Positions 1 to 64,000 of a stretch of DNA of 64,000 nucleotides are shown here, piece after piece. Numbering within the stretch: position 1 is the stretch's first letter; each line of letters starts with the position of its first letter. A model generated the notes under the pieces. The model saw nothing but the letters and a program-made list of their open reading frames with translations, made no database searches and had not been told where the DNA came from. The translations under genes were made by a program, and so were the position numbers. The DNA comes from a virus. The stretch spans positions 32,001 to 96,000 of the IMG/VR virus record IMGVR_UViG_3300020183_000012. One strand, given 5' to 3'.

Positions 1-17
1 CTTCCTCAGACGAGCAA

Positions 18-935
18 ATGAAGCAAAGATTAAGGGTCGCAATAGATGCAATACGTAATCAAATGGTTAGCGGGATAGACCCGAATCAGCAAGATAAACA
101 AAAATTAGAAAAGCTTAAGGCAAATCTTGCTGAAATAGAAAAGCAGATTTCTTCAATATCGGATAGAAAATCAGAAGACAAATCTCCTCAATTAAATAGG
201 CCTCATTTGTCTCAGTTTAAGTCAAGAATAGAAAATAGATTCGAAGACTGGCTAGAAATATTTTACAATGAGATATTTAGATATTGCAATAACCTTGAGA
301 TCAAAGCTCTTTATCTGGTAGGTGCTTCAACTTTGCATAAGTTGTGGACAGGGTGGTCAACTCAAGAAACTTTTGAGATGTTTAAGAAGGTTTATGACGA
401 TCAGGCTTTGAAACATCAAATGGAGAAAGTAAAATTTAACAATAGTGTATGGTGGAAATTAGATTTAGGAAATAGAATGCCAAAATACGCAAAATCATGG
501 TATAAAACAATAAAACTTGCTCAAAATGACTTTTCTAATGTCAATATATCTGATTTACTTGATCAGTTCAGAAGAGGAGCAATAAGTCAAAGTGATCTTG
601 AACAAAAGATAAGAGAGAGGTATGCTGAATTTATAAAAAGCGGGCCTGTTAACAAAAATATATATGTTGAAAAGCTGAAGGCTTTTTTTAAGACACACTC
701 CCAAATTATGGGAGGATCTGAAGAATTTGACTCTGCAGATGATGACTCTGCAGATGGTGAATACTCTAAGTTGGAGAGAATTAGATCTGCAATATCTGCT
801 TTTATGAGCACGACGGGAAAAGAATATATGGATGAAAACGGAGAGGAACTAAAGGAGCCATTCAAGTCAATACTCCATAGATTCCTTATCCAAAATTATA
901 ATTATGATTTAGAGCTAGATGAGCTTATAGATTAA
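18..935 (+). CDS. Hypothetical phage protein (possibly the 3' part of a longer gene)
   Basis: 305-aa ORF at the window edge; internal SWYKTIKLAQ resembles the N-terminal motif of other left-arm proteins. Confidence 0.7.
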   Translation: MKQRLRVAIDAIRNQMVSGIDPNQQDKQKLEKLKANLAEIEKQISSISDRKSEDKSPQLNRPHLSQFKSRIENRFEDWLEIFYNEIFRYCNNLEIKALYLVGASTLHKLWTGWSTQETFEMFKKVYDDQALKHQMEKVKFNNSVWWKLDLGNRMPKYAKSWYKTIKLAQNDFSNVNISDLLDQFRRGAISQSDLEQKIRERYAEFIKSGPVNKNIYVEKLKAFFKTHSQIMGGSEEFDSADDDSADGEYSKLERIRSAISAFMSTTGKEYMDENGEELKEPFKSILHRFLIQNYNYDLELDELID

Positions 936-1267
936 AATTTGTCTATAAGATCTCTTTGTATTCTTGTTCGGTAGAACCATGGAGTTGACATAACTTCACG
1001 TACAGAAGAAAAATTCTTTTCTATTTCTTTAATTTGCATCCTTAAAGAATCATTACTGTTCTCAAGATCTTTTATCTTTTCTCCATATTCTTTTTCCAAT
1101 GCTTGTCTCGCACTATCTTTTGTTTCTTGTAGCTCTTTTTCTAGTTTGTTTATTTTGTCTAGGGATTCAGTCAGCAGTTTGCGACAATTGTCATTTATGC
1201 CGCTCCATGAATTTTCTATAAGTTTTTCTAATTCGCTTTTTACGGAATCTTTTTTTGTCTTCTTCAT
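932..1267 (-). CDS. Hypothetical coiled-coil protein
   Basis: 111-aa ORF, charged helical composition; overlaps neighbours by 4 nt. Confidence 0.65.
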   Translation of the reverse strand: MKKTKKDSVKSELEKLIENSWSGINDNCRKLLTESLDKINKLEKELQETKDSARQALEKEYGEKIKDLENSNDSLRMQIKEIEKNFSSVREVMSTPWFYRTRIQRDLIDKF

Positions 1268-1497
1268 TCTGAAATTTCCATTTCTTTTTTGATAAAAATC
1301 ATGGCATGTTTTATCTCGTCTAGTTCTTGGAGAGCTTTTCCATATACGGTGTCTCCTGGAGTCATTTTGTGTTCATCTTCATCATTAAATTTATTTGATT
1401 CTATAATGGAATATTTTTTTAATAGGTTTCTTACCTCATTGCTAAATAAGTTGCTTATACCTTCTGGTAGTGACTGATCTCTCATTGATTTCTCCAT
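1264..1497 (-). CDS. Hypothetical protein
   Basis: 77-aa ORF coupled to flanking minus-strand ORFs. Confidence 0.55.
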   Translation of the reverse strand: MEKSMRDQSLPEGISNLFSNEVRNLLKKYSIIESNKFNDEDEHKMTPGDTVYGKALQELDEIKHAMIFIKKEMEISE

Positions 1498-1733
1498 TTA
1501 TTAATAAGTAATAGTGTTGTTATTGAAAGAAGGGACAAAAGAAATATGCATAAGAATTTATATATATATAATTTTTTGTTTATTTTTTTTATTGCCGCTT
1601 CTTTTCTTATGATTATATCCGCTGCCTCACTGTATATTGTCGGATATTCTCTTTCGATTTCTGAATTTTCTTTAATTATATTTGATATCATTTTATGTTT
1701 TTTGTTTAATTTGTTTATTATTTCAGTGTTCAT
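1482..1733 (-). CDS. Hypothetical protein with C-terminal TM helix
   Basis: 83 aa; hydrophobic FLCIFLLSLLSITTLLLI. Confidence 0.5.
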   Translation of the reverse strand: MNTEIINKLNKKHKMISNIIKENSEIEREYPTIYSEAADIIIRKEAAIKKINKKLYIYKFLCIFLLSLLSITTLLLINKWRNQ

Positions 1734-1835
1734 AAATATATATCGTCTTTGATCTTATGATATTTGACGATAAAAATCCGCAGGATTAATTATCAATATT
1801 CAATAATATACATTGTAATTTAGGAGATATCCATA

Positions 1836-3491
1836 ATGGGCAAATTTAATTTTAAAAAATATTCTAGTTTCGTTTCTCAACAGGAAAATTCACTTATTAA
1901 AGTCGCTGCTGTTGAAGATTATTTTATAAAAAATTTAGAGGTTCCCGGTACTGGCAAGACATTTAAAGAACTTTTTCAGGAAAAAGTACCTAATGAAACA
2001 GAGGAACAAAGAAACCTCAGGATGGATGGGCTTAAAAATAATGTCTCAGTTATAAAGAATAACAAAATATTTATAAGAGCTTTGACTGTAGCGGAACAAG
2101 AGTTAAAAGGTCAGTCTGGAAATATCTATAGACACATACAGGACATAAATAATAAATTATTTTCCATGGCTATGGAAAAATATTTTGTTGATTTTGAAAA
2201 TGGCGCTATGAAAATGAAGTTTGACAATAATTGGTCTTCTCAGCAACAAAATTCAGCTATTTTAGAATGGAAGAATGGTCTTACTGAGGGTATGCGAGGT
2301 GGTGGCTTTGCAGGAAGAGGAGACTTTGTTTATTTGCTTGTTAGGTCAATGATTGGAGCCGTAAAAGGAAAAGAACAGTGGTATATTAAGGATGTTAGAA
2401 AATTTGATATGGGCAGAGTTGAGCTTTTTTTCCATGAGTGTGAAAATGACACATCTAAACTTAATAAATTCTCTAATTATGAGCAGTCCGGTGCTCAAGC
2501 GGTAGAAGGAGTTGTGCATTCTGATGAGATTCAAAATGAATCCGGTGGTATTTGTGGTTTTGTGAAAACTTCGTCCCCTGGCTGGTTTTATTTGTATGGC
2601 AAAGCAAGTAATCGTTGGTGCAACGAAAAATTTACAAAAGAAAATGGGCCTTTTCAGGGAGCTGAAAACCAGTCTTCTAAAAATCATGCACTTCTGTTTG
2701 CTGCCAGTCAAAGTACTGGATGGTGCACGGGTAACACATCAGCAGAACACTATTTATCTTTATCAATAAAATTTTATTTGTATTTTCCTCAGGGCCAAGC
2801 TTTAGATCAGTCTGGTCGTGTGAATCAGGCAGTTGTTGCTATAGTTCAGAAACCAAACGGTTCTTATCAAGAATGTGTGGGTCATCAAAATTCTCCTCCA
2901 TGGGGTTATTTATCTCAAATTATTGATATTATGAGCAAAGATAACATAAAAGTTGAACCAGGATCAAAGTTTGGATACAGCGGCGGTGTAAATGGAGATG
3001 CGCCTTTCCAATGGTATAGAGACAACAAAGATAAAAGCCCTGGAGAAATATTTCCCAAAGTAGATTTTGTTTTAGATGCAGTTAAAAAGAAGATTGACTC
3101 ATTTGACAATATAGTAGATCTTGCTTCTTCAGTAACATCTGGAGGATTTAAAGAAGATATTGTTAGAAGTAAAAGTGGAATGGAGTCAGCTGCAACTATT
3201 GGTATAATTCCAGAAATTCTAAAAAAACCTGGTGCAAAAGAAGATTATGCAGCTAGAGTTGAGTCTTATATCGAGGACATTGACCCAAAACTTCATGGTA
3301 TTTTTAAAGATATATTAAGTAATATTTTTCCAGGTCTTGGTTCAATGTCGTCTGCAAAAGACAAGATTACTCAAAATTTTAGATCTTTGATTACTCAAAA
3401 GATACTTCCAGCAGAAGAGGAAGAATTGCTTTTTAGAGATGATAAAGAATCTACTCTTCGAGAGATAGTGGATCATTTTATATATAAGTGA
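1836..3491 (+). CDS. Large hypothetical phage protein with GWCT motif
   Basis: 551 aa; SD GGAGA upstream; ASQSTGWCT..AEHYL..FYLYF motif; N-terminal KFNFKKY..KVAA. Confidence 0.75.
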   Translation: MGKFNFKKYSSFVSQQENSLIKVAAVEDYFIKNLEVPGTGKTFKELFQEKVPNETEEQRNLRMDGLKNNVSVIKNNKIFIRALTVAEQELKGQSGNIYRHIQDINNKLFSMAMEKYFVDFENGAMKMKFDNNWSSQQQNSAILEWKNGLTEGMRGGGFAGRGDFVYLLVRSMIGAVKGKEQWYIKDVRKFDMGRVELFFHECENDTSKLNKFSNYEQSGAQAVEGVVHSDEIQNESGGICGFVKTSSPGWFYLYGKASNRWCNEKFTKENGPFQGAENQSSKNHALLFAASQSTGWCTGNTSAEHYLSLSIKFYLYFPQGQALDQSGRVNQAVVAIVQKPNGSYQECVGHQNSPPWGYLSQIIDIMSKDNIKVEPGSKFGYSGGVNGDAPFQWYRDNKDKSPGEIFPKVDFVLDAVKKKIDSFDNIVDLASSVTSGGFKEDIVRSKSGMESAATIGIIPEILKKPGAKEDYAARVESYIEDIDPKLHGIFKDILSNIFPGLGSMSSAKDKITQNFRSLITQKILPAEEEELLFRDDKESTLREIVDHFIYK

Positions 3492-3566
3492 TTATTCATC
3501 TACCTAGAATATTTATACGATAGTTTGGCAAATAATGTTATCGTGCCACTAAGAATAACTGAAAAG

Positions 3567-4706
3567 CTAGTAGTCGATTCCAATTGCCCATCCATCGCTA
3601 AACCTTCCAGCTGTGATTGGATTTCCACCTATGTATATTTTTGCGGTTTCCAATGGAGATCCAGATTTTTCTAAAACTAATATTCTATTTGAGTTGTCTA
3701 GATCTATAAAAAGATTTCCAAAAAGAATCTTTTTTTCAGTGTCTGGAGAAGCTGAATTGAATGTTGTTGGTTCTTTTGCTGTATTTAAATAATAGTCAGT
3801 GTTGTTTGTTGTGCTTGTTTGTATGGGTATGCCTTTATATGTAGTTCTTATCCCTTGTCTTGATATATCATTGCTTTGTGAATTTTTATACACATGTATA
3901 GCCCTAAAATTATTGTACATTGAAGTAAGTATTGGCACTCCCGAGATAAAAGTTGGCGCATCCTCTGTTGGGCTTCCACTTACAGTCCTTATTATAGGCA
4001 TATGGTTGTCTTCTTGATTTTTGGCAAACTTTATTTGTCCTAGTCCTCCAAAATTCGATATCTCTTCTGTTGCTCCATCTAGTGTATTGTTTATTTCATA
4101 GCTATAGGATATGTATGGACTCAAGGTTGACGATGCGGATTCCAATGAGTGTATGCTTCTTAGATTTGTCGATTGCACTTCTGATCTTTTTACTAAAAAA
4201 AACTGTATGTAGTTGCCGTAAACTTCTCTGTTTTGACAGTATTCATTGAATTTTGAAAGTACAGATGAAGATGTTGTAGTGTTTGTCACAGCAGATAATA
4301 TTAAATCTCCTATGTCTGTTCCATTTAGAAGTTGATCGGCGTTGCCAATACCTCCAGACCATCCTACTCCAGCACATTCTCCTATTATTTCAGGGTCCGC
4401 CAGCGTACACACAGATGTCATTGATGTGTAGCTTAATTCTGCCTGATTGTACTCCCATATGTACAAATCAGTTGTCATTTGTGTGCCTGTTCCAGAAGTT
4501 GTTACATTTAATGAAGCCGATGTTACAGTTGCATATTTTGGCACAGAACTTATATCAAATTTGAAAAATGGTCTTCTGTAAGTGGTAGAACCCTTATTAA
4601 AACCATATCCTACGAGTAAAGTAATGGAAGTATTTCCTACCGGTGCAATAGCAAGTCCATCTAAAAAGGCATCATCATAGGCATAAAGATTAGGAGCAGT
4701 TGGCAT
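3567..4706 (-). CDS. Putative virion/tail-associated protein with DNRLRE-like beta domain
   Basis: 379 aa, S/T/G-rich; RRPFFKFDISSVPKYATVTSASLNV resembles DNRLRE-type domains. Confidence 0.55.
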   Translation of the reverse strand: MPTAPNLYAYDDAFLDGLAIAPVGNTSITLLVGYGFNKGSTTYRRPFFKFDISSVPKYATVTSASLNVTTSGTGTQMTTDLYIWEYNQAELSYTSMTSVCTLADPEIIGECAGVGWSGGIGNADQLLNGTDIGDLILSAVTNTTTSSSVLSKFNEYCQNREVYGNYIQFFLVKRSEVQSTNLRSIHSLESASSTLSPYISYSYEINNTLDGATEEISNFGGLGQIKFAKNQEDNHMPIIRTVSGSPTEDAPTFISGVPILTSMYNNFRAIHVYKNSQSNDISRQGIRTTYKGIPIQTSTTNNTDYYLNTAKEPTTFNSASPDTEKKILFGNLFIDLDNSNRILVLEKSGSPLETAKIYIGGNPITAGRFSDGWAIGIDY

Positions 4707-5242
4707 TACTTTTTCTTTTTCTTACTTGATGTTGTTCTCCATCCTCCGCCATGCTGCTTGTACCATCTTGCAGCCCAGCCATTTGCGTAGGCACTAGGAT
4801 ATACATCAAACTTTTTTCTGGCAAGAGACTTTGCTCTTGACCACAAAGATGGATTTGTTGGTTTTGCTTTTTGCTTACCCCTTGGTTTTTTTGATCCCTT
4901 TTTTGCTGCTTCTTTTTCCATAAAGGACTCGTAATTAAGAGCGTATTTCTCTACATCGTGCATAGGAGTTTTTGTATACATGTCATGGTATGGACAGTAG
5001 TACTCTCCTTGTTTAGGATCATAGTAATAAGCCATTCCGCTTTTTCCCACGAATGGGCCCTCAAGTCCTGACCTTGGTCTGAATTCTTGGCCTTTGGAAT
5101 CAATTACAAGTTTCGGATTTCCTTGTGAGTCAAATTGTCCCATTTCTTTTTTGGGGTCTTCAGTTTGGGCGGTCTTTTTCATTCCGCCCATTTTTTCCAT
5201 AAAAGATTTCCAATTTATTAGGTTTGGTGTGTTATTTTGCAT
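4706..5242 (-). CDS. DUF5872-like basic phage protein
   Basis: C-terminal NPSLWSRAKSLARKKFDVYPSAYANGWAARWYKQHGGGWR; central GLEGPF..YYYDPKQGEYY. Confidence 0.65.
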   Translation of the reverse strand: MQNNTPNLINWKSFMEKMGGMKKTAQTEDPKKEMGQFDSQGNPKLVIDSKGQEFRPRSGLEGPFVGKSGMAYYYDPKQGEYYCPYHDMYTKTPMHDVEKYALNYESFMEKEAAKKGSKKPRGKQKAKPTNPSLWSRAKSLARKKFDVYPSAYANGWAARWYKQHGGGWRTTSSKKKKK

Positions 5243-5251
5243 TTTTTCCTT

Positions 5252-5548
5252 TTATTTTTTCTTTTTCTTTGTAAACGTTCTGACAAAATTAGGAGATCTT
5301 GCCTTACCGGAATTATCTGATTTATTTTCGACTTTTCTTTTTCTGGAGCATGCAGATTGCCTTTGGCTTTCCGACATGGACTTTGCACTGGATCTCGGTC
5401 TGCATTTTGGGTAAGCTCCTGAGTCAGCGTTAGATCTTCCACACGGAGGGAATGAGCCGTCTTTGTTTTTGCGGCATATGTTCACCCAGTCTCCTTTTTT
5501 TCCCTTGCCAAACCATTCATTTAAAGATGCTGTTTTGTACCAGTTCAT
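5252..5548 (-). CDS. Small basic Cys-containing phage protein (DUF5872-associated type)
   Basis: LNEWF..DWVNI..PPCGR..YPKCRP motif; starts MNWYKTAS. Confidence 0.7.
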   Translation of the reverse strand: MNWYKTASLNEWFGKGKKGDWVNICRKNKDGSFPPCGRSNADSGAYPKCRPRSSAKSMSESQRQSACSRKRKVENKSDNSGKARSPNFVRTFTKKKKK

Positions 5549-5731
5549 AATATTTAATTATTAATCCTAGGGAAATATCCTGTATTGCTATTTTTATTTT
5601 TTAAAGAGAGGATATGCTGGCTAAAATAAAATAATCAAAACATTAGAGTAGTTTGGAATATAGACGATATAGACTCGGATCTTGTTCGTATGATGAATGT
5701 GAATGATTTTCAAATTGACAAGTTAATACAA

Positions 5732-6097
5732 GGGCTCGAAAAGGTATCGATTGGAGGTTGAAACTTAAGATTGCACGCCGTGGTTGGTCGAATGGCCACG
5801 AAAAAAATCGATCAAAAAGTAACTGACAACTATCAGTTCAATTCATACAGAATTGGGTTTACCCAGTTCCGTCTCGCAGCCTAATTCGCTGCAAAGCATC
5901 TCCTGACTCCTGCTGGTGGCAGATGCACATAATAGCAGGATATTCAAACGAGTGTGTTACGAGCGAGTTTGAAGAAATATTCGTAAGAGCTGCCCGTATC
6001 TTGCTTGTGAGTATCGGGTTGCATTAATCACAGGATAAGCGTGTAGACATCTGAGCGTATGCCTAACAACACGGGGGTTCGACTCCCCCCGAGTCCA
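5732..6097 (+). ncRNA. ssrA: tmRNA (SsrA), tag (A)DNYQFNSYRIGFTQFRLAA
   Basis: GGGCTCG/CGAGTCC-A acceptor stem with G3.U wobble; T-arm GGGGGTTCGACTCCCCC; TAACT before resume codon GAC at 5825; tag ORF 5825-5884 ends LAA-TAA. Confidence 0.93.
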
Positions 6098-6100
6098 CAT

Positions 6101-6172
6101 GAGGATGTAACTCAATGGCAGAGTTCTACCCTTCCAAGGTAGATGTTGCGGGTTCGACTCCCGTCATCCTCT
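6101..6172 (+). tRNA. tRNA-Gly(TCC)
   Basis: Cloverleaf; anticodon arm CTACC-CTTCCAA-GGTAG. Confidence 0.93.
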
Positions 6173-6175
6173 TTT

Positions 6176-6272
6176 GCGTAGTTAAGTATCACGTCTACTT
6201 CCGTGAAGACTTATATGGATTAGGCTTTCTAGAGGCTGGAATTGAGAATGGGTGCAAGTCCCTCGCTACGCT
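6176..6272 (+). ncRNA. tRNA-like element (non-canonical)
   Basis: GCGTAGT/GCTACGC 7-bp acceptor-like stem and degenerate T-arm GGG-TGCAAGT-CCC between two tRNAs; interior does not fold as a standard cloverleaf. Confidence 0.3.
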
Positions 6273-6276
6273 TTTC

Positions 6277-6349
6277 GCTCCCTTAACTCAGCGGCTAGAG
6301 TGTCGCCTTTACACGGCGGAAGTCACTGGTTCGAATCCAGTAGGGTGCA
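6277..6349 (+). tRNA. tRNA-Val(TAC)
   Basis: Anticodon arm TCGCC-TTTACAC-GGCGG; T-loop TTCGAAT. Confidence 0.92.
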
Positions 6350-6351
6350 TT

Positions 6352-6423
6352 GCCACTTTAGCTCAACGGCAGAGCAGTGCTTTTGTAAAGCACAGGTTGC
6401 GGGTTCGAATCCAGTAAGTGGCT
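6352..6423 (+). tRNA. tRNA-Thr(TGT)
   Basis: GCCACTT/AAGTGGC acceptor; GTGCT-TTTGTAA-AGCAC. Confidence 0.92.
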
Positions 6424-6426
6424 TTT

Positions 6427-6499
6427 GGTCGGGTACTCAAATGGCTAAGAGAATGGATTGCAAATCCATTATGTGCTGGTTCGAATCCAGTCCCGATCT
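6427..6499 (+). tRNA. tRNA-Cys(GCA)
   Basis: ATGGA-TTGCAAA-TCCAT anticodon arm; U73. Confidence 0.92.
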
Positions 6500-6503
6500 T
6501 TAG

Positions 6504-6586
<83 letters not shown>

Positions 6587-6605
6587 TTGCCGATATATGA
6601 TAGAT

Positions 6606-6678
6606 TCCTCTGTAGCTCAGCTGGTAGAGCAGGGAGCTGTTAACTCCCGGGTCACTGGTTCAAATCCAGTCGGAGGAG
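6606..6678 (+). tRNA. tRNA-Asn(GTT)
   Basis: TCCTCTG/CGGAGGA acceptor; GGGAG-CTGTTAA-CTCCC. Confidence 0.93.
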
Positions 6679-6682
6679 TTTT

Positions 6683-6755
6683 GGCACTGTAGCCCAATGG
6701 CAGAGGCGTTTGATTCAAAATCAAAATAGTGTCGGTTCGAGTCCGACCAGTGCTA
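6683..6755 (+). tRNA. tRNA-Leu(CAA), short variable arm
   Basis: TTTGA-TTCAAAA-TCAAA; A73; variable region only 5 nt. Confidence 0.85.
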
Positions 6756-6799
6756 CTAAAATGCCGATATAGATTGGTGTATAACGTGTTGAGGACAAT

Positions 6800-7165
6800 A
6801 TGAGTGATAGAATTAAACTTTACAATTGGGATCTTTTAACGGCCATAAGGCCAAGGAGAATAAAAATGTTTAGATCTTTAAATTATATTGAGCTGTCTGT
6901 TGGTCTTGCGGTTATTTCGCTTGTTGCTTGGTTTTCAACTGGTAATGCTGAGGTATTTTTAACTATTTTTGGACTTGCCTATTTTCTTTCTATGGCTCAC
7001 GCTTGGAAGGTTTCAATGGATAGTGTCAAGGATTCCAATCACAGAGATCATTCCGAAGTAATTAATAGGTTATGGGATCTTGAAGATAAGTACGAAAAGT
7101 GCTCAGGCAGTAAATGCATGGAGACTAGAGAGAAAGTTACTATCACAAGCAAGGCAGATTTCTGA
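6800..7165 (+). CDS. Hypothetical membrane protein (2 TM)
   Basis: 121 aa; SD GAGGA; two hydrophobic segments. Confidence 0.65.
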   Translation: MSDRIKLYNWDLLTAIRPRRIKMFRSLNYIELSVGLAVISLVAWFSTGNAEVFLTIFGLAYFLSMAHAWKVSMDSVKDSNHRDHSEVINRLWDLEDKYEKCSGSKCMETREKVTITSKADF

Positions 7166-7168
7166 AAA

Positions 7169-7621
7169 ATGGAAGAAATCATTTCTGAAGGTCTTACGAT
7201 AAGATCTGAGGATGCATGTGAAGGAGCATCCGTCAACGATGTAGAGGAGATAATCGGTGACGGATGCTTTCTTCATATGCATTTTGTTTCAGATCAACAG
7301 ATAGATATGGTTCTTGCTGATTCTGCAAATACAAATCAGTATTCTTTTTCAATAAAACCAAAATTTGACGAAGATAAATGTAGAATATTTTTGTCATGTG
7401 ACGGTTCTGTCGATAAGTCTTGTGATCATTTGATAAGAGAAATAGGAAAAGATGTAATAGAAGAGAATAAGTCATTGAAAAAAAGAATTGAGTATCTTGA
7501 AAAAAGCATGAAAAGCATAGATATTGAATTGAGGCTTGAGCGTGCAACAAAAACACTTAAAATTAATGAGCTTCTTGACAAGATAAATTCGCTTGAGAAA
7601 CATAAGATTGTAAACAGTTAA
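7169..7621 (+). CDS. Hypothetical protein with C-terminal coiled coil
   Basis: 150-aa ORF directly downstream of the previous gene. Confidence 0.65.
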   Translation: MEEIISEGLTIRSEDACEGASVNDVEEIIGDGCFLHMHFVSDQQIDMVLADSANTNQYSFSIKPKFDEDKCRIFLSCDGSVDKSCDHLIREIGKDVIEENKSLKKRIEYLEKSMKSIDIELRLERATKTLKINELLDKINSLEKHKIVNS

Positions 7622-7624
7622 AAA

Positions 7625-7714
7625 GGATAGATGGCCGAGTGGTTTAAGGCTGCGGTTTACTAAACCGCCGTAGGCTCCAGAAGCTTACCGGGGGTTCGAA
7701 TCCCTCTCTATCCG
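7625..7714 (+). tRNA. tRNA-Ser with unusual ACT anticodon
   Basis: GGATAGA/TCTATCC-G; GCGGT-TTACTAA-ACCGC; long variable arm; G73. Confidence 0.88.
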
Positions 7715-7719
7715 TTAAT

Positions 7720-7806
7720 GGACAGGTGTCCGAGTGGTTGAAGGAGCAGCATTGGAAATGCTGTTTACGGGAAACCGTAACGTGGGTTCGAATCCCACCT
7801 TGTCCG
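7720..7806 (+). tRNA. tRNA-Ser(GGA)
   Basis: CAGCA-TTGGAAA-TGCTG; long variable arm; G73. Confidence 0.93.
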
Positions 7807-7823
7807 TTTATTGGAGGTTTGAT

Positions 7824-8474
7824 ATGTCAGTTTATGAATCAGAAGAATGGAAATTACATCTTCAAAAATTTGTCAATCTAATTAAAAATGAAAGATTTGA
7901 CGTTGATTCATATATTATGGACATAGTAACATGGCTAAGCAATCCCAAATTAAAAAGATTTGAGCCTTATTGTGCTCTTTATAGAAATGCATTGGATGCT
8001 GACAAGGATGGCAAATTTGCTAAACCATCATTATGGGAAGATAGATTTATAAAGATAGAAAAGATACATGATGCTTGCATGTATTATGGTAGTCCGTGGG
8101 CTCGTGTAATTAGCTCTGAGACTATCGCTCACAGATGGTTTGATTTTGATTTTCATCTTGGTATGAGTGAATATAGAAATAAGTGGATTCTTGGATATGA
8201 TACTTCTTATGATATTTCATTGAAGCTTTTCCCATATGATAAGAGGTATTTAAAATTTTTAGACTCATCACTTTATTGGAAAGCAAATGCTTTTTATAAA
8301 ATTGGAGATCAAGAAAAAGCTAAGAAAATATTTTGTAAAATTGCAAATCGTGAGGGAAAGAGATATGGTCTGAGCGCTGCATTTTTGCGCAAAATAAAAG
8401 TTTCAGACGAAATATGTAGGGGTGTGAGAGATATATTTCATATAAATAAGGACGGTAATGATCATGAACTATGA
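7824..8474 (+). CDS. Hypothetical protein with C-terminal TPR-like repeat
   Basis: Start moved to ATG 7824 (SD GGAGG) because the track start overlaps tRNA-Ser; SLYWKANAFYKIGDQEKAKKIF is TPR-like. Confidence 0.65.
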   Translation: MSVYESEEWKLHLQKFVNLIKNERFDVDSYIMDIVTWLSNPKLKRFEPYCALYRNALDADKDGKFAKPSLWEDRFIKIEKIHDACMYYGSPWARVISSETIAHRWFDFDFHLGMSEYRNKWILGYDTSYDISLKLFPYDKRYLKFLDSSLYWKANAFYKIGDQEKAKKIFCKIANREGKRYGLSAAFLRKIKVSDEICRGVRDIFHINKDGNDHEL

Positions 8475-8652
8475 AGATTTTGATGACGATGATTTTTATA
8501 ATTTTTATTATGAAGAAAAGCGCAGCTTTGATGGTAGTAAAATTTTAAAATATTTTATACTATTTATGTATTTTGTTGGGATATTGTTTTTATTATATAT
8601 TGGTATTTTGGCTGCAGGATACCAGTTATCTTAATTCGTAATTATTTATACA

Positions 8653-9009
8653 ATGTATATTACACAATTGTTACAAATACACAATCAAATAAAGATACTT
8701 CACTGGCAGACATCTTCTTATGCAGAGCATAAAGCTCTTGGAAATCTTTACGGGGACATGGATGACCTTATTGATAATTTTGTAGAGGTCAGAAGTGGGC
8801 AATATGGAATAAGTAAAGCTAAAAATAATTTTAGTATTTCTATGGAAAACATAGAAAAATGCAATCCTAAAAAATGCATAGAAGAAGGCATATCAGTTCT
8901 TAAACAGATATATAATTCTGTATCAGAAGAAGATACAGAATTGAAGAACATACTGGATGAAATGATTGCTGCTATGAGAAAAACTAGATATCTTCTTGAG
9001 CTTAAATAG
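8653..9009 (+). CDS. Ferritin/Dps-like phage protein (DUF5856-type)
   Basis: QIKILHWQT.SYAEHKALG.LY..DDLIDNFVE..G.YG and ELKNILDEM..TRYLL. Confidence 0.8.
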   Translation: MYITQLLQIHNQIKILHWQTSSYAEHKALGNLYGDMDDLIDNFVEVRSGQYGISKAKNNFSISMENIEKCNPKKCIEEGISVLKQIYNSVSEEDTELKNILDEMIAAMRKTRYLLELK

Positions 9010-9220
9010 AGTCGTAACTATTGGGTTTTATTCCCCATTTTTTCAAATCTTTTTCATATTTTTGATTTGCGGAAAAAACTGTTGGAAAGTGCTTAACAAT
9101 GCGCCTAGCTTCTAGGCGTATTTTCTTTGGAACTCTAGGAGATTTCTTTGGGTCCATAAGATCATAAAGAAATCTTCTTGCCGAGTTTATGCTGTTATAC
9201 TCTTCATGTGGCATGGTCAT
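9002..9220 (-). CDS. Small conserved phage protein
   Basis: MTMPHE..ARRFLYDL.DPKKSPRVPKKIRLEARR..KHFP motif. Confidence 0.7.
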   Translation of the reverse strand: MTMPHEEYNSINSARRFLYDLMDPKKSPRVPKKIRLEARRIVKHFPTVFSANQKYEKDLKKWGIKPNSYDSI

Positions 9221-9289
9221 GTTGGTAGTCTCCAGATTTTTGACATCAGCAACTTTATATTGTATATCTTCCTAGTCAAATAAAATTTT

Positions 9290-9769
9290 TTAATTTTTAG
9301 CCATTTTTTTATGCTGTTGTTCACCATAGTATTGATTCATGTATTTTCTGCTTGAAGCTTTTATTGTTCTTAGGTCAACTTCGACATTATGTTTTTTAAG
9401 TAATCTTACTGCTGTATATTCAGCTGCTTTTTCGTGCTGATATTCCGATGCATGTAACCAAAATTTTCTTCTTTTTAACCATTGAAGGAAATGAGCGTAT
9501 TCGTGTGCTAGTGTGTGCACCCATACAGTTTCTCCTGATCCTTTTGCTACTTTTATTTCTCCATCTCTAAAACTGTAGCCGCTTCCCTTTGTTTTTTTTC
9601 TCCATGGTTCCCAAAAATATCCAAAGCATCTCTCTCCATCATTAGCATTTAATTTTTTTCCTGAAGTAAATGTCACCGTTACTCCATATTCGGAGCAGTG
9701 ATCTCTTATATGATTTACGAATTTTTTTATTGATTCTTTACTGGTTAATCTGTAGTTTACTTTTGCCAT
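9290..9769 (-). CDS. Putative HExxH zinc metallopeptidase-like protein
   Basis: TLAHEYAHFLQW plus downstream E..A; SD GGAGG. Confidence 0.65.
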   Translation of the reverse strand: MAKVNYRLTSKESIKKFVNHIRDHCSEYGVTVTFTSGKKLNANDGERCFGYFWEPWRKKTKGSGYSFRDGEIKVAKGSGETVWVHTLAHEYAHFLQWLKRRKFWLHASEYQHEKAAEYTAVRLLKKHNVEVDLRTIKASSRKYMNQYYGEQQHKKMAKN

Positions 9770-9887
9770 TCATCACCCTCCAACTACATATTTCTCGGCA
9801 TGATGACTTTCCCCTTTTAAAATTGTGAATAATATAAATCTTTATTTATTAAGGATATATAAAATAATATTGGTAGATAAATATAGT

Positions 9888-10670
9888 ATGAATTGGTTTA
9901 AAATATCTCAATCACAACAATCTGAAATAACATATGTTGTTCAAAAGGGAGATACTCTATCTGGTATTTCTAAAAAATTATTAAATAATGTTAACAGGTG
10001 GCCAGAGATACAGGCTTTAAACAACATTAAAGATCCCAGCATAATTAAACCTGGTCAAATACTAAAAATACCTTCCGTCAATTTGGAAGAGATATCAAAG
10101 CCCGTTCAGAAAACCCCAATTGTTTCTCAATCTGGGGTCCTTGAGGCTCTTAAAAAAGAAATATCAAGAACAGAGGGTAACTATGGTGCTTATAACAGGG
10201 GCAAAGCTGGAGACACAACTGTCCCCCAAATAGACATAACTAAACTTACAATTGGTCAAATTATGCAAATGCAGGCAAATCGAAAAATGTTCGCTGTGGG
10301 AAAATATCAGATGATACCTGCTACCTTAAAAGAAGCCATAAATAATAAAAAAATAGGACTAAAAGAAAGCGATGTATTTAGTCCTCAAAACCAAGAAAAG
10401 CTATTCATGTATTTGCTGTACAAGAGACCCTCTCTGATGTCTTATATTGAAGGCAAAAGCGACGATATTGATGCCGCAGTGAACGATTTGGCTAAAGAAT
10501 TCGCTTCTCTACCCACAACTTCAGGAAAAGGTTACTATGATGGAGACAGTGCTGGCAATAAGGCATCTGGTGGTAAAGAAAGAGTAGATAAAATAAAAGA
10601 AATATTAAAAAATTTAAGGTCATCTTTATCTAGTTCTGGAGGTGTACAGAATGCAGGCAAGACCAAATAA
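9888..10670 (+). CDS. LysM-domain lysozyme-like peptidoglycan hydrolase
   Basis: LysM YVVQKGDTLSGIS..I..LNNIKDPSIIKPGQILKIP; lysozyme-like TEG.Y, AVGKYQMIPATL, FSPQNQ, LAKEFASLP; start at MNWFKISQ. Confidence 0.85.
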   Translation: MNWFKISQSQQSEITYVVQKGDTLSGISKKLLNNVNRWPEIQALNNIKDPSIIKPGQILKIPSVNLEEISKPVQKTPIVSQSGVLEALKKEISRTEGNYGAYNRGKAGDTTVPQIDITKLTIGQIMQMQANRKMFAVGKYQMIPATLKEAINNKKIGLKESDVFSPQNQEKLFMYLLYKRPSLMSYIEGKSDDIDAAVNDLAKEFASLPTTSGKGYYDGDSAGNKASGGKERVDKIKEILKNLRSSLSSSGGVQNAGKTK

Positions 10671-10893
10671 AAATAGAAGAGGCAGGCAGTCTGAAAAATA
10701 CATATATGTGCCTTATTTGAACGATTCTAACTGCGTTACCAAGTTGCTCCTTACCGAAAAAGAATTTTTGAACGCAAAATCAAGAGCAGAAAAAAATCCC
10801 GAAGACACTTACGGAGATGTTATTGCTTTTCAGGTAATAGAAAATATAGTATCTGAAAAAATAACAGAAGTTAAAAAAGAAAATTTTGAATAA
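10651..10893 (+). CDS. Hypothetical protein
   Basis: LLLTEKEFLNAKSRAEKNPED motif; SD GGAGG. Confidence 0.6.
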   Translation: MQARPNKNRRGRQSEKYIYVPYLNDSNCVTKLLLTEKEFLNAKSRAEKNPEDTYGDVIAFQVIENIVSEKITEVKKENFE

Positions 10894-11028
10894 CTTATAA
10901 AAATATAGCAATAGATCCTCCATTTAAGTAAATATATTTTGCCATGCAAGTGTGTGCTATGTCATTTAAAAAAAATCTAGATCAAGAAAATAAAACCGAT
11001 AAATATTTGGTTTTTAAAGGAGAAAAAT

Positions 11029-11142
11029 ATGGCAAGCACAAGCAAGGGTTTTAATTCTAAAACAAAGAGACACAAAAAATACGAAGCTATGATAAAAAAA
11101 TCAAGAAGAGTAATGGATATGAAGAGGAAGCAAAAAAAATAA
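11029..11142 (+). CDS. 37-aa highly basic peptide
   Basis: SD AAGGAG; MASTSKGFNSKTKRHKK...; followed by a terminator (not in ORF track). Confidence 0.55.
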   Translation: MASTSKGFNSKTKRHKKYEAMIKKSRRVMDMKRKQKK

Positions 11143-11143
11143 T

Positions 11144-11171
11144 AAAAAAGACCGGTTTATCCGGTCTTTTT
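11144..11171. terminator. Bidirectional intrinsic terminator
   Basis: AAAAAAGACCGG-TTTAT-CCGGTCTTTTT between convergent genes. Confidence 0.8.
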
Positions 11172-11177
11172 TATTTG

Positions 11178-11498
11178 TCAATTATTTGGTGTTTCTTTTT
11201 TTGGTTTTTGAGGCTCTAGCGTTCCGTCGTCATCGTAACCATCATCATCTTTGTCCTCTTCGCATTCAGCTGGTTTTTTCACCAGATGCCTCCAGGCTGC
11301 CATCATTGCTATGATGGCAATTGGAATATACCATATTACCCATCCGTATGATGGCTGCATTGGTCCAGGTTGAGATATGTGGTCCTTTAATTGTAGCATT
11401 ACAACATTGTCGCTAGTATTGTCCGGAACTATTATTGGCTCGGTAGTATTGCATCCAGCAATAAGTAGAAGGGACATTATAAATAATTTTGCTTTCAT
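11178..11498 (-). CDS. Lipoprotein with internal TM helix (spanin-like candidate)
   Basis: Lipobox LIAG-C; TM YGWVIWYIPIAIIAMMAAW; adjacent to holin-like gene. Confidence 0.55.
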   Translation of the reverse strand: MKAKLFIMSLLLIAGCNTTEPIIVPDNTSDNVVMLQLKDHISQPGPMQPSYGWVIWYIPIAIIAMMAAWRHLVKKPAECEEDKDDDGYDDDGTLEPQKPKKETPNN

Positions 11499-11511
11499 TT
11501 TTCGCTCCTCA

Positions 11512-11949
11512 TTATGACTTGTTGCTGGCTGCTGCTGTTCCGAAGTAGAAGCCTACTATACTGAGTAGTATTTGTCTGTTTTCAGATGCCCAGAAAAATC
11601 CGTTAATTTCAACGAAAGCTTTCTTGCTAGTCTCTGGTATTAATCCAAAAATTCCCTCTGGATTTTTCACATCTACTTCTATAAAAGTTGGTACTCCAAA
11701 GAATGGAAGTATAAATGGTGCAGCAAAAGCACCAAACAAAACAGTTAAAACAATTACCTGTCTAACTGTTCTTCCTGAATCTATAGAAACTCTTTGTACA
11801 GCTTTGTCTTGATTGTCAGTGGTCTGTTTGTTTGCCTGTATGAGTTGCTGAAACATTTCTTTTTGGTCTTGGCTTTTTTGAGCCATGTACTTAAAAAGAA
11901 ACCCAGTCACTCCTCCACCGATCATGCTAATTAGTTCTGTTGGTATCAT
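11512..11949 (-). CDS. Holin-like membrane protein
   Basis: Start MIPTELISM (SD GAGG); three hydrophobic segments; C-terminal IVGFYFG motif typical of phage holins. Confidence 0.6.
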   Translation of the reverse strand: MIPTELISMIGGGVTGFLFKYMAQKSQDQKEMFQQLIQANKQTTDNQDKAVQRVSIDSGRTVRQVIVLTVLFGAFAAPFILPFFGVPTFIEVDVKNPEGIFGLIPETSKKAFVEINGFFWASENRQILLSIVGFYFGTAAASNKS

Positions 11950-12090
11950 TGTAACCTCGCTTTGTCTTTTGGACCTTAATTTAATTAATCTTAAAGACAT
12001 GAAATACCTTTTTATAAAAATAATCATGTTTTTAATATTTTTTTAACAATACTGGCTTGTTTTTGGCGTTTTTGAGCATACAATACGGAT

Positions 12091-12396
12091 ATGCCAAATC
12101 CAAAAGGATCAACTTATGAAGTGGGCAAGAAGCTTCCCTTTAATATTTTTGCCTTCCGTGTATCGGTTTCACTTGAAAGATCAAGTGAACTTGAATCTAT
12201 TGTTAAAAAAATACATCATAGTAGAAGAAACTGCATGAAATCTTTTGTTTCCGACGATAATTATTCGCATCTTCATTTTAGATGTTGTGGTTCTGAAAAA
12301 AGAAAGCGCATTATTGAAGAGATTTCCATTGCAGGACTTAAGAATTTTTTTATTACAAATTCTTTTGATGGTATTATTTTTGATGATATTCAATAA
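12091..12396 (+). CDS. Hypothetical protein
   Basis: 101 aa; TACAAT 6 nt before ATG (possibly leaderless). Confidence 0.5.
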   Translation: MPNPKGSTYEVGKKLPFNIFAFRVSVSLERSSELESIVKKIHHSRRNCMKSFVSDDNYSHLHFRCCGSEKRKRIIEEISIAGLKNFFITNSFDGIIFDDIQ

Positions 12397-12429
12397 AGGT
12401 TTGACTTTTTTTTCATAATATAAATTAAT

Positions 12430-13131
12430 ATGTTTTTCAATTGGTATAAGACTGCACAGATAAAGTCTACAATGATTCATTCTTTGGATCCGGCAGATTT
12501 TCCTGTTAGAATATTTTTTTCACATAAAGCCAACAAAGATTTGGAATCTATGGATAAAACAAGAAAACAAGCTATTATGGATTCTATTAAAAACTGGCCT
12601 CACAATGTAGGTTCATTTACTCTGACAAAAAATCTTCACAAGTTAGAAGTTTCATATCTCAATAAGCCAAGAGTGATGTATTTTCAGTGCAAAGAAAATG
12701 AAGACATCGTAATGTATATTTACAGATGCTTCCCAACTCATGCAGAGTACAACAAGGCTCTTCCTTCTCTGGCCAATATTCCAAATTTTTGCGTTGATAA
12801 AAACGGAGAAAAAAATCCTCAACTTTTGTCTTTGTTTGACAGGACACCTTGGTATGAAAACAAAAAAGATAAAAAACAAAAGATAAACATACAGATATAT
12901 CCTGTGTTTGATTTTGCCTTAATTTGTTATCATAAATTCAAACTTGGTGGACAAAAAGGTCTAGAAGAAGTTTTGGAAGAATTAAAAAATTTAGACGAAA
13001 ACAAAATTTATGATTTGATAAATGAGATTGAAAAAATTAATTCTAGCGATAAGTCTTTTGAAAATTTTATAAAAAATATACTGAAAAATAAAATATTCAA
13101 AATATGGGACAGTAAAATGTCTAATTTGTGA
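12430..13131 (+). CDS. Protein with RelE/ParE-like N-terminal domain
   Basis: RIFFSHKANKDLESMDK..KQAI...HKLEV..PRVMY..IYRCFPTHAEY pattern; starts MFFNWYKTAQ. Confidence 0.45.
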   Translation: MFFNWYKTAQIKSTMIHSLDPADFPVRIFFSHKANKDLESMDKTRKQAIMDSIKNWPHNVGSFTLTKNLHKLEVSYLNKPRVMYFQCKENEDIVMYIYRCFPTHAEYNKALPSLANIPNFCVDKNGEKNPQLLSLFDRTPWYENKKDKKQKINIQIYPVFDFALICYHKFKLGGQKGLEEVLEELKNLDENKIYDLINEIEKINSSDKSFENFIKNILKNKIFKIWDSKMSNL

Positions 13132-13184
13132 ACCAGCAATGGTATTCTGTTTTGTTCTTGACGATATAGTCTGGGATAAAACAC

Positions 13185-13673
13185 ATGAGAAAAGAACTTC
13201 AAGATCGTCTTTACGTAAATTATCCTGAAATATTTCAGGATAGGGATGGGGACATGAAAGATACTCTTATGTGTTGGGGCATCTGCTGTGGAGACGGTTG
13301 GTATTTTTTGATTAACAATCTTTGCAAGTCAATAAAAAAATATGTTGACTGGAAAAAAAGAATTGCGAAACCAGGAGAAGATCAAAGCAATCTCTCTGTC
13401 GTCGCAGAACAAGTTAAGGAAAAATATGGTTCTTTACGATTTTACATTCGTGGAGGTGATGATTATGTTAATGGTCTTATTGCTATGGCTGAATCTATTA
13501 GTAAAAACACATGTGAATATACTGGAAACTTTGGTGTAATTAGAGGAAGTACATGGCTGTCTTGTACTTCTTTTGATAACATGAAAAGAAAAGCCACTCA
13601 GGAAGAGATTGATTTTGTTTACAACCAGGTTTTGGAAATGGAAAAGACATCTAAAGAAGAAATTTTGCCATAA
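13185..13673 (+). CDS. Conserved phage hypothetical protein
   Basis: WGICCGDGWY and QVKEKYGSLRFY..AESIS..TCE motifs. Confidence 0.75.
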   Translation: MRKELQDRLYVNYPEIFQDRDGDMKDTLMCWGICCGDGWYFLINNLCKSIKKYVDWKKRIAKPGEDQSNLSVVAEQVKEKYGSLRFYIRGGDDYVNGLIAMAESISKNTCEYTGNFGVIRGSTWLSCTSFDNMKRKATQEEIDFVYNQVLEMEKTSKEEILP

Positions 13674-13682
13674 GGAGCAAAA

Positions 13683-13868
13683 ATGCTTGAATCTTTTTGG
13701 AAAAAAATTAATCTTGGACCAAGAGTTAAGAAGACACCAAGAATTCTCACAAGAGATCAGCTATTTGCTATATCTAGAGAATTTCAAATTAGAGAAATAA
13801 TTAGAAAAAATGAAACAATAAACGAAAACGATAATTTTAATAGCAAAATATGGAAAAACAAGATATAA
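13683..13868 (+). CDS. Hypothetical protein
   Basis: SD AAGGAG; 61 aa. Confidence 0.5.
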   Translation: MLESFWKKINLGPRVKKTPRILTRDQLFAISREFQIREIIRKNETINENDNFNSKIWKNKI

Positions 13869-14032
13869 AAAAAATAGAAGAGCTTTTCTATATTTTTGGA
13901 GATGTCTCTAAAAATATTGGAAGAATAGAGACTGACGGCAAAGAAGGCAACATGAAAAAGTATGAAAGACTATGCAAAGATAGAGAGTCTGTAATTTCAG
14001 AATTTTCTCAAATAATAAAAAAAAGCATTTAA
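13850..14032 (+). CDS. Hypothetical protein
   Basis: 60 aa; paralogous to the disrupted ORF at 19811. Confidence 0.6.
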   Translation: MEKQDIKKIEELFYIFGDVSKNIGRIETDGKEGNMKKYERLCKDRESVISEFSQIIKKSI

Positions 14033-14392
14033 ATGAAAACAATAATAGCTGGATCAAGAACAATCAAGGATGGAGATCTTATAGATCAGGCTGTTAGCGA
14101 ATCCGGTTTTACTATTTCAAAGGTCCTGTGCGGTGGAGCAAAGGGTGCTGACATTCTTGGTAGAAACTATGCAAAATCAAAAGGCATACCAGTGCTCGAG
14201 TTTCCCGCCGACTGGGGAAAGTTTGGTAATGCTGCTGGTATTATAAGAAATGTTGCTATGGCGAACAATGCAGATGCTCTTGTGGCCATATGGGATGGAA
14301 AGTCAAGAGGAACTCGTCACATGATAGACGAGGCAAAAAAAAGAAATCTAAAAGTGTATGTGAAAATTATAGAAAAGGAGGTTGTTAATTGA
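14033..14392 (+). CDS. SLOG-superfamily (DUF2493/YspA-like) protein
   Basis: KTIIAGSR, GGAKGAD.LG, FPADW..G.AAG.IRN..MA..ADALVAIWDGKSRGT.HMI. Confidence 0.85.
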   Translation: MKTIIAGSRTIKDGDLIDQAVSESGFTISKVLCGGAKGADILGRNYAKSKGIPVLEFPADWGKFGNAAGIIRNVAMANNADALVAIWDGKSRGTRHMIDEAKKRNLKVYVKIIEKEVVN

Positions 14393-14574
14393 AAAAGATA
14401 TCCAAAAAAGAAGATAAGGTCAACGGTTTTGTTCTTGCTTTTTTAATTGCTTCATTGGTTTTCCTTTCATTTACTGTCGGAAGGTTTTACGAATACGAAT
14501 ATCACACCAAGACCTGGATGGTAAAATATAGAATGGCAAAAATTACGCCTAATTTTGATCAGGATTCCAAATGA
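14389..14574 (+). CDS. Small membrane protein
   Basis: TTG start with SD GGAGG; one TM helix. Confidence 0.5.
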   Translation: MKKISKKEDKVNGFVLAFLIASLVFLSFTVGRFYEYEYHTKTWMVKYRMAKITPNFDQDSK

Positions 14575-15062
14575 ATTCTGATGATATAAAAAAAAGCAAA
14601 GAGTTTACTTCTCTTATTAAAGAGAATCAGAGGATGAGGGAGTCTATTGCCAACGCAGTAGTCCTAATGTTTGATTATGACGGTCATTACAACGAAAAAA
14701 CAGGTAAGGGCAGCATACAGGGCCTTGCTTCTCTAATGAATGAAATTGCATCAAATTTAAAATGCCTTCTTGAGTCTCCATCCGAATTTAAAAAGAGCGG
14801 ATGGAATTATAGAATTATGAAAAGAAAAGTAGGTGATGAAGAAGTGTATTCAATACACGAGGTATACTACGATGAAGTCGGTGATGACAGTACAATAACT
14901 AATTTTACTGAGTCTCCAGTAAATATTGAATCTGATTCATTTTTAGGAATAAGAAACACAATATCTGCACTTTCTATGGCCACAGACGAAAAGTATGTTC
15001 TTGATTACGATAAGCTTGTAAAAAGATTGAGAGCTAAGAAAAATGTCAGAAGAAGAAAATAA
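14571..15062 (+). CDS. Hypothetical phage protein
   Basis: C-terminal WNYRIMKR..YSIHEVYYD domain. Confidence 0.7.
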   Translation: MNSDDIKKSKEFTSLIKENQRMRESIANAVVLMFDYDGHYNEKTGKGSIQGLASLMNEIASNLKCLLESPSEFKKSGWNYRIMKRKVGDEEVYSIHEVYYDEVGDDSTITNFTESPVNIESDSFLGIRNTISALSMATDEKYVLDYDKLVKRLRAKKNVRRRK

Positions 15063-15447
15063 TAAAAAAGACAATTTATTAAAAATTCTTACGGAAATAG
15101 GTGAAATTCAGCAGGGTGTAATGGAGCAATATGCCAATGACGCTGATAATTATTGGAATTCTCTTACGTATGAACAAAAGTTAATGTGCTTTTTTGCTGT
15201 TACAAAGAAGATACACCAGGGTGATTGCTTGGAGAATCGTTCTTACAGGGGTGTCATATATGATATTTTTGGATTCGATATGGACGCATATGGACTAGGT
15301 ATGTATTCAGGTTATTTTGAAATTCACAATAGAATTCTTTCAAAGGAAGATATGTTAAAGTTTGAAAAAATAGAATCCATGATGGATTCGGATTGTTTTA
15401 AAAATTTTATGGATTTCATTTCGGATGTAGGGAAAAAAGACAATTAA
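15043..15447 (+). CDS. Hypothetical phage protein
   Basis: SYRGVIYDIFGF..DAY.LGM.SGY.EIHN motif. Confidence 0.7.
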   Translation: MSEEENNKKDNLLKILTEIGEIQQGVMEQYANDADNYWNSLTYEQKLMCFFAVTKKIHQGDCLENRSYRGVIYDIFGFDMDAYGLGMYSGYFEIHNRILSKEDMLKFEKIESMMDSDCFKNFMDFISDVGKKDN

Positions 15448-15554
15448 AATTAAAATAATTATTTTATAATTTATTGTTTGAAATTGGGCGACGAATAGTT
15501 AGCCCAATTATTTTTTATAAAGGTAAGTTTTATTTATTTACAGTATTTATTATT

Positions 15555-17150
15555 ATGAATTTAATGGTTCACAACTGGCTAAAAAGAGCTATGGCTGGAC
15601 AATTGAGTATGGAGGCATACGCAAAAACAGTCAAAGACAAAGATCATCAAATGATGATTATTCATGGCGACAAGCACATAGGCAAAGAAGTTGGTCTTGT
15701 GTTGGCGGCACAGAATCCATACCTTCATGAAGAAGTTCAGGAGTATGTGTACGAAATAACTAAGCCTTACATCAAAAGCGACACTTACTCAGGTTACACT
15801 GTTTCTTGTAAGGAAGAAAGCAGTATTGGCATTTTAACTGCCATGTCAGATAATCCCATTATGTCTAAAGAAATTATTTCTAAATTGGTTGATGATTTGG
15901 AGTTGATATTTGATGAGGTAAATAAAACTCCCCTAAGATCATATAACTATGACAGGCATGATTTAATATTGAAAATTTATTCAAAATATGGTGAATTTTT
16001 AAAAAATGCTTCCTCCAAGCATAATGTTACAAAAAAATCACAAAATAAAATAATAAATATTGCATCTTCCTTTAGTCAAATTTCAGGCTCACAACATTAT
16101 TACGGATATGATTATCAGAGAAAGGAAATTGCTACTATTGGTGATGATTTGATGTCTTCTTTAGTAAGTAATCGTTTTATAAATGTTGATGAAAGACTTG
16201 AAATTACAAACCAGCACTTGAATCCTCAGGTTGTATCAAGTTTTGTCAAAAGTGAGGGTGTTGGAGCCAGTCATGTTGCTGGTATTATTTCAGGAAGTAT
16301 TTCAAAAACCGATGGTATCAATGATGCTCAAATTGATAATCGCTTAAAAGCAATGATAGGAATGGTTGAATCGGTAAATTTTGAGGACGAAAAGATAGAA
16401 AAGCTTTTTTTCTCTCAACAATTTATTGATTTTTTTAATAAAATAAATTCTCTTCGTCAATACCATAGTTCTCCTGGACACAGGGATTATGAAGAATTTC
16501 AAGGGTATAAATATTATGTTTTAAACGCAATGGCAAAAAGAGCCAAAACCGAGGAAGCAAGAGTTAATTTTTTCAAAATTATTTTAAATGATGCAGGTGA
16601 TAATATTTATAAATACCGTTTAATTCACGATCTTTTAAAATTAGTCATGGATACAGGGAGAATATCAGAAGAGTTTGTGGATTTGCTTTTTAAAAGTATG
16701 GGTAAATTAAGTGCGTTTCAGCATTTGCATACAGCATGCAGCAACAATTTTCATTTATTTAAATACGTATTTGATAAATATGTTATTAAAGAAGAAATAT
16801 TTGAAACATCAACACTTTCTATGAACATTAATAGGTGGATTAAATGTTGCATAGATAGAGGAATAAACTGTGAATCCCAGTCTTCTCTTTTAGATTCCTG
16901 GATATTGAAGCACAGAGAATTACTTAATAATGAGTCCCGTAGTTGGAATATTCAGAATATTTTGTTTTTTCCTTCAGACAACAATTATCCGCTTTTGTTT
17001 CTTGATTCAAAAAATAAAAAATGTCCTGAAGTAGTTAGAAAAATAATTTCAATTGGTGGAGGCTCTTTTAGAAATAGATTCATTATTAAAAGACTGAGTG
17101 AAGTGAGATCAATGATTTCTCGTGGCACATGGCAAAAGGATTCTTTATGA
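15555..17150 (+). CDS. Helical-repeat protein, paralog family member
   Basis: Start MNLMVHNWLKRA; NP-type repeats; C-terminal IIKRLSEVRS. Confidence 0.75.
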   Translation: MNLMVHNWLKRAMAGQLSMEAYAKTVKDKDHQMMIIHGDKHIGKEVGLVLAAQNPYLHEEVQEYVYEITKPYIKSDTYSGYTVSCKEESSIGILTAMSDNPIMSKEIISKLVDDLELIFDEVNKTPLRSYNYDRHDLILKIYSKYGEFLKNASSKHNVTKKSQNKIINIASSFSQISGSQHYYGYDYQRKEIATIGDDLMSSLVSNRFINVDERLEITNQHLNPQVVSSFVKSEGVGASHVAGIISGSISKTDGINDAQIDNRLKAMIGMVESVNFEDEKIEKLFFSQQFIDFFNKINSLRQYHSSPGHRDYEEFQGYKYYVLNAMAKRAKTEEARVNFFKIILNDAGDNIYKYRLIHDLLKLVMDTGRISEEFVDLLFKSMGKLSAFQHLHTACSNNFHLFKYVFDKYVIKEEIFETSTLSMNINRWIKCCIDRGINCESQSSLLDSWILKHRELLNNESRSWNIQNILFFPSDNNYPLLFLDSKNKKCPEVVRKIISIGGGSFRNRFIIKRLSEVRSMISRGTWQKDSL

Positions 17151-18115
17151 GAAAGCCCAAACCCACTAACTGGATCAAAAGGGCAAATCGTTTTGTGCCT
17201 TTTGAGTTTTTTAGTGCAAATCCTGATGACTACAAGAAGTACATAAAAAATCCAGACTGTCCTCCTCCTATGCTTACCGCCGCGTGGGAAGATGTTAAGT
17301 CAGGAATGGAAGATATTAAAATCAATATGGCCAGTATAGCTGCTGATGGCGAACTTGGCAGTCGTTGCAAGAGCATAGAAGATACTATTATTAGTATTAC
17401 TATTAATCCCAACACTCCCGAAGATATCATCTTTGAAATGACAGAAATTAACTGGCAAGCTTTCAAGTTTAGATGTCAAAACATGGAATGGAAGAAAATT
17501 ACTCGCGAACTTATTAATACAAATTCATACGAAAATTTAGTAAAAATTTTTGAAAATGCTAATAAAAAATTGAGTAGTTATGATGAAAAATCAAATTTTA
17601 CTGCTTATATTCATGATTCTATTTACGCATTAAATGTAATTAGAATGATCATGCATAGAACGACATATTATTCTCGCACAGACGCAGTAGACAGAATGTA
17701 TGATTGGGAACCGGTTAACACTTTTATCGAATATGTTAAAGACAAACAATTAAATATAATTAAAAATTTTGTTGATTTTTTTGAAAGAACTTTTATTTCA
17801 CACGATAAGGAAATTCAAAAAGAATTATATAATATTGCTATTTTGGGTGCGGGAGAGGATTATTCTTCAAAAGCTTTTGTTTCCCAAATATGGGAAATTA
17901 TGTTTATGATGCATGCTAGGGCTGAGAGTGGTACTGCTTATGGTTATGGAATTAATTATAAAACTACTAAAAAGTGCGCTGAGTTAACCAGAAAAATGGC
18001 GTCCGCTGGTATTATTGATAATTCCTCTACTTTTTCGATGTATAGGCATCGATTATATGATGTGAAGAATATTCTTGGCATGCCACTTGTGCACAAGTAC
18101 AATGATCCTTATTAG
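17147..18115 (+). CDS. Helical (LRV-like) repeat protein, paralog family member
   Basis: ATGA overlap; PTNWIKRA; NPDCP/NPNTP repeats; RHRLYDVKN. Confidence 0.75.
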   Translation: MRKPKPTNWIKRANRFVPFEFFSANPDDYKKYIKNPDCPPPMLTAAWEDVKSGMEDIKINMASIAADGELGSRCKSIEDTIISITINPNTPEDIIFEMTEINWQAFKFRCQNMEWKKITRELINTNSYENLVKIFENANKKLSSYDEKSNFTAYIHDSIYALNVIRMIMHRTTYYSRTDAVDRMYDWEPVNTFIEYVKDKQLNIIKNFVDFFERTFISHDKEIQKELYNIAILGAGEDYSSKAFVSQIWEIMFMMHARAESGTAYGYGINYKTTKKCAELTRKMASAGIIDNSSTFSMYRHRLYDVKNILGMPLVHKYNDPY

Positions 18116-18160
18116 CACTCTCCATTCATGGATAAACCATAATAATAATTACCATATTAC

Positions 18161-18195
18161 CATATTATATTATTATATTATTATATTATTATATT
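18161..18195. repeat. AT-only microsatellite (~4 x ATTATATT)
   Basis: catattatattattatattattatattattatatt in an intergenic region. Confidence 0.7.
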
Positions 18196-18419
18196 GTCAT
18201 GCCGTATGTCGTATGGGGCCGTTTTTGGTCCTCTCCCCCTGCCTCTCCCCCCCCTAGGTGTGTCTCCCCTCATTTTGACGGATCTTTTGTTTTGAGGGCG
18301 TGTAGAAGTTGCATCCCGGGAATAGACTAGTACGGGTGTCTGCGCTTTTTTGTCGATAGAGTGTTGTTGTGGTTGTATGGTGTTTTCGGGGTGTACCTGT
18401 ACCTGAGGAGTGTCGATCC

Positions 18420-18683
18420 ATGAGTGGAGAGTGCGATGTATGCGGTGGCAGGGGTTGCGTGGATAGGAGTCACTGCGCGTGGGCTGACCGTATGCGTTCT
18501 TTGGAGTCTCGTGTTGACGTGCTGAGCGAGGGGATGTGGAGGGCGTTACGTGAGCGTGACGAGGCTAGGCGTGAGTACTGTGCGTTGTACTCGGACTTTT
18601 ACCGTGGTGAGGGTGAGCCGCCCCATCCCCGTGAGGTTGCGGACGGCAAGGGTTGGGACTGTTTTAGGGATGCCAATTCATGA
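18420..18683 (+). CDS. Hypothetical protein with CxxC and ERDEARR..GWDCF motif
   Basis: Start MSGECDVCGG (SD GAGGAG). Confidence 0.65.
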   Translation: MSGECDVCGGRGCVDRSHCAWADRMRSLESRVDVLSEGMWRALRERDEARREYCALYSDFYRGEGEPPHPREVADGKGWDCFRDANS

Positions 18684-18731
18684 GCCACGATCCGATTCCT
18701 TTTGTGGGCGACAATATGAAGGAAACTACGA

Positions 18732-19025
18732 ATGATTGAACCAACAGAAGGTGAAATTGTTGATGTACTGAACAACTACCTCAACAGCGGTAACCGAGAT
18801 ACATTTCATCAGATTTTGATTGGTCGTGCCATCAAGGAGATCGAACGGCTTCGCAAGGAGCGTGACGAAGCATTGTTGGAGAAGGGTCGCATTATGAATG
18901 AAATTGATTGTCGTATCGAACATGGTGCAGATAGTAACCGTCATCTTGAAGCAATTCGTAATCTGTTTTCAAAGAAAGCAAAGATGGCCAGACTGGATGA
19001 ATTGAGAGAGATGGGACTACTATGA
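18732..19025 (+). CDS. Hypothetical coiled-coil phage protein
   Basis: EIERLRKERDEA motif. Confidence 0.6.
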   Translation: MIEPTEGEIVDVLNNYLNSGNRDTFHQILIGRAIKEIERLRKERDEALLEKGRIMNEIDCRIEHGADSNRHLEAIRNLFSKKAKMARLDELREMGLL

Positions 19026-19714
19026 ATATTTACAATGGAATTTTAACTCTATGTGTTTCTTCGTGCTTTGCAAACGCAAGCGTCACTCTTGTTGATTTTG
19101 AAATTGATCCTAATGCAGACGCTCCATATTATGATGATGTAGGATTTCTTGAGGATTATCAAGGTCTTCGATTTCAATGTTTGGAAAATGGTGTACCTGA
19201 TGTTCATTCCCCCTCACAATGGAATAGTTCTGGGTGGGGTTACTATGAACGGGGGGCATGGGGGTCTATTCCCGGTGGTCCTATCCCCGGAGCGGGTGTT
19301 GGTGTGATTGGAGATAGAGCAGCATTTACTCCCTTTTACTCTAACTGGTGGCACAATCCAGTGAATACCAGATGGTCAATCAGTAGAGTTAATGGTGGAG
19401 ATTGGCATTTCTTTGGTGCTTGGTTCACAGCCATGTGGAATCCGGGAAACATTCGTGTTCAAGGAATCAAGGACGGTCAAACTGTATTTGATTATTCACA
19501 AAGCATTTCAAGCGAGTATCGTTCTTGGCTAAGTTATGGAGCAGGGTATGAAATTGATACTCTGTTGATTTGGAATAATATTTCAGGTCAATTTGATGAT
19601 CGCAAGCATTTCATAATGGACAATTTCTACTACATGGAAGCTGTTCCTGCTCCCGGAGCATTTGCGCTTGGGATGGTTAGTTTTGTGTTTGGAACAAGTC
19701 GTAGGAGAAAGTAA
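19022..19714 (+). CDS. PEP-CTERM-type (VPAPG) exported protein
   Basis: Signal peptide ending FANA-SV; C-terminal VPAPGAFALGMVSFVFGTSRRRK. Confidence 0.8.
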   Translation: MNIYNGILTLCVSSCFANASVTLVDFEIDPNADAPYYDDVGFLEDYQGLRFQCLENGVPDVHSPSQWNSSGWGYYERGAWGSIPGGPIPGAGVGVIGDRAAFTPFYSNWWHNPVNTRWSISRVNGGDWHFFGAWFTAMWNPGNIRVQGIKDGQTVFDYSQSISSEYRSWLSYGAGYEIDTLLIWNNISGQFDDRKHFIMDNFYYMEAVPAPGAFALGMVSFVFGTSRRRK

Positions 19715-19810
19715 TGACCGAATATTTACTATTTGTTTCTGTGTTTGAACTTCTAGTTATTGTTTGGTTGTTAATTGACAATTACAAAATGTTTTGCGAA
19801 TTGAGGAAGA

Positions 19811-19948
19811 ATGGACAGAAAGATGCTTGACAAACTTGAGGAGTTGTTCTATAATTTCGGTGAAACATCTAAACACATTGGTCGTGTGTAGACTGATGGT
19901 GTCGCACAGAGCAAGGGGTGGGACTGCTTCAAGGAGACACTCTCATGA
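19811..19948 (+). pseudogene. Disrupted chimeric paralog of 13850-14032
   Basis: MDRKMLDKLEELFYNFGETSKHIGRV*TDG.. with TAG at 19889-19891 where the paralog has GAG; continues into a KGWDCF tail like 18420-18683. Confidence 0.6.
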
Positions 19949-20196
19949 TGACTGAGATTACACCTGGTTCTGAAGACGATACGAAAGGCGAGTTTTACCA
20001 TATTCTTCTTGATGCACGCAGTTTGCGTACCGCTGCGGACGCGGTTGACGTTACGATGCCCAAGTGGATGGGGGAGGCCATGCGTCGGACAGCAACTGAA
20101 GTTGAGAGGATGGTTGGCATGATTCAACTTATGCGCATTGAGCATGAATTTAGACCGGAGGGGCCTTCGGCCCCTCCGGAAAACAGTGCGAAGTAG
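19945..20196 (+). CDS. Hypothetical protein
   Basis: SD AAGGAG; MMTEITPG.. Confidence 0.55.
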   Translation: MMTEITPGSEDDTKGEFYHILLDARSLRTAADAVDVTMPKWMGEAMRRTATEVERMVGMIQLMRIEHEFRPEGPSAPPENSAK

Positions 20197-20232
20197 GCCT
20201 GTCTCTTGCCCCCGAAAAAATTAATTCTTTTT

Positions 20233-20255
20233 GCCCCTCTCCGGAGGGGTTTTTT
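20233..20255 (+). terminator. Intrinsic terminator
   Basis: CCCCTC-TCCG-GAGGGG-TTTTTT. Confidence 0.7.
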
Positions 20256-20322
20256 ATTACAATTTGAGTAGACGATAAAGATATTTTACAGGATAGTTCC
20301 TTTAAATTATTTAATTATTTCT

Positions 20323-21804
20323 ATGAAATCCAATTGGTACAAGAAGTCTGGGAGTGGTTTTTGGGGCAAATTGTTCCGGGGGGATAAGCGGGTTATGTCC
20401 TCGGAGGAGCGCATTGCATTTCTCCGTAGCATTAGTGGTAAATTTGACGAGTTCCGTGGTGGGCATGATCCTGTTGCTTATGAAAAAGCCAAGGCTTTGG
20501 TAGAGGACCCGCAGACAGGCGTTGATGTCCTTGAGCTTATTTTAGAAGATGGTAGACTTCCTGAAACCATAAAGTTATTTATTTTTGGTAACCCGAACAT
20601 GGACGAAGATCTTCTCGAGAAATTGATTGATAGTCCTCATCAAGTATTTTATACTCGTGCAGCCTTTTCACCAAAGGCTACCGACAAAATTTTCAATAAA
20701 ATAATGCATCGTTGGATGAGAAGTCCTACCTCCGAGGACTTTGACTCAAATTACTGGAGAATTAAGTATGCAGTAATGAATCCTGTTGCTCCAACTTGGT
20801 TTTTGGCATTTGTGGCAAGATCAGTAAAATTGGTCCACCTTCTGGTTGAAGCTGTTAAAGATAATCATCTTAGATTAGAAAACATGTCTTATGATGTATT
20901 GTTTGGTGTGGTAACGAATAGAGATCGAAAATTTGTAGAGGAATCAAAAGAATTTAAAGACCGTTGCCTTTCTTTGATTAAAGATCGGGCCATTGAAGGG
21001 ATAAGTAAAGGTACGGTTTCTTATGACAATGCTGACTTTAACCGTATCAACAAGATGATGAATGAAACGGCTGAGCATGGGGGTAATGTTAGGCATTCTC
21101 TTATGGGAGTCCGGGCAGAAAATACCAAAGAAAGAGAAGAGTATTTGTCTGAATTGACTTCAGTTGCCGTAAATCCAAACACTCCTGAAAAAGTGCTTCT
21201 TATGATGATAGAAAACTCTTTACATCGTAATATAATTACTTCACATACATATTTTCCTAAATTGATTGGGATGAATAACGGTGCTTCTCCTGCAGTTTTA
21301 AAATCATTAATTACTTTTGATGAACGGGGCCCCGTGATAAATGGATTAGATGCCATAGAAGAAAATGCAGATTTGAAAAGATTGGTTTTTAGCCATCCTA
21401 ATTTTACACGTGAATTATACGATGTGGCGCTTAAATCAATTTTTGAAAATCCTAGAACACAAATTCCGCATGTTGTGGCACGCTTATTGGCTGACTCTAA
21501 GTTTACAACTAAAAAAGAAATAGAATATATTTTGTATAAGTTAGAAGAAATGATATCCGGAGATTATATTTACTCCAACGACGTAATGGTACAAGGGGTG
21601 GCAACGCCTTTTGTAAACAAATTTATTCATGATTCTAAGCTTATGGGTATTTTTAATGATTTATTTAAAAAAGGTATGGATAGGCATGTAAGGTGGGGGG
21701 CATACAGTGAATCCCTTATTGTAAAAAGATTACGATGGGTTAAGAGTAAGTTTTCAGGAACTCCCAAGGCAGCAATGGTTGTAGAGTGGGATATGAAATT
21801 ATGA
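20323..21804 (+). CDS. LRV/HEAT-like repeat protein, paralog family member
   Basis: MKSNWYKKS; NPNM, NPVAP, NPNTP, HPNFT, NPRT repeats; IVKRLRWVKS. Confidence 0.8.
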   Translation: MKSNWYKKSGSGFWGKLFRGDKRVMSSEERIAFLRSISGKFDEFRGGHDPVAYEKAKALVEDPQTGVDVLELILEDGRLPETIKLFIFGNPNMDEDLLEKLIDSPHQVFYTRAAFSPKATDKIFNKIMHRWMRSPTSEDFDSNYWRIKYAVMNPVAPTWFLAFVARSVKLVHLLVEAVKDNHLRLENMSYDVLFGVVTNRDRKFVEESKEFKDRCLSLIKDRAIEGISKGTVSYDNADFNRINKMMNETAEHGGNVRHSLMGVRAENTKEREEYLSELTSVAVNPNTPEKVLLMMIENSLHRNIITSHTYFPKLIGMNNGASPAVLKSLITFDERGPVINGLDAIEENADLKRLVFSHPNFTRELYDVALKSIFENPRTQIPHVVARLLADSKFTTKKEIEYILYKLEEMISGDYIYSNDVMVQGVATPFVNKFIHDSKLMGIFNDLFKKGMDRHVRWGAYSESLIVKRLRWVKSKFSGTPKAAMVVEWDMKL

Positions 21805-23309
21805 AGATTAACTGGTACAAGACATCACAGAGTCAAGGGAATTGCAAAATGACACTTGACCATTTTAAGCAATTGGGCGAACAGTTGGGCAGACAAAATA
21901 GTTTTCTTTTTAATACTAAGGGATACCAGGAATCTCTACTTGAATGGTCGCGCTGCATGCGCTCTGCCCTTGATCCAAGCACAACAGGCGAATATAGAGT
22001 GCCAAATCCAGGAGACATGGAAGGGTTGATGATAAGTATTGCTAAGGGTGAAAAAGTCGTGGATATACCTGAGACTCTCCAGAACATATCCAGATGGTAT
22101 GGCTCTGCTTGTATGGCTTACCTTTCTGGGGTGTTAAAATTATTTAAGGGGCGGTTTCCAATGGAAAATTTAAAATCACTGAGGAGCGGAATGTGGGCTG
22201 AAAGGTTACCATTCTGGCTTGCTGACAAGGAATCTTTGGAGCGGGTCCTTGAATTTACAAAAACTTCTGAATATAATTCTGCCATAGTTGCTGGGTCTTG
22301 GGTCTACGGTGTCATGAACAATCCCAACTCTCCGCATGAGTTGCAGAAAAAAATATTTGATGACATGGTAAAAAATAAAAATTTGATTATGGCGACAAGC
22401 ACACAAGACTCTCATTCGGCTGAAGTTGCGGTTGGATTAATGTGCAACCCAAATGGGAACCAAGATGTGATGAAATCCATGTTATCCGGTGGCATAATTC
22501 ACTTAAACTCCACTTTGGTAAAAATGATAAATGCCAACAATGGAATTTTTAACAAGATGTGGAGTTGGAGATCTGCGCATACTGGGAAAGTGACTCCGAA
22601 TGAATCTGTTCTTCAAGTTGTTTCTGAGTACATAAACAAGATTGTCAGCCAGTGGCATTCGTCAATGTTCGACTCCATGAGGGCAATGGACTCAGCACCT
22701 CTGTATCCGATGATGGAATTGGTAATGTGGATGAATGTTTACAGTAAGAATCCAGAGACTATAAGGAGGAATTACGACACCTACCTGAAGGCAACGTTGA
22801 TAAAGGCAAGACCTAATGAAGAACAATCGCCAGTGTCAAAAATTGGCAAGGGAGGATTAATTCTTCCTGCATCTTATCTGACCCACAACTTGATTATGAG
22901 TTTTGTCATGAGGCAGTCAGCACTGAAAGACGAAGACGTGCAGCAGTTAATGGAGATTCTGATAAAGCATCACTTTGAGCAGCATGCGTTCGGAATGGAT
23001 CCTAGTGGTTCCTCTGCTGGAATTCCTATAGCTCCAATTATACTTAGCCTGACTAGTTTTGATACACGCGCTGGGATAGAAGGTTCACATCAAGCGGAGA
23101 TAAGCGGAAATTTCACGAACAAAAAACTAAAGGAGTCTTTTGATGGAGCTTTAAGAAGATTTGATTTTAAAACATTTATGAAAAAGATTAAGGATAATCC
23201 GAATGAATTCATAGATGTTCGTGGCAGTACAATAGGTAGCTTTAATTTGTATTCAATTAGACTTACTATTGTCAAAAGCCTGGAAATGCACAAGGGGGCA
23301 AGTTTATGA
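21801..23309 (+). CDS. Helical repeat protein, paralog family member
   Basis: ATGA overlap; MKINWYKTSQ; NPNSP, NPNG; SIRLTIVKS. Confidence 0.8.
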   Translation: MKINWYKTSQSQGNCKMTLDHFKQLGEQLGRQNSFLFNTKGYQESLLEWSRCMRSALDPSTTGEYRVPNPGDMEGLMISIAKGEKVVDIPETLQNISRWYGSACMAYLSGVLKLFKGRFPMENLKSLRSGMWAERLPFWLADKESLERVLEFTKTSEYNSAIVAGSWVYGVMNNPNSPHELQKKIFDDMVKNKNLIMATSTQDSHSAEVAVGLMCNPNGNQDVMKSMLSGGIIHLNSTLVKMINANNGIFNKMWSWRSAHTGKVTPNESVLQVVSEYINKIVSQWHSSMFDSMRAMDSAPLYPMMELVMWMNVYSKNPETIRRNYDTYLKATLIKARPNEEQSPVSKIGKGGLILPASYLTHNLIMSFVMRQSALKDEDVQQLMEILIKHHFEQHAFGMDPSGSSAGIPIAPIILSLTSFDTRAGIEGSHQAEISGNFTNKKLKESFDGALRRFDFKTFMKKIKDNPNEFIDVRGSTIGSFNLYSIRLTIVKSLEMHKGASL

Positions 23310-24805
23310 CGTGGTACAAATCTGCGCAGACTGGATCGCCCGAATGTGAAATGTCAAATGATGAGCTACTCGCATACTCAAAATTTGTCATTAACCTAAG
23401 AAAAAAATCAGGTTACCAAGATTTTTTTCCTGAAGATATATTGAAAAACTATCCGTCAGTGGTTGAACTTATTCGATCTGGATACGCTCCTCTTGCATTC
23501 TCTAGGTGTATGAGAAAGGAAGCTAAGCCATGGGGAATACAAGGAAGCTGGGGACCATACTGGGCACTTGAGAAACTTTTGCTCGATGACCTTGGCATAG
23601 ACTCGATGTACTCTCGTCATTCAATAATCGATGAGACAAGAGCAAATCTTGCTCATTGGTTCATGGAGACCTACATGCCATTAGCGGTAGATAGCCCAAA
23701 TAGATCAAGGGATTCTCAGGTCGTGTTAATTTCAAGCAAATACATAAGCACTGAGATGATAGATGCATTTTGGGAATTGGACAGAAATGAAAGGGAGAAA
23801 GCGAGTGGTTCACGAAACGAAATGTCATGGATGATCAGAGAGGAAACCTACGCAACATTATTTAAAAACCAAAACACCTCAAGCAAAATTCAGCTAGAAA
23901 TAGCTAAGCTTACGGGGTACAGGAACGATTCTTTCCACTGGCTTATCAAAAATCCGAATGGCAGTGGCGATGCCATGAATTGGATGCTTAGCAATGATAA
24001 AAAGAATACTTTTACCTCTTACGGCAGAAACGGCGTGAATGCCCTGTTCTTCGACATGTCACCGGGAGCAACAATAAATGACTCAATTGCAGAAGTATTG
24101 AGTCATCATATGCTTAAAATTTTTGATAGTAAAAAATATGATATTCACGGGAAAGGCCTACCCGATCCCGGTAGAACTGGCGAGTTCAGCTACGAAGAAA
24201 AATCTACGCTGATGGAATATCTTATTAAAATTTGCACGAAAACCAAGAGCAAAACAGCAATGCAAAACCTTTTTTCACTTGCCCTTGCGATGGGAGGAAT
24301 ACAGAAAAAAGAACACAGTTTGGAGCCACTGAAAAGCAGGCATATTTTTAATGCCTATAGCCCCCAAAGTGCCACACTTATGATTTTGCGTTTGCTTTCT
24401 CCATTCGTGGTAAATCATGAAAAAATGGACAAAGAATCAGTGCAAAAGATACTTATATACATCTCTAGTATAGACAATCTCTACATGGAAGAAGTGATGG
24501 AAAGTAAAGGAATGACATTGATTGGTTTCGACACGCTTGGCATCATATGGTCTTCCTACAGAAGTATTGCTGGAACGAAATCCTTCGTGACCGAGCAATC
24601 GTATGAAAGACATGGACAGGAATTTACAGAATTTATGACTGACAGCAAAAAAAAGATACTAGATGCGGTCAAAAGCTTAGACATAAAAAAATTCTTTGCT
24701 CATGCATATAGCATAGGAATGCCCAAGTTGAATATGTACAAGGTTGCCATAAGTCAAGCTAAAATAAAAATGGGTAAAATGGATTCATGGGCCAGTCGCT
24801 TATGA
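23306..24805 (+). CDS. Helical repeat protein, paralog family member
   Basis: ATGA overlap; MTWYKSAQ; NQNTS, NPNG similar to the preceding gene. Confidence 0.8.
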   Translation: MTWYKSAQTGSPECEMSNDELLAYSKFVINLRKKSGYQDFFPEDILKNYPSVVELIRSGYAPLAFSRCMRKEAKPWGIQGSWGPYWALEKLLLDDLGIDSMYSRHSIIDETRANLAHWFMETYMPLAVDSPNRSRDSQVVLISSKYISTEMIDAFWELDRNEREKASGSRNEMSWMIREETYATLFKNQNTSSKIQLEIAKLTGYRNDSFHWLIKNPNGSGDAMNWMLSNDKKNTFTSYGRNGVNALFFDMSPGATINDSIAEVLSHHMLKIFDSKKYDIHGKGLPDPGRTGEFSYEEKSTLMEYLIKICTKTKSKTAMQNLFSLALAMGGIQKKEHSLEPLKSRHIFNAYSPQSATLMILRLLSPFVVNHEKMDKESVQKILIYISSIDNLYMEEVMESKGMTLIGFDTLGIIWSSYRSIAGTKSFVTEQSYERHGQEFTEFMTDSKKKILDAVKSLDIKKFFAHAYSIGMPKLNMYKVAISQAKIKMGKMDSWASRL

Positions 24806-24965
24806 ATTATTAAATTATTTACTTTTTGAGAAGCGAACAAAGATTGACGATATAGTCCTGTTGATATTCAGTTGTTAAACTGCAGTCAATTATAAAACAA
24901 GAGGGCTTAAATAATGTGTTACCTCAAAAGAGAAACTTCTCGCACTGAAAAGCAGTCTTAAGAAA

Positions 24966-25325
24966 ATGATAGAAAAAATCTGTCCCAAAATACCTCACAC
25001 ATTCAAAGCCAGGTACGGCCTAGTCAGGCACCTCCACAAGATATGCGAAGGAACATACATAATTGAGGGTTCTTCCCGCTTCTCAAGGGGAGCAGAGGGC
25101 ATGGTTGATTTTGAAGGCGGTCCATTTATTGCGGTGGGCATGCCGATGGCGGCTTGCTGTGATGTCAGCGCAGACAAGGAGTGCGGCGTAACCATTCCTG
25201 AAAACGAGACCGTTGACGGCGTCAAATTTATAAGGCATGAAGAGGCTTGCGCACTGAAGGGGATATCGCCTGATGATGCTGCACCGGAATACTATTGTTA
25301 CGTTAAAATAACAACAAAAAAATGA
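24966..25325 (+). CDS. Hypothetical phage protein
   Basis: ARYG..R and VDFEGGPFI.VG motif. Confidence 0.65.
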   Translation: MIEKICPKIPHTFKARYGLVRHLHKICEGTYIIEGSSRFSRGAEGMVDFEGGPFIAVGMPMAACCDVSADKECGVTIPENETVDGVKFIRHEEACALKGISPDDAAPEYYCYVKITTKK

Positions 25326-25551
25326 CCTAAGCCATGGCACTGAAGAAGATAACGAAAAAGCCGAAAAATAAGCAAAAAATAAAGCCTTTTGACACAGTTG
25401 ATGCGGCCAAGCTTATTGAAAAAATTCGCAAAGAACTTCGCATGGTGGGGATGATCCCAGGCGTAAGCACCGAACCAAAAAAATGAAGGTTGGGTTTTTT
25501 ATTTTTCCCTTCTGCCGATAAATCAGTAGGCGGATTTTGCCGCATCAAAAA

Positions 25552-25893
25552 ATGATAACCATAAGTGTAAAAACACCAGCAAAACCAGCAACTCCTGAAT
25601 CTTATGAAGAGTGGACATCAGAGAAGATCAGGATTAAGTTTGGTAACGATCCTGAAGGTATCCTCATGAAGCTTCTTGATCTATGCGAAAGGCAAGCAAC
25701 CGAGATAGTGGCACTGAATAGCATGATTCGTGAGTGTGAAAAAGATTTCCTAAATTACTCTCGCAACAGCGAGAGAAGCACTGAAGAGATCTTAAAGCTT
25801 CAAAAGCAAATCGACGACTGCAACGAATACAATAAAAACACAAGAGATAAAATACTTGGAGCAATAGGAATACATGAAATCAAGAATCAATGA
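25552..25893 (+). CDS. Hypothetical coiled-coil protein
   Basis: ORF downstream of a GCCGATAAA motif. Confidence 0.55.
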   Translation: MITISVKTPAKPATPESYEEWTSEKIRIKFGNDPEGILMKLLDLCERQATEIVALNSMIRECEKDFLNYSRNSERSTEEILKLQKQIDDCNEYNKNTRDKILGAIGIHEIKNQ

Positions 25894-26083
25894 CAGGAAA
25901 ATAAACAAGAAATCAATCCTAATTCGGCCAGCACCGAAAATAATCACGAAAGTGATAAGCAGGGCCAAGTCTGATCAGAGAATTGCATCGCTCAACACCC
26001 TTAAACTGATGGTAGTTGTAGGAGCACTGATACTAAGTTTTGCAATGTATTCAATCTCTATTTTTTACTGGCTATGGAAATAA
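25874..26083 (+). CDS. Small membrane protein
   Basis: Basic N-terminus, C-terminal TM. Confidence 0.5.
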   Translation: MKSRINDRKINKKSILIRPAPKIITKVISRAKSDQRIASLNTLKLMVVVGALILSFAMYSISIFYWLWK

Positions 26084-26098
26084 AAAGAAAGGTAAACA

Positions 26099-26500
26099 AT
26101 GAAATCCATTTATAAGAAATCGTTTTTTTCGTCCCTAAATTATTCACTCATGATGTTACTTTCGAATCATGCCTGCAAGCTGAGTATATCTCTGCTGTGG
26201 GTTGCCTTATTCTTAGCACTCACATCGGAAAACAAATACGTTGTAGCAACAGCACTGACTCTGTCTTTGCCCCTTGCCACGTACTTTTTGATTAATTTCC
26301 ATAAGTATTGTGTCTCGCCGCAGCGCCCGTGGTTCTCGTTTCGAGATGTACGAGATGTACTTACCCATCCGGGTTACGACATGACGAGAATGCAAAGTAA
26401 TGATTTTTCATTTGGTAACGACCGCAAGAGTTCGTGCTACGGTGGCTGCGCCAAAGGTGAAGCCGAGATGAGAGCCGCCCTACTTCAGGGAGAGGGATAA
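26099..26500 (+). CDS. Hypothetical membrane protein
   Basis: SD AAGG; two TM segments. Confidence 0.5.
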   Translation: MKSIYKKSFFSSLNYSLMMLLSNHACKLSISLLWVALFLALTSENKYVVATALTLSLPLATYFLINFHKYCVSPQRPWFSFRDVRDVLTHPGYDMTRMQSNDFSFGNDRKSSCYGGCAKGEAEMRAALLQGEG

Positions 26501-26923
26501 TTGACCATGAGCCCTGAAGATTACGAATATGTGTACAGGAACTCAAGCTTGTTTTCTCGTCGCCTAAGAGTTGCCAATTGGGTGTGGGATCACACAGCAT
26601 TGGTGTCAGCGTCTCTGGCAATACCTTCTTACCTAATCGCAATTTGGATATACATAAAAGTAACTTGATCCATTCACGCTTCCACACGCTCCATCCCGCT
26701 CTGTGGGAAACCTGAGCGCAACGACTCCTCTGTAAAGCGTTCACTCCTCAGCGTAGCCCTATCCTGTGAAATTAATTGGTTGAAAAATCAGATCCGTGCC
26801 GTTTAAAAAGCAAAATCTGCAATTATCCAAGCATATCTCTCTCTGCAGCTCTGAATCTTTCTATCGCCTCCCGTTATAGGGACAGGATATCCAAAAGTTG
26901 CATCGGGTGAATATACTAGAAGG

Positions 26924-27274
26924 GTGAGCCATCATCCCATGTTTCTCGTCACCCGTCCCGGAGATCGACACGAAGACCATGTTCCAGAGTCTTTCGTGAC
27001 CTTCTCCCAATTGAAACAGTTCTTTCCTTTCTCTCCCTTCATGAAGTGCGCCAAGAGCGGAGAGGAAGTCCCTGCAACGGAAGAAAACATGGTCAATTCT
27101 GATTGGCGCGAGATCAGATGCCTGAATGTGGACGAGTACAATTTCACACCCGATGAAATCTTGCACTATACATCACATGGCAATCTGCCCGATGGCAAGG
27201 CTACCCAAGGCGAAGAAGAGATCCTGCGATTCATCATTCACGTTCGACCGACCAGAAGCATCACCATACTTTAA
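26924..27274 (+). CDS. Hypothetical protein (possibly leaderless)
   Basis: GTG 6 nt after TATACT of the repeat motif. Confidence 0.6.
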   Translation: MSHHPMFLVTRPGDRHEDHVPESFVTFSQLKQFFPFSPFMKCAKSGEEVPATEENMVNSDWREIRCLNVDEYNFTPDEILHYTSHGNLPDGKATQGEEEILRFIIHVRPTRSITIL

Positions 27275-27290
27275 GAAAGAGGAACCCGCA

Positions 27291-27641
27291 ATGACCACCA
27301 AAACAAAATCAGTCTGCCTCAAGCAAAAAGCCAGAAATCTCAAGCGAGTTAAAGGCATCAAGTTTCCAAACGTTAAGTTTGACATGACTATTTCTTTTGA
27401 TCTTCAGGACAAGCATGGTATCCACGAACCCGAGGACTGGTTCCTAGAAAATGCTAAAGGGATCAAATCAGTCAAGAGGCCCGGAAGCATTATTTCTGGA
27501 ACAGGTTTCTCTTTGCTTGACGGTCTGCGCGATCTCCACTTTACTGGTTCGCGTGAACAGATGGAGGAGACTGCCAACATCTTTGCAAAGAGTCCGTTCC
27601 GAATCGAAAAAATCAGTGTCTACGTTAACAGCGATGACTAA
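27291..27641 (+). CDS. Hypothetical protein
   Basis: SD GAGGA before MTTKTK; SGTGF..LRDLHF motif. Confidence 0.6.
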   Translation: MTTKTKSVCLKQKARNLKRVKGIKFPNVKFDMTISFDLQDKHGIHEPEDWFLENAKGIKSVKRPGSIISGTGFSLLDGLRDLHFTGSREQMEETANIFAKSPFRIEKISVYVNSDD

Positions 27642-27658
27642 GAGAACTGAGAACACCA

Positions 27659-27802
27659 ATGGCTAAGATGACAATTGAAATCACCACAAGCGACGATTTT
27701 ACCGACGACGATCTCCGCAATTATGTCAAGCATTTGGCAGAAGAGTTTCTAAATGACTCAACTGGAACCGGACTCCCTGCGTGGGAAATCCATATCAAGT
27801 AG
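27659..27802 (+). CDS. 47-aa protein flanked by 19-bp direct repeats
   Basis: MAKMTIEITTSDD..; AGAACACCAATGGCTAAGA at 27650 and 27801. Confidence 0.45.
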   Translation: MAKMTIEITTSDDFTDDDLRNYVKHLAEEFLNDSTGTGLPAWEIHIK

Positions 27803-28082
27803 AACACCAATGGCTAAGAAGAAGAAAGCAAAGACCGACTCTGAGTAAGATGGTAGCCCCATCCCCCCAACCGTAGCCTTATAAACCTTACAAAATCTGC
27901 CCGTACCCTACCATCCGCAAACCCCCGAACCAATTAATTTTCGGGCATCAAAAAACATCTCCCAAACTCCCCTAGAGCCAAACCCCCAAAGGGAATGGCT
28001 CTTTTTTTACAAATTCACATAGGTACAAATAGTAACACAATAGTAATAAAAGGACACCGAACCGAAAGGAAACTAATTAAAC

Positions 28083-28583
28083 ATGAAAACAAAAATTACA
28101 AAAGATCAATGGCTCACTATAGGAAACTCCGCAGGATGGCTCACCAAGCAGGCCGTATTTCTCGGTACCCATCTTCTTGAGGAACGCCGCGAAGACCCAC
28201 TAAACAACCCAACATTCCAAACCCGTAAACTACCAACATTACTTGAAATTGGAGAACCCATACTCCCCGCAGAGTACAGCAAACTTTTCAATGCCGTCAA
28301 CAGTCATGACTACGGGCAAGTAAGGGATTATTTGGGCAAAATGACACCCGATGAACGAAAGAAGCTTGTACAAAAACTCGCAAATACATGCAAGGCCTCC
28401 ATACTCATTATGCACGAATGCTCAACACTCGGTGACATACCGAGTAGTAAACAAAGTTCACCCGAAGGATTCCCTATGAAGACACCCAAGACCCCCAGGA
28501 AACCCAGGAAACCCAAAGGATCAGGCGAAAATATAATGGGAAGTCCAGGAATGACGGGAGACACCGAAGTCCCAGGTATCTAA
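28083..28583 (+). CDS. Hypothetical protein
   Basis: N-terminal KITKDQWLTIGNSAGWLTKQA. Confidence 0.65.
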   Translation: MKTKITKDQWLTIGNSAGWLTKQAVFLGTHLLEERREDPLNNPTFQTRKLPTLLEIGEPILPAEYSKLFNAVNSHDYGQVRDYLGKMTPDERKKLVQKLANTCKASILIMHECSTLGDIPSSKQSSPEGFPMKTPKTPRKPRKPKGSGENIMGSPGMTGDTEVPGI

Positions 28584-28599
28584 AACACCACCAGAACTC

Positions 28600-29109
28600 A
28601 TGAAGTTCAACCTGTCACGGTACAACCGGACCAAAGAGGCGTCACTCCGAAAGGAAATCTCTCTGCTCGATCTATACCCCGAAGGAGAGAGAGAAGCACT
28701 AGAGGAGTACGGTCCCGTAAACCCCGCTGAAGCAGCCGCAGAAACTAAGCTTTTTCCCGAAGGTGACGAAATCCCAGATAGCCTCTCCGAACTCGCACAA
28801 AAAATACACGAAGAGATCCGCAAAGAGCAGGAGACCGGAACACAAAGAATATCCGAAATCCTCCAAATACAGGGAACCGAAGCCGAAGATAAATTAAGAT
28901 CCGCAAAGGGTGACGGACCACGATTCGGCAGACTGCTTGTACTCACCGCATTCCACCCAAACCCGTATGTACGATGGACAGGAATACACGATTTCGGGAC
29001 GGAAATATCCGCTCTACACCTAAAATACCTACTCAAGGACCCACACGCAGGAATTCAGTCACAAGCACAATGGGAGTCCGAACGCAGAGCCACCAACTCA
29101 AGATCCTGA
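28600..29109 (+). CDS. Hypothetical protein with C-terminal HEAT-like repeat
   Basis: MKFNLSRY..KEAS; HPNPYVR, LLKDPHAGIQ. Confidence 0.6.
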   Translation: MKFNLSRYNRTKEASLRKEISLLDLYPEGEREALEEYGPVNPAEAAAETKLFPEGDEIPDSLSELAQKIHEEIRKEQETGTQRISEILQIQGTEAEDKLRSAKGDGPRFGRLLVLTAFHPNPYVRWTGIHDFGTEISALHLKYLLKDPHAGIQSQAQWESERRATNSRS

Positions 29110-29496
29110 AGACTTGCGCAACTCCTCCAAATCAGACAGGTCTTTGACTTTGGTTCCGCTGTCATATGACCATGCATAGCCAAGCTTCACCATTATGTCA
29201 TTAATTGCCTCTCCGTCCGATTCCCTTATGACCCCAAGCAGTCTGCCATATTTGTCGTCCTTGAATGTATTGATGACCAAGTTGTTTTTGTTCTTTTGGA
29301 GCCAAGATTCCAGAAATTCTTTGGATTCTTTGCCCATGGACTTTTCTTTCAGATTTTTTGTGTGAGTTTCAGGAGCGTCAATCCCGTATAGCCTGATTCT
29401 CTGCTTACAAAATATGCCAAATCCCAGATCTAGGGTGCAGTCAACGGTGTCTCCATCCACAACTTTTTCTATAGACGCAATTTTATATTCGTACAT
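29098..29496 (-). CDS. Thermonuclease (SNase) family nuclease
   Basis: VVDGDTVD, RIRLYGIDAPE, DKYGRLL, INDIMV..GYA. Confidence 0.9.
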   Translation of the reverse strand: MYEYKIASIEKVVDGDTVDCTLDLGFGIFCKQRIRLYGIDAPETHTKNLKEKSMGKESKEFLESWLQKNKNNLVINTFKDDKYGRLLGVIRESDGEAINDIMVKLGYAWSYDSGTKVKDLSDLEELRKSSGS

Positions 29497-29593
29497 GCAT
29501 CCTATTACTAGCTTCTGCTTAGCAAATCCTCCTAATACAGAGAGCGTGTGAAGCCGAAGATAAATTAAGATCCGCTCTGAAAACCCTCTAATA

Positions 29594-29758
29594 CATCGCT
29601 AGGAAGCCTCTCCTCCATCGCTAGGGGAATGTATCGGTTCCCCTCTCCTCCATCGCTAGGAGCCTCTCCTCCATCGCTAGGGGACTATCCTCCATCGCTA
29701 GGGGAATGTATCGGTTCCCCTCTCCTCCATCGCTAGGAGCCTCTAGTCCATCGCTAGG
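29594..29758. repeat. Seven iteron-like CATCGCTAGG repeats
   Basis: Copies at ~29594, 29616, 29651, 29672, 29693, 29728, 29749, most preceded by CTCTCCTC. Confidence 0.85.
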
Positions 29759-29762
29759 GAGT

Positions 29763-29932
29763 TACGCACTGCGTCTCCATTAGTAAATTATTTTGTTTTC
29801 CTGATTCCTAAATAATCCCCACTTTGCCCCACATTGCGACACTTTTCTACGCACTGCGTCTCCATTAGTAAATTATTTTGTTTTCCTGATTCCTAAATAA
29901 TCCCCACTTTGCCCCACATTGCGACACTTTTC
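29763..29932. repeat. Perfect 85-bp tandem duplication
   Basis: TACGCACTGCGTCTCCATTAGTAAATT...GCGACACTTTTC at 29763 and 29848. Confidence 0.9.
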
Positions 29933-30028
29933 TACACTCTTCGACACTGCTGTTTTTATAACATGCCGATGCTGGCACTGAGTTATTAATTTTGTAACAT
30001 GCTAATTGGGCGTGCTGTTCTGCATGCC

Positions 30029-30066
30029 AAAAAAGAACCCGCCCTTTTTTGAGGACGGGTTCTTTT
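30029..30066. terminator. Intrinsic terminator (bidirectional form)
   Basis: AAAAAAGAACCCGCCC...GGACGGGTTCTTTT downstream of the minus-strand gene. Confidence 0.7.
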
Positions 30067-30117
30067 GGAAATCAAGCGTACCCTGGCGTGTACGCAAGCC
30101 CCTTTGTGGGGAGTTTT

Positions 30118-30900
30118 TTAGAACTTTAGTTGGGCACTGAATCCGACGATGAGTTCGAGTTCGGGTGCATTATTGTTACTGAATGGGATATCGCAATTGA
30201 ACCCGAGTGATGCGTTGCTGCATGGTGTCCACTGGAGTGCTGGTCCTATTGTGTTGACGTTGCTGCCGTTGTCGAGGTACCAGAAGTTATAGTTGGCTCC
30301 GACTTCGATAGTTTTCGAGAGGTTGTAGGCGAGTCCACCCTTTACGTTGGCGATATCTTCTGTGGTGAAGCCACCGAAGACTGGGATATAGTCTCCATTG
30401 GTATTGAACTCCCAGTTCATTCCTGCGTTCCAGTGTAGTGCTTCGACGGGTGTACTGCCGTCCATCCAGGCACCGAGGACGGGGTTAACGCCGTTTCCAC
30501 CGAATCCTGCGGAGTCTGTGGGTAGTTTGAGGTCAAGTGCGAGAGAGAGGGTATCTACGAAGGATACTGGCTTGTGTAGTGCGACCCAGGAGAGTCCGAG
30601 ATCAAGCATGCCTGTGCCTGTGGATCCGTCCGTATAGACGGGGAGTGTGAGGCTGGCACTGAGGTCTTGTATTGGTGTTTGCCAGTCTATTGTGGACAGG
30701 AACTGTGTGACGTTAGTGTTCTGCAGGTTGAAGAAGTTGATTTCTTCGGAGAACGAGAACTTTGCGAGGCTGAGGGCGTCGCATGCTGGTGTTGCTGGTG
30801 TTTCGTCCCCTGCGATGGCGGGTGGGCAGCAGCCGTCCCCTGCGATGGCGGCTGTTGAGAGTGCAGCTACGAGGGTTGCTGAAATTGTGTAACTATTCAT
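30118..30900 (-). CDS. Exported outer-membrane beta-barrel-like protein
   Basis: SD AAGGAG; signal peptide MNSYTISATLVAALSTAAIA; amphipathic beta strands; terminal VGFSAQLKF. Confidence 0.7.
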   Translation of the reverse strand: MNSYTISATLVAALSTAAIAGDGCCPPAIAGDETPATPACDALSLAKFSFSEEINFFNLQNTNVTQFLSTIDWQTPIQDLSASLTLPVYTDGSTGTGMLDLGLSWVALHKPVSFVDTLSLALDLKLPTDSAGFGGNGVNPVLGAWMDGSTPVEALHWNAGMNWEFNTNGDYIPVFGGFTTEDIANVKGGLAYNLSKTIEVGANYNFWYLDNGSNVNTIGPALQWTPCSNASLGFNCDIPFSNNNAPELELIVGFSAQLKF

Positions 30901-31367
30901 TATATGAATCTCCTTGCCCCTGTGGGGCCTGTAAAGTGTATGAGGGTTATTATCGACAGAGCTGGATATAATCCTTTTTGGTGTACGCTCTGGTATAAAG
31001 GGGCTTCTCCGCACTCTTAAGCAAACCTTACCTTAAAAAATGTGTATTATGAGTTATTAATAATTTGGAGTGGCTGGAGAAGCCCCCTAACCAGTGTCTC
31101 TGTACAGGGTTCTGGAGTTCTGGCTCTGGAGGGTGTGTATCCTGAGTTTTTGTTATCCAGATGTGTCAGAGATATACTGTTCTCGGCCATTTTCTTTTTC
31201 CCTATAGAGTTCAGGTGTAATATTTTCGGTTTTTTATTTTTGTTCCTTCTGGTATTATTTTTGTTTCTGTGATTAAAAAAAGTCCCTCTGCACGCAGAAG
31301 GGGTCTGCGGCAGAGGGTTTGGAAACCGGAGAGTTCTGGACTCTCTGGAATGTTCTATGGGGGTTTA

Positions 31368-31667
31368 TTATTTGGTTTTGGGATATTTTTCCTGCCCCGA
31401 AATATTATTTACGGCCTTTTTTCTTGTATTTTTGAGGTAGGTCCAGTCTTTGTTCCGGAGAGCTGACCAGGAGATGTGGAGGGCCCATGTTGCGTACAGG
31501 TAGTCGTCAATGGCGTCTGGGTGGAGCGGTGGGATTTCCCGAATGGCGTTGTCGAGTTCGGTTTCCAGGAGTTCAAGAAGTGATTCTGCTTCGGGCAGAT
31601 CTGTGTCTACGGCGAGGGCACTGTTTCCGATATCGATGAATTTTTGTGAAGACATGAAAGTTTTCAT
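31368..31667 (-). CDS. Hypothetical protein
   Basis: 99-aa ORF following the lipoprotein gene. Confidence 0.5.
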   Translation of the reverse strand: MKTFMSSQKFIDIGNSALAVDTDLPEAESLLELLETELDNAIREIPPLHPDAIDDYLYATWALHISWSALRNKDWTYLKNTRKKAVNNISGQEKYPKTK

Positions 31668-31685
31668 AATGATTATTTTCTAGTG

Positions 31686-32318
31686 TTAGCGGTTGCGTCG
31701 GAGTTGTTGGCGGATTTCGGGTCCTTGAGAGAGGAGGGTCACGGCTCGTTTTGAAGCATCGGATGCTGCGGTCATGCACGCACTAAACTGGTCCTGTAGT
31801 CCCAGGCCCTGAGCTTCGTAGATCATGGCAATCGCTTCATTCGCACAGATTCCTGTCTGTTCGATCTTCAGGTGGATGGTTTCGGGTTCATCCCAGAGAT
31901 CCATTGACCGATCAATTGAATTGATAGTGGATTTGATGTAGAGAAGTTGATCCTCCGCAGCACTGCGCAGGGGGATGAAGGTGTCTACGTAGGCAAGGGT
32001 CCCTTCCCCTTGGGCGATGCGGAGTCTCCTGAGAAGTTCGTCTCTCTCGTGAGGCGAGAAATCCCATTCGTAGATGTCTCGTCTGATCCCTAGGCGTACA
32101 CTGCGTGCCCAATCGTCTTTAAGAGTTAACTCTTTGTAATTAGGGCACTTACGCATCTCATCCAGGAGCGTAGAGTGGAATCTGAACCAGGTTTCCATTC
32201 GGCTCTCCGGAGAGCCCTGAACGGAGGATCGTTCTGCCTGAGAGTCGGATACAGTCGCGCAGGCTGTCTGGAACAGGAGGGATACAGGAAGGATCAAGAC
32301 GGCTAATGCATTTTTCAT
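31686..32318 (-). CDS. Putative lipoprotein
   Basis: SD GGAG; MKNALAVLILPVSLLFQTA-C. Confidence 0.55.
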   Translation of the reverse strand: MKNALAVLILPVSLLFQTACATVSDSQAERSSVQGSPESRMETWFRFHSTLLDEMRKCPNYKELTLKDDWARSVRLGIRRDIYEWDFSPHERDELLRRLRIAQGEGTLAYVDTFIPLRSAAEDQLLYIKSTINSIDRSMDLWDEPETIHLKIEQTGICANEAIAMIYEAQGLGLQDQFSACMTAASDASKRAVTLLSQGPEIRQQLRRNR

Positions 32319-32769
32319 ATTGTCTCCAGCCCTGACGCGCACCCTTGTAGTGCTCATTTTCGATGATTTTTGAAAGATGAGATCTGAATATGGAGGCACT
32401 GAGGGCCTTGGGGCCCAGCAGCGCTTCGGGTGAAGCGGGACGCACTGAACCGTCCCTACGGTCATATTTTTTGCCATCAGGATGGTTTGCGTACCTGCGT
32501 GCTCGGGTAAAGCCCATCTGGATAAACTTTCTGGCCATGTCGGCACCAGGGAAGTCTCCGTCCAGTGAGTATCTGCAGTAGAGAGACAGGATGCTGGACG
32601 CACTGAGCTGAGCTTCGGCAGGAGCCCGGAATCTCCAGTGAGGCAAGATCTCTGACTTGTAGGGTTGAACTAAAAGAACCCCCTGCTCTCCTCTTCCGAC
32701 TCTGTACAGATGCGGTGTCTCCCGCATGTTCAGCTCTCCGTAGGGAAGGTTGTAATTAAAAGGAGCCAT
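32158..32769 (-). CDS. DUF4385 family protein
   Basis: YRVGRGEQGVLLVQPYKSEILPHWRF and ADMARKFIQMGFTRARRYANH. Confidence 0.85.
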   Translation of the reverse strand: MAPFNYNLPYGELNMRETPHLYRVGRGEQGVLLVQPYKSEILPHWRFRAPAEAQLSASSILSLYCRYSLDGDFPGADMARKFIQMGFTRARRYANHPDGKKYDRRDGSVRPASPEALLGPKALSASIFRSHLSKIIENEHYKGARQGWRQYEKCISRLDPSCIPPVPDSLRDCIRLSGRTILRSGLSGEPNGNLVQIPLYAPG

Positions 32770-32954
32770 TCTTTTCGAATCTGATGATTGGTGACTCTGG
32801 CACCACTTGGTGGCGGAGTCACGGTACGAACGGAGGGTCTCGGTTGGGTAATTTTATTTTGCATAATTTTTTTGGTAAAAGAAATGTCCCGCTTTGACGA
32901 AAGAATTCTCTAGGTTCTATTTTTGCCCGAATAATTTAAAAAAGGAGTCCAAGC

Positions 32955-33347
32955 ATGGATAGCAAAGCAAGAGAGATAGACGGAAGCCAGTTCAGAGAGG
33001 TTGTTCTAGAGAACCCAAAGCCAGTCATGGTCGATTTTTACGCCCAATGGTGCGGACCTTGTCGTCTCATGTCACCGGTCGTTGACCGGTTAGCAGGTGA
33101 GTGGAGTGACCGCGTGGAGATCGTGAAGGTAGACACAGACAAGGCAGGAGAGATCTGTCGTGAGCTGGGGGTGCAGGCGCTGCCCACGGTCATGATTTTT
33201 TGGGCAGGAGAGACGATTGCCCGATTAGTTGGTTTCCGTGGCGAAGACGGGTTGCGCAGAGAGCTGAAGCGGGCAGAAGAGATCTGTGCGGAATATTCCC
33301 GGAGCTCGGACAGTCCCGACTCGGGGCACCGAGAAGGGGCGGACTAG
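32955..33347 (+). CDS. trxA: Thioredoxin
   Basis: VDFYAQWCGPC active site; cis-Pro LPT; SD AAGGAG. Confidence 0.92.
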   Translation: MDSKAREIDGSQFREVVLENPKPVMVDFYAQWCGPCRLMSPVVDRLAGEWSDRVEIVKVDTDKAGEICRELGVQALPTVMIFWAGETIARLVGFRGEDGLRRELKRAEEICAEYSRSSDSPDSGHREGAD

Positions 33348-34039
33348 AGAGACGTGCCTATTAGGGTCTCTTCTCTTTGGGTCAAGGGTGGGTAAAAGTC
33401 AGGGTTCTGCCACAATCCATGGTGTAGCCAGTACTTTGAATACATATTACGAGTATTCCAGATCTCCCCACGTGTCCATCCATACAGGTGGAATGGCAGC
33501 CCCCAATGCATGCGCAATAGCAGGAAGATCATTATCCCAGTCTCAAAATTTCTGCTTAGGTAGGGCGCACTGAATGCAAAACGGAAAGGAAGCAACCAAG
33601 CAAACTCCGCCTGCTGGAGGGCTCGAGCTGACTCGAGAGCCCGTATGTGCTCAATTGCCTTTATTATAAAGGCCTCACCACTTTCCCTAGACAGACAACC
33701 AGTAGGTATGGGGTCTGCAGGTACACGCAGAGGGGGCGTCTTGGTTCTACGAATCTCCCAGTCAGATCCAGAACGGGCGTCCACAGAGGCCTGAACAAGT
33801 GATGCGACGGAGCTCACGTGTTCCGTTTTTAGGGTACCCATATCCGTTACCTCTCCGTACAGTGCATAGACTTTATTAATCAGCAACATTGTCCCCCGAA
33901 TGGCAGGATCTGTTTGCTCCATTCGATTGTGGGTGTGCTCAATAATTGAAAAATCGCTACGTTCCACCCCCGAAATATGGAGGAAGTTTTTCACAAATGT
34001 GGAAAGGTAGACAGGTTCAACCCGAGGAAAAGGACGCAT
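33344..34039 (-). CDS. Hypothetical protein, possibly degenerate Fic-like fold
   Basis: 231 aa; SAPYLSRNFETG lies where HPFxxGNGR would be, followed by ..LRMHWGLP. Confidence 0.4.
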   Translation of the reverse strand: MRPFPRVEPVYLSTFVKNFLHISGVERSDFSIIEHTHNRMEQTDPAIRGTMLLINKVYALYGEVTDMGTLKTEHVSSVASLVQASVDARSGSDWEIRRTKTPPLRVPADPIPTGCLSRESGEAFIIKAIEHIRALESARALQQAEFAWLLPFRFAFSAPYLSRNFETGIMIFLLLRMHWGLPFHLYGWTRGEIWNTRNMYSKYWLHHGLWQNPDFYPPLTQREETLIGTSL

Positions 34040-34112
34040 AGGCTTTAAAAAAATAACGAATGGATTTGTTAAAAACGTACCCTTTTCTCGTCCAAATTAA
34101 GAGAATCAAAAA

Positions 34113-34748
34113 ATGACAAGTTTAGTAAAAGAAAATTATTCACACGTCAGGAAAATGACGGATCGCTCAAAATCAGGAAGCACTGAACTTCTTAAACTGA
34201 GGAAACACCATCTCAGCTCATGTGAGCTCTCGTGTGTGAGTAGAGCTTGGTCAGACGGCGTATGGGTAGCACCGTACCGCAAAGGCATACGTTCCTGCTT
34301 CGTAGGCGCACTCTGGGAACTTGGCAAGGACACTCCACACAGGACAGAGAATGTTTGCGAAAAATTCATCGATATCGCTGCCCTGACGGAACTTAAAGGG
34401 GGTACGGTTCTTGACTCCTATAGGAAGAGAAGAGCTGGATCAGAGAACCCGAAGAACATGATCGACATCGGTCGGGAGCTCCAGAGACTCTCCGGCATGC
34501 ATCCCTATGGCCTCAAACTGGCACAGATAGGACATTCTGTGGATATATTGAGCATTGGTGGGGATATCCATATCCGCTTGGCTTCACACGTCCAGGGGAA
34601 GGTCGTCATCCCCCGGAATGACCTGGTCACCCCGTACCGCAAGAACACAGTGCTGGCGACGGTGGAACTGACATCAGATCTGCAGAATTCGGGAAGATGG
34701 ACAACAATCCGCGAAATCCGTGACTGCGACTGTGATAGCAAAAATTAA
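34113..34748 (+). CDS. Hypothetical protein
   Basis: 211-aa ORF. Confidence 0.6.
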   Translation: MTSLVKENYSHVRKMTDRSKSGSTELLKLRKHHLSSCELSCVSRAWSDGVWVAPYRKGIRSCFVGALWELGKDTPHRTENVCEKFIDIAALTELKGGTVLDSYRKRRAGSENPKNMIDIGRELQRLSGMHPYGLKLAQIGHSVDILSIGGDIHIRLASHVQGKVVIPRNDLVTPYRKNTVLATVELTSDLQNSGRWTTIREIRDCDCDSKN

Positions 34749-34811
34749 TCGGATGAAAGTTTCCGGGAAGCGGTTCTGAAAATTACATCGGCGGATCGAA
34801 GCACGCACCAC

Positions 34812-34839
34812 TTGACAGAGGGGTGCGCTGTGGTATATT
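34812..34839 (+). promoter_or_regulatory. Canonical sigma70-type promoter
   Basis: TTGACA-N16-TATATT with TG extension. Confidence 0.55.
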
Positions 34840-34940
34840 ACGACACTTTGGTGAGTTGTTTAAGACCGGGGCAAAAGTTTCATCGTGAGAATACGCTAGT
34901 AGGGTTCGCCACATTTCTGATTCAGAGGAGAAAAATAATT

Positions 34941-35900
34941 ATGGCTCGTACAAAGGGGACTGTGGAGGGAATTGTCGGCAAGGTTTCTCTCGGCAGACAG
35001 GTTGAGTTCTTTGTCCAACTGTTCGGTTGGGACGAGGAACGGATTGTGGCTGCTCTCGTTGCCACCGATCCGACCGTTTCCGATCCTGATAAGATGAAGA
35101 ATCTCAGGAATCTTATCCGTGTAACAAAAAGCAAGTTCAAGTTTGAAACTCAGGAGAGTGACATGATTGATGGCATTGTCGGCAAAGGCGAAATGGTTGG
35201 TTTTGACAATATCAAGGCTCAACCAGTTGACCGGATTGCCTGTGGAATAAGCCAAATTGACGAATTGTTTGGTTATTCCGATGAGTTCAAGCGTTGGGGA
35301 TTTCCGCGTGGTCAGGTGAGCCTTATCGCGGGAAGTCCGGGTGTCGGAAAGACCCGACTCATGGTTGCCGTCTGTGGCTCCATGACGGAACCCATAGCCA
35401 AAAAGAAGTCCACGGCTGTCTACTTTCAGAACGAGTTTGCCCTAAGCCAGTTCAAAGTCATGTCTAGCCGCGTAATCAAGGAAGGCAGTCGCTTCATCTG
35501 CGGCGATCTACACAGGTTGAAGGATCAGTTGGACTGGATTACGGAGCAAAAACTTTGTCCCGACCTTGTTGTCGTTGATTCGATTCAGATGCTTGCAGAG
35601 GCAAAGAACAGATCAGGCATTGAGCGATGTATTGCTGCCTACAAGTGTGCTGCAATGGAGCGCGGTTTCCATGTCTGCTTCATCGGTCAGTTGAACAAGC
35701 AGGGTGAAGTTGCGGGTAGCCGAAGCGTGGAACACCTTGTGGATCAGGTATTTACGGCGAAAACTGCCTTTCTTCCAAACCAGTTCTCTCTCCATGTCAC
35801 GAAGAACCGTTGGGGTCGTTCAGGTATCTCTGCCCGGTTTGAACACCACGGGTTCGGAGTCCGCTGCGTCAGCGAAGGGTTGAGTTTGGCGGAAAAATAA
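34941..35900 (+). CDS. RadA/Sms-like RecA-fold ATPase lacking Zn-finger and Lon domains
   Basis: Walker A GSPGVGKT, VVVDSIQ, GQLNKQGEVAGSRSVEHLVD, KNRWG; SD GAGGAG. Confidence 0.85.
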   Translation: MARTKGTVEGIVGKVSLGRQVEFFVQLFGWDEERIVAALVATDPTVSDPDKMKNLRNLIRVTKSKFKFETQESDMIDGIVGKGEMVGFDNIKAQPVDRIACGISQIDELFGYSDEFKRWGFPRGQVSLIAGSPGVGKTRLMVAVCGSMTEPIAKKKSTAVYFQNEFALSQFKVMSSRVIKEGSRFICGDLHRLKDQLDWITEQKLCPDLVVVDSIQMLAEAKNRSGIERCIAAYKCAAMERGFHVCFIGQLNKQGEVAGSRSVEHLVDQVFTAKTAFLPNQFSLHVTKNRWGRSGISARFEHHGFGVRCVSEGLSLAEK

Positions 35901-36028
35901 TTAATCGTTTGAAAAGTCTCAAACTTCTTTCCCCAAAATTACATCAGGGGAATACACTAATGGAGTGACCAACAAGAACTCTCAGCGTTGAGAGTCAGGA
36001 TTGGTCAATAACAAGTAAGGATACAGTA

Positions 36029-36649
36029 ATGTTTAATCCCATTGTTCGTCCGTCCGCTGTCTACAACGAGTCCACCGGGGAATACGATTGCTCGGTCACG
36101 AAGGATCAGGCGATCCTCGCCGCAGCCATCTCCTCCTGCTTTGGTTCAGGCGAGGCTGACAAGGCAATCATCGCCGCTTGCAAGCGTTCGTTTGAGCCGA
36201 ATCAGCAGTACCACTTCGATGCCAACATCCGCATCCGTGGGACGCTCAAGACGCAGAAGCCCCGCGTCTGCGCGGTCAAGGCGAAGGACAACTACAAGGC
36301 GGCTCTCATCGAACTCCTCAGCGATGCAGCCGTTCCTCAGTCGGTCAAGGACCGCATCCGCATCAAGTTCACCGCTGAGTCCGCTCGGCGTGATGGCTTC
36401 GACACCAAGACCATCCTCACATCGGTTGATCCCGCCGTGCGCGAGACAATCGAAGGCATGGACCGTTCGCTCCCCGAAGAGGTGACTTATCCGCCGTCCG
36501 TCAGCGGGACCGTCACTTGGGAGACTGTTGAAGTCCCCGTTGCCCGTTCGGAGCCTGAGCGCATCCCGGTCGGCACGGGAGGAAAGGCGATCACCAAGCG
36601 GAGCGATGAGGGCAAGACCTCGCCGCGCAAGAGCGTGAATGGTCGCTGA
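36029..36649 (+). CDS. Hypothetical protein
   Basis: 206 aa; SD AAGGA; repeat promoter upstream. Confidence 0.7.
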   Translation: MFNPIVRPSAVYNESTGEYDCSVTKDQAILAAAISSCFGSGEADKAIIAACKRSFEPNQQYHFDANIRIRGTLKTQKPRVCAVKAKDNYKAALIELLSDAAVPQSVKDRIRIKFTAESARRDGFDTKTILTSVDPAVRETIEGMDRSLPEEVTYPPSVSGTVTWETVEVPVARSEPERIPVGTGGKAITKRSDEGKTSPRKSVNGR

Positions 36650-36749
36650 GACAGACACCGCAAACCCTCCCGGCATGGTTTTCTTTCGCCATGTCGGGAG
36701 GGAATCTTTCATCCCGTGAATAGGCTAATCGTGACACAAGGAGAACCCG

Positions 36750-37856
36750 ATGACTACCAAGACAATCGCCCGAATGCCGCTTGCATCAATGGTCAAGGTC
36801 GATGAACTCATCTCCAAGTTGGAGAAGCGTGACCGTGACCGCGAGGACTTTATGATCCTTGACCCTAAGGATGTGGACTTGCGCTACGAGATCGGAGACA
36901 AGGAGCAGGGAGAGAAGGACAAGTTCCTGATGACCTTCAACGACAGGGACATTGAACTGTCTGACTCCGCGATCTCATCCGCTTGCAGGATGCTCAAGAC
37001 AACTCCGCAGTATTTCCGCGAGAACTTCTCTGATTGGCAGCGGAAGTTCTGCTCCGACTTTTCGTCAGCAATGAGGCACAACGAGCGGGGCTGCTACGCC
37101 CGTACCGACTGCCTCCGCGATGGAATCAGCCGAAGGGTTGAGAGTTTCGTTGGAGGAAACTGGCAACTGAATGTCGGTGAAAGCACCATCGTCCGTGGAG
37201 TCGCGGAAAGACTGAACGCTCAGTACGGCGACAGCATCCTCGGTGTGCAAGTCGTGACCGAAGGCGGTCGCAACAGCGTGTACCGATTCGTGTTCGGCAA
37301 CACGATCATGGGCAACGACAACCATGTGAAGATGTATCCCATGATCTCGCTGATCCACAGCCCGTATGGATTCAGCACTACGGAACTCTCGCTCGGCATC
37401 TACCGCGTGATCTGCGAGAACGGTGCGTTGCGCCGTGACTTCTCTGCGGGAACCGCCAAGTGGAATCAGCGCAGCAACCCCGACACATTCTTCTCCAAGA
37501 TGAACGGTGCGATTGACGCTGCGGGAGACTTCTCAAACGAGTGCAAGCGTCACTTTGAGCGAATGGTTGAAAAGAGAATCAACCACCACCCGCTCATCGT
37601 TCTTAAGAGCCTGTTCAACGGGAAGGCGATCACCAACTCCCATCTTGAGAGCGCAACGATGTTCCTGACGGAGCGTGACATCAGAACGGAGTACGATATG
37701 CTCAATGTCCTGACGGACTCTGCAAAGACGCTTCACCCGCTTCAGAAGCGTCAGGAAGCAGAAAGCAACGCCCTCCGCATTGCCATGCATGGGGACGGGT
37801 TTGGCGGGTTCGTCACGGAATCCCGTCTTGCCGAAATGGAACTTCTTGAGTCCTGA
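36750..37856 (+). CDS. DUF932-like protein
   Basis: LGIYRVICENG motif; C-terminal YD.LN.LT..A. Confidence 0.65.
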   Translation: MTTKTIARMPLASMVKVDELISKLEKRDRDREDFMILDPKDVDLRYEIGDKEQGEKDKFLMTFNDRDIELSDSAISSACRMLKTTPQYFRENFSDWQRKFCSDFSSAMRHNERGCYARTDCLRDGISRRVESFVGGNWQLNVGESTIVRGVAERLNAQYGDSILGVQVVTEGGRNSVYRFVFGNTIMGNDNHVKMYPMISLIHSPYGFSTTELSLGIYRVICENGALRRDFSAGTAKWNQRSNPDTFFSKMNGAIDAAGDFSNECKRHFERMVEKRINHHPLIVLKSLFNGKAITNSHLESATMFLTERDIRTEYDMLNVLTDSAKTLHPLQKRQEAESNALRIAMHGDGFGGFVTESRLAEMELLES

Positions 37857-37986
37857 TAACAACAAAAATTACATCGCAGAAATAAAGTAATATAAACAGG
37901 AAAGCGTTTGACTATTCTTGGCAAATGGCTATCCTAAATTGAAGTTAGGCGTTCCTAACAGATCCTTACCCCGGAGATTCAACACA

Positions 37987-38634
37987 ATGGCTAGAACTGC
38001 TACTCCCACCGTGACCGATTTCTCGGTCGAAACCATCCGCAAGTTCGCTCTGTCGAACAAGTCGTTCATCTCTGCCATCAACAAGCGGCGCAGGGAACTG
38101 ACGAGCCAACTCAGCGAGATCGACACGATGCTCGGCAACGAGGAAGAGGCTCCTAAAGGCAAGCCCGGTCGCAAGCCCGGTCGCAAGCCGGGTCGAAAGC
38201 CCGGTCGCAAGCCCGGTCGCCCCGCTGCGGTCAAGCGCGGTCGCCCTGCCAAGAAGAAGGCAGGAAAGGTTGGTCGCCCCCCGATGAAGAAGAAGCGGGC
38301 TTCGGCTACCGCTGCTCCGGCAACAGGTCGCGGTCGCGGTCGCCCGTCGAAGGGCAAGCACTCGCTCCGTGATGCCGTCCTGACCGTGATCCGCAACAAC
38401 GGCGGTCGCGTGGATGTCAGCGATATCATCAGCCACCTCAAGAGCGCGGGTTACGATGTGTCTGCCAAGACCATCAATGTGATGATCCAACACGCTCTCA
38501 GCGCACTCGCTAAGGACGGCATGATTGACCGTTCGGAGCGTGGCGTGGCGAAGGTCACCGCGAAGGGTTCCACCGCTACCGTGGTGGTCGAAGCGGCTGA
38601 TAACGCTGAGGAGTCCTCGGAAGTTGCCGCGTAA
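37987..38634 (+). CDS. Histone-like DNA-binding protein (KPGR repeats/AT-hooks + winged HTH)
   Basis: (KPGR)5, KRGRP, RGRGRP; C-terminal SLRDAVL..LKSAGY..ALSAL..IDRSERG. Confidence 0.7.
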   Translation: MARTATPTVTDFSVETIRKFALSNKSFISAINKRRRELTSQLSEIDTMLGNEEEAPKGKPGRKPGRKPGRKPGRKPGRPAAVKRGRPAKKKAGKVGRPPMKKKRASATAAPATGRGRGRPSKGKHSLRDAVLTVIRNNGGRVDVSDIISHLKSAGYDVSAKTINVMIQHALSALAKDGMIDRSERGVAKVTAKGSTATVVVEAADNAEESSEVAA

Positions 38635-38720
38635 AAATCCCAAATAGTGGGTGACGGACAGGAGAGCAGAGCCGTATACTCTCCTGTCCCCACCCTCTAA
38701 AGGGAACACCAAGCCCCCGG

Positions 38721-38763
38721 AAGGCGGTAGAGGTTGACTGCAAAGTCCCTCTACCGCTTTTTT
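38721..38763 (+). terminator. Intrinsic terminator
   Basis: AAGGCGGTAGAGG...CCTCTACCGCTTTTTT. Confidence 0.7.
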
Positions 38764-38812
38764 ATTAACCACCTTTTACCGATACAGACTTTGTGTTCGT
38801 AATCTTTAATGC

Positions 38813-38897
38813 GGGACTGTGGCGGAATCGGCATACGCAGCAGACTTAAAATCTGCCGACCTCAAAAGTCTTGTGGGTTCAAGTCCCACCAGTCTCA
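38813..38897 (+). tRNA. tRNA-Leu(TAA)
   Basis: GCAGA-CTTAAAA-TCTGC; long variable arm. Confidence 0.92.
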
Positions 38898-38900
38898 CTA

Positions 38901-39080
38901 ATGACCAATCAGTCAAAAACTTGGATAGCAATGGTTCAGCAGCAAGAGGATGAAGTATTCATCCCTCTGCCTGATGAATTAGTTAATCAATTGGGTTGGA
39001 GCGATGGAGACAACCTCAATTTTCAAATAAAGGATGGCTCCCTGATTTTGAGTAATCAGTCAATCCTAAAGTCGGAGTGA
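38901..39080 (+). CDS. AbrB/MazE-like DNA-binding protein
   Basis: FIPLPDELVNQLGWSDGDNLNF..KDGSLIL. Confidence 0.7.
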   Translation: MTNQSKTWIAMVQQQEDEVFIPLPDELVNQLGWSDGDNLNFQIKDGSLILSNQSILKSE

Positions 39081-39110
39081 TTGTTCTCAAATCAAGGGAA
39101 AGGAGACACT

Positions 39111-39329
39111 ATGTTTTGGTCGGTTGTTTTTTCTATAGGAGTAGGATCGTTTGGTTATTGGATAGGCTTCAAGCAAGGCAAGAAAGACGGATTTGCCTTA
39201 GGCGAATCCACAGGCTACAATAAGGCGAAGTCCAAGTATGACATACCTTTACGCAAGAGCGTGAACCATCAGGTCAAGCCAAGCGTAAGAGCAAAGTCAG
39301 GACCAGTTGATACCGTATGGATGGGCTAG
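39111..39329 (+). CDS. Small membrane protein
   Basis: SD AAGGAG; N-terminal TM then GxxxG repeats. Confidence 0.6.
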   Translation: MFWSVVFSIGVGSFGYWIGFKQGKKDGFALGESTGYNKAKSKYDIPLRKSVNHQVKPSVRAKSGPVDTVWMG

Positions 39330-39387
39330 TGCCATTCAAGTCTTGCAAGGAAGCAATTTTAAGTCCCGTTTTTAGGAGTTGTTAACA

Positions 39388-39732
39388 ATGAGTATGAGTG
39401 AACACGCCGTTAGCATGAGACTGAGCCCCACTTTCTCCGAGATTGAAAGCAGAGTTTCGTCATCAAGAGTTCCGCGTCCGAAGAGTTTCATCTTCCCCCA
39501 AGCACCATTCGCTGCGGGTAGCATCTTCATGTGCGTGAACCAGGAAATGGCGAAGGAACTGATCGCTTTGATCAAGGACACTTGCTGCGATGATCGTGGC
39601 AATGTCGTTGAAGACGGTTGCAACGAGGAACTCGTTGGGCTTGCCGAAAAGTTGCAGAACAACATGGACTTCAGCGACTTCCACCGGGAGCGCAGACGAA
39701 GGTTCTACAACGCGAACCACGGAAACGACTGA
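39388..39732 (+). CDS. Hypothetical protein
   Basis: SD AGGAG; followed by a terminator. Confidence 0.6.
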   Translation: MSMSEHAVSMRLSPTFSEIESRVSSSRVPRPKSFIFPQAPFAAGSIFMCVNQEMAKELIALIKDTCCDDRGNVVEDGCNEELVGLAEKLQNNMDFSDFHRERRRRFYNANHGND

Positions 39733-39751
39733 GAAACTTGCTCAGTCAATT

Positions 39752-39784
39752 AAAAGGACCGCACCGAAAGGTGTGGTCTTTTTT
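39752..39784 (+). terminator. Intrinsic terminator
   Basis: AAAAGGACCGCACC-GAAA-GGTGTGGTCTTTTTT. Confidence 0.75.
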
Positions 39785-39832
39785 GTCCAAATGTAATCCC
39801 CAACCGTATGTTTGTCTTGCTTGAAGGTTGAA

Positions 39833-39906
39833 GGGAGATTAGCTTAGCGGCCTAAAGCCTTCGACTCATAATCGAAATACCACTGGTTCGAATCCAGTAT
39901 CTCCCA
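39833..39906 (+). tRNA. tRNA(CAT): elongator Met or Ile2
   Basis: GGGAGAT/ATCTCCC-A; TTCGA-CTCATAA-TCGAA. Confidence 0.88.
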
Positions 39907-39947
39907 CTCGTTGATATTTAAGAATCTCGCTAATAAAGGAAACAGAA

Positions 39948-40325
39948 ATGGCAAGAACATCTCGCAATTCTCATAATGGCCTTAAATCAATCAGCATCCG
40001 TGACGAAGAGAGCGCATCCCGTTACATTGACGCTTTCGCTGGCACGATTAATTCTTCTCCCGCAGCAAACGGTGCTTATTCCAAAGCCGTGAACAATGGC
40101 GGCTGGACTAACCCATCCGGTCCTTTTGGACTGACCAATCAGGGACTCATCAAGAGTATCGTATGGTCAGTCTCGATTCTCTCGTCCCGCGCAAAGAACG
40201 GAGATGCAGAAGCAAGAGAGATCATCGCGTCTATTGAGCCGATCATCAACGGAGCGCAGGACCGCCCGGTGTCTGCTCCGGCTGTTGCCATCGCCAGTAA
40301 CAGCCAACCCGCTGAGGTGGCCTGA
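39948..40325 (+). CDS. Hypothetical protein
   Basis: SD AAGGA; terminator-like hairpin at 40350-40376. Confidence 0.65.
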   Translation: MARTSRNSHNGLKSISIRDEESASRYIDAFAGTINSSPAANGAYSKAVNNGGWTNPSGPFGLTNQGLIKSIVWSVSILSSRAKNGDAEAREIIASIEPIINGAQDRPVSAPAVAIASNSQPAEVA

Positions 40326-40412
40326 GGGCGGAGTGAGGGAATCTGGGAGAACGCTCACCTTCGGGTGGGCGTTTTTACATCCGGGGAATAAACTAATGGC
40401 GGAGACTCAAGA

Positions 40413-40817
40413 ATGACCAATCAACAAGAACGAATGGCTTGGGAACTTCACAAGAACAACAGGATCAACAGCAGACCTGCGCCACCGGACATGAACCGAA
40501 CCTGCTACGAAGTGTTTGATTCGTTCGATGAGTTCGTGGCCAACGGCAGCCCGTATCACCTTAACGGGTGCGGAGGTCTGCCACCGCAATTCGTGCAAAC
40601 GGCATCTTCTTCTGTGCCGATGGTTGAGTACCATGAACAGGACAGGGGACAGGTAGGCGAATCCGTCACCATCAATCAGGATTCAGGCATCAGTCCTCAA
40701 ACCGATGCAGCCCTGTGGTCACAGGCCACCGGAATCCCTTTTACTCCCTACTTCGGAACCATCGGCGCGGAACACATGAGGCTCCTGCGCGAGATGAATC
40801 AAGGATACAGGTGGTAA
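40413..40817 (+). CDS. Hypothetical protein
   Basis: Repeat promoter and SD GGAG upstream. Confidence 0.6.
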   Translation: MTNQQERMAWELHKNNRINSRPAPPDMNRTCYEVFDSFDEFVANGSPYHLNGCGGLPPQFVQTASSSVPMVEYHEQDRGQVGESVTINQDSGISPQTDAALWSQATGIPFTPYFGTIGAEHMRLLREMNQGYRW

Positions 40818-40821
40818 TAAA

Positions 40822-41733
40822 GTGATTCGTCATTTCGGGTATGCCTGTCAGAACATGACATTGAGTGAGTTGGTCAAACCCAAGAGCAAGAGGGTTTTCA
40901 CAGACCGCACTCTCAGGCTTGCCAATTTCAGCATCCGAAGAGTAGATGAACTGATCCTTCAAAATGTGAAGGACTTGCTCAAGATCGTCCATTGGAACAA
41001 GGATCACGGAATCCACTTCTTCCGGGTAGGCAGCAATGTGTTTCCATTCATGGATCACCCGGAACTGAAGTACGGAATTGACGATCTTGCACACGCATCA
41101 GACATCAAGGCGATCATCGCAAGGGCAGGAGAAGTGGCGCACTCAGCAGGGATGAGACTCAGTTCTCATCCGGGTCCGTACACCTGTCTTGCATCTACTG
41201 ATGAAGCGATTGTCCAAAAGTCAATCGACTCTCTCAATATGCACTCGCTCATGGGCGATCTGCTCGGTCACGATGAGTTCGTCATCAACATCCATGTTGG
41301 TGGCTCATACGGTGGAGATTTCAATGGGACCGCAGACAGGTTCATCGCCAACTGGAACAAATTGTCTGATCGGGTAAAATCTCGCCTTACCATCGAAAAC
41401 GATGACAAGAAGAATATGTGGACCGTTGACAAAATCAACGACCTCATCTGTAAAAGAATTAATCTGCCAATCGTGATGGACATTCATCATCACAGGCTCA
41501 ACCCCGGAACTCTGTCCGTGGAGGATGCGCTTATGACTTCCTTGATTACTTGGAAGAGTGGAAGGGTTCCGAAGATTCATTATTCGGACCCGCGTGACGA
41601 AGAGTATCCTCAAGCCCACCATGACTTCGTTGATGGATGGAAAGACCTTCCCGATGTCGGAATGGAGTTCGACTGTATGCTTGAGGCGAAGCATAAAGAG
41701 TTGGCATTGCTCAGGTTACGCGAACGAATCTGA
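40822..41733 (+). CDS. uvsE: UV DNA damage endonuclease
   Basis: GYAC.N, RLSSHPGPY, IHVGG, LTIENDD, DIHHH, PKIHYS, AH.D, MLEAK.KE. Confidence 0.93.
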   Translation: MIRHFGYACQNMTLSELVKPKSKRVFTDRTLRLANFSIRRVDELILQNVKDLLKIVHWNKDHGIHFFRVGSNVFPFMDHPELKYGIDDLAHASDIKAIIARAGEVAHSAGMRLSSHPGPYTCLASTDEAIVQKSIDSLNMHSLMGDLLGHDEFVINIHVGGSYGGDFNGTADRFIANWNKLSDRVKSRLTIENDDKKNMWTVDKINDLICKRINLPIVMDIHHHRLNPGTLSVEDALMTSLITWKSGRVPKIHYSDPRDEEYPQAHHDFVDGWKDLPDVGMEFDCMLEAKHKELALLRLRERI

Positions 41734-41849
41734 GAAACTTTCATCCGGTGAATAAAATAGTCCTGCCCGTGTGGGCGGGACTTGTCTTTTTCGGGACAGT
41801 CAGAACTTTCATCGAAGAAATAAACTAGCGTCACTAAGGAGAAATCACC

Positions 41850-42749
41850 ATGTCACCCATTACTGCTGCAATCAACAAGTTCAACGGCGTTTTCGTTCCC
41901 CCGGTCAATGACACCTACTTCATCACCGCAGAGGTTGAGAGTCTTTTCAACCGACTGAACATCCTGTCTAAGAACAAGACACAGAAGGTTCTTCTGCAAG
42001 GCGCACATGGCGCAGGCAAGACTGAGATGGCAATGCAGTACGCAGCCCGTGCGAACAGACCCATGCTCATCATGGACTGCGCGAATCTCAAGGAGCCGCG
42101 TGATTGGTTCGGATACAAGACAATCGTGAACGGAGAGATTGTGTGGCACGAATCTCAGTTCGACCGTGCAATCAGCACGGGTGGTCATGTCATCCTGCTT
42201 GACGAAATCAACCGTGTTCATCCCTCTGTCCTCAACACTCTTATCCCGCTGCTTGACGGTCGTGGATTTACCTACCTTGAGGAAAAGGGAGACTGCATCC
42301 GTGTCGGCAACGAGACTGTGATCTTTGCTACCATGAACGAGGGCGCGGGTTACACGGGTACAAGCGCGACCGACATCGCTCTGCGCGACCGCTTCTCTCG
42401 CATCGTTGAGGTTCAGTATCTTGTGAAGGCAAAGGAGATCGAACTGCTCTGCAAGCGCACGGGCATCAGCAAGTCTGACGCTACTAAGTTGGTGGACATT
42501 GCCAATCAGATTCGCAAGAAGAGCATGGGTGTTGGATCGTCCTTCTCTATGGCTTTCTCAACCCGTCAGTTGATCGCTGTCGCGGAGGACTTCGTTATTG
42601 ACGGCTCTGATTCACTTCAGTTCACCATGACCAATCTGTTCTCTGCCGAAGGTGGGACGAACAGCGAACGAGCCTCCGTGCTTCAGTTGATTCAAGGCAA
42701 GTTCGGCAGCGGCGAGGACGCCGCCAAGAGCAAGATCAAGGGCGAGTGA
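41850..42749 (+). CDS. MoxR/CbbQ/CobS-like AAA+ ATPase
   Basis: GAHGAGKT, ILLDEINR, IFATMNEG.GY.G, ALRDRF, FSTRQL. Confidence 0.88.
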   Translation: MSPITAAINKFNGVFVPPVNDTYFITAEVESLFNRLNILSKNKTQKVLLQGAHGAGKTEMAMQYAARANRPMLIMDCANLKEPRDWFGYKTIVNGEIVWHESQFDRAISTGGHVILLDEINRVHPSVLNTLIPLLDGRGFTYLEEKGDCIRVGNETVIFATMNEGAGYTGTSATDIALRDRFSRIVEVQYLVKAKEIELLCKRTGISKSDATKLVDIANQIRKKSMGVGSSFSMAFSTRQLIAVAEDFVIDGSDSLQFTMTNLFSAEGGTNSERASVLQLIQGKFGSGEDAAKSKIKGE

Positions 42750-42793
42750 AAGTTACATCCGCTGAATAAAGTAGTCGCACAAGGAGACTTCCC

Positions 42794-44719
42794 ATGAGCA
42801 AGAGAAACGACAAAGAAGGTCAATCCGAAAGCGGTTGGTGGTTTGACCGCTACGACTACGATTACCGTGATTACTCGTATAGCCGCGAGAGTGGTTCCCG
42901 TGGTTGGATGAGCAAACTCGGTGGCTACGATGACTGCGGCTATTCGGGATGGTACGGTTATCAAAAGGATGATCCGAAGCGGGTCTTTCAGAATCTACTC
43001 AATCAGTTGCAGAACAGCGCGAACATCATCGGTGATAACGATGATGGTGTCCTCAAGGTAAAGTGGTCGAATGGCGAGAATTGCAATGACACGACAGGTG
43101 TTGTCTACCTGTCTCCCGACAACCTCACCAACCAAGAAGGATGTGTCGAAGAAGAGACTGTTGATGCCATGACGGGCAAGGTCTACCTCGCATCAGCCAT
43201 GCGCGATACGGTCGATGAAGATTCGTACCGTGCTGCTCAAGTTGCCCGTGATATGTCGGCAAAAAGCCATATTCATCGTGGTGCTGTGAAGATTTGGGAA
43301 GCAATCGAAACCTCCATCGCCCGTCACAAGGTGATTGGGGATTGGGTTGGGTTTGCTCCCTATATCTGCAAGGATTCGGAACGCTCCTCTGCGACAAAGG
43401 ATGACATTCAGAAGTTCATTGATGCCTCTTCTGAAAATCCAAACATTGATGCTGCGGTATTGGCTATCTCTTGGAATCTCTTGAACCCAAGTGACCGCAT
43501 CAGGATTCCCGACTGCTATGACTCCTGTGTTGATGCCGCAGCAGAAATCCTAAGCGAGGAGATCAAGTCGAAGGATCGTTTCCGTACCGCGTTCTCTCTG
43601 TCATCGAAGATCGCGTCTATGCTCCCTAGTCCTCCGAAGGAAGAGGACAGCAGCGAAAGTGGGGTCGATAGCAAGGATGACGATGATGGTTGCAACTGTG
43701 CGGAATGTCGCAAGAGGAGAGCAGAAGCAAAGAAGAAGGGAAGCAAGAGTAAGGATCATACCCCGAAGGTATTGGATAGTTCTCTTCTTGGTGATCGCGT
43801 GACAAACAATACCGATGAAAGTCTCGCCAATCAAGAGGGCGAGAGCGATGATGAATCCGATACCGACAAGAGAGTTGACATTCAGTTGGACGGCGATGAT
43901 GATTTCTCAAGACAACATGAGTTCTTGATTGCGAAAGAGGGCAACAAGAGTCAGTTTGATTCCATACTGAAGAAGCACTCGTCTGCCATTCGTGCGATTC
44001 GCAACGGTCTTTCGTTCCGCAACAACTCCATGAAGATGCCCTCGTATGGTCATCGTTCAGGGGATATTGACGAGAACGCTCTGTTCAAGATCAAGATGAA
44101 TGATGACAGGATCATGCTTCGCAGCGAAACCATCTCTGAAAAGAGCATCGCCGTGTGCCTTCTCGTTGACGAGAGTGGTTCAATGGGTGGCGACAGAGTT
44201 CGCAATGCGCGTGATGTCGCAATCACTCTTGCCTCTGCATTGGGTGGCGTTGGTGGGATTACCACTTCTGTTTATGGTCACACAGCAGAGGAGAATGTTT
44301 CGGGTTGTACCATCAGAGAGTATTTCACTCCTCGCAATCCGAATCTCTCATCCTGCATGGGAATGTTGGGTCGCATGGAAAACCACGATGGATTTGCGAT
44401 TCAGCACACCGCCAATGCGTTTTACCGCGACTATGGAACCTATGATCGCAAGATCATGTTCGTCATCTCTGATGGTCAACCCGCAGGGAGTAACTATGGC
44501 GGATCGACAGCCCGTAAGCACATGAAGAAGGTTGCCGATGCCTGTCGCAGAAAACTTGGCGTGGAGGTCTACGGCATCGGCATTGACAAAGCATACGAGA
44601 ACAGGCATGGCAATGAAATGTATGGTCAGGACAACTTCGTGGTCTTGGAAGATGTTTCCTCGTCACTCCCGATCATGTCTCGCTTCATCCGTCAGATTGC
44701 GATGTCAATGAAGAAGTGA
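42794..44719 (+). CDS. vWA-domain (CobT-like) partner protein
   Basis: SGDID, LLVDESGSM (MIDAS), NHDG.AI, FVISDGQP, YGIGI; acidic linker. Confidence 0.85.
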   Translation: MSKRNDKEGQSESGWWFDRYDYDYRDYSYSRESGSRGWMSKLGGYDDCGYSGWYGYQKDDPKRVFQNLLNQLQNSANIIGDNDDGVLKVKWSNGENCNDTTGVVYLSPDNLTNQEGCVEEETVDAMTGKVYLASAMRDTVDEDSYRAAQVARDMSAKSHIHRGAVKIWEAIETSIARHKVIGDWVGFAPYICKDSERSSATKDDIQKFIDASSENPNIDAAVLAISWNLLNPSDRIRIPDCYDSCVDAAAEILSEEIKSKDRFRTAFSLSSKIASMLPSPPKEEDSSESGVDSKDDDDGCNCAECRKRRAEAKKKGSKSKDHTPKVLDSSLLGDRVTNNTDESLANQEGESDDESDTDKRVDIQLDGDDDFSRQHEFLIAKEGNKSQFDSILKKHSSAIRAIRNGLSFRNNSMKMPSYGHRSGDIDENALFKIKMNDDRIMLRSETISEKSIAVCLLVDESGSMGGDRVRNARDVAITLASALGGVGGITTSVYGHTAEENVSGCTIREYFTPRNPNLSSCMGMLGRMENHDGFAIQHTANAFYRDYGTYDRKIMFVISDGQPAGSNYGGSTARKHMKKVADACRRKLGVEVYGIGIDKAYENRHGNEMYGQDNFVVLEDVSSSLPIMSRFIRQIAMSMKK

Positions 44720-44972
44720 AAAATACAAAAATCTTGGAAGGATAATTAACCGTATGTCGATAAACATAATCCACATCGGCAGACCCAACCTTACCGTAAT
44801 TCAAATAATCGGTATAAATGGGAATCATGGTAGTCCCCCATCCTCACGGGTGGGGGATTTTACATCCGGGAAATAAAATAGTGGTGTCCGAATGCATCTG
44901 TCAGCCGTATCATAAAAAAAGAAAGGGGCGGGTCGAAACCCACCCCAATCTCCACAAGAATGAAATAACTAA

Positions 44973-45104
44973 TCAAACCTTCTTGTTCCAAGGGAAAAAC
45001 TTATTGACCCACGCCCAAAGGGGTGCGCCAATCAAGGCTCCTGCAACGAACACGACAACGCTGTAGAAAACCGTACCAAGCGTACTATTAAGAATCTCCT
45101 GCAT
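44973..45104 (-). CDS. 43-aa membrane peptide
   Basis: Strong SD AAGGAGG; MQEILNSTLGTVFYSVVVFVAGALIGAPLWAWVNKFFPWNKKV (not in ORF track). Confidence 0.7.
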   Translation of the reverse strand: MQEILNSTLGTVFYSVVVFVAGALIGAPLWAWVNKFFPWNKKV

Positions 45105-45306
45105 AGTTACCTCCTTAAAAAAGATTAATGGTATTTCGACCAAATGGACAACTTTCCTCTTTATCTGCGTCAGTTGGAAAGGGTCATGGAATGGTGGATA
45201 AGTACCGTGCCAACTTGGATGCAGCCCAAGTGGTTTTGGGACTTTTATTACTATCTCATCGACTAAGACGAGTCAAAGTTGCATCAGATGAATAAAGTAA
45301 CTTTGG

Positions 45307-45921
45307 ATGACACCCATGAGCGAAGAAAAATCACAGTCCATTTCCCTGTGGCTCGTCAATGAGAACGCTTGGGAATACAATGACGAATATCACTATCCGA
45401 CTGAGGGCTATCATACTTTTGGAATCTTTTCTGATTCTGAAGTCGCTCAGAAAGTCGTGAATGAAATTAACCTTCGCTATTGGAGCAAAGGAGTTGGAGA
45501 CTTCATCAGCGTAGACCACGAAGAGGAGTTTAAGACTTTTTGCGAAAAGCGTTCCATCGTTTGCGATGAAGATAGCGGAAATACTTGGAATGACTTTATT
45601 GAAGGATCAGCGACAAACATGACGGAAACTGATATTTTATCTTTTCTGTCTAGGATTGGATTGTCATTTGCTCATGTTGGTCAGCAAGTAACTCAAGTTT
45701 GCTTGAGTGAAACGGAAATCAACGGAGGCTTCTGTGCTACGCTTGGGGGTGGCATGGAGAGCGTAGTTCGTGACGCTATGAAAGGTCGTCCCAAGTCTGA
45801 TATCGTCAAAATCGGGAAGATTGCAGTTGGTGCTTGCAAGTGTGACGGATGCGGCTACATTAACCCTGCGGGGGTTGCTACTTGCCGCCTGTGTAATCGT
45901 GAAATCGAAAAAGAAGGATAA
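45307..45921 (+). CDS. Hypothetical protein with C-terminal Zn ribbon
   Basis: CDGCGYIN..CRLC. Confidence 0.65.
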   Translation: MTPMSEEKSQSISLWLVNENAWEYNDEYHYPTEGYHTFGIFSDSEVAQKVVNEINLRYWSKGVGDFISVDHEEEFKTFCEKRSIVCDEDSGNTWNDFIEGSATNMTETDILSFLSRIGLSFAHVGQQVTQVCLSETEINGGFCATLGGGMESVVRDAMKGRPKSDIVKIGKIAVGACKCDGCGYINPAGVATCRLCNREIEKEG

Positions 45922-45924
45922 CAA

Positions 45925-46758
45925 ATGTCTATTGACAAGAACATCAACTCTCACTTTGACGGCATCAACAAGGATACTGCCGAAGTAATCAACGATGCGA
46001 TCAACGCTCCCGCCCCTACCGCAATGTGCGGCATCATTGGTTTCGACAATCTTGAGTGGGGAGAGAAGGCAAAGGCTCTTGCTGATGCGGTCAGCAATGA
46101 AGATGACTTTGACTTATGTGATCTTATTGATGACATCAAGAAGGATTGCATCCATCAGATCAAGGGTCAGAAAGATGAAGGCGAACAGTTTGAGTTCGTT
46201 CAGGCAATCGTTTTTGACAAGTTCCTAGCGGTCATCAAGCCGATGCAGTTCCGTGACAGCGATGACAAGGACATTTTCATGGAGGCTGTCGGGGTCATCG
46301 TTGAGAAGATCAAGGAGGACTTCGATGCGAAGCCGATCTTCACTTTCTCATACGGAGAGGCGTGGACTTGTGCGCTTCGCAAGACTTTCGCCGTTCGTCT
46401 TGGCAAGGCTGCGGACAATAGAGATACAATCAATCGTCTTGTGAAGTCAACTGTTGATGAGTTTGGTGGCATTGGTGCTATCCCTGAGAACCATCCCGCG
46501 CTCAAGCGTTTCGACATTATGATGTTCCTGTCGCAGTTCAACACGCAAAAAGGGTACGCATCAATCATCAGCACAGTCCCTATGGATGATTCTGTCATAG
46601 ACGAACTGCACGAAGGACATCGTGCGATCCCACGGGCGCACTTGGTTGAGTCTGATGACTACGGCAAGATTGAAGGTCGAATGGTGATCGACACAGGGGG
46701 CTACGAGAAGATCAAGTTCGACATTTCCAAGTTCGATGGCGAACACACGGATATGTAA
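45925..46758 (+). CDS. Hypothetical protein
   Basis: 277 aa; shares DEFGG...IP..HP with 47277-48074. Confidence 0.7.
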   Translation: MSIDKNINSHFDGINKDTAEVINDAINAPAPTAMCGIIGFDNLEWGEKAKALADAVSNEDDFDLCDLIDDIKKDCIHQIKGQKDEGEQFEFVQAIVFDKFLAVIKPMQFRDSDDKDIFMEAVGVIVEKIKEDFDAKPIFTFSYGEAWTCALRKTFAVRLGKAADNRDTINRLVKSTVDEFGGIGAIPENHPALKRFDIMMFLSQFNTQKGYASIISTVPMDDSVIDELHEGHRAIPRAHLVESDDYGKIEGRMVIDTGGYEKIKFDISKFDGEHTDM

Positions 46759-47039
46759 TGAGACTCAAGATCAGCGAAACATTGTTCAAGGATGTATGCA
46801 AGAGTTCTGTCCTCAAGGGACATGGCAGAGTCATTGACCTTGATAGGGTTCGCCAATCTAAGGCTCATGCCTTCCGCGCTCAAATAATTCAACTAAACAG
46901 GATCAAGACATCTTTCGGTGAGACAAACAGATGCTTGGTTATTTTCTATGTTGACAGAGCATCAAGCGTCAAAGAGTTCATAGACATTGATGATGAGTTG
47001 ATGAAGGAGATTGTCGTTGAGCAAGACTCTGTTTGCTGA
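46758..47039 (+). CDS. Hypothetical protein
   Basis: TAATG coupling to the upstream gene. Confidence 0.55.
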   Translation: MRLKISETLFKDVCKSSVLKGHGRVIDLDRVRQSKAHAFRAQIIQLNRIKTSFGETNRCLVIFYVDRASSVKEFIDIDDELMKEIVVEQDSVC

Positions 47040-47280
47040 CGGGTTTGAGGATTGCGTGATTGGTTATTTCCGCAGATGCGGGCAACCAACGGTCATAGCC
47101 TATGATGCAGATAAGTGCATTCAGAAGATGGTCGCCCGTGATGGAATGACCGAAGAAGAAGCAATTGAGTATTTTGAGTTCAATGTGACAGGTGCTTGGG
47201 TTGGCGAAGGCACTCCTGCCTTCGTCTACAAAGTTACATCCCGTGAACTAAATAATATGGCAAAGGAAGGTTTTCTATGA
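47011..47280 (+). CDS. Conserved phage hypothetical protein
   Basis: ADGFEDC.IG..AYD..KCI..GMTEEEAIEYFEFNV.GAWVGE.TP. Confidence 0.75.
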   Translation: MSLSKTLFADGFEDCVIGYFRRCGQPTVIAYDADKCIQKMVARDGMTEEEAIEYFEFNVTGAWVGEGTPAFVYKVTSRELNNMAKEGFL

Positions 47281-48074
47281 ATAAGCAAAAGAAGAAGTGG
47301 AGCGTCATCAACAACAAAAAAATCAATGACAAGGAATCATTGATTGAAACGGAAATCGTTTTCTCCAACGATGATGCAACCGAGGTGGTGACATTCGGTT
47401 TCATTCCTTATAGTAAGCATCCCTTGTTCTCAGGTGGACTTATGTCTGTTCCCGACTTTGAAAACATGAGGACAACTGACAGACTTGATGCCCGTAGGAC
47501 ATTCGCTGCAACCTACCACAAGTTTGAGTTCACCACATACTGCACGAAGAACTCCAAGCGCGATAAGATGTATGATTGCGTCAACATCATCACGGAGAAC
47601 GGAGTTTGGTGGGGCATGGTCAGCAACACCAAGAATACGAGCGGAGTCGATTCAAACGGACTCATCAGCGCATCGAACTTTATTCTTGAGGAAGTTGAGG
47701 ACGAGGACAGCGACAATCCTTTTTGTGTGATCTATAGTGGTCCTCTTGTTCGTGCAAACGAAGATAAGGACATCAAAAGAATGAAGATTATCTCTGACGA
47801 GTTTGGTGGAGTTCACAACATTCCGCACGACCATCCTTTTTTCTTGACCCGTCAGAGGGTTGCTTCAATCGCCTTTTTCCGTTCGGGAGACAAGGGCAAG
47901 GCTGTGATTGCAAGTATCAAAAAGTCCGAACTGAGTAAATTTTGTTCTAACAAGCCCGATCTAGCATCTTCCGTATCGCCTTCTATTGCTCTTGAAAATA
48001 CCGAGGAAGGAGATGAAAGTTGGATTTCGCATCCAGTATTGAGCATCAAGAGACTTGCTATGGTGAGTCGGTGA
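47277..48074 (+). CDS. Hypothetical protein
   Basis: 265 aa; DEFGGVHNIPHDHP shared with 45925-46758. Confidence 0.65.
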   Translation: MNKQKKKWSVINNKKINDKESLIETEIVFSNDDATEVVTFGFIPYSKHPLFSGGLMSVPDFENMRTTDRLDARRTFAATYHKFEFTTYCTKNSKRDKMYDCVNIITENGVWWGMVSNTKNTSGVDSNGLISASNFILEEVEDEDSDNPFCVIYSGPLVRANEDKDIKRMKIISDEFGGVHNIPHDHPFFLTRQRVASIAFFRSGDKGKAVIASIKKSELSKFCSNKPDLASSVSPSIALENTEEGDESWISHPVLSIKRLAMVSR

Positions 48075-48206
48075 TCTACATGGTCCCGATGTTCCAAACG
48101 CCAAAATCACAACAACTTCTTTGGTTGCGAAGAAAAATCGCCCTTCAGAGGCTTCGGGAAAGTGTCGAGAAAGAAGAAGGCACTATTCGGCTGAAGGAAA
48201 TAATTA

Positions 48207-48512
48207 ATGAAGAATCAGAACAGAGATAAACTGATTGAGCATTTCTTCTTCAAAGGCGGATATGTCACCGTTGCCTTAGACTATTACGGCAATCGGTATG
48301 TGAGGGTTTGTATCAACGAGGCAGAGGATGAAAGTCTCTGCCCTGAACCTGAGTTTAACATTGACGCTTGGAGATATGCTTGGCGTTCGGTTTCTGTTAG
48401 CGTCAACACTCTGATGAACAGCACCGATTGTATCCTTACCGATAAAACAAAATCGGCAATCGAACAGATCAGAGAAAGAACACTTAATCAGTTTGTTCGT
48501 TCTTGTTCTTGA
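48207..48512 (+). CDS. Hypothetical protein
   Basis: SD AAGGA. Confidence 0.55.
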   Translation: MKNQNRDKLIEHFFFKGGYVTVALDYYGNRYVRVCINEAEDESLCPEPEFNIDAWRYAWRSVSVSVNTLMNSTDCILTDKTKSAIEQIRERTLNQFVRSCS

Positions 48513-48626
48513 ATGTCACTCCATGTATATGGAGTAGATAGAGAGACAACCGGATATTCGGTTCTGCCCCACCGAAAGCGAGATACATCCTCTTCCAATT
48601 TTTCATCCGGGGAATAAGATAGAGGC

Positions 48627-49178
48627 ATGGATACCTCCTCCGTTGACAATCCCAAAGCACATGAAGTGATTGGTCAAGACCTAGATTCTCGTCCGCGTGG
48701 CAGACCCGCTAAAGTCAGGTTTGAACCCGGAGAGATCGCTGAAGGCAAGATCATCACCGCAGAGATCATCTCCCGCGTTACGGGAGTTCCGACTGATTGC
48801 ATCGGAACTGACCGCTGGAGCATCGCTCGTGTGAAGTGTCGTGGTTATATCAAGACGGCTTTCAAGAGAGATTTCGGTCACGCCTGTTTCGTCAAGAACA
48901 GCGGTTCGGGTCTTGTTCCTGTTCGTGCAGTCGATACGCTGCGCGAGAGCGACAGGCGTTACCGCGAATCCATGCGAGACATCCGAGATAACGCGAGGGT
49001 GTGCTTGGAGACTGCGGCTCATAGCAACTCCATCAATCAGGCTGACAGGTCTAGTCTTACGAGTCGTGGTGCAGCCCTTGCTGCTATCGCATCATCGGTT
49101 GAGGCCCGTGAACTGAGCAAAAGACTGTGGATGGGCAAACGCGCTTTTGAAAAGCGAGATATTGCATCGGGTGAATAA
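48627..49178 (+). CDS. Hypothetical protein (possibly leaderless)
   Basis: ATG 6 nt after TAAGAT of the repeat motif; ends inside the next motif. Confidence 0.65.
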   Translation: MDTSSVDNPKAHEVIGQDLDSRPRGRPAKVRFEPGEIAEGKIITAEIISRVTGVPTDCIGTDRWSIARVKCRGYIKTAFKRDFGHACFVKNSGSGLVPVRAVDTLRESDRRYRESMRDIRDNARVCLETAAHSNSINQADRSSLTSRGAALAAIASSVEARELSKRLWMGKRAFEKRDIASGE

Positions 49179-49204
49179 ACTAAACCTGAAAGGAATAATG
49201 CCCA

Positions 49205-49660
49205 ATGGACGAGCATGAAAACTGCAAATGTGCATACTGTAGTGCGCCTGACAAGGCGGCGGAATGGGAAGCAAAGGCACTCATGGAATATGGGTTCTTT
49301 ATGCACTATGTTACGGACCATGACCCGCAGAGTCCGAGCGGATTCAATTGCCATACTCACGGTCTTGACCTGATCGGAGGATTTGATCTTCAGATCACCC
49401 TTCCACTCAAGCCTGAGATCGCTTCTTCTATTTTCCATGATCTTGCCGCAAGAACGAAAAGTGGTCGCAAGTTCTCCGATGGAGAGATTCTTGACGATGT
49501 TCTGTCAGGCGGATACAAGTGCAGGTTGGTCTTGGCAGAGGAATGTGAACGGCCTGTACTGAGGATCATTCTGCCCGACCCGAAGGGCAGAATTATGCCA
49601 AATGACATGGACAAGGCATACCGAGATGCACAGTATAAGGATATTTCATCCCGGGAATAA
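49205..49660 (+). CDS. DUF4262-like protein
   Basis: HTHGL....DLQI..P...A..IF..L; G..F.DG; LRII.PD..G..P. Confidence 0.6.
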   Translation: MDEHENCKCAYCSAPDKAAEWEAKALMEYGFFMHYVTDHDPQSPSGFNCHTHGLDLIGGFDLQITLPLKPEIASSIFHDLAARTKSGRKFSDGEILDDVLSGGYKCRLVLAEECERPVLRIILPDPKGRIMPNDMDKAYRDAQYKDISSRE

Positions 49661-49672
49661 AATAATAGTGCC

Positions 49673-50347
49673 ATGCACGCAACATATGCATTCCTGATCT
49701 CCGTGCCAAGTTGTTTCTCTCTTAAGGGAAAGGCAGAACACGCAGCAAAAGTCTTTGAAAACGACTATGCATCATCCAGTCACATGGATGAAAACAACTG
49801 GTACGAGATTTGCGGAATCATTTCTGAAGATGGCGAATCTTTCAACTTGCTTGATGGCAAGGAAGATTACAGGGGTCGTGATTCCATCATTTCAAAGTTC
49901 ATCAAGTCTAGTCCCGAGGAGACTTGGAACGGGCTAATTGATTTCAGTCACGAAACTGTCAAAGGTGAACTTATTTGGAAATTAGGTCTTTACAAGAAGG
50001 ATGGGACAGTAGGAAACCCTCCACCAATATGCAAGAAGGATTTGGCTGCTTATTTGGACGCACACATTGTTGAAACGATCCAGTCAAACAAAGTTTGGTG
50101 GATGGATGGTGTGGACATAGAGACAAAATCAAATGGAGATGAAGAGGTAGCCAAAATGCTTCAAGAGGAGGTTTCAAATCACATCCACAGGACAAGACTT
50201 ATAAGAGATTGCATTCTTTCTTCCCGGTTTGGGTTGTTCAGTCGTACAATGGCTACGCCATATGACTACCGCTGCTTCGACCTTCGTGATGCTGCCGAGA
50301 CTGAAGAGACACAAGATGTTGTCCTTTTGGTGGACATTCACACCTAA
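49673..50347 (+). CDS. Hypothetical phage protein
   Basis: MH.. start and terminal LLVDIHT motif. Confidence 0.7.
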   Translation: MHATYAFLISVPSCFSLKGKAEHAAKVFENDYASSSHMDENNWYEICGIISEDGESFNLLDGKEDYRGRDSIISKFIKSSPEETWNGLIDFSHETVKGELIWKLGLYKKDGTVGNPPPICKKDLAAYLDAHIVETIQSNKVWWMDGVDIETKSNGDEEVAKMLQEEVSNHIHRTRLIRDCILSSRFGLFSRTMATPYDYRCFDLRDAAETEETQDVVLLVDIHT

Positions 50348-50380
50348 ATGTCGAAAACAGAAATGACTGATTGAGCAAAA

Positions 50381-50455
50381 GGCTCTGTCGTCTAGTCTGG
50401 CTCAGGACTCAGCCCTTTCAAGGCTGCTACACGGGTTCGAATCCCGTCAGAGTCA
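50381..50455 (+). tRNA. tRNA-Glu(TTC)
   Basis: CAGCC-CTTTCAA-GGCTG. Confidence 0.92.
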
Positions 50456-50466
50456 CTCATAAAAAC

Positions 50467-50539
50467 GCCCTCATAGCTCAGTTGGTAGAGCAACCGGCTT
50501 TTAACCGGTTGGTCGTAGGTTCGAACCCTACTGAGGGCA
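50467..50539 (+). tRNA. tRNA-Lys(TTT)
   Basis: ACCGG-CTTTTAA-CCGGT. Confidence 0.93.
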
Positions 50540-50733
50540 TTTGGAGATGTGTAACACCGATGTCGGAGTCGGTGTTCCGAACAAGCGTCTAAGGGTACTC
50601 AGGCGAAGTACGGCAAGCCTTGAACTTGCACGGCTAACACCGAGTCTTAAATCTCTTGCATTTCCTCAAGTTTTACAAAGGATTTTTTCTTTTCATATAG
50701 AAATGCTTAGTTCTATGTGTTTGAAGGATTGTC

Positions 50734-51030
50734 ATGTCAAGAAAGAACAGATCATACATTTTGGTAGTTCGCTGCACCGTAGACGCGGTGGAATCTGTGC
50801 TTTCTGCGGAAAAAAGGTGTCCTTTTATTAGCAATCAGGTGGATTCCCGATATGCTTCGTCGTGGGGAAGTCAATACGAAATTGTTTATTCATGCAAACT
50901 AAAAAAAGACGCCTTTGCAATCAAGAGATGGTGGCTTGAAAATGGGCAACTGGACAATCCTGAGTTTTCAATAAATCAGTCATGCTCCACATATTCTACA
51001 ACCCGTCAAACGATTCTTTTAGGGTACTGA
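50734..51030 (+). CDS. Hypothetical protein
   Basis: SD AAGGA; 98 aa. Confidence 0.5.
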   Translation: MSRKNRSYILVVRCTVDAVESVLSAEKRCPFISNQVDSRYASSWGSQYEIVYSCKLKKDAFAIKRWWLENGQLDNPEFSINQSCSTYSTTRQTILLGY

Positions 51031-51191
51031 AATACGACTACGAAGTAAGGGACTTCATCAATCGCCCAATTTACTCAGGCGGTCAATGGAAATACATTCA
51101 ACTAAGTCCCGATGACTGCATCGCAAAGTTGATGCAATTCGTCAGAGATGAAACACCGAGCGATGAGTACCGCTCTGACGAACTTATTTGA
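50982..51191 (+). CDS. Hypothetical protein
   Basis: 69-aa ORF. Confidence 0.45.
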   Translation: MLHIFYNPSNDSFRVLKYDYEVRDFINRPIYSGGQWKYIQLSPDDCIAKLMQFVRDETPSDEYRSDELI

Positions 51192-51198
51192 CACAACA

Positions 51199-51243
51199 GG
51201 GTCAGTTTAGGTTGGTTGAGGCTTGTTTAGATAAGGTATGATT
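51199..51243 (+). repeat. Orphan N-G-N-Y-N pentamer tract (9 units)
   Basis: GGGTC AGTTT AGGTT GGTTG AGGCT TGTTT AGATA AGGTA TGATT. Confidence 0.7.
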
Positions 51244-51269
51244 TTTCATCGGGTGAATAAACTAATGGC

Positions 51270-51635
51270 ATGAGTCACCCTTACCATCACGCTCTGTCAA
51301 GTGTCAAGCGTTTCGGAGGCACTTGGAGCGATTACATTGAGATTCACGAATGGTTCGATCAGACGAAGGCTCTTATCCCTGATGTTCGTCATCGGGCAAT
51401 CCTTCATTCGTCTTTCGGAATCTTCCTGTGCCAACAGGTTTTCGGTGAGGTTCTTGTGCGGGATTCTGACGGAAAGCCCGTGCCTGTCCGTACCATTGCG
51501 GAGCAACACATTATTGAGGACATGGGATTTATCCCTACTCCTCAAGATTGGTTTGCGGGTATGCAGCCCGAGAAGTGGATGGCAAGAGGAGCAAAGCCTC
51601 TTTCCGCTGAAACAGAACAAGTTTTGGCTGACTAG
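51270..51635 (+). CDS. DUF6915-like protein
   Basis: HPYHHALSSVKRFGG..DY..IHEWFD..K....D.RHRA..H; R.IAEQHI.ED.GFIP. Confidence 0.75.
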   Translation: MSHPYHHALSSVKRFGGTWSDYIEIHEWFDQTKALIPDVRHRAILHSSFGIFLCQQVFGEVLVRDSDGKPVPVRTIAEQHIIEDMGFIPTPQDWFAGMQPEKWMARGAKPLSAETEQVLAD

Positions 51636-51645
51636 ACAATCTTAA

Positions 51646-51719
51646 GTTCCCGTGGCTCAGTTGGATAGAGCAGCCGCCTTCTAAGCGGCAGGTCGCTGGT
51701 TCGAGTCCAGCCGGGAACG
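51646..51719 (+). tRNA. tRNA-Arg(TCT)
   Basis: GCCGC-CTTCTAA-GCGGC. Confidence 0.93.
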
Positions 51720-51944
51720 CTTCTACGATACCCGGTTCATAGCCGGGTATTTTAACTAATCCGGGGAATCTGCATTATTTTGCTTGCCTATTTGGTCTAT
51801 TGGGCTATAGTTCCACCTCTGAAGAGATGATTCAAGGTGCATAGACTACATAGGTGAAAGTTGCATCCCGAGAATAGACTAATGGGGTAATAGTGCCGCA
51901 CCGAGTGGCACAACAAGTTGAGCATTCGCACAAGGATACAAATA

Positions 51945-52583
51945 ATGCCTGTTGCAAGTCCTATTGATACCGGAACACGCACCTTGACTTTCATCATCAA
52001 GGGAATCGCACCGTTGATGATGCACAACGGTCTGTTGGCTTCGCCCTTCTATTCGTATACCAAGCGTCTGAAGGAGATCACCAAGAAGCGCGGCAAGACC
52101 GAAGAGGATCATATTGAGGTGGCTAAGATTGAGTGGGAAGGCGGTCTTTACATGAGTAGCCGCGATGCGGATACTGGTCTTTGGTCTGAGGACTCGCATC
52201 CCATCATTCCCGCTGAGTGTCTTTACGCGACCCTTCTCGCGGGAGCAAAGGCTTTCAAAGGCGGGATGTCTTTCAAGGCAGGAGTGTTCATTACTCAATC
52301 GGCTCGTCTGCGCTACAAGGGAGACAACAAGATCAAGACTCTTGCTGACCTTCGTGGCAAAGATATTTTCATCGACTCCCGCCTCGTTGATGTAAACGGC
52401 AGCAAGGTGACGCGAACCCGCCCGATCTTCCACGATTGGTCGTGCGAGTTCAATGTTGAGTATGATCCGTCCGTTGTTGATGAAGCAGACCTTATCCGTT
52501 GGGTTCAAACGGGCGGTAGGCTCAAGGGTCTTTGCGAACTGCGTCCAACGATGGGTCGGTTCACCATTGAGTCTTACAAGTGA
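51945..52583 (+). CDS. Stand-alone RAMP/Cas7-like protein
   Basis: 212 aa from MPVASP (SD CAAGGA); beta1 LTFIIKGIAPLMMHN, PIIPAECL, thumb-like IDSRLVDVNGSKVTRTRP, WSCEFNVEY, C-terminal G-rich loop GGRLKGLCELRPTMGRF. Confidence 0.65.
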   Translation: MPVASPIDTGTRTLTFIIKGIAPLMMHNGLLASPFYSYTKRLKEITKKRGKTEEDHIEVAKIEWEGGLYMSSRDADTGLWSEDSHPIIPAECLYATLLAGAKAFKGGMSFKAGVFITQSARLRYKGDNKIKTLADLRGKDIFIDSRLVDVNGSKVTRTRPIFHDWSCEFNVEYDPSVVDEADLIRWVQTGGRLKGLCELRPTMGRFTIESYK

Positions 52584-52589
52584 TGCTCT

Positions 52590-52920
52590 CCTCTCTCCGC
52601 AGAAATGCGTAGAGAGGCTTTCTTATGGTCTGCTTTGGCAGGATACGGTTCGTTGCGCTCAGGAGTGGTCTGCTTCTCGCCTTCTACCGGGGAAACCCGG
52701 TTTGGAGGCTTTCTTTAGGTCGGATGCCCTCAGATTGGGCTAGTTTAGGTAGGGTGTGATGCGATGTGTTCCGCTTCTCGCCTTCTACCGGGGAAACCCG
52801 GTTTGGAGGCTTTCTTTAGTCTTGTTGGGGCATGATACGGTCAGGTTCGGTAAGGTCAGAAGAGGTATGCTTCTCGCCTTCTACCGGGGAAACCCGGTTT
52901 GAAGGCTTTCGTGGGTACGG
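52590..52920 (+). repeat. CRISPR-like array of GAAA-hairpin repeats with pentamer-periodic spacers
   Basis: 42-bp repeat GCTTCTCGCCTTCTACCGGGGAAACCCGGTTTGGAGGCTTTC at 52672, 52773, 52869 (one substitution in copy 3); divergent first hairpin 52590-52617; spacers of 10, 12 and 11 NGNYN units. Confidence 0.9.
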
Positions 52921-52992
52921 CAAAGTTGCATCCGTTGAATAAAGTAGTCTTGCCCAAGTGGGCAATCTCAATCATCTAGGAGCAGAACAACA

Positions 52993-54003
52993 ATGGCACA
53001 TGGAATTAAGAATCGTGATCGCGTCCTCATCGTTGGTGACCGTGGTTGGCACGGGTTGGGTCAGCAGATGGATTCGATCAGCATGACCGATCTCAAGGAG
53101 CAGTTCCCATACTCCTACGAGAAGGTTCCGATGTTCACCGCCGATGGCGTGGAAGTTGAAGGCTTCAAGGCTGTCATCACTACCGATGACAAGCAGAGCA
53201 ACGGTGTCGTGGGTGACACCTACGAGATCATCAACCTTGACGAGATGTTTGGTCTTGCTAACGATCTTGTTGTTGCTCACGGGACGGGTCGTGTTGTCAG
53301 CGCAGGAAGCCTTCACAACCGCGAGGACTTTTTCGTTGATCTCGGCATCGACCGCGAGTTCCGCAGCGGTGAGGATGTCAACAAGCCATTCATCGGTATC
53401 ACCAACAACTTCTGTGGTATGCGCCACTTCGTTGCGGGAGCGCACATGAACAGGATCGTCTGCGCCAATACTCTGAATCTCATGCTCCGCGAAGTCAAGG
53501 GTTCTCCTCGCGCCATCAAGATTCGTCACACTAAGGGTGCATGGAACCGACTCGCTGAGGCGAAGCGCATTCTCGGCATCACCCTTGCCGCGTTCGACAA
53601 GGCTGATGAGGAGATGCACCAAATGATCTCCAAGAAGATGACCGATGCAGAGATCGCTTCGTACTATGATGCCATCATGCCGATGACCAACATCCCGCCT
53701 CGCCGTGCAGACGAGAACGAGGAGCAGTATGAAGCCCGTGTTGAAACCATCGAACGCGCAAACCGCAAGGCTTCCCGTGTCCGTGCAGAGTGGAGCATGA
53801 CGCTTGACAACGAGCGCGGCGTTCTTGGTCAGGAGCCGAACCTTTGGCTTGCGATGAACTCCGTGACCAAGTGGGTTCAGCATGAGAATCAGGTGAAGAA
53901 CGAATCGACCAATCCCCTGATCCGTGGTTGGAGCAACCGTTTTGCAACGGGCTTCAAGATGACAAACGAAGCCCATGACGCAGCATTGTCTGTGCTTGGG
54001 TAA
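52993..54003 (+). CDS. DUF932/DUF945 (TIGR03299-like) phage/plasmid protein
   Basis: WHGLG, SAGSL, RIVCANTL, IKIRHT, LWLAMNSVT.W.QH. Confidence 0.85.
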   Translation: MAHGIKNRDRVLIVGDRGWHGLGQQMDSISMTDLKEQFPYSYEKVPMFTADGVEVEGFKAVITTDDKQSNGVVGDTYEIINLDEMFGLANDLVVAHGTGRVVSAGSLHNREDFFVDLGIDREFRSGEDVNKPFIGITNNFCGMRHFVAGAHMNRIVCANTLNLMLREVKGSPRAIKIRHTKGAWNRLAEAKRILGITLAAFDKADEEMHQMISKKMTDAEIASYYDAIMPMTNIPPRRADENEEQYEARVETIERANRKASRVRAEWSMTLDNERGVLGQEPNLWLAMNSVTKWVQHENQVKNESTNPLIRGWSNRFATGFKMTNEAHDAALSVLG

Positions 54004-54012
54004 ACCGAACTA

Positions 54013-54100
54013 AGGTTAGGTATGGCGAGTCTAGGTATGCCCTGCCATTGTATGGTCTGTCAAGTTCAGTCCCCTTCACCGGAGAAATCCGGTGGAGGGG
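54013..54100 (+). repeat. Orphan array unit: 12 NGNYN pentamers + GAAA hairpin
   Basis: AGGTT AGGTA TGGCG AGTCT AGGTA TGCCC TGCCA TTGTA TGGTC TGTCA AGTTC AGTCC then CCCCTTCACCGGA-GAAA-TCCGGTGGAGGGG. Confidence 0.8.
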
Positions 54101-54122
54101 TTTTGCCGATAAACATAATGAC

Positions 54123-54193
54123 TGCCTTGTGGTGAAACGGTATCACGGGAGACTTTGGATCTCCTTTTCTTGGTTCAAATCCAAGCAGGGCAA
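54123..54193 (+). tRNA. tRNA-Gln(TTG)
   Basis: TGCCTTG/CAGGGCA; GGAGA-CTTTGGA-TCTCC. Confidence 0.9.
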
Positions 54194-54236
54194 ATCTTTC
54201 ATCCTGGAAATAAACTAATCGGACAAGGAGAACCGG

Positions 54237-54452
54237 ATGCAGAACCCCGTTACCATCACCGAAAACTGCCGAATCACCGGAGAGGCTTACTCAGTCACGG
54301 TGGATTCAGGCGACCTTGAGCGTTACAAGAACGGCGAGGGTCTGATTCAGAACATCTTCCACTACCTTAACGCAGGGGATCGTGAGTTCATCAAGACAGG
54401 CATCTCGCCCAAGGGTTGGGAAATCATGTTTGCAAACGAAGAAGAGGACTAA
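54237..54452 (+). CDS. Small conserved phage protein
   Basis: LIQNIF.YL.A.DREFIKTGISP..W motif; repeat promoter + SD. Confidence 0.75.
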   Translation: MQNPVTITENCRITGEAYSVTVDSGDLERYKNGEGLIQNIFHYLNAGDREFIKTGISPKGWEIMFANEEED

Positions 54453-54454
54453 CA

Positions 54455-54712
54455 ATGTCATTTGAACTACGCGCACGGATTATGATTGGAAGAGGGTACA
54501 AGTTTGCCCTCGCTCAGATTTCTGAGGACGGTGTTAATGAGTTCATCCCTGCATTTGCAAACCGTGGTGCTTTTCTTGTTCCCATATGGATCAAGTCTCA
54601 GGATGCCCACAATGTTGTCGCGGTTCTTGGTAGTGAACCAACAGACGATCAGAAGGAAGTGACCATCCCGCGTGGCTACATCCTCAGCATCGCAATGATG
54701 CCAAGTATGTAA
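54455..54712 (+). CDS. Hypothetical protein
   Basis: SD GAGGA before MSFELRAR. Confidence 0.55.
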   Translation: MSFELRARIMIGRGYKFALAQISEDGVNEFIPAFANRGAFLVPIWIKSQDAHNVVAVLGSEPTDDQKEVTIPRGYILSIAMMPSM

Positions 54713-54776
54713 GTGCCATCTCAATAATTGGCAATCTTTCATCGGGCAAATAAACTAATAGGACAAGGAGAACCGG

Positions 54777-54974
54777 ATGCAGAACCCCTTTGACAACGAA
54801 CCTGAGTGTTCCTGTGACGGCTGTGACGGCAAGTTTCCCGAATCATTGATGCGTCCTGCCACCTACCGTTATGTGGACGAATCTTGGGAGACTTTCCACT
54901 TCTGCCCGTCATGCATCGCTAGAGATAGAAAACTGGATGAAGAAGCGCACCTCCGGTCACCGCACCTGTGGTGA
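54777..54974 (+). CDS. Small Zn-finger-like protein
   Basis: CDGC..FCPSC; repeat promoter + SD. Confidence 0.65.
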   Translation: MQNPFDNEPECSCDGCDGKFPESLMRPATYRYVDESWETFHFCPSCIARDRKLDEEAHLRSPHLW

Positions 54975-54999
54975 TCGACAAATGAACTAACTGTGCAAA

Positions 55000-55203
55000 A
55001 TGAGCAAGAAAGACGATTCTTCAAGAAAATCAAAGAGCCTTGGGGAACTGATTGACCGTTGTCCAAGATGCGGTCGTACAATCACTTGGTTCAACGACAT
55101 TCCGCTCAGGGGTTTCTGTTGGGGAACGCCCGATAACGAACACGAAGAGTATTCCGTGATTGTCTGTCAGAAGAAGATCGAAGATTTTTCATCGCGGAAA
55201 TAA
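55000..55203 (+). CDS. Small Cys-containing protein
   Basis: CPRCG; ends within the next repeat motif. Confidence 0.55.
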   Translation: MSKKDDSSRKSKSLGELIDRCPRCGRTITWFNDIPLRGFCWGTPDNEHEEYSVIVCQKKIEDFSSRK

Positions 55204-55226
55204 AGTAGTTGCACAGGAAACAAGCA

Positions 55227-55544
55227 ATGAGCGATGCATTTTCTAAAGAAATAAACTCTCATGTCTCCTCCATGAAGCAGGACATGAAAGATGTGGTTGA
55301 CAAAGAACTTAAGTCTCTTGTCCTCTCCCTTGTTTCCGAGGGAATCGTCAATGCCAATTTTGACGACAAGGGCTATCTGAACGACATTTCGTTTACGGAA
55401 GGAGGCAAGGCTTTCATGGAAGTCTTGGCTTTCAATCTATCGCACCGAATCGAAAAGATTATTGAGAGCGATGGCATCAAGGAAAAGGAAAAGCAGGAAC
55501 TTAAATCAGTCCTGAAGCACATGAAAAACTTGCCGCTCCCGTGA
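55227..55544 (+). CDS. Hypothetical protein
   Basis: Repeat promoter, SD AGGA. Confidence 0.6.
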
Positions 55545-55565
55545 TGGAGCCGTATAGTTTGGAAA

Positions 55566-55639
55566 GCCCTCGTAGTTCAGTTGGATAGAGCGACGGTTTC
55601 CTAAACCGTAGGTCACAGGTTCGAACCCTGTCGGGGGCG
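55566..55639 (+). tRNA. tRNA-Arg(CCT)
   Basis: ACGGT-TTCCTAA-ACCGT. Confidence 0.92.
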
Positions 55640-55673
55640 TTTCAAAGTTTCATCACAGGAATAAACTAGAAAT

Positions 55674-55985
55674 ATGAACACGAATTACGAAGATTTCCTC
55701 AGTCTCAGCGAAGTGACCGCTGCCGTTGCGCTTGCAGAAGGCGACAATACAACGGGAATGGAACTCATCCTGCTGAATGACGATGACGGCAATCTGACGG
55801 GAGCAGTTGCAGTCCATACGGACGGTACGCTTGTCGGTCTTGATACTTCCGACATTATGACTGCCGTAGGATATCACAAGAACAAGGATGCTTTCACAAA
55901 TGACGGCGAAGGAGCCGTCACGGTGCGCCTTGAGGACGGATTCGTAACGGGGATTGATGTCGTTTTGAGAACCCACGAGTCTTGA
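55674..55985 (+). CDS. Acidic hypothetical protein (possibly leaderless)
   Basis: ATG 6 nt after TAAACT. Confidence 0.65.
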   Translation: MNTNYEDFLSLSEVTAAVALAEGDNTTGMELILLNDDDGNLTGAVAVHTDGTLVGLDTSDIMTAVGYHKNKDAFTNDGEGAVTVRLEDGFVTGIDVVLRTHES

Positions 55986-56089
55986 GTTCATCTCACGGGT
56001 CGCACTCTCGTTATAAGTGCAAACACTACGACCATCTGTAGCCTAAATGCTCAGGTGGTCATTTTACATCCGGCAAACAGGATAATAGT

Positions 56090-56284
56090 ATGAAGAAGCA
56101 AAGACAGAGCGAAATACGCAGGGCTTTGAGTCCAAACTCAGAATCCATCATGGCTTCATTTTGGTTTCTATGCGGATTCTTTGTGTTACTTTACATTTTC
56201 ATAAAGACACCAATACTAAATGTCATTTCACAGTATGTTCTTCATCCTATCAGGGATGCCCTGATGCCGGGGCCGCCGCCATGA
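56090..56284 (+). CDS. Small membrane protein
   Basis: One TM; degenerate repeat motif upstream. Confidence 0.5.
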   Translation: MKKQRQSEIRRALSPNSESIMASFWFLCGFFVLLYIFIKTPILNVISQYVLHPIRDALMPGPPP

Positions 56285-56340
56285 GAACGAGCACGAAAGT
56301 TTCATCCGTTGAATAAACTAATCGTACAAGGAGAGCATAA

Positions 56341-57051
56341 ATGCCAAACTGGACTGGAAATCTTCTCAAGGTCAAGGGTAAGAAGGCCGACCGCGATCTG
56401 TTTGCATCCGAACTCAAGGCTTTCATCCGCAGCAAGTTCAAGCCTCTAATCAACAAGTGGGCGGAGGAAAACCCAGACGAGTGCCGCAACAAGTACGAGA
56501 AGCGAATCGTTCCGGTGTTCGACTTCAACTTCGTGATCCCAATGCCCGAGGAACTGGAAGGCACTACTTCTCCCCGTCCGATGACGCGAGAGCAAATCAT
56601 TCATTTGGCGAAGGAGAATGAATGGCCGGAGGACACTCTGAAGTGGCGGCTTGAAAACGCTCTTACTGAAGATGATGCAAAGCGTCTTGATGAACTTAAG
56701 AGCCGCTATGGTTTCGATAACTGGTACGAATGGTGCTGTGCCCATTGGGGGACTAAGTGGAATGCCTGTAACTCTGAAGGTAACAGCCCCCAAGAAACAG
56801 CGACCATGACTATCTACAGTTTCGATACCGCTTGGTCACCGCCTGTCCCTGTCATTCACGCACTTGCCGCTGCCTACCCCAAACTGACTTTCCGCCTTGA
56901 CTTTACCCTTGAGGGTGAGTCAGGAAAGTGGAACATTATTGGCGATTCCAAGCAATACGCAGGGTGCATCAAGGCACTTGCGAAACGCCAAGTGGAGTTG
57001 GAACAGACGATCTGTGCAATGTTCCGTGAAGGCACTATCGAAAGCAAATAA
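56341..57051 (+). CDS. DUF1281/YubB ferredoxin-like domain protein
   Basis: MPNW..N.L, FDFN..IPMP, WYEWC..HWGTKWN, FDTAWSPP. Confidence 0.85.
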   Translation: MPNWTGNLLKVKGKKADRDLFASELKAFIRSKFKPLINKWAEENPDECRNKYEKRIVPVFDFNFVIPMPEELEGTTSPRPMTREQIIHLAKENEWPEDTLKWRLENALTEDDAKRLDELKSRYGFDNWYEWCCAHWGTKWNACNSEGNSPQETATMTIYSFDTAWSPPVPVIHALAAAYPKLTFRLDFTLEGESGKWNIIGDSKQYAGCIKALAKRQVELEQTICAMFREGTIESK

Positions 57052-57069
57052 TCTGCCGATAGAGGAGAT

Positions 57070-57516
57070 ATGGCTAACTTTCTCCGTTCCATCTTTGCTG
57101 CGCTAAAGGAGCCATTTCCGGCTGCGATATGCAACTGTATCCTTGATGCCTATGTCCATCCACGCGACATTCCTGTCGTGATCCAATACATGAAGGACTT
57201 TACTTATCAAGATATAAGTCTTTCTTTCGGAAACACGGACAGTCCAGATAGGACTCACATTGAGGTGAAATTCAGGGATTCGGAGTGGACTCCCAACGAG
57301 ATCGTTGATTCTTTCTTTATTTATCAGGACGATCTTCAAAGACTCATCCCCAATGGGGAATTCGTTTTCTCCATCCAAGATCACCATGTTGTTCCGTCAT
57401 TTAGGAACATCATAAGGGAGAAGTACCGCACCTTCTTGTCGCGGTGGACTAGACACCGGATGAAGGTAAGCAAGCGTTGGAGGTCAGGAGATGTCGAAGT
57501 TACATCATGTAAATAA
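57070..57516 (+). CDS. Hypothetical protein
   Basis: SD GAGGAG; ends within the repeat motif. Confidence 0.6.
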   Translation: MANFLRSIFAALKEPFPAAICNCILDAYVHPRDIPVVIQYMKDFTYQDISLSFGNTDSPDRTHIEVKFRDSEWTPNEIVDSFFIYQDDLQRLIPNGEFVFSIQDHHVVPSFRNIIREKYRTFLSRWTRHRMKVSKRWRSGDVEVTSCK

Positions 57517-57540
57517 ACTAATTGGACAAGGAGAACACCC

Positions 57541-57903
57541 ATGACATTCATTCCCGCCAACTTTGATGCCATGCTGACCGATCCCGGCAAAACCGTTGCG
57601 AAAGACCCATGCTTCCGTTCATGCCGAAACATGGGTTTTCAGATGACCTTCTCCAACGGATGGATGATCTCCGTACAGTTTGGAGCGTTCAACTACTGCT
57701 CCAACCGCGACTTGAACGCAGACTCAACCATGTTTCTTGATGGGCCGAAGGGGACTCTGGAGTGCGCCAACGCCGAGGTTGCCGTCTTCAACCCTGACGG
57801 CGATTTTGTTCGCCCCGATGGTTTTGACTTTAGTGAAGATGTGAAGGGTTTTGTTAACCCTGACGAGGTTTCTCTTTTGGTTAGGTGGGTTTCTAGCCGA
57901 TAA
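57541..57903 (+). CDS. Conserved phage hypothetical protein
   Basis: GFQMTFSNGW.ISVQFG..NYC.N; AEVA; DV.GFV.PDEV. Confidence 0.75.
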   Translation: MTFIPANFDAMLTDPGKTVAKDPCFRSCRNMGFQMTFSNGWMISVQFGAFNYCSNRDLNADSTMFLDGPKGTLECANAEVAVFNPDGDFVRPDGFDFSEDVKGFVNPDEVSLLVRWVSSR

Positions 57904-57928
57904 AGGGTTCCTACAGAAAGGAACTCCT

Positions 57929-58219
57929 ATGGGCAAGATCAAATCATTTACATTAAATATAGAACCGGAAATCGTCAGTCAGACCTACCCTGAACTTACC
58001 GAAGCACAGGTCGCCGCCGTCATGGAAGAACTGATTCAGTACGAAACTGACATCTTTGACTTCATATTCGAGAAAATTGAAGAGATTGTTGAGGATACAA
58101 CCGATGGCGACGAAGAGGCGGATGATGATGACGAAGATGACGAAGATGACGACGACAATGACGAACCGTGGATGGATGAGGACGAAGACGAAGACGAAGA
58201 CGAAGACGAAGACTTCTGA
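57929..58219 (+). CDS. Extremely acidic small protein
   Basis: SD AAGGA; C-terminal ~38 residues almost all D/E. Confidence 0.7.
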   Translation: MGKIKSFTLNIEPEIVSQTYPELTEAQVAAVMEELIQYETDIFDFIFEKIEEIVEDTTDGDEEADDDDEDDEDDDDNDEPWMDEDEDEDEDEDEDF

Positions 58220-58261
58220 AAGTTTCATCCGCTGAATAAACTAATCGGACAAGGAGAACCC

Positions 58262-58564
58262 ATGACGAAGAAGATGACCGTGCACGAATCGTTGGCTTGC
58301 AACAATTGCCTCATCGCAATTACGATGCTCGACCTGTCGCTGAACGATGTCTACGGTGGTGGTGGTGCGAAGTCGATGATCCGCGAACTCGCCCCTGAGT
58401 TTTGCGGGAGCCACTACAACTCCGAACACATCACCGACCGTTGGGATGATATCAAAGAGATTCTGATGAATCTTGACATTCCTGACGATCATCAGTCGAA
58501 TCTCGCAGGGATGGCTGCGGAGGAGTCCATTCAGACTCTCCTGCTTGTCCGCGCTGTCGGTTAA
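58262..58564 (+). CDS. Hypothetical protein
   Basis: Repeat promoter + SD. Confidence 0.7.
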   Translation: MTKKMTVHESLACNNCLIAITMLDLSLNDVYGGGGAKSMIRELAPEFCGSHYNSEHITDRWDDIKEILMNLDIPDDHQSNLAGMAAEESIQTLLLVRAVG

Positions 58565-58668
58565 GACTTTGGGTTCTCCTCCCCATTAGACGGGTAGGTT
58601 CTTCTTCGGAAGTTCCTACCCGTCAACTTTACATCCGGGGAATAAACTAACTGTACAAGGAGAACCCG

Positions 58669-59124
58669 ATGAACTTCAGGTACAACGATGGAGGACGAGC
58701 CGCTGCCGGATACAAGGGACACACCGGAGACTGCGTGACTCGTTCGATTGCGATTATCACCGGGCTTCCGTATCAGGAGGTCTACGATGTCCTGTCGAAC
58801 GGATGCCGCACTCAGCGCATCACCCGTGGAGGTCGCTACAAGTCATCTGCCAGTAACGGAGTGAACACCAAGCGCAAGTGGTTCCGCGATTACATGGAGG
58901 CACTTGGCTTCCAGTATGTCGCAACGATGGGAATTGGCAGCGGGTGCAAGACCCATTTGCGTTCGGATGAACTGCCGAAGGGCCGTCTTATTGTGCAGGT
59001 CAGCAAGCATTACACCGCCGTGATTGACGGAGTAATCAACGATACCTTTGACCCGTCCCGTGACGGCACTCGTTGCGTCTACGGTTACTGGATTCACAAA
59101 CCCCTGTCCAAGATCACTGCCTGA
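58669..59124 (+). CDS. Conserved phage protein with Cys/His (papain-like?) motifs
   Basis: YNDGGR..AGYKG.TGDCV.RSIAI; HYTAVIDG.I.DT.D. Confidence 0.75.
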   Translation: MNFRYNDGGRAAAGYKGHTGDCVTRSIAIITGLPYQEVYDVLSNGCRTQRITRGGRYKSSASNGVNTKRKWFRDYMEALGFQYVATMGIGSGCKTHLRSDELPKGRLIVQVSKHYTAVIDGVINDTFDPSRDGTRCVYGYWIHKPLSKITA

Positions 59125-59150
59125 TACCTCTCACACTGGAGAACCTGACC

Positions 59151-59630
59151 ATGCAAATCAAGATCACAATCAACCTCGCATGCAACAACGCCGCATTCGC
59201 CCCGGACGATGCTAGAGGATCGAGCGTTGCGGCATACGAGGAGGTCATGCGCATCATCAACGACGGCACGATGCCTTGGGTCATCGAAACGGCACTTGAG
59301 ACGGCGACCGATACCGTCACCTCGCACATCGGGCGCATCCTGAAGGATGTGAACGGCAACACAGTCGGGCGCATCGATGCGGAGGTGCAGTCGGCGCGGA
59401 TGCACCACGCGGCGGAGATCCCAGCACCGTGCAGGAACGACTCGACACCAACAACGAAGACCGCGATCAGTGGATGGACCGATTCCGATCTGACGATTGT
59501 GCTAGAAGCCGCCTATCAGGCTCTGTCCGACAGTCGCACTGGAGCGTCCATTGCAGAGCGCATGGACATCAGTGACGATGAACTCGATGCGACCATCTTG
59601 CGCCTCCGCGCAGTGCTGTGGACTGACTGA
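59151..59630 (+). CDS. Hypothetical protein
   Basis: SD GGAG; NAAF..E..RI..; L.D.NGNTVG motif. Confidence 0.65.
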   Translation: MQIKITINLACNNAAFAPDDARGSSVAAYEEVMRIINDGTMPWVIETALETATDTVTSHIGRILKDVNGNTVGRIDAEVQSARMHHAAEIPAPCRNDSTPTTKTAISGWTDSDLTIVLEAAYQALSDSRTGASIAERMDISDDELDATILRLRAVLWTD

Positions 59631-59699
59631 CCGATGTACGCCGCCGCGTGAAAGAAAGTTTCATCCAATGAATAAACTAATCGGACAAGGAGAACACCC

Positions 59700-60035
59700 A
59701 TGACATTCATTCCCGCCAACTTTGATGCCGACCAGTACGAACTGTATACCCCCGACAACGGAGACCGGAGTCAGTCAGAGGATGCGGCAGCGAAGATCAA
59801 TAACATCATCAACTGTCAACTTCAGAACAACATCACGAATTGTCGCACCGCTGCGGTTGGTGCTGCCACGAAGATGCTCCGTGAGGTTGAGCGTCAGATC
59901 ATCGCACTTGGATATGAAAAGAAGTTTGGTGCGCTAGACACCGAGCCTCGCTACATCATCCGCCTTGCAATCGCCCGTAACATCCGCAAGTGGGCGGATA
60001 TGGAAGAATACGAGTTCAACACGGACTCATTCTGA
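59700..60035 (+). CDS. Hypothetical protein
   Basis: Repeat promoter + SD; first 10 codons identical to gene 57541. Confidence 0.7.
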   Translation: MTFIPANFDADQYELYTPDNGDRSQSEDAAAKINNIINCQLQNNITNCRTAAVGAATKMLREVERQIIALGYEKKFGALDTEPRYIIRLAIARNIRKWADMEEYEFNTDSF

Positions 60036-60067
60036 AACTTTCATCGGGCAAATAAACTAACTAGGCA

Positions 60068-60289
60068 ATGTTTCATCCTTCCCAACAGCACCGCAGAGGG
60101 ACTCCCGTGATTCAACTCCATGAAACTGTAATGGGTCAAAGGCTGATTCTTCGTGACATTCCGACTTTGGTTGACCAACTGGCTCTCCTCAACCGTAACC
60201 TTGAGGCGTTGACAATTCAACTTTCCTCACTCCGTGCAGAACAGAAGCCTAACACCGAGGCTGAAGTTTCATCGGAGAAAATGAAATAA
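60068..60289 (+). CDS. Hypothetical protein
   Basis: HET.MG.R....D.P.L..QL..LN motif. Confidence 0.6.
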   Translation: MFHPSQQHRRGTPVIQLHETVMGQRLILRDIPTLVDQLALLNRNLEALTIQLSSLRAEQKPNTEAEVSSEKMK

Positions 60290-60306
60290 TCAAACAAAGG
60301 AATCCA

Positions 60307-60573
60307 ATGCACGAAGAACTCATGACACTTGACCAGTATATCGAAGCCCTCAACGCCATGAAAAAGACGCATGGTGGGGACAGCCTGATCTTCGTCTTTG
60401 ATCGCTCGTTCAGCGATCTTGCTACTCAGGTTAAGAAGATGGGCAAGCGAGAGTTTGACCGTGAAATGTCGGACGATGATGTGGACAGCATCATCTTCTC
60501 CATCAACCCGAGTCCTGTTCACGATGCCATCAACGGCGCGATTGAGAGTGCCTTTGATTCGTATGTGAAGTAA
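60307..60573 (+). CDS. Hypothetical protein
   Basis: Repeat motif + SD AAGGA. Confidence 0.6.
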   Translation: MHEELMTLDQYIEALNAMKKTHGGDSLIFVFDRSFSDLATQVKKMGKREFDREMSDDDVDSIIFSINPSPVHDAINGAIESAFDSYVK

Positions 60574-60603
60574 ACTTTCATCGCAGGAATAAACTAACTG
60601 CGG

Positions 60604-60665
60604 ACTCGTCTGAGCGAGTATAAACAGGGTATTAGGCTCAGAGCGGCAGGGAAACCTGCTTTACC
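60604..60665 (+). ncRNA. Pistol self-cleaving ribozyme
   Basis: P1 ACTCG/CGAGT with loop TCTGAG pairing to CTCAGA (pseudoknot); ATAAACAG linker; P2 GGTA/TACC; TTAG; GCG; P3 GCAGG-GAAA-CCTGC; predicted cleavage 60660/60661. Confidence 0.88.
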
Positions 60666-60863
60666 GCCTCCCACGCCATGCAGAAAGTCCGGACTTTCAG
60701 CACCGCGTTCCAACTGTGGTGAATGCGCAGCCGCAGGGGAGAAAGAGCGTCGGCATCCTTCCCTCGCTCAAGGTGTTAAAAAGGGTGCGAACGGAACCCA
60801 CCGCAGCCCCACTAGACCCAAAGAGGAGAAATTCTCGCGGGAAAGGTGGGGCTGTGCGTTGGC
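60666..60863 (+). ncRNA. Uncharacterised multi-stem structured RNA downstream of the pistol ribozyme
   Basis: No ORF; helices GAAAGT/ACTTTC, CGCGTTC/GAATGCG, GAGCG/CGCTC, GGGT/ACCC, CGCAGCCCCACT/GGTGGGGCTGTG. Confidence 0.55.
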
Positions 60864-60908
60864 AAACTTACATCAGTCGAATAAACTAATTTCAGCAAGG
60901 AGGCTAAA

Positions 60909-61091
60909 ATGCTTGTAATCACCCGTAGAGAAGGCGAAGAGATCGTGATAGGTGAGCCACGCGCACCGCTTGGGATCATCCGTATTGTAGCCATCAAGGG
61001 AAGCCAAGTTAAAGTGGCACTTGAGTTCCCGAAGGAAGTCCCGGTGAACCGCCGCGAGATTGCGGAAGAGATCATCAGCGAAGAGGAGTGA
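60909..61091 (+). CDS. csrA: Carbon storage regulator CsrA homologue
   Basis: MLVITRREGEEIVIG..IRIV.IKGSQVKVALEFPKEVPVNRREI. Confidence 0.88.
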   Translation: MLVITRREGEEIVIGEPRAPLGIIRIVAIKGSQVKVALEFPKEVPVNRREIAEEIISEEE

Positions 61092-61095
61092 TCGA

Positions 61096-61317
61096 ATGAA
61101 AACCTTTCATGTGTGTTGGAAACTGAAGACGAGCGTGGTCACCGTGGAGGTGATTACGATGACGGGACGCGAAGACAGCATGGTGGAAAAGACCGCCATG
61201 CACAATCTCAAGCGCGACGGGGTCTTCATTGACAAAACTCGTCTTGAAAAACCGACCATCACTCTTGTCTACAGCGGGGAGTCAACAGCCAAAACTTTCA
61301 TCGGGCAAATAAACTAA
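61096..61317 (+). CDS. Hypothetical protein
   Basis: SD GAGGAG; ends within the repeat motif. Confidence 0.5.
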   Translation: MKTFHVCWKLKTSVVTVEVITMTGREDSMVEKTAMHNLKRDGVFIDKTRLEKPTITLVYSGESTAKTFIGQIN

Positions 61318-61333
61318 CCCGACAAGGACAGAT

Positions 61334-61555
61334 ATGCTTAGCATCACCCGTTCAGAAGGCCAAGAAGTTGTGGTCGGAAATCCTGCCGCACCGCTTGGAA
61401 TTATTCGGATTGAAAAGATCAAGAGCGGGAAGGTAAGGATAACCTTTGACTTCCCAAGAGAGATGCCTGTGCATCGCGCTGAGGTTGCAGCCGAAATCTT
61501 GCGTGATCGGGAGGCTCAAGACAAGGAGTTCATGAAGAGGACTTTCGGGGAGTGA
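61334..61555 (+). CDS. csrA: Second CsrA homologue
   Basis: MLSITRSEGQEVVVG..IRI..IKSGKVRITFDFPREMPVHRAEV. Confidence 0.85.
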   Translation: MLSITRSEGQEVVVGNPAAPLGIIRIEKIKSGKVRITFDFPREMPVHRAEVAAEILRDREAQDKEFMKRTFGE

Positions 61556-61598
61556 AACTTTCATCGGGCAAATAAACTAACTGCACAAGGAGAACCCA

Positions 61599-62141
61599 AT
61601 GCGACTTGTGATTGACGCAGAAACAAACGCAATCGACTTCAATGCTTGGAACAAGGGAGACAGTTCTTCGCTCAAGAAGATTCATTGCCTTTGCGCGATT
61701 GACGCAGACACCGGAGAGGAATACTCTTACGAAAGCGACACGCTGAACATAGGTCTGATCCATGTTTACTCTGCTGATATGCTGATCGGACACAACCTTG
61801 CGTTTGATATCCGTGCAATGGAGGTGTGGAGTGGAACACCGCTTCCCTCCCGGATCAAGAAGAACTGCACTTACAAGTCCGTTAAGAAGATGTTTCCCCA
61901 CGGCTTCCGCGAACACCGCATCACCAACCCTGATCGCAAGGGGTCGAACTCGCTTGAGGCTTGGGGATACCGCTTGGGAGTCCACAAGGAAAAGCCTCCG
62001 ATTGATTGGAGCAAGCCGGATCCGTTGATGCTTGGTTACTGCTTGCAAGACTGCCGTGTGACGCTTGCGCTGCATCGCCTCATCGAACGCCGCAAGAGAT
62101 GGGGAATGCTTTCCCCGCTCATTGAAACTTTCATCGGGTAA
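61599..62141 (+). CDS. Stand-alone PolA/T7-gp5-type 3'-5' exonuclease domain
   Basis: ExoI DAET, ExoII GHN..FD, SLEAWGYRLG, ExoIII YCLQD; no polymerase domain. Confidence 0.85.
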   Translation: MRLVIDAETNAIDFNAWNKGDSSSLKKIHCLCAIDADTGEEYSYESDTLNIGLIHVYSADMLIGHNLAFDIRAMEVWSGTPLPSRIKKNCTYKSVKKMFPHGFREHRITNPDRKGSNSLEAWGYRLGVHKEKPPIDWSKPDPLMLGYCLQDCRVTLALHRLIERRKRWGMLSPLIETFIG

Positions 62142-62168
62142 ATAAACTAACTGGACAAGGAGAGTCTC

Positions 62169-62444
62169 ATGTGCAAGTCAAAGACTGACATCAGCCCGAA
62201 GGTCGCAGAGAACCTCATCAGCGAGATCAACCGTCTGAAGGCGAAACTGGACATCGCACCGCGTGTCGCCGTGAAGGGAAACCCGGACTCGCAGATGGTT
62301 GAGGTTTCTCGTACCGGATTCGAGGACGCGCTTGACTGGATGGCGTTTATCATCCACCGTGCCTCTGAAACACCGGAGCAGCGCGAAGCCCGTGAGCAAC
62401 TGGACGAACAGAACAGCGTCTACAATCGCGGACTGGGAATCTGA
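62169..62444 (+). CDS. Hypothetical protein
   Basis: Repeat promoter + SD. Confidence 0.65.
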   Translation: MCKSKTDISPKVAENLISEINRLKAKLDIAPRVAVKGNPDSQMVEVSRTGFEDALDWMAFIIHRASETPEQREAREQLDEQNSVYNRGLGI

Positions 62445-62549
62445 GCCATCCTGTGTGGCGGGGTGCGGCAGTCCGAGCGGGCTGTCCACCCCGTCACCTT
62501 ACGAACTTGCATCGGGGAAATAAACTAACTGGACAAGGAGAACCCAGCC

Positions 62550-62789
62550 ATGATCGTCCACTTCGTCAAGTCCAACCCCGAATACCCGAACATGATCGTC
62601 TTCGTCTACGAGGACACCATCAGCCTCTGCAAGGGCAGCACTGGCAACGCCATCGTGACCGCTTGGGCTAAGGCTGACCGCTCCGTCCCGAACGAGGACG
62701 AGGTTCACGACATCATCAGCGACTTCATTGAGCGTTGGCAGGACGAATACAGCCCGAGCGAGTGGAGCAAGTTCGCACCCGCCACCTGA
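62550..62789 (+). CDS. Hypothetical protein
   Basis: Repeat promoter + SD. Confidence 0.65.
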   Translation: MIVHFVKSNPEYPNMIVFVYEDTISLCKGSTGNAIVTAWAKADRSVPNEDEVHDIISDFIERWQDEYSPSEWSKFAPAT

Positions 62790-62802
62790 CGAGGATCAAC
62801 CA

Positions 62803-63042
62803 ATGAACACGACTCCGCTCCGCGTCTCGTTCACCTGCCCCTGCTGCAACAGCGGGGGCTTCTTCAGTCCTGAGTTGAAGTCTTTCGACCAAATCGCGGG
62901 TTCCACCACCGATTGTGGGAACTGCGATGCCCTCCTCATCGTGACCCTGGACGGGACTGTCGCACCGTTCCATGAGTGGGTTAACACGGGAGATTACCGT
63001 TGGCCGAAGGACGGCAAGGGGACGAGTTTCATTACCGTCTGA
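62803..63042 (+). CDS. Small Zn-ribbon protein
   Basis: CPCC..CGNC; SD GAGGA. Confidence 0.65.
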   Translation: MNTTPLRVSFTCPCCNSGGFFSPELKSFDQIAGSTTDCGNCDALLIVTLDGTVAPFHEWVNTGDYRWPKDGKGTSFITV

Positions 63043-63085
63043 AACTTTCATCGGGCAAATAAACTAATCCGACAAGGAGAACCGA

Positions 63086-63364
63086 ATGACTTACAAGAAG
63101 GAAGGCTACATCTCGGTCGATAGCGGTCAGATCATGATCATCGACCCGTGCTACATCAAGAAGGACTTTGAGAGCGAAAGCACCGACAAGGCGGGTCTGA
63201 ACTACGCAGGTGCTTGCGCTGTCACCCTGTCGGAGAACCTCTGCGGTGAGTTCGGTGGCCTTGCGTTTGCCTCCTCCACCTATTCAGGTGACGGGGAATA
63301 CCCTGTCTATGTCAAGCGTGACCGCTACGGCAAGATTCTCTCCGTCAAGATCAAGTTTGCCTAA
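63086..63364 (+). CDS. DUF4241-like protein
   Basis: ISVDSGQIMIIDPCY..ST..GDGEYPVY. Confidence 0.7.
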   Translation: MTYKKEGYISVDSGQIMIIDPCYIKKDFESESTDKAGLNYAGACAVTLSENLCGEFGGLAFASSTYSGDGEYPVYVKRDRYGKILSVKIKFA

Positions 63365-63493
63365 TGGGTGCATCATGGGGCGTGGCAGGGATTCTCTGAC
63401 GAGATCCTGTGGCGGGTAGCCAACGGGTGCGTTCCTGACCACGCCCCTCCAATCTTTCATCGGGCAAATAAACTAATCGGGCAAAGAGAACCC

Positions 63494-63763
63494 ATGAACA
63501 CCCGAATCACCATCAAGGACTTGGATCGCGCTGTGATCGAACTGAACTCGCTCCTCGGCTACACGATGGGGCAGGAAGGATCGTTCTGCTTGCAGGGATC
63601 CTACGGCGGATGGCAACTTCAGCGCAAGTGTGGCATCGGAAACGAGGCCGTCACGAACGGATACATTCCGAAGCGCAAACTGTTTGACCGCATCACCGAC
63701 ATTCGACGGGGCGTACAGATCACCAAGAAGGTGCTGAATCTCAACGCCTACTACACGAACTAG
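63494..63763 (+). CDS. Hypothetical phage protein
   Basis: RITIKDL...LN; GSYGGWQL; repeat promoter. Confidence 0.7.
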   Translation: MNTRITIKDLDRAVIELNSLLGYTMGQEGSFCLQGSYGGWQLQRKCGIGNEAVTNGYIPKRKLFDRITDIRRGVQITKKVLNLNAYYTN

Positions 63764-63810
63764 CAACAATCTTTCATCGGGGAAATAAACTAATCCGACA
63801 AGGAGAACCC

Positions 63811-64000
63811 ATGTCGAACCAAGCAATGTACCGCGAAGGCGCACCCTGCCCGTGGGGAAAGATTCTTGACACTCAGAAAGTGGCTGACGGAATCCACTTC
63901 CTCAGCACCGCAGGACACGGAGGCTACCTTCTGTCCCGTGAGCGTTTCAATCAGATGCCCGAGCACCTACGCAACCTTTCGTTCACCTCCGATCAATACT
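63811..64000 (+). CDS. DUF7007-like protein, 5' part (runs off window)
   Basis: CPWG....VADGIHFLSTAGHGGYLLS..R...MP; repeat promoter + SD. Confidence 0.65.
   Translation, partial: MSNQAMYREGAPCPWGKILDTQKVADGIHFLSTAGHGGYLLSRERFNQMPEHLRNLSFTSDQY

Follow-up and report, generated by a model that had tools for sequence, protein, structure and literature searches.

A probable VIPR locus with a relaxed G-N-Y handle in a large uncultured phage

We describe a locus of a large uncultured phage that very probably encodes a VIPR (Viral Interference Programmable Repeat) system. The phage is represented by an IMG/VR virus record of 146,719 bp, estimated at 36% of the phage genome, and the window is the whole 64,000-nucleotide stretch of that record which was analysed here. 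VIPR is a virus-encoded relation of CRISPR whose Cas7-like protein covers RNAs built from 5-nt units; its first description dates from 2026, and two type II systems have been characterised (bioRxiv 10.64898/2026.04.26.720920,.720927). The locus contains the gene vipr, coding for a Cas7-like RAMP protein, and around it five tracts of G1-N2-Y3-N4-N5 pentamers, four of which end in a 12-13-bp hairpin tail capped by a GNRA loop. With it, the known VIPR family gains another member with variant features and not a separate category. What the locus may do in this phage is read from homology and evolutionary signatures. A first-pass annotation of this DNA had noted a resemblance to VIPR with a relaxed GNY; such systems are indeed published (bioRxiv 10.64898/2026.04.26.720920,.720927), and SUSP1 Vipr is a sequence homologue of the protein described here.

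Results

The Vipr protein

The vipr gene (51945-52583; all features are on the + strand) codes for 212 aa, as had been annotated, and its ATG start is supported by relatives at 84-95% identity that also have 212 aa. The protein is homologous to a solved chain, PDB 36pp_D ('SUSP1 Vipr protein'), with an E of 3.5e-16 over its residues 14-209 and residues 4-188 of the chain, and the identity to SUSP1 Vipr is 28%. A tblastn search of the SUSP1 genome returned a single match, its vipr gene (E 2.8e-18). The product also matches phrog_4652 (E 3.5e-43), and the Vipr family profile matched 6,897 cluster representatives. The gene is intact and is found at 63-95% identity in many metagenomes. An AF2 model (pLDDT 92, pTM 0.85) was compared by Foldseek, and Csm3/Cas7 chains ranked at the top (7uzw, 9g9e, 6ifl; probability 1.00, TM ~0.5). 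The earlier proposal of a RAMP/Cas7-like protein is thus borne out by both the homology to SUSP1 Vipr and the predicted fold. Judged from the model, the protein is Vipr, a minimal Cas7-like RAMP protein with a predicted RRM core, thumb and glycine-rich loop. Its G-loop reads G-L-C-E-L-R-P-x3-G-R-F, to which G-V-G-D-W-R-P-x3-G-R-F corresponds in the alignment with SUSP1. In SUSP1 Vipr, RNA and DNA are contacted by H17, K33, R39, R138, D177 and R179 (bioRxiv 10.64898/2026.04.26.720927); the aligned residues here are H27, K43, R49, R159, E198 and R200, respectively. The aromatic W178 of SUSP1, which stacks on G2, is replaced by Leu199 in this protein and across the clade.

Pentamer tracts and hairpin tails

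Both strands of the 146,719-bp record were scanned with nine consecutive pentamers against G-N-Y. At least eight of nine matches were reached at only five places, all on the + strand and all in the window between 51190 and 54073, and none of 30 Markov shuffles reached eight. The periodicity is far beyond chance. As a positive control, the identical scanner recovers the published SUSP1 vrRNAs.

Three of the tracts form an array behind vipr. vrRNA 1 (vr1; 52627-52717) has 10 pentamers (52627-52676) and a tail hairpin at 52679-52709 followed by UUUCUUU (MFE -22.2 kcal/mol, z -4.6). vrRNA 2 (52718-52818) has 12 pentamers (52718-52777) and a hairpin at 52780-52810, and vrRNA 3 (52819-52914) has 11 pentamers (52819-52873) and a hairpin at 52876-52906 (MFE -22.7 kcal/mol, z -4.3). 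The other two tracts are outlying. vrU (51200-51244) consists of nine pentamers that all match G-N-Y; it carries no hairpin tail and stops at the next promoter motif. vr4 (54014-54108) has 11-12 pentamers (tract 54014-54073) and a 13-bp hairpin tail with a GAAA loop (54071-54100) followed by UUUU (MFE -26.8 kcal/mol, z -5.5). The first-pass annotation had drawn the locus at 51857-52920 with three tracts; these three were confirmed, and the locus is wider, as the tracts at 51200-51244 and 54014-54073 lie beyond it. Its counts were reproduced: in the frame used there, G stands at position 2 in 32 of 33 units and a pyrimidine at position 4 in 31 of 33. Read as G1 N2 Y3 N4 N5 over 34 units, G1 is found in 32 and Y3 in 32 (T in 28), N2 is G in 15, A in 7, C in 6 and T in 6, and N4 and N5 are near uniform in the array.

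The tails of the array lie in the three near-identical 42-bp repeats noted before, with start-to-start spacings of 101 and 96 nt. The cores of copies 1 and 2 are identical; in copy 3, at the tail of vrRNA 3, a single G>A change replaces a G.U pair with an A-U pair. In general, a tail has a stem of 12-13 bp, a GNRA loop and a UUUC trailer, and this form is preserved in the clade with at least six different stem sequences (z -3.7 to -6.6). The tail is predicted as a plain hairpin, with no pseudoknot evident to the software used, which is not pseudoknot-capable. Directly after the vipr stop, where a GAAA hairpin had been reported, there is a leader hairpin (52590-52617) of 11 pairs with a GAAA loop followed by CUUUCUU (MFE -17.2 kcal/mol, z -3.9); it has the architecture of the tails with a different stem sequence, and equivalents are present in the relatives L007 and L015. 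A 12-nt inverted repeat, with one arm in the vipr coding sequence (52483) and the other at the start of vr1 (52624), was considered and set aside, since we estimate that chance alone would give about two such pairs per 1.4 kb. An Rfam scan of 50900-54300 matched only two tRNAs, and no ribozyme or known RNA family.

Promoter motifs and neighbouring genes

The setting of vipr is viral: it lies in an IMG/VR virus record among small phage genes that each have their own phage promoter motif. There are 35 of these promoter-like motifs (CATC-N5-AATAAACTA) in the window, every one on the + strand, where 0.33 would be expected. A 25-nt direct repeat that flanks the locus (51857 and 52922) is a copy of this motif. 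One motif (51247-51264) precedes the DUF6915 gene, a second (51864-51881), part of the repeat at 51857, precedes vipr and the array, and a third (52929-52946), part of the repeat copy at 52922, precedes the DUF932 gene. There are no copies between the motifs at 51864 and 52929. The motif at 51864 probably drives vipr together with the three-unit array, which would be transcribed as one unit, and the motif at 52929 is the predicted end of the vipr transcription unit.

The DUF6915 gene (51270-51635; 121 aa; Pfam PF21866, E 1.2e-44) and the DUF932 gene (52993-54003; 336 aa; Pfam PF06067, E 1.7e-29; phrog_1221) flank vipr in close relatives only and not in distant ones; thus, they were not counted as accessory genes. 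Two tRNA genes are present, tRNA-Arg(TCT) at 51646-51720, which separates the DUF6915 gene from the vipr promoter, and tRNA-Gln(TTG) at 54123-54193, directly after vr4, whose hairpin ends 22 nt upstream of it. vipr is followed directly by the array, and a tblastn search with 11 vap and neighbour proteins gave nothing better than E 0.08 in the 146.7-kb record (~36% of the genome). Likewise, the same record contains no match to Cas1 or to Pfam RAMP, and no RAMP besides vipr, in agreement with the reported absence of cas genes.

Conservation of the guides among relatives

A blastn search with the locus found no match among deposited phages, and a search for related loci in viral contigs with this protein alone found none. 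Pentamer tracts are present at the vipr loci of relatives and in SUSP1. vrU is found at the same position in the relatives L004, L016, L007 and L015, and orthologues of vr4 are found in L004, L016 and L007. Among the nine units of vrU in the window, L004 and L016, variable columns (counted by script) were 0/9 for G1, 5/9 for N2, 3/9 for Y3 (C/T only), 1/9 for N4 and 0/9 for N5. Between the window and L004, vr4 (counted by eye from the printed sequences) shows five N2 changes, four Y3 changes and one change in 22 NN positions. For vrU and vr4 together, variable columns in the window, L004 and L016 amount to 0/20 for G1, 10/20 for N2, 7/20 for Y3 (all C/T) and 5/40 for NN. A five-unit NN core (TA TG GA TT TA) even persists in L015, at 63% protein identity, with different triplets. 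The NN dinucleotides are thus kept, while N2 drifts and Y3 is confined to exchanges of C and T, as would be expected if the guides carried a gapped NN code of the kind that the first-pass annotation had suggested.

The array is less stable. Beside vipr, relatives have none, one tailed unit or one long tract that is first untailed and then tailed, compared with three units here, and relatives at 84% identity keep vrU and vr4 and lack an array next to vipr. Two relatives carry a unit with a 4-nt handle. From these comparisons the guides appear to be of two classes, the outlying vrU and vr4 with an NN code that is constant across relatives, and a variable array beside vipr. The variation of the array fits arms-race guides against competing mobile elements.

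The relaxed handle

The handle of VIPR is given as GGY or 'a related consensus' (bioRxiv 10.64898/2026.04.26.720920,.720927). Over the five tracts (9-12 units each), G1 is conserved in 92% and Y3 in 97% of the units, and G2 in only 42%, compared with 94% in SUSP1 with the same scanner. The consensus is therefore G-N-Y (YNNGN), and the relaxed GNY reading of the first-pass annotation holds. In most relatives of at least 49% identity G2 lies at 40-63%; the exception is L011 with 82%, from 11 units. Across the clade, the preference for G at the second position of GGY thus appears to be weak.

The exchange of Trp178 for Leu was considered as a sufficient cause of the relaxed G2 and was rejected, because the trend over 20 loci is weak and it failed in independent lineages. 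In these loci, the G2 fraction was 0.40-0.82 with Leu (this clade and P0011), 0.62-0.95 with Trp and 0.60-0.73 with Tyr. Two independent lineages have a non-aromatic residue and yet keep GGY (P0063, G-E-L, 0.82; P0053, C-E-M, 0.80), and P0018 (C-E-M, 49% identity to this Vipr) is relaxed with a G2 of 0.40. Among 134 family representatives with a recognisable loop, the position equivalent to W178 is W, Y, F or H in 115 and another residue in 19. The relaxed handle tracks the clade and not the residue at the W178 position.

Target searches

In the 146.7-kb record, searched with skips of 0-2, the best NNx matches of the guides covered 14-17 of 18-24 positions and were no better than those of shuffles; a scan with skip 3 returned only the guides' own genes. 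Exact full-length NNx patterns of vr1-vr4 were absent from the IMG/VR, metagenome and species-representative genome collections (for vr4, these included 185,579 species genomes). The exact pattern of vrU (~17.5 specified bases) was found at four loci, of which three are distinct. All are unrelated and lie in AT-rich contigs, and we judged their number to be about the chance expectation.

Discussion

This study identified a well-resolved natural example of VIPR in a large uncultured phage, in which GGY is relaxed at G2. In the published mechanism, dsDNA is recognised by an NNx (1-nt skip) rule and transcription is repressed (bioRxiv 10.64898/2026.04.26.720920,.720927). The first-pass annotation had proposed a Cas7-like protein on hairpin-delimited RNAs with G-N-Y gripped and NN displayed; this part is supported, and its account of targeting is corrected to dsDNA, the NNx rule and transcriptional repression. 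By extension from SUSP1 and P. fulva, the phage promoter at 51864 would drive vipr and the three-unit array, and the array would yield RNAs of ~100 nt. One Vipr protomer would sit on each pentamer, 10-12 protomers per RNA, with the G-N-Y triplet flipped out, and the N4N5 dinucleotides would pair with dsDNA, reading NNx NNx with a 1-nt skip. The filament might then stay on its target and block the transcription of it. Repression would be more likely than cleavage, because the record contains no nuclease or vap partner.

Several features count against the VIPR reading: GG is not kept, W178 is replaced by Leu, the 146.7-kb record has no vap gene, vrU has no tail and the NNx scans found no natural target. 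It is conceivable, although unlikely, that Vipr and its vrRNAs form a working complex that is mainly regulatory, a programmable repressor in an early-gene/tRNA region whose vrU and vr4 shut off a gene of the host or of the phage, or else bind to RNA. Both outlying guides have a constant NN code across relatives whose Vipr differs by up to 16%, with the five-unit core retained at 63% identity, and such constancy speaks for a lasting target and against an arms race. Moreover, the relatives that lack the array retain both outlying guides, and in the published structures Vipr filaments can also pair with RNA (bioRxiv 10.64898/2026.04.26.720927). However, there was no above-chance match in the phage's own 146.7 kb (~36% of the genome), vr4 matched nothing exactly in the collections searched, and the natural targets described so far belong to competing phages and satellites (bioRxiv 10.64898/2026.04.26.720920,.720927). 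That the tracts have no guide role, the hairpins being leaky terminators or stabilisers of early transcripts, the tracts a decaying simple repeat and the protein a relic, is highly improbable: a few U-rich bases do follow each of the GC-rich hairpins, the array is missing in some close relatives and the target searches gave no natural target, but a simple consensus terminator scan called none of the tail hairpins, a decaying repeat should erode at G1 and Y3 as quickly as at N2, whereas G1 is invariant, Y3 is C/T only and NN is kept, and Vipr is intact and widespread with its contact residues kept.

Within the VIPR reading, it is tempting to speculate that this clade is a lineage that no longer reads the second G, with long-lived housekeeping guides among tRNA genes, directed at one host or phage target that stays the same, and an array of rapid turnover against competitors; we put this forward tentatively, as a possibility with the balance somewhat against it. 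If it were true, the clade would be a natural experiment on the evolution of handle recognition and guide turnover in a pre-CRISPR lineage, and, for programmable DNA binding, would offer a smaller scaffold that does without vap and is less constrained in sequence. Apart from this, the code as read out in the relatives (NN kept, N2 free, Y3 a pyrimidine, G1 fixed) supports the gapped-code model independently of laboratory work. VIPR appears to work here without a vap partner, conserved and variable guides coexist in one phage lineage, and the locus supplies concrete constructs to probe how much of the handle is needed.

Known systems can be compared at three distances. Class 1 CRISPR-Cas shares the Cas7/Csm3 architecture of an RRM core, a thumb and a glycine-rich loop, and by analogy the principle of one protomer per fixed RNA period with bases flipped out. 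The sequence identity of Cas7/Csm3 to this Vipr is 10-14%, and the period is 6 nt there and would be 5 nt here, with one base per unit sequestered there and presumably three here. Unlike class 1 CRISPR-Cas, the locus has no cas1, cas2, cas6 or cas10 and no repeat-spacer array, as the 'spacers' consist of pentamers in phase. Vibrio phage 1.266.O and Listonella phage phiHSIC encode members of the same Vipr family (32-33% identity), and 5-nt periodic tracts flank the gene; however, their tracts read G-C-A-N-N and Phe stands at the W178 position, a departure from GGY other than G-N-Y. The closest comparison is with the type II VIPR of SUSP1 and of a Pseudomonas fulva prophage (PDB 36pp). In common are a homologous, phage-encoded Vipr, the lack of a self-target, here as judged from the 146.7-kb record, vrRNAs in an array after the coding genes with separate units elsewhere in the locus, and units of ~100 nt with 9-12 pentamers (a conserved triplet and a hypervariable dinucleotide) and, at the 3' end, a structured tail that does not vary. 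In general, vrRNAs have 9-16 tandem 5-nt units, and a vap gene is typical of the operon, not universal; the published tree has seven types, and targets were sought there by nhmmer without gaps, requiring an NN match of at least 80% (bioRxiv 10.64898/2026.04.26.720920,.720927). A vap1 homologue is present in SUSP1, Medea1, LESphi2 and actinophage relatives and absent from the 146.7-kb record. The systems further differ in the tail, a pseudoknot there and a predicted plain GNRA hairpin here, and in W178 of SUSP1, which is Leu here. The G-N-Y (YNNGN) consensus is not among the alternatives NNNGG, YNNNG and NNNNG given in the methods of the preprints (bioRxiv 10.64898/2026.04.26.720920,.720927), and, unlike those of SUSP1 and P. 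fulva, the outlying guides of this phage adjoin tRNA genes.

A Vipr homolog in a large phage

VIPR (Viral Interference Programmable Repeat) systems were described in two preprints from 2026 (10.64898/2026.04.26.720920 and.720927). The phage-encoded minimal RAMP protein Vipr polymerises on guide RNAs (vrRNAs), one protomer per pentamer, and each vrRNA of ~100 nt consists of 9-16 GGY/NN units and then an invariant tail. The flipped GGY bases are taken up by protein pockets, double-stranded DNA reading NNx (1-nt skip) pairs with the NN bases, and an R-loop triplex is formed; competing phages and satellites are transcriptionally repressed by VIPR. Seven types are defined, most with a vap gene and some with "a related consensus" of the repeat (10.64898/2026.04.26.720920 and.720927).

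The RAMP/Cas7-like character that the first-pass annotation had read from the gene at 51945-52583 (+) is borne out by homology and by structure prediction. The 212-aa product has no match in Pfam and was assigned in PHROGs to phrog_4652 (function not known, E 3.5e-43). A sequence search of the PDB gave one real match, 36pp chain D, "SUSP1 Vipr protein" (E 3.5e-16, residues 14-209 aligned), and in the genome of phage SUSP1 the sole match was the vipr gene, with its 146-aa vap1 downstream of it. Fourteen relatives went into an AlphaFold2 model (pLDDT 92, pTM 0.85), whose top Foldseek matches among solved structures were Csm3/Cas7 subunits of type III effectors (probability 1.00, TM ~0.5). Six RNA/DNA-contact residues of SUSP1 Vipr, H17, K33, R39, R138, D177 and R179, align with H27, K43, R49, R159, E198 and R200, and W178, which stacks on the second G of the handle (G2), aligns with Leu199. 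A family profile search retrieved 6,897 representatives of 50%-identity clusters (E <= 0.001), therefore the Vipr family is very large.

The window covers positions 32001-96000 of a 146.7-kb viral record in IMG/VR, the completeness of which was estimated by CheckV at 36%, so the phage is large. The search of the record for cas genes gave neither a Cas1 nor a Pfam RAMP match, in line with what had been noted for the window. The window also encodes a tmRNA and 16 tRNAs (5732-7807 and elsewhere), one of them a tRNA-Ser with anticodon ACT.

Phased pentamer tracts and hairpin tails

The vipr stop codon is directly followed by a hairpin with a GAAA loop (52590-52617) and then by three repeat copies with start-to-start spacings of 101 and 96 nt, all located as the first-pass annotation had described them. 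Copies 1 and 2 have the same 42-bp core, and copy 3 carries a single G>A exchange, by which a G.U pair in the stem becomes A-U. The stretches between the cores are filled by phased pentamers, and the earlier counts (G in 32/33 and pyrimidine in 31/33 units) were right on recount. In the frame G1-N2-Y3-N4-N5, where the first three bases are the handle and N4N5 the NN dinucleotide, 32 of 34 array units have G1 and 32 have Y3 (T 28, C 4); N2 is G15 A7 C6 T6, and N4 and N5 are near uniform.

The complete record (146,719 bp) was scanned on both strands for nine consecutive G-N-Y pentamers. At least eight matches were reached at five places only, all on the + strand within 51190-54073, and in 0 of 30 Markov shuffles; the same scanner picked up the published vrRNA tracts of SUSP1 as a positive control. 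Three of the places are the units of the array (vr1-vr3). The other two are newly found tracts, vrU (51200-51244, +; 9/9 units match) and vr4 (54014-54073, +; 11/12 units match), the latter with a perfect 13-bp GAAA hairpin at its downstream end (54071-54100).

Ten tail or leader hairpins from the window and its relatives were folded, nine of which have stems of 11-13 pairs, a GNRA loop and then (C)UUUC (z-scores -3.7 to -6.6); only the leader of contig L007 differs (z -0.6). As stems of at least six clearly distinct sequences have this shape, the structure is the conserved feature. No Rfam family matched the tail hairpins, a search of the locus gave no ribozyme, and a consensus terminator scan did not call the hairpins. 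The tail is predicted to be a plain hairpin, and no pseudoknot is evident.

Transcriptional context

The interval flagged first (51857-52920) is flanked on both sides by a 25-nt direct repeat, which is an instance of the phage promoter-like motif CATC-N5-AATAAACTA. The motif occurs 35 times in the window (18312-63792; e.g. 51247, 51864, 52929 and 54200), always on the + strand and with 0.33 copies expected, and precedes most small genes of the region. Compared with a sigma-70 promoter its two parts stand much closer together, pointing to a polymerase or sigma factor specific to the phage. One copy lies 63 nt upstream of the vipr start and the next only beyond the third tail, so vipr and array probably form a single transcription unit. 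Behind the motif, the leaders of vipr (51882-51944, GTGCC...GGCAC) and of the DUF932 gene (52947-52992, TTGCCC...GGGCAA) each start with a short hairpin, possibly a 5' element that these early transcripts have in common.

vrU closes the inferred preceding transcription unit, which includes tRNA-Glu and tRNA-Lys, and vr4 sits downstream of the stop codon of DUF932 and upstream of tRNA-Gln, with 22 nt from the end of its tail hairpin to the tRNA. The vrRNA-like tracts thus adjoin tRNA genes (51646-51720 and 54123-54193; also 50381-50539). It is tempting to speculate that tRNA processing enzymes might help to excise the guide RNAs.

Conserved and variable guides among relatives

Close relatives were found in metagenomes (95-63% Vipr protein identity) on contigs with a common order of elements: DUF6915, tRNA, vipr, array, DUF932, vr4. 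The array adjoining vipr is unstable: three units are present in this phage, one unit in L016, one long tract in L007 and none in L004-L006 (84% identity). The contigs of several relatives (L011-L015) stop ~90-165 nt past the stop codon of vipr, within a tract of pentamers or a tail. Such ends would be produced by assembly breaks at repeats, so assemblies probably understate how common arrays are in this clade. In L007 (89% identity), ~250 nt of pentamer tracts follow DUF932 (4948-5237); a repeated GGTTTGTCAGTTTGT-like element takes the place of hairpins between the tracts, and a single GAAA hairpin comes last, so that the layout of the array differs in this close relative.

Unlike the array, vrU and vr4 are present throughout. 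Variable columns were counted in an alignment of the window, L004 and L016 (vrU by script, vr4 by eye from the sequences). G1 never varied (0/9 columns in vrU, 0/11 in vr4, 0/20 in both). N2 varied in 5/9 and 5/11 columns (10/20), Y3 in 3/9 and 4/11 (7/20), N4 in 1/9 and 2/11 (3/20) and N5 in 0/9 and 2/11 (2/20). All Y3 changes were exchanges between C and T. N2 thus varied in 10/20 columns and NN in 5/40. In L015 (63% identity), a run of five units has the same NN as the window (TA TG GA TT TA) with different triplets. This is the pattern expected if the protein reads G1 and Y3, NN is informative and N2 is free, and it lends independent support to a gapped code with a truly relaxed G2. The comparison also shows two guide classes in the clade, conserved guides and a fast-changing array. 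The vr4 orthologues (L004:4744-4834, L016:4823-4912) contain one 6-nt unit, GAACTA for GTCTA in the window; the extra base lies within the handle and NN is the same, so a 4-nt handle may be tolerated.

A relaxed handle

The "relaxed GNY" of the first-pass annotation stood up to comparison, as N2 varies across relatives and G2 is found in 42% of units here versus 94% in SUSP1 by the same measure. Even so, the difference is one of degree; other family members also have G2 at 60-65%. The consensus form here, YNNGN, is absent from the preprint's alternatives NNNGG, YNNNG and NNNNG. The exchange of W178 for Leu fails as a sufficient cause, since G2 is still at 80-82% in P0063 and P0053, independent lineages whose residue at that position is Leu or Met. 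P0018, the closest outgroup of the clade, has a relaxed G2 (40%). The relaxed handle is a property of the clade that the G2-stacking residue alone does not explain.

A G-loop could be recognised in 134 family representatives (P0015-P0163); its stacking position is aromatic or His in 115 and neither in 19 (~14%), which have M, N, S, L, Q or K, often after Glu instead of Asp (C-E-M, C-E-L, G-E-L). Another handle variant occurs in deposited phage genomes: in Listonella phage phiHSIC and Vibrio phage 1.266.O, the 5-nt tracts flanking the vipr homologue read G-C-A-N-N, not GGY-NN, and the homologue has Phe at the W178 position.

Potential targets

NNx matches in the available 146.7 kb of the phage did not exceed those in shuffles, in agreement with the absence of self-targets in the preprint (10.64898/2026.04.26.720920 and.720927). 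Exact full-length NNx patterns of vr1-vr4 had zero matches in IMG/VR, JGI metagenomes and 185,579 species genomes; this negative is weak, because the scans of large collections took exact matches only and the preprint accepted 80% NN identity. The shorter vrU pattern matched exactly at four loci (three distinct), all unrelated and on AT-rich contigs, which we judged to be about chance level.

Comparison with known VIPR systems

Homology to SUSP1 Vipr, the predicted fold, a cas-free viral context, pentamer tracts and structured tails mark the locus as a VIPR system, and the interpretation given in the first-pass annotation was essentially right. We infer its guide function from homology and sequence evolution. 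Three typical VIPR features are not seen here, namely G2 conservation, a vap gene and a pseudoknot tail. In SUSP1, Medea1, LESphi2, MakoManhole, Trine, LittleE and prophiBWHA-1, mutually homologous vap genes stand right after vipr, whereas here none was detected after vipr, nor any vap1-like gene in the 146.7-kb record (~36% of the genome). In summary, the kind of system is already published, and judged from its sequence the locus is a variant: its handle is G-N-Y, its tail a predicted plain hairpin, no vap gene was detected, and conserved outlying guides beside tRNA genes accompany a variable array.

Follow-up and report, generated by a model that had tools for sequence, protein, structure and literature searches.

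The systems named VIPR (for Viral Interference Programmable Repeat) were described in 2026 in three preprints (10.64898/2026.04.26.720920; 10.64898/2026.04.26.720927; 10.64898/2026.10.15.759431). According to the accessible text of these preprints, Vipr, a minimal RAMP protein, polymerises on vrRNAs in which 9-16 GGY/NN units precede a structured tail. Vipr itself holds the GGY bases, the NN bases pair with targets of the form NNxNNx in which x falls on codon wobble positions, and binding represses transcription. Satellites, prophages and the VIPR loci of rivals are given as natural targets. Seven VIPR types are in print, and an accessory vap gene beside vipr is described as typical, not universal. 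The SUSP1 system, a type II VIPR, consists of Vipr, vap1 and four vrRNAs (10.64898/2026.04.26.720920; 10.64898/2026.04.26.720927; PDB 36pp). Residues H17, K33, R138, D177 and R179 of SUSP1 Vipr hold G1 and Y3 of the scaffold and contact the target backbone, and W178 stacks on G2 (10.64898/2026.04.26.720927). Relaxed repeat consensus forms have also been named, being NNNGG, YNNNG and NNNNG (10.64898/2026.04.26.720920).

The DNA analysed here is a stretch of 64,000 nucleotides (the window), positions 32,001 to 96,000 of virus record IMGVR_UViG_3300020183_000012, from a phage genome of 146,719 bases. Positions 51200-54106 of the window are very probably a phage VIPR locus, taken as a whole and including a guide mechanism like that of SUSP1. 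As in SUSP1, the system is phage-encoded, a homologous Vipr protein is present, one guide lies upstream of vipr and an array of three lies downstream, and no self-target was found.

The vipr gene and its neighbours

The vipr gene, encoding a RAMP/Cas7-like Vipr protein, is located at 51945..52583 on the + strand. The reading frame extends back to 51918, but close homologues begin at the Met at 51945 (212 aa); its end is 7 bases before the leader hairpin of the array. No Pfam family was matched, and the ORF is a member of PHROG 4652, the function of which is annotated as unknown. Homologues were found by tblastn in 131 phage records. A profile of this protein and 27 homologues (28 sequences) matched PDB 36pp_D, 'SUSP1 Vipr protein', with E = 9.2e-54; the single sequence matched the same chain over residues 23-218 with E = 3.8e-16. 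SUSP1 residues H17, K33, R138, D177 and R179 aligned to H36, K52, R168, E206 (D to E) and R208, with H36 and R168 invariant across the 28 sequences.

An AlphaFold model of the protein had a mean pLDDT of 93.6. The Foldseek matches listed for this model were all CRISPR type III complexes, with Csm/Csm3 on top (best E 1.6e-5). The RAMP fold is thus shared with the Cas7/Csm3 backbone of class 1 CRISPR, the top matches being Csm3 chains with E about 1e-5. With crRNA as with vrRNA, one protomer covers each RNA segment of fixed length and pairing is periodically disrupted, but the period is 5 nt in VIPR and 6 nt in Cas7/Csm3, and two of every five guide bases pair in VIPR. Unlike class 1 CRISPR, this phage showed no cas1, cas2 or effector genes, Cas families being absent from the Pfam hits of 104 ORFs in a scan that excluded roughly fifty window ORFs of at least 110 aa, and repeats are present within the guides as well as between them. 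Identity as CRISPR-Cas was rejected, as the 'spacers' carry a strict 5-nt scaffold. At first the array was taken for an RNA that wraps around a protein, as with TRAP, or for a set of small RNAs in tandem, with terminators; this was dropped on the Vipr match of the neighbouring protein.

Other genes are interleaved with the guides, which sets this locus apart from SUSP1. A DUF6915 gene (51270..51635, + strand; PF21866, E 1.2e-44) lies between vipr and guide A, the guide upstream of it; a predicted tRNA-Arg(tct) gene is found inside the locus at 51646..51720 (+ strand); and a DUF932 gene (52993..54003, + strand; Pfam) separates the array from guide B, a fifth guide located beyond it. The DUF932 gene was also found 3' of the array in six relatives. 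Assembled contigs of two possible RNA runs (X19 and X20) covered the tRNA and portions of the DUF6915 and DUF932 genes, with the array outside the coverage; the one clear RNA run reached only portions of these two protein genes. As a further difference from SUSP1, no vap1 homologue was found in this genome: with wV8 gp94, Medea1_0008 and Trine gp40, which are mutually homologous, as queries, no tblastn match was better than E = 1.5.

The motif GGTGAATAAASTA (at most 2 mismatches) occurs in 28 copies, 2.9 being expected, and 27 of the 28 are on the + strand. Copies are located at 51252-51264, 51836-51848 and 52934-52946 and at 25 other positions, their density rising toward the window's 3' end. 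This motif is probably a phage-specific promoter. Its copies divide the VIPR locus into units starting before DUF6915, vipr and DUF932.

Pentamer runs were also searched for beside vipr genes elsewhere. In the first four unrelated phages in culture that were examined (Pseudomonas Medea1, Listonella phiHSIC, Escherichia wV8 and Gordonia Trine), vipr adjoins same-strand (GGY-NN)n runs of 8-14 units in every case. Among six vipr loci examined later, such runs stood beside the gene in five, and no run was called in the sixth (L036). A wider sampling of Vipr loci in the genome_contigs collection returned a single locus.

Some of these loci gave observations of their own. In Gordonia phage Trine, the annotated CDS of gene 40 (L004, 3585-4388) starts inside two GGC-NN runs (3623-3692 and 3742-3796), and its likeness to the vap1 of wV8 and Medea1 is confined to the C-terminal part; the annotated start is probably wrong and overlaps guide RNAs. 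In Escherichia phage wV8 (L003), 'DR_4' repeat_region features are annotated at 2765-2822 and 4158-4215 beside two GGY-NN runs flanking vipr-vap1, one run overlapping its feature and the other beginning 20 bases beyond. A MAG labelled FCB group bacterium (L031, 2304-3964) carries a Vipr homologue of 33% identity. Six GGY-NN guides stand in pairs on either side of this gene, and 74 of their 75 units have G at position 2.

Guides, leader and tails

The array follows vipr on the + strand. It opens with a leader hairpin at 52590..52617, an inverted repeat with 12-nt arms and a GAAA loop. Three stretches in a strict 5-nt register, G-N-Y-N-N, follow: the guide of vrRNA 1 at 52627..52671 (9 units, NN = CT TT AG AC TC GC CA GT CT), that of vrRNA 2 at 52718..52772 (11 units, NN = CG GC CA TG TA TA AG GT GC GT CC) and that of vrRNA 3 at 52819..52868 (10 units, NN = TT GG AT AC CA TC AA CA GA AT). 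Counted by eye, G occupies position 1 in 29 of the 30 units but position 2 in only 15, and C or T occupies position 3 in 28.

The original prediction had stripped positions 1-3 of each pentamer and read the remaining NN bases as guide strings. These three strings proved exact as first written, they are mutually unrelated as had been claimed, and the division of the pentamer into scaffold (GNY) and guide (NN) agrees with the published VIPR code. That the guides were acquired, which had also been proposed, found no support in this analysis. By the VIPR reading, the three strings would be the specificity determinants of vrRNAs 1-3.

The same 47-nt repeat is present 3' of each array stretch; it includes a GAAA-loop hairpin in two parts, together with a TTTCTTT run. 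Tail 1 (52679..52716, + strand) has the hairpin GCCTTC-TA-CCGGG-GAAA-CCCGG-TTT-GGAGGC followed by TTTCTTT; tail 2 (52780..52817, + strand) has the same sequence, and in tail 3 (52876..52912, + strand) the outer stem is GCCTTC/GAAGGC. The array was not detected by Tandem Repeats Finder, and Rfam at gathering thresholds gave no family at the locus.

Pentamer runs comprising 7 or more units, with no more than 1 miss, were sought on both strands of the 146,719-base phage genome. Six places were found, all on the + strand and five of them within 51190-54073 of the window; the - strand gave zero runs by the same criterion. In each of thirty mononucleotide shuffles of the genome, 0-2 such places were found. 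Chance falls far short of explaining the 5-nt G-N-Y-N-N period.

Five guides of 9-12 GNY-NN units each are thus contained in the window, all intergenic and all on the strand of the vipr gene. Besides the three of the array, these are guide A at 51200..51244 (+ strand; 9 units, NN = CA TA TG GA TT TA AA AT TT), 1.4 kb upstream of the array guides and just 5' of a copy of the promoter-like motif, and guide B at 54014..54073 (+ strand; 12 units, NN = TA AT GA TA AT CT AT AT CT AA CA CC), 1.1 kb downstream of them. Guide B is followed by tail B (54071..54106, + strand), a related hairpin CCCCTTCACCGGA-GAAA-TCCGGTGGAGGGG and then TTTT, with a fold z of -3.6. The tail hairpin was found after four of the five guides; it is absent from guide A.

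When the RNAs were folded singly, the tail formed as predicted in four of the five; guide A was without it, and the minimum-energy fold of vrRNA 2 paired differently. The hairpin and U-run after the guides form the conserved 3' tail, and they probably also end or delimit each RNA. The expected vrRNAs of about 100 nt, with 9-12 five-base units and a structured 3' tail, resemble those of SUSP1; the two-part GNRA hairpin with U-run differs from the pseudoknot described for the SUSP1 tail.

Conservation and turnover among relatives

Nine metagenome loci with a Vipr 58-95% identical to that of this phage were obtained. A search for close relatives in the viral_contigs collection gave none, and at the DNA level the locus resembled cultured phages only in the tRNA. 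The leader hairpin is shared with L005, L006 and L007. Guide A is conserved in L006, L007 and L009, with NN kept and positions 2 and 3 changed; guide 3 has orthologues in L005, L006 and L007; and the NN string of guide B is identical in L005 and L007 despite changes in the scaffold. Across the orthologues of guides A, B and 3, variation was seen in 4 of 62 NN columns and in 17 of 62 columns at positions 2 and 3 (Fisher p = 0.003). With NN kept and scaffold positions 2 and 3 drifting, selection acts on exactly the decoded bases. In an alignment of the tail hairpin from 15 sequences, compensatory changes were observed in 10 of the 11 predicted pairs.

The array itself varies among close relatives, from none in L009-L011 through three guides here to at least 7 in L006. 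In L009-L011, the Vipr of which is 84% identical, the downstream array (52590-52915 here) is missing and guides A and/or B are retained. The lack of an array in these relatives could mean that the array, decaying or orphaned, is a remnant whose pentamer runs guide nothing any more, and this would also fit the degenerate scaffold position 2 and the fact that the searches described below found no target. The vipr gene is intact with conserved contact residues, however; neutral decay would give the opposite of conserved NN bases in a drifting scaffold; and the pairing of the tail is maintained by compensatory changes. A remnant is therefore considered very unlikely.

The periodic RNAs might alternatively be protein-binding regulators or sponges, wrapping an oligomer as the trp leader wraps TRAP, or tandem terminators, with no target pairing involved. 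A 5-nt period with 9-12 units resembles a TRAP binding site, and a hairpin with a U-run closes each unit. Against this stand the adjacent protein, a homologue of Vipr from a family shown in the preprints to use such RNAs as DNA guides, and the NN bases, which are diverse between guides and conserved within orthologues and so point to specificity determinants and not to a generic platform. We regard such a role as extremely improbable and retain the VIPR reading.

Scaffold position 2

The scaffold of this locus departs from that of SUSP1, being G-N-Y with position 2 free in place of G-G-Y. The residue that stacks on G2 in SUSP1, W178, aligns to Leu207 here. Across the loci of this clade, position 2 is G in 36-57% of units by the GNY caller. 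With a looser caller, and counting only loci that gave guide calls, four clade loci with L or M at that residue had 12-49% G at position 2, and nine other loci with W, Y or F had 54-99%, the two lowest of which include probably spurious calls.

Since only about half of the units have G2, and Leu stands in place of the Trp, the published contacts cannot all apply here. The clade may be a natural Vipr specificity variant, in which loss of the G2-stacking Trp freed scaffold position 2 and gave a GNY-NN code. As all L/M loci belong to one clade and so represent one evolutionary event, this is only a lead. Like the relaxed-consensus VIPR types, the locus keeps a period of five bases in which fewer than three of the scaffold bases are fixed. 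Its form, YNNGN as the preprint would write it (G1 and Y3 kept, G2 free), differs from the three forms named in the accessible text of the preprint, although it may still be among the logos of its fig. S17.

Target searches

According to the original prediction, made from sequence alone, targets could be either contiguous or of a skip-one pattern that tolerates wobble mutations. The skip-one option is the rule shown experimentally for the vrRNAs of VIPR systems; for this clade it is expected by extension. Full-length matches enriched over shuffled NN strings had also been anticipated. In the phage genome no full-length match exceeded the shuffled strings at gaps 0, 1 or 2, with 100 shuffled guides used as the null. 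The nearest case was guide A at gap 2, with 16 of 18 bases matched, a level that 6 of 100 shuffles reached. At gap 3 the only matches in the phage genome were the guides themselves. For 30 guide calls, comprising 20 distinct NN strings and drawn from the phage and from relatives, nothing above the null was found in this genome or in the loci of the relatives. Similarly, six guides compared at codon level with 28 Vipr proteins, for possible anti-vipr targeting, gave nothing above the null.

Public collections were scanned with zero mismatches allowed, whereas the VIPR preprints accept 80% NN identity. Guides 2, 3 and B gave 0 exact skip-one matches each in viral_contigs and in genome_contigs, and the longer version of guide 3 in L005 and L006 gave none in viral_contigs. 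Guide A had 3 matches in viral_contigs, two of them identical and all out of codon register. Guide 1 had one match in viral_contigs and 6 in genome_contigs, the latter in unrelated bacteria. None of these exact skip-one matches is separable from chance. Taking lack of enrichment as a refutation, as first proposed, is too strict, because the collections may lack what an uncultured lake phage targets and the scans were mismatch-free. For comparison, targets could be identified for only 20 of 41 SUSP1-clade vrRNAs, although the E. coli pangenome was available (10.64898/2026.04.26.720920).

The single viral match of guide 1, on contig L014, could point to a specific target: the 3' end of psbA (photosystem II D1) in rival cyanophages, with a lake picocyanobacterium as host and the photosynthesis gene of a competitor silenced. 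The match is exact over 9 of 9 units and is the only one in the viral contigs, its boundaries coincide exactly with the ends of guide 1, and the matched ORF shares about 81% identity with psbA from Synechococcus phages. The skipped bases are third codon positions, the codons spelling STWADVLNR, and a reversed guide 1 used as control pattern gave 0 matches in viral_contigs. The phage is also common in lake-water metagenomes.

Only 18 bases are specified, however, and the 6 exact matches in genome_contigs come from unrelated gut and other genomes, none cyanobacterial, in 596 billion bases; with six such chance-like matches, it is plausible that the viral collection holds about one by chance. The wobble register adds only a factor of about 3. 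None of 25 other distinct guides of the clade rose above the null on the 18.6-kb psbA contig, and this contig shares almost nothing with the phage, a single weak tblastn match of 71 aa being found. The phage itself showed no photosynthesis or cyanophage hallmark gene, either by Pfam on 15 window ORFs and 82 ORFs outside it or by tblastn for D1. Targeting of psbA by guide 1 is for these reasons regarded as unlikely.

The phage and its environment

At least 94% of the sampled words of the locus (51150-54250) were present in 18 lake-water or freshwater metagenome runs from 18 studies, and two more runs, from which the DNA may itself have come, were at 98%. The gene content of the phage includes 16 tRNA genes, a tmRNA and a Pistol ribozyme, and within the window Rfam gave only tRNAs, one tmRNA and the Pistol ribozyme. 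Clues to the host were sought in its proteins: an ORF for an AAA_5/CbbQ_C ATPase had tblastn matches of about 30% identity in diverse phages only, and Pfam on the 82 ORFs outside the window gave no host-specific hallmark.

The Pistol ribozyme is located at 60604-60665 on the + strand (Rfam RF02679, 55.6 bits). At 5732-7807 of the window, nine tRNA genes follow the tmRNA (tag DNYQFNSYRIGFTQFRLAA). Among these are a tRNA-Ser whose anticodon was called as ACT and a tRNA of 74 nt that was called Leu(CAA), short for a bacterial tRNA-Leu.

Proposed mechanism and significance

By homology to SUSP1, Vipr would polymerise along each vrRNA of about 100 nt, one protomer per pentamer, holding G1 and Y3 of every G-N-Y scaffold and presenting the two N bases. 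The filament would then find double-stranded DNA reading NN-x-NN-x, one target base being skipped per unit, and by staying bound would block transcription of a rival mobile element. In this scheme we infer from the published system that the RNAs are expressed, that filaments form, that the skip-one rule holds in this clade, and what is targeted.

As VIPR was already published in 2026 as a kind of system, what the locus adds is its extension to an abundant, uncultured lake phage of 147 kb. Given the right metagenomes and a mismatch-tolerant search, the targets of the five decoded guides could identify the rivals or satellites of this phage. If the psbA match were genuine, the phage would silence the photosynthesis gene of a rival, RNA-guided, in a shared lake cyanobacterial host. 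The simple hairpin tail may help in engineering shorter vrRNAs. Finally, the natural pairing of a relaxed GNY scaffold with a Trp-to-Leu change at the G2-holding residue offers an inexpensive way to test the manner in which Vipr reads its RNA.

Follow-up and report, generated by a model that had tools for sequence, protein, structure and literature searches.

To our knowledge, pistol ribozymes still await a demonstrated biological role. Phage T4 encodes two stable RNAs of unknown function, species 1 and 2 (rnaC and rnaD), in its tRNA cluster, and the bacterial RNAs CsrB and RsmZ carry about one GGA site per 15–20 nt. Ribozymes that define the ends of phage RNAs are known, as gene-flanking hammerhead clusters (PMC3088659) and as theta ribozymes beside phage tRNAs (PMC10879173). 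Cleavage by a pistol leaves a 5′-OH on the downstream product (PMC4604425). In this class, a purine at position 32, the G33–C41 pair, G40 and G42 are important by structure and mutagenesis (PMC6154101), and the GU at the cleavage junction is only modestly conserved, whereas the junction's length is strict (Harris et al., PMC4604425). csrA genes are also known in phages, where they occur in 1.2% of genomes (PMC7366521).

We describe here a phage locus in which a pistol precedes a structured RNA and two csrA genes. The ribozyme class is already known; the novelty lies in the RNA family and in how cleanly promoter, pistol and cargo RNA are arranged beside csrA. The window (the whole stretch of 64,000 nucleotides that was analysed) is part of a 146.7-kb uncultured virus record with an estimated completeness of 36%, and near-identical DNA is present in many lake-water metagenomes. 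The nearest cellular relatives of the CsrA genes are found in Phycisphaerae/Planctomycetota MAGs, several of them lake-derived; therefore, the host of the phage is probably a freshwater Phycisphaerales bacterium. The window contains a full-length tmRNA (122 bits) with a tRNA array directly 3′ of it, and 16 tRNA matches in all (5732–7806 and 38813–55639). The tmRNA is of the standard form, whereas a more distant related phage contig of 142 kb (L143) has a permuted tmRNA at 5165–5458 (RF04321, 63.6 bits).

Relatives were found by starting from CsrA1 and the upstream 88-aa ORF, whose close homologues lie on metagenome contigs that share the gene order; a search pattern made from the invariant positions of the RNA gave one further relative in metagenome_contigs. 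The 26 scanned loci whose sequence reaches upstream of the RNA reduce to 12 distinct versions (alignment A5), all from lake-metagenome phage contigs. In viral_contigs, metagenome_contigs and Phycisphaerae genomes, the RNA family was seen only in one narrow phage lineage, so that about five deep branches underlie the covariation. With blastn, the locus had no match in the phage collection, and a search of viral_contigs with the 88-aa ORF found no related phages. The pistol and the RNA were absent from the viral_contigs relatives reached via CsrA1 and a 180-aa ORF, and nothing was found in viral_contigs with an exact 23-mer or with the degenerate invariant pattern. In metagenome_contigs the latter matched the present lineage and otherwise gave only two chance matches (L134 and L136). 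Covariance model R1 gave nothing credible in 5 + 151 Phycisphaerae genomes (best E 0.6 and 0.025 per genome). When the locus was looked for among sequencing runs, it was in no RNA run; the pistols in the sole run labelled RNA-Seq, which is probably DNA, were all other ones whose flanks differ. In runs X1 and X20, from the same lake metagenomes, contigs carry other pistols with about 90% identical cores (60604–60646) and quite different flanks; pistols are therefore common in those communities.

The RNA cassette is delimited by two copies of a repeat:

60572–60597, + strand: promoter-like repeat AAACTTTCATCGCAGGAATAAACTAA, one of 30 copies, with the −10-like TAAACT at 60590–60595
60864–60889, + strand: next promoter-like repeat, conserved in all relatives, which marks the end of the RNA cassette

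The repeat motif, AAAsTTnCATC-N4-rAATAAACTAA, has 30 copies in the window, all on the + strand, compared with 0.01 expected. These copies bear out what a sequence-only reading of the locus had proposed, namely that a repeat promoter adjoins the pistol and that the cassette ends at the next promoter. TAAACT ends 8 nt before the pistol, which makes a transcription start at about 60602–60603, 1–2 nt before the ribozyme, a reasonable inference. After the other copies there are usually about 5 nt, then a short leader with an ATG behind it. The upstream copy has a destroyed −10-like part in the L029 lineage, where it falls within a longer upstream ORF, yet the pistol and the RNA persist; in this lineage, therefore, the ribozyme would release the RNA from an mRNA's 3′ end.

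Several other features of these cassettes were observed. The 30 promoter-like cassettes extend over 26894–63793, and in 15 of them the leader is ACAAGGAGA, which contains ACARGGA; the csrA2 leader reads ACAAGGACA. At 41735–41828, a promoter-like motif is directly followed by a canonical hairpin-plus-U terminator, with a second promoter copy 68 nt further on; such an element might yield a very short transcript or act as an attenuator. In the cassette at 60035–60289, an ATG lies 7 nt past the promoter motif with no Shine-Dalgarno sequence; the 73-aa ORF there is leaderless, or else its start is mis-called. Short identical words common to neighbouring cassettes, such as the 10-nt CATCCTTCCC, were judged to be due to chance.

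The ribozyme that follows the first repeat has the following elements:

60604–60665, + strand: pistol self-cleaving ribozyme (RF02679, 55.6 bits)
60604–60608/60615–60619, + strand: P1, 100% paired
60609–60614/60637–60642, + strand: pseudoknot of 6 bp that links the P1 loop with the P2/P3 junction, 97.6% paired, with one compensatory change (C-G to U-A)
60628–60631/60662–60665, + strand: P2, 100% paired, with one compensatory change (A-U to U-A)
60646–60650/60655–60659, + strand: P3, 100% paired, with one compensatory change (G-C to A-U)

The complete pistol fold claimed from the sequence was upheld by the search with the Rfam model: the match spans model positions 1–68 of 68, the score is well over the gathering cut-off of 34.5 bits, and all catalytic positions are present. 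G32, G33, G40, C41 and G42 (60635, 60636 and 60643–60645) are invariant in the 12 versions, and the P3–P2 junction is exactly 2 nt in all of them. The predicted cut junction is U60660/U60661, as had been noted earlier; it is U-U in most versions and A-U in L029 and L033, and the U at +1 is kept. G-U, a feature that does not define the pistol class, is absent from this junction. Because GU is only modestly conserved among pistols and the junction length is strict, U-U and A-U are within the known variation of the class.

The pistol is the most conserved segment of the locus (88–100% nucleotide identity, compared with 70–93% for the upstream flanking ORF), and it lies directly upstream of the RNA in all 26 loci with upstream sequence. 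It is the only pistol in the 146-kb record, and no other Rfam family matched 60500–61000 with E up to 10. As judged from the model match, the catalytic positions and the compensatory changes, the pistol is genuine and is predicted to cleave itself. The cut would leave an RNA that starts at U60661 with a 5′-OH.

The stretch downstream of the predicted cut has these features:

60661–60860 (approximate end), + strand: structured RNA, about 200 nt long, the predicted 3′ cleavage product and an uncatalogued family recognized by covariation
60668–60741, + strand: three-way-junction domain (H1–H4), supported by covariation
60668–60672/60737–60741, + strand: H1, which closes the junction, with 2 double-changed pairs
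60673–60676/60705–60708, + strand: H2, with 1 double-changed pair
60679–60681 and 60683–60688 / 60693–60698 and 60700–60702, + strand: H3, with loop CCGG and 6 double-changed pairs
60714–60720/60730–60736, + strand: H4, with 2 double-changed pairs
60745–60769 (stem 60745–60749/60765–60769), + strand: H5, a GAGCG/CGCUC hairpin with a 15-nt CU-rich loop, 100% paired, 2 of 5 pairs double-changed
60783–60799 (stem 60783–60786/60796–60799), + strand: H6, a GGGU/ACCC hairpin whose 9-nt loop has the invariant AA(C/A)GGA at its end, 100% paired, 3 of 4 pairs double-changed
60802–60862 (stem 60802–60812/60846–60856), + strand: H7, a long hairpin with a variable apical part; 11 pairs (93% paired), among which are 2 double changes and 3 single-sided ones
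60823–60827/60832–60836, + strand: GAAA-capped stem in H7

Two lines of evidence indicate that this stretch is a conserved structured non-coding RNA of no known family. First, its pairings are maintained by compensatory changes. With a 50-pair model on the 12 versions, 93.9% of the cells are paired, and 19 of the 50 pairs are changed on both sides, compared with 7.8 ± 1.9 in shuffles (0/500 reached this value); slid controls, in which partners were moved by 1–3 columns, gave at most 7 double-changed pairs, and trials of the covariation measure gave 0–1% false positives. A 7-sequence alignment that included the pistol gave 20 double-changed pairs, compared with 6.5 ± 1.9. Eight helices are supported by covariation, where the sequence-only reading had counted five or more. 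The folding energy of the 205-nt RNA is −86.9 kcal/mol (z = −3.7), and the G-U pairs of H4 and H7 are compatible with the + strand alone, which is therefore the strand of the RNA. The primary sequence of the RNA drifts as fast as the coding neighbours (65–98% identity).

Second, no reading frame is conserved among the relatives: the stop-free stretches differ and are broken by 1–2 nt indels. The only + strand ORF with a start codon in the cassette is a 57-aa GTG frame, in keeping with the earlier view that the cassette has no ORF. A protein-coding reading was rejected: in L021-type contigs, the 86-aa gene call begins within the promoter and the pistol, and it is not conserved. A tRNA-like reading was ruled out by ARAGORN, which found no tRNA. 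The RNase P-like words GAAAGUCCGG and AGGGUGCG were attributed to chance: no RNase P model matched, and AGGGUGCG covaries as H6.

The released RNA would begin with 7 single-stranded nt, and the linker of the junction domain, GUUCCAACUG, is invariant. The GAGCG/CGCTC stem seen in the sequence corresponds to H5; the minimum free energy pairing of this middle part was discarded, being contradicted by the two compensatory changes in H5. The GAAA-capped stem nested in a long helix was likewise confirmed, the helix having 11 bp instead of the 12 claimed. The possible pseudoknot between AGGGGAG and CTTCCCT fared less well: it is 94% paired with no double change, and it excludes H1. As it competes with H1, in which two pairs are changed on both sides, it is not the best-supported pairing; the AGGGGAG/CUUCCCU pairing may be an alternative state. 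It was also observed that H3 with its CCGG loop (60683–60698) is a perfect 16-nt palindrome, and that the L033 loop, CAUG, is self-complementary as well; a loop–loop or duplex dimer is therefore conceivable, from what amounts to one event only.

At the 3′ end of the RNA, H7, whose stem is strong and conserved, looks like a terminator. In the L033 lineage it is reduced to a compact basal stem followed by UUUU, and H7 is therefore read as a weak terminator. In most versions the U-run after H7 has 2–3 U and it was not called by the terminator scan, so that read-through into the next cassette is possible. If H7 terminates poorly, the trimmed RNA could be a cis-acting leader, that is, a long 5′ UTR that controls the downstream message by attenuation or by pairing of AGGGGAG with CUCCC or CUUCCCU. 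The weak U-run is consistent with such a leader, and so are the two mutually exclusive partners of AGGGGAG, both mostly paired, and the layout, with a junction domain followed by a terminator-like stem. However, in all lineages H7 is separated from the next gene by a full promoter-like motif that has a short leader of its own, and no riboswitch family matches. Moreover, the next gene after the RNA varies by lineage (csrA, an MSDFDP-family ORF or a 130-aa ORF), which makes a gene-specific leader unlikely. We consider control in cis improbable.

Gene-flanking ribozymes are known in prophages (PMC3088659), and the pistol could similarly act as a generic punctuation of transcripts, the fold merely insulating or stabilizing neighbouring messages with no function in trans. 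This explanation is very improbable, and less probable than a leader: a single pistol is present in 146 kb despite about 30 cassettes with the same promoter, and eight covarying helices plus invariant single-stranded segments, in a fold of about 200 nt, go far beyond the needs of an insulator.

The locus is thus best read as a stand-alone phage small-RNA gene in which the ribozyme makes the 5′ end of an RNA that acts in trans, and we consider this likely. An early-type phage promoter would start transcription 1–2 nt ahead of the pistol. The pistol would then fold and cut between U60660 and U60661, as suggested by its intact fold and the known chemistry, removing a piece of about 58 nt that carries the 5′-triphosphate. 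The remaining RNA of about 200 nt, with a 5′-hydroxyl, would comprise the three-way junction, two hairpins and the terminator-like hairpin shown by covariation, and would act in trans during infection as a stable regulatory or protein-binding RNA. In L029, the same ribozyme would release it from the upstream mRNA. The earlier proposal that the ribozyme matures and stabilizes a phage non-coding RNA thus stands in part, as regards a genuine pistol, a conserved structured RNA downstream of it and, by pistol chemistry, a 5′-OH start at U60661; maturation itself is a prediction, and so is any stabilizing effect of the 5′-OH.

Two genes of the CsrA family lie downstream of the RNA:

60909–61091, + strand: csrA1, 60 aa (Pfam PF02599, E 1.4e-13)
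61334–61555, + strand: csrA2, 73 aa (Pfam PF02599, E 3.9e-10)

The RNA is 48 nt before csrA1 and 473 nt before csrA2. CsrA1 aligns to E. coli CsrA (1Y00) with the equivalent of Arg44 kept, and the key RNA-binding Arg is kept in both proteins. CsrA1 is devoid of the C-terminal extension of the 70- to 76-aa Phycisphaerae CsrAs that it most resembles. On every RNA-bearing contig that extends far enough, a CsrA gene is present 0–1.2 kb behind the RNA, with one intervening ORF in L037 and L145 and four ORFs in L132. One of the distant relatives that carry no pistol and no RNA has a weak, sub-threshold CsrA-like match, and in the others no CsrA gene was called within 5 kb on either side. On L002, an unrelated phage contig with high GC, csrA is directly followed (3180–3300) by at least four tandem units of about 31 nt containing ACAAGGGGUAG.

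This neighbourhood makes the two phage CsrA proteins the likeliest partner of the RNA, via its conserved GGA loops, in an assignment that we regard as tentative. The released RNA would be a decoy that binds phage or host CsrA dimers at GGA loops and times the repression of early genes with ACAAGGAGA-type leaders. In its favour, a CsrA gene accompanies the RNA on all sufficiently long contigs, and no bona fide CsrA was seen nearby in the relatives devoid of it. The versions have GGA at matching positions in the loop of H3 (10 of 11 versions), the 3′ strand of H1, the loop of H6 (all versions) and the apex of H7, even where the surrounding sequence is replaced; three to four positions are conserved. 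In addition, the leaders of half of the cassettes read ACAAGGA, which we take to be the core of the CsrA SELEX consensus RUACARGGAUGU.

Other observations argue against a decoy. GGA is not enriched in the RNA (5 in 200 nt, compared with 3.9 ± 1.5 in dinucleotide shuffles, p 0.32; 1 ANGGA compared with 0.9), and a decoy role is therefore only a lead. There is no match to the CsrB, CsrC or Rsm models. In three lineages the apical GGA takes part in base pairing, and one GGA is inside helix H1. Co-occurrence with csrA may reflect a single gain of a gene block. The host-type Phycisphaerales genomes encode FliW, a protein antagonist of CsrA, which is not encoded in the phage record, and the 156 Phycisphaerae genomes searched contain no homologue of the RNA. 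On balance, a decoy is possible but unlikely. A more complete version, in which the phage carries its own Csr circuit composed of the two CsrA paralogs, the ACAAGGAGA leaders as CsrA sites and the ribozyme-matured decoy titrating CsrA, is somewhat more doubtful still.

Whatever its partner, the stand-alone RNA belongs to an uncatalogued family of abundant lake phages, which probably infect Phycisphaerales, and is positionally tied to phage CsrA genes. Since the ribozyme is at the very start of the transcript, its only upstream cargo would be the triphosphate end; together with a conserved, covarying RNA downstream, this makes the locus a clean system in which to study the benefit of a 5′-OH in vivo. 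If the CsrA link is functional, Csr-type regulation by an RNA antagonist would be extended to phages and to a new phylum. If the reading as a full Csr circuit is true, the locus would provide the first case of a CsrA antagonist RNA encoded by a phage, and also the first antagonist of the RNA kind in Planctomycetota, a lineage in which the cells employ a protein, FliW.

The ribozyme resembles the described pistol class (RF02679; Weinberg 2015; Harris 2015, PMC4604425) in its P1, 6-bp pseudoknot, P2, P3 and 2-nt junction, in the conserved AUAAA, UUAGG and GAGCG segments and in its phage setting. As in that class, the predicted cut is near the 3′ end of the motif, so that nearly the whole ribozyme would leave with the 5′ piece. 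It differs from the class in that the junction is U-U or A-U and not G-U, the motif lies 1–2 nt past the inferred transcription start, the likely host phylum is Planctomycetota and not Firmicutes, and the downstream cargo is a dedicated non-coding RNA.

As in the hammerhead clusters and with the theta ribozymes, a small phage ribozyme would define an RNA end. Here, in contrast, a single ribozyme heads the transcript and would make the 5′ end of a structured RNA that is not a tRNA; it neither separates cistrons nor trims the 3′ trailer of a tRNA.

Like CsrB, CsrC and RsmX/Y/Z, the RNA is small and stand-alone, has GGA in hairpin loops and is encoded in the same genome as CsrA. It differs from them in that its GGA density is three to four times lower and not above chance, with no match to their models, in that it forms a three-way junction and not a string of short GGA hairpins, and in that binding of CsrA is putative.

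Finally, like T4 rnaC and rnaD, it is a small, stable-looking RNA gene with no known job in a large, tRNA-rich phage. Its sequence and fold are unrelated to theirs, and it is predicted to be matured by its own ribozyme and not by host RNases.
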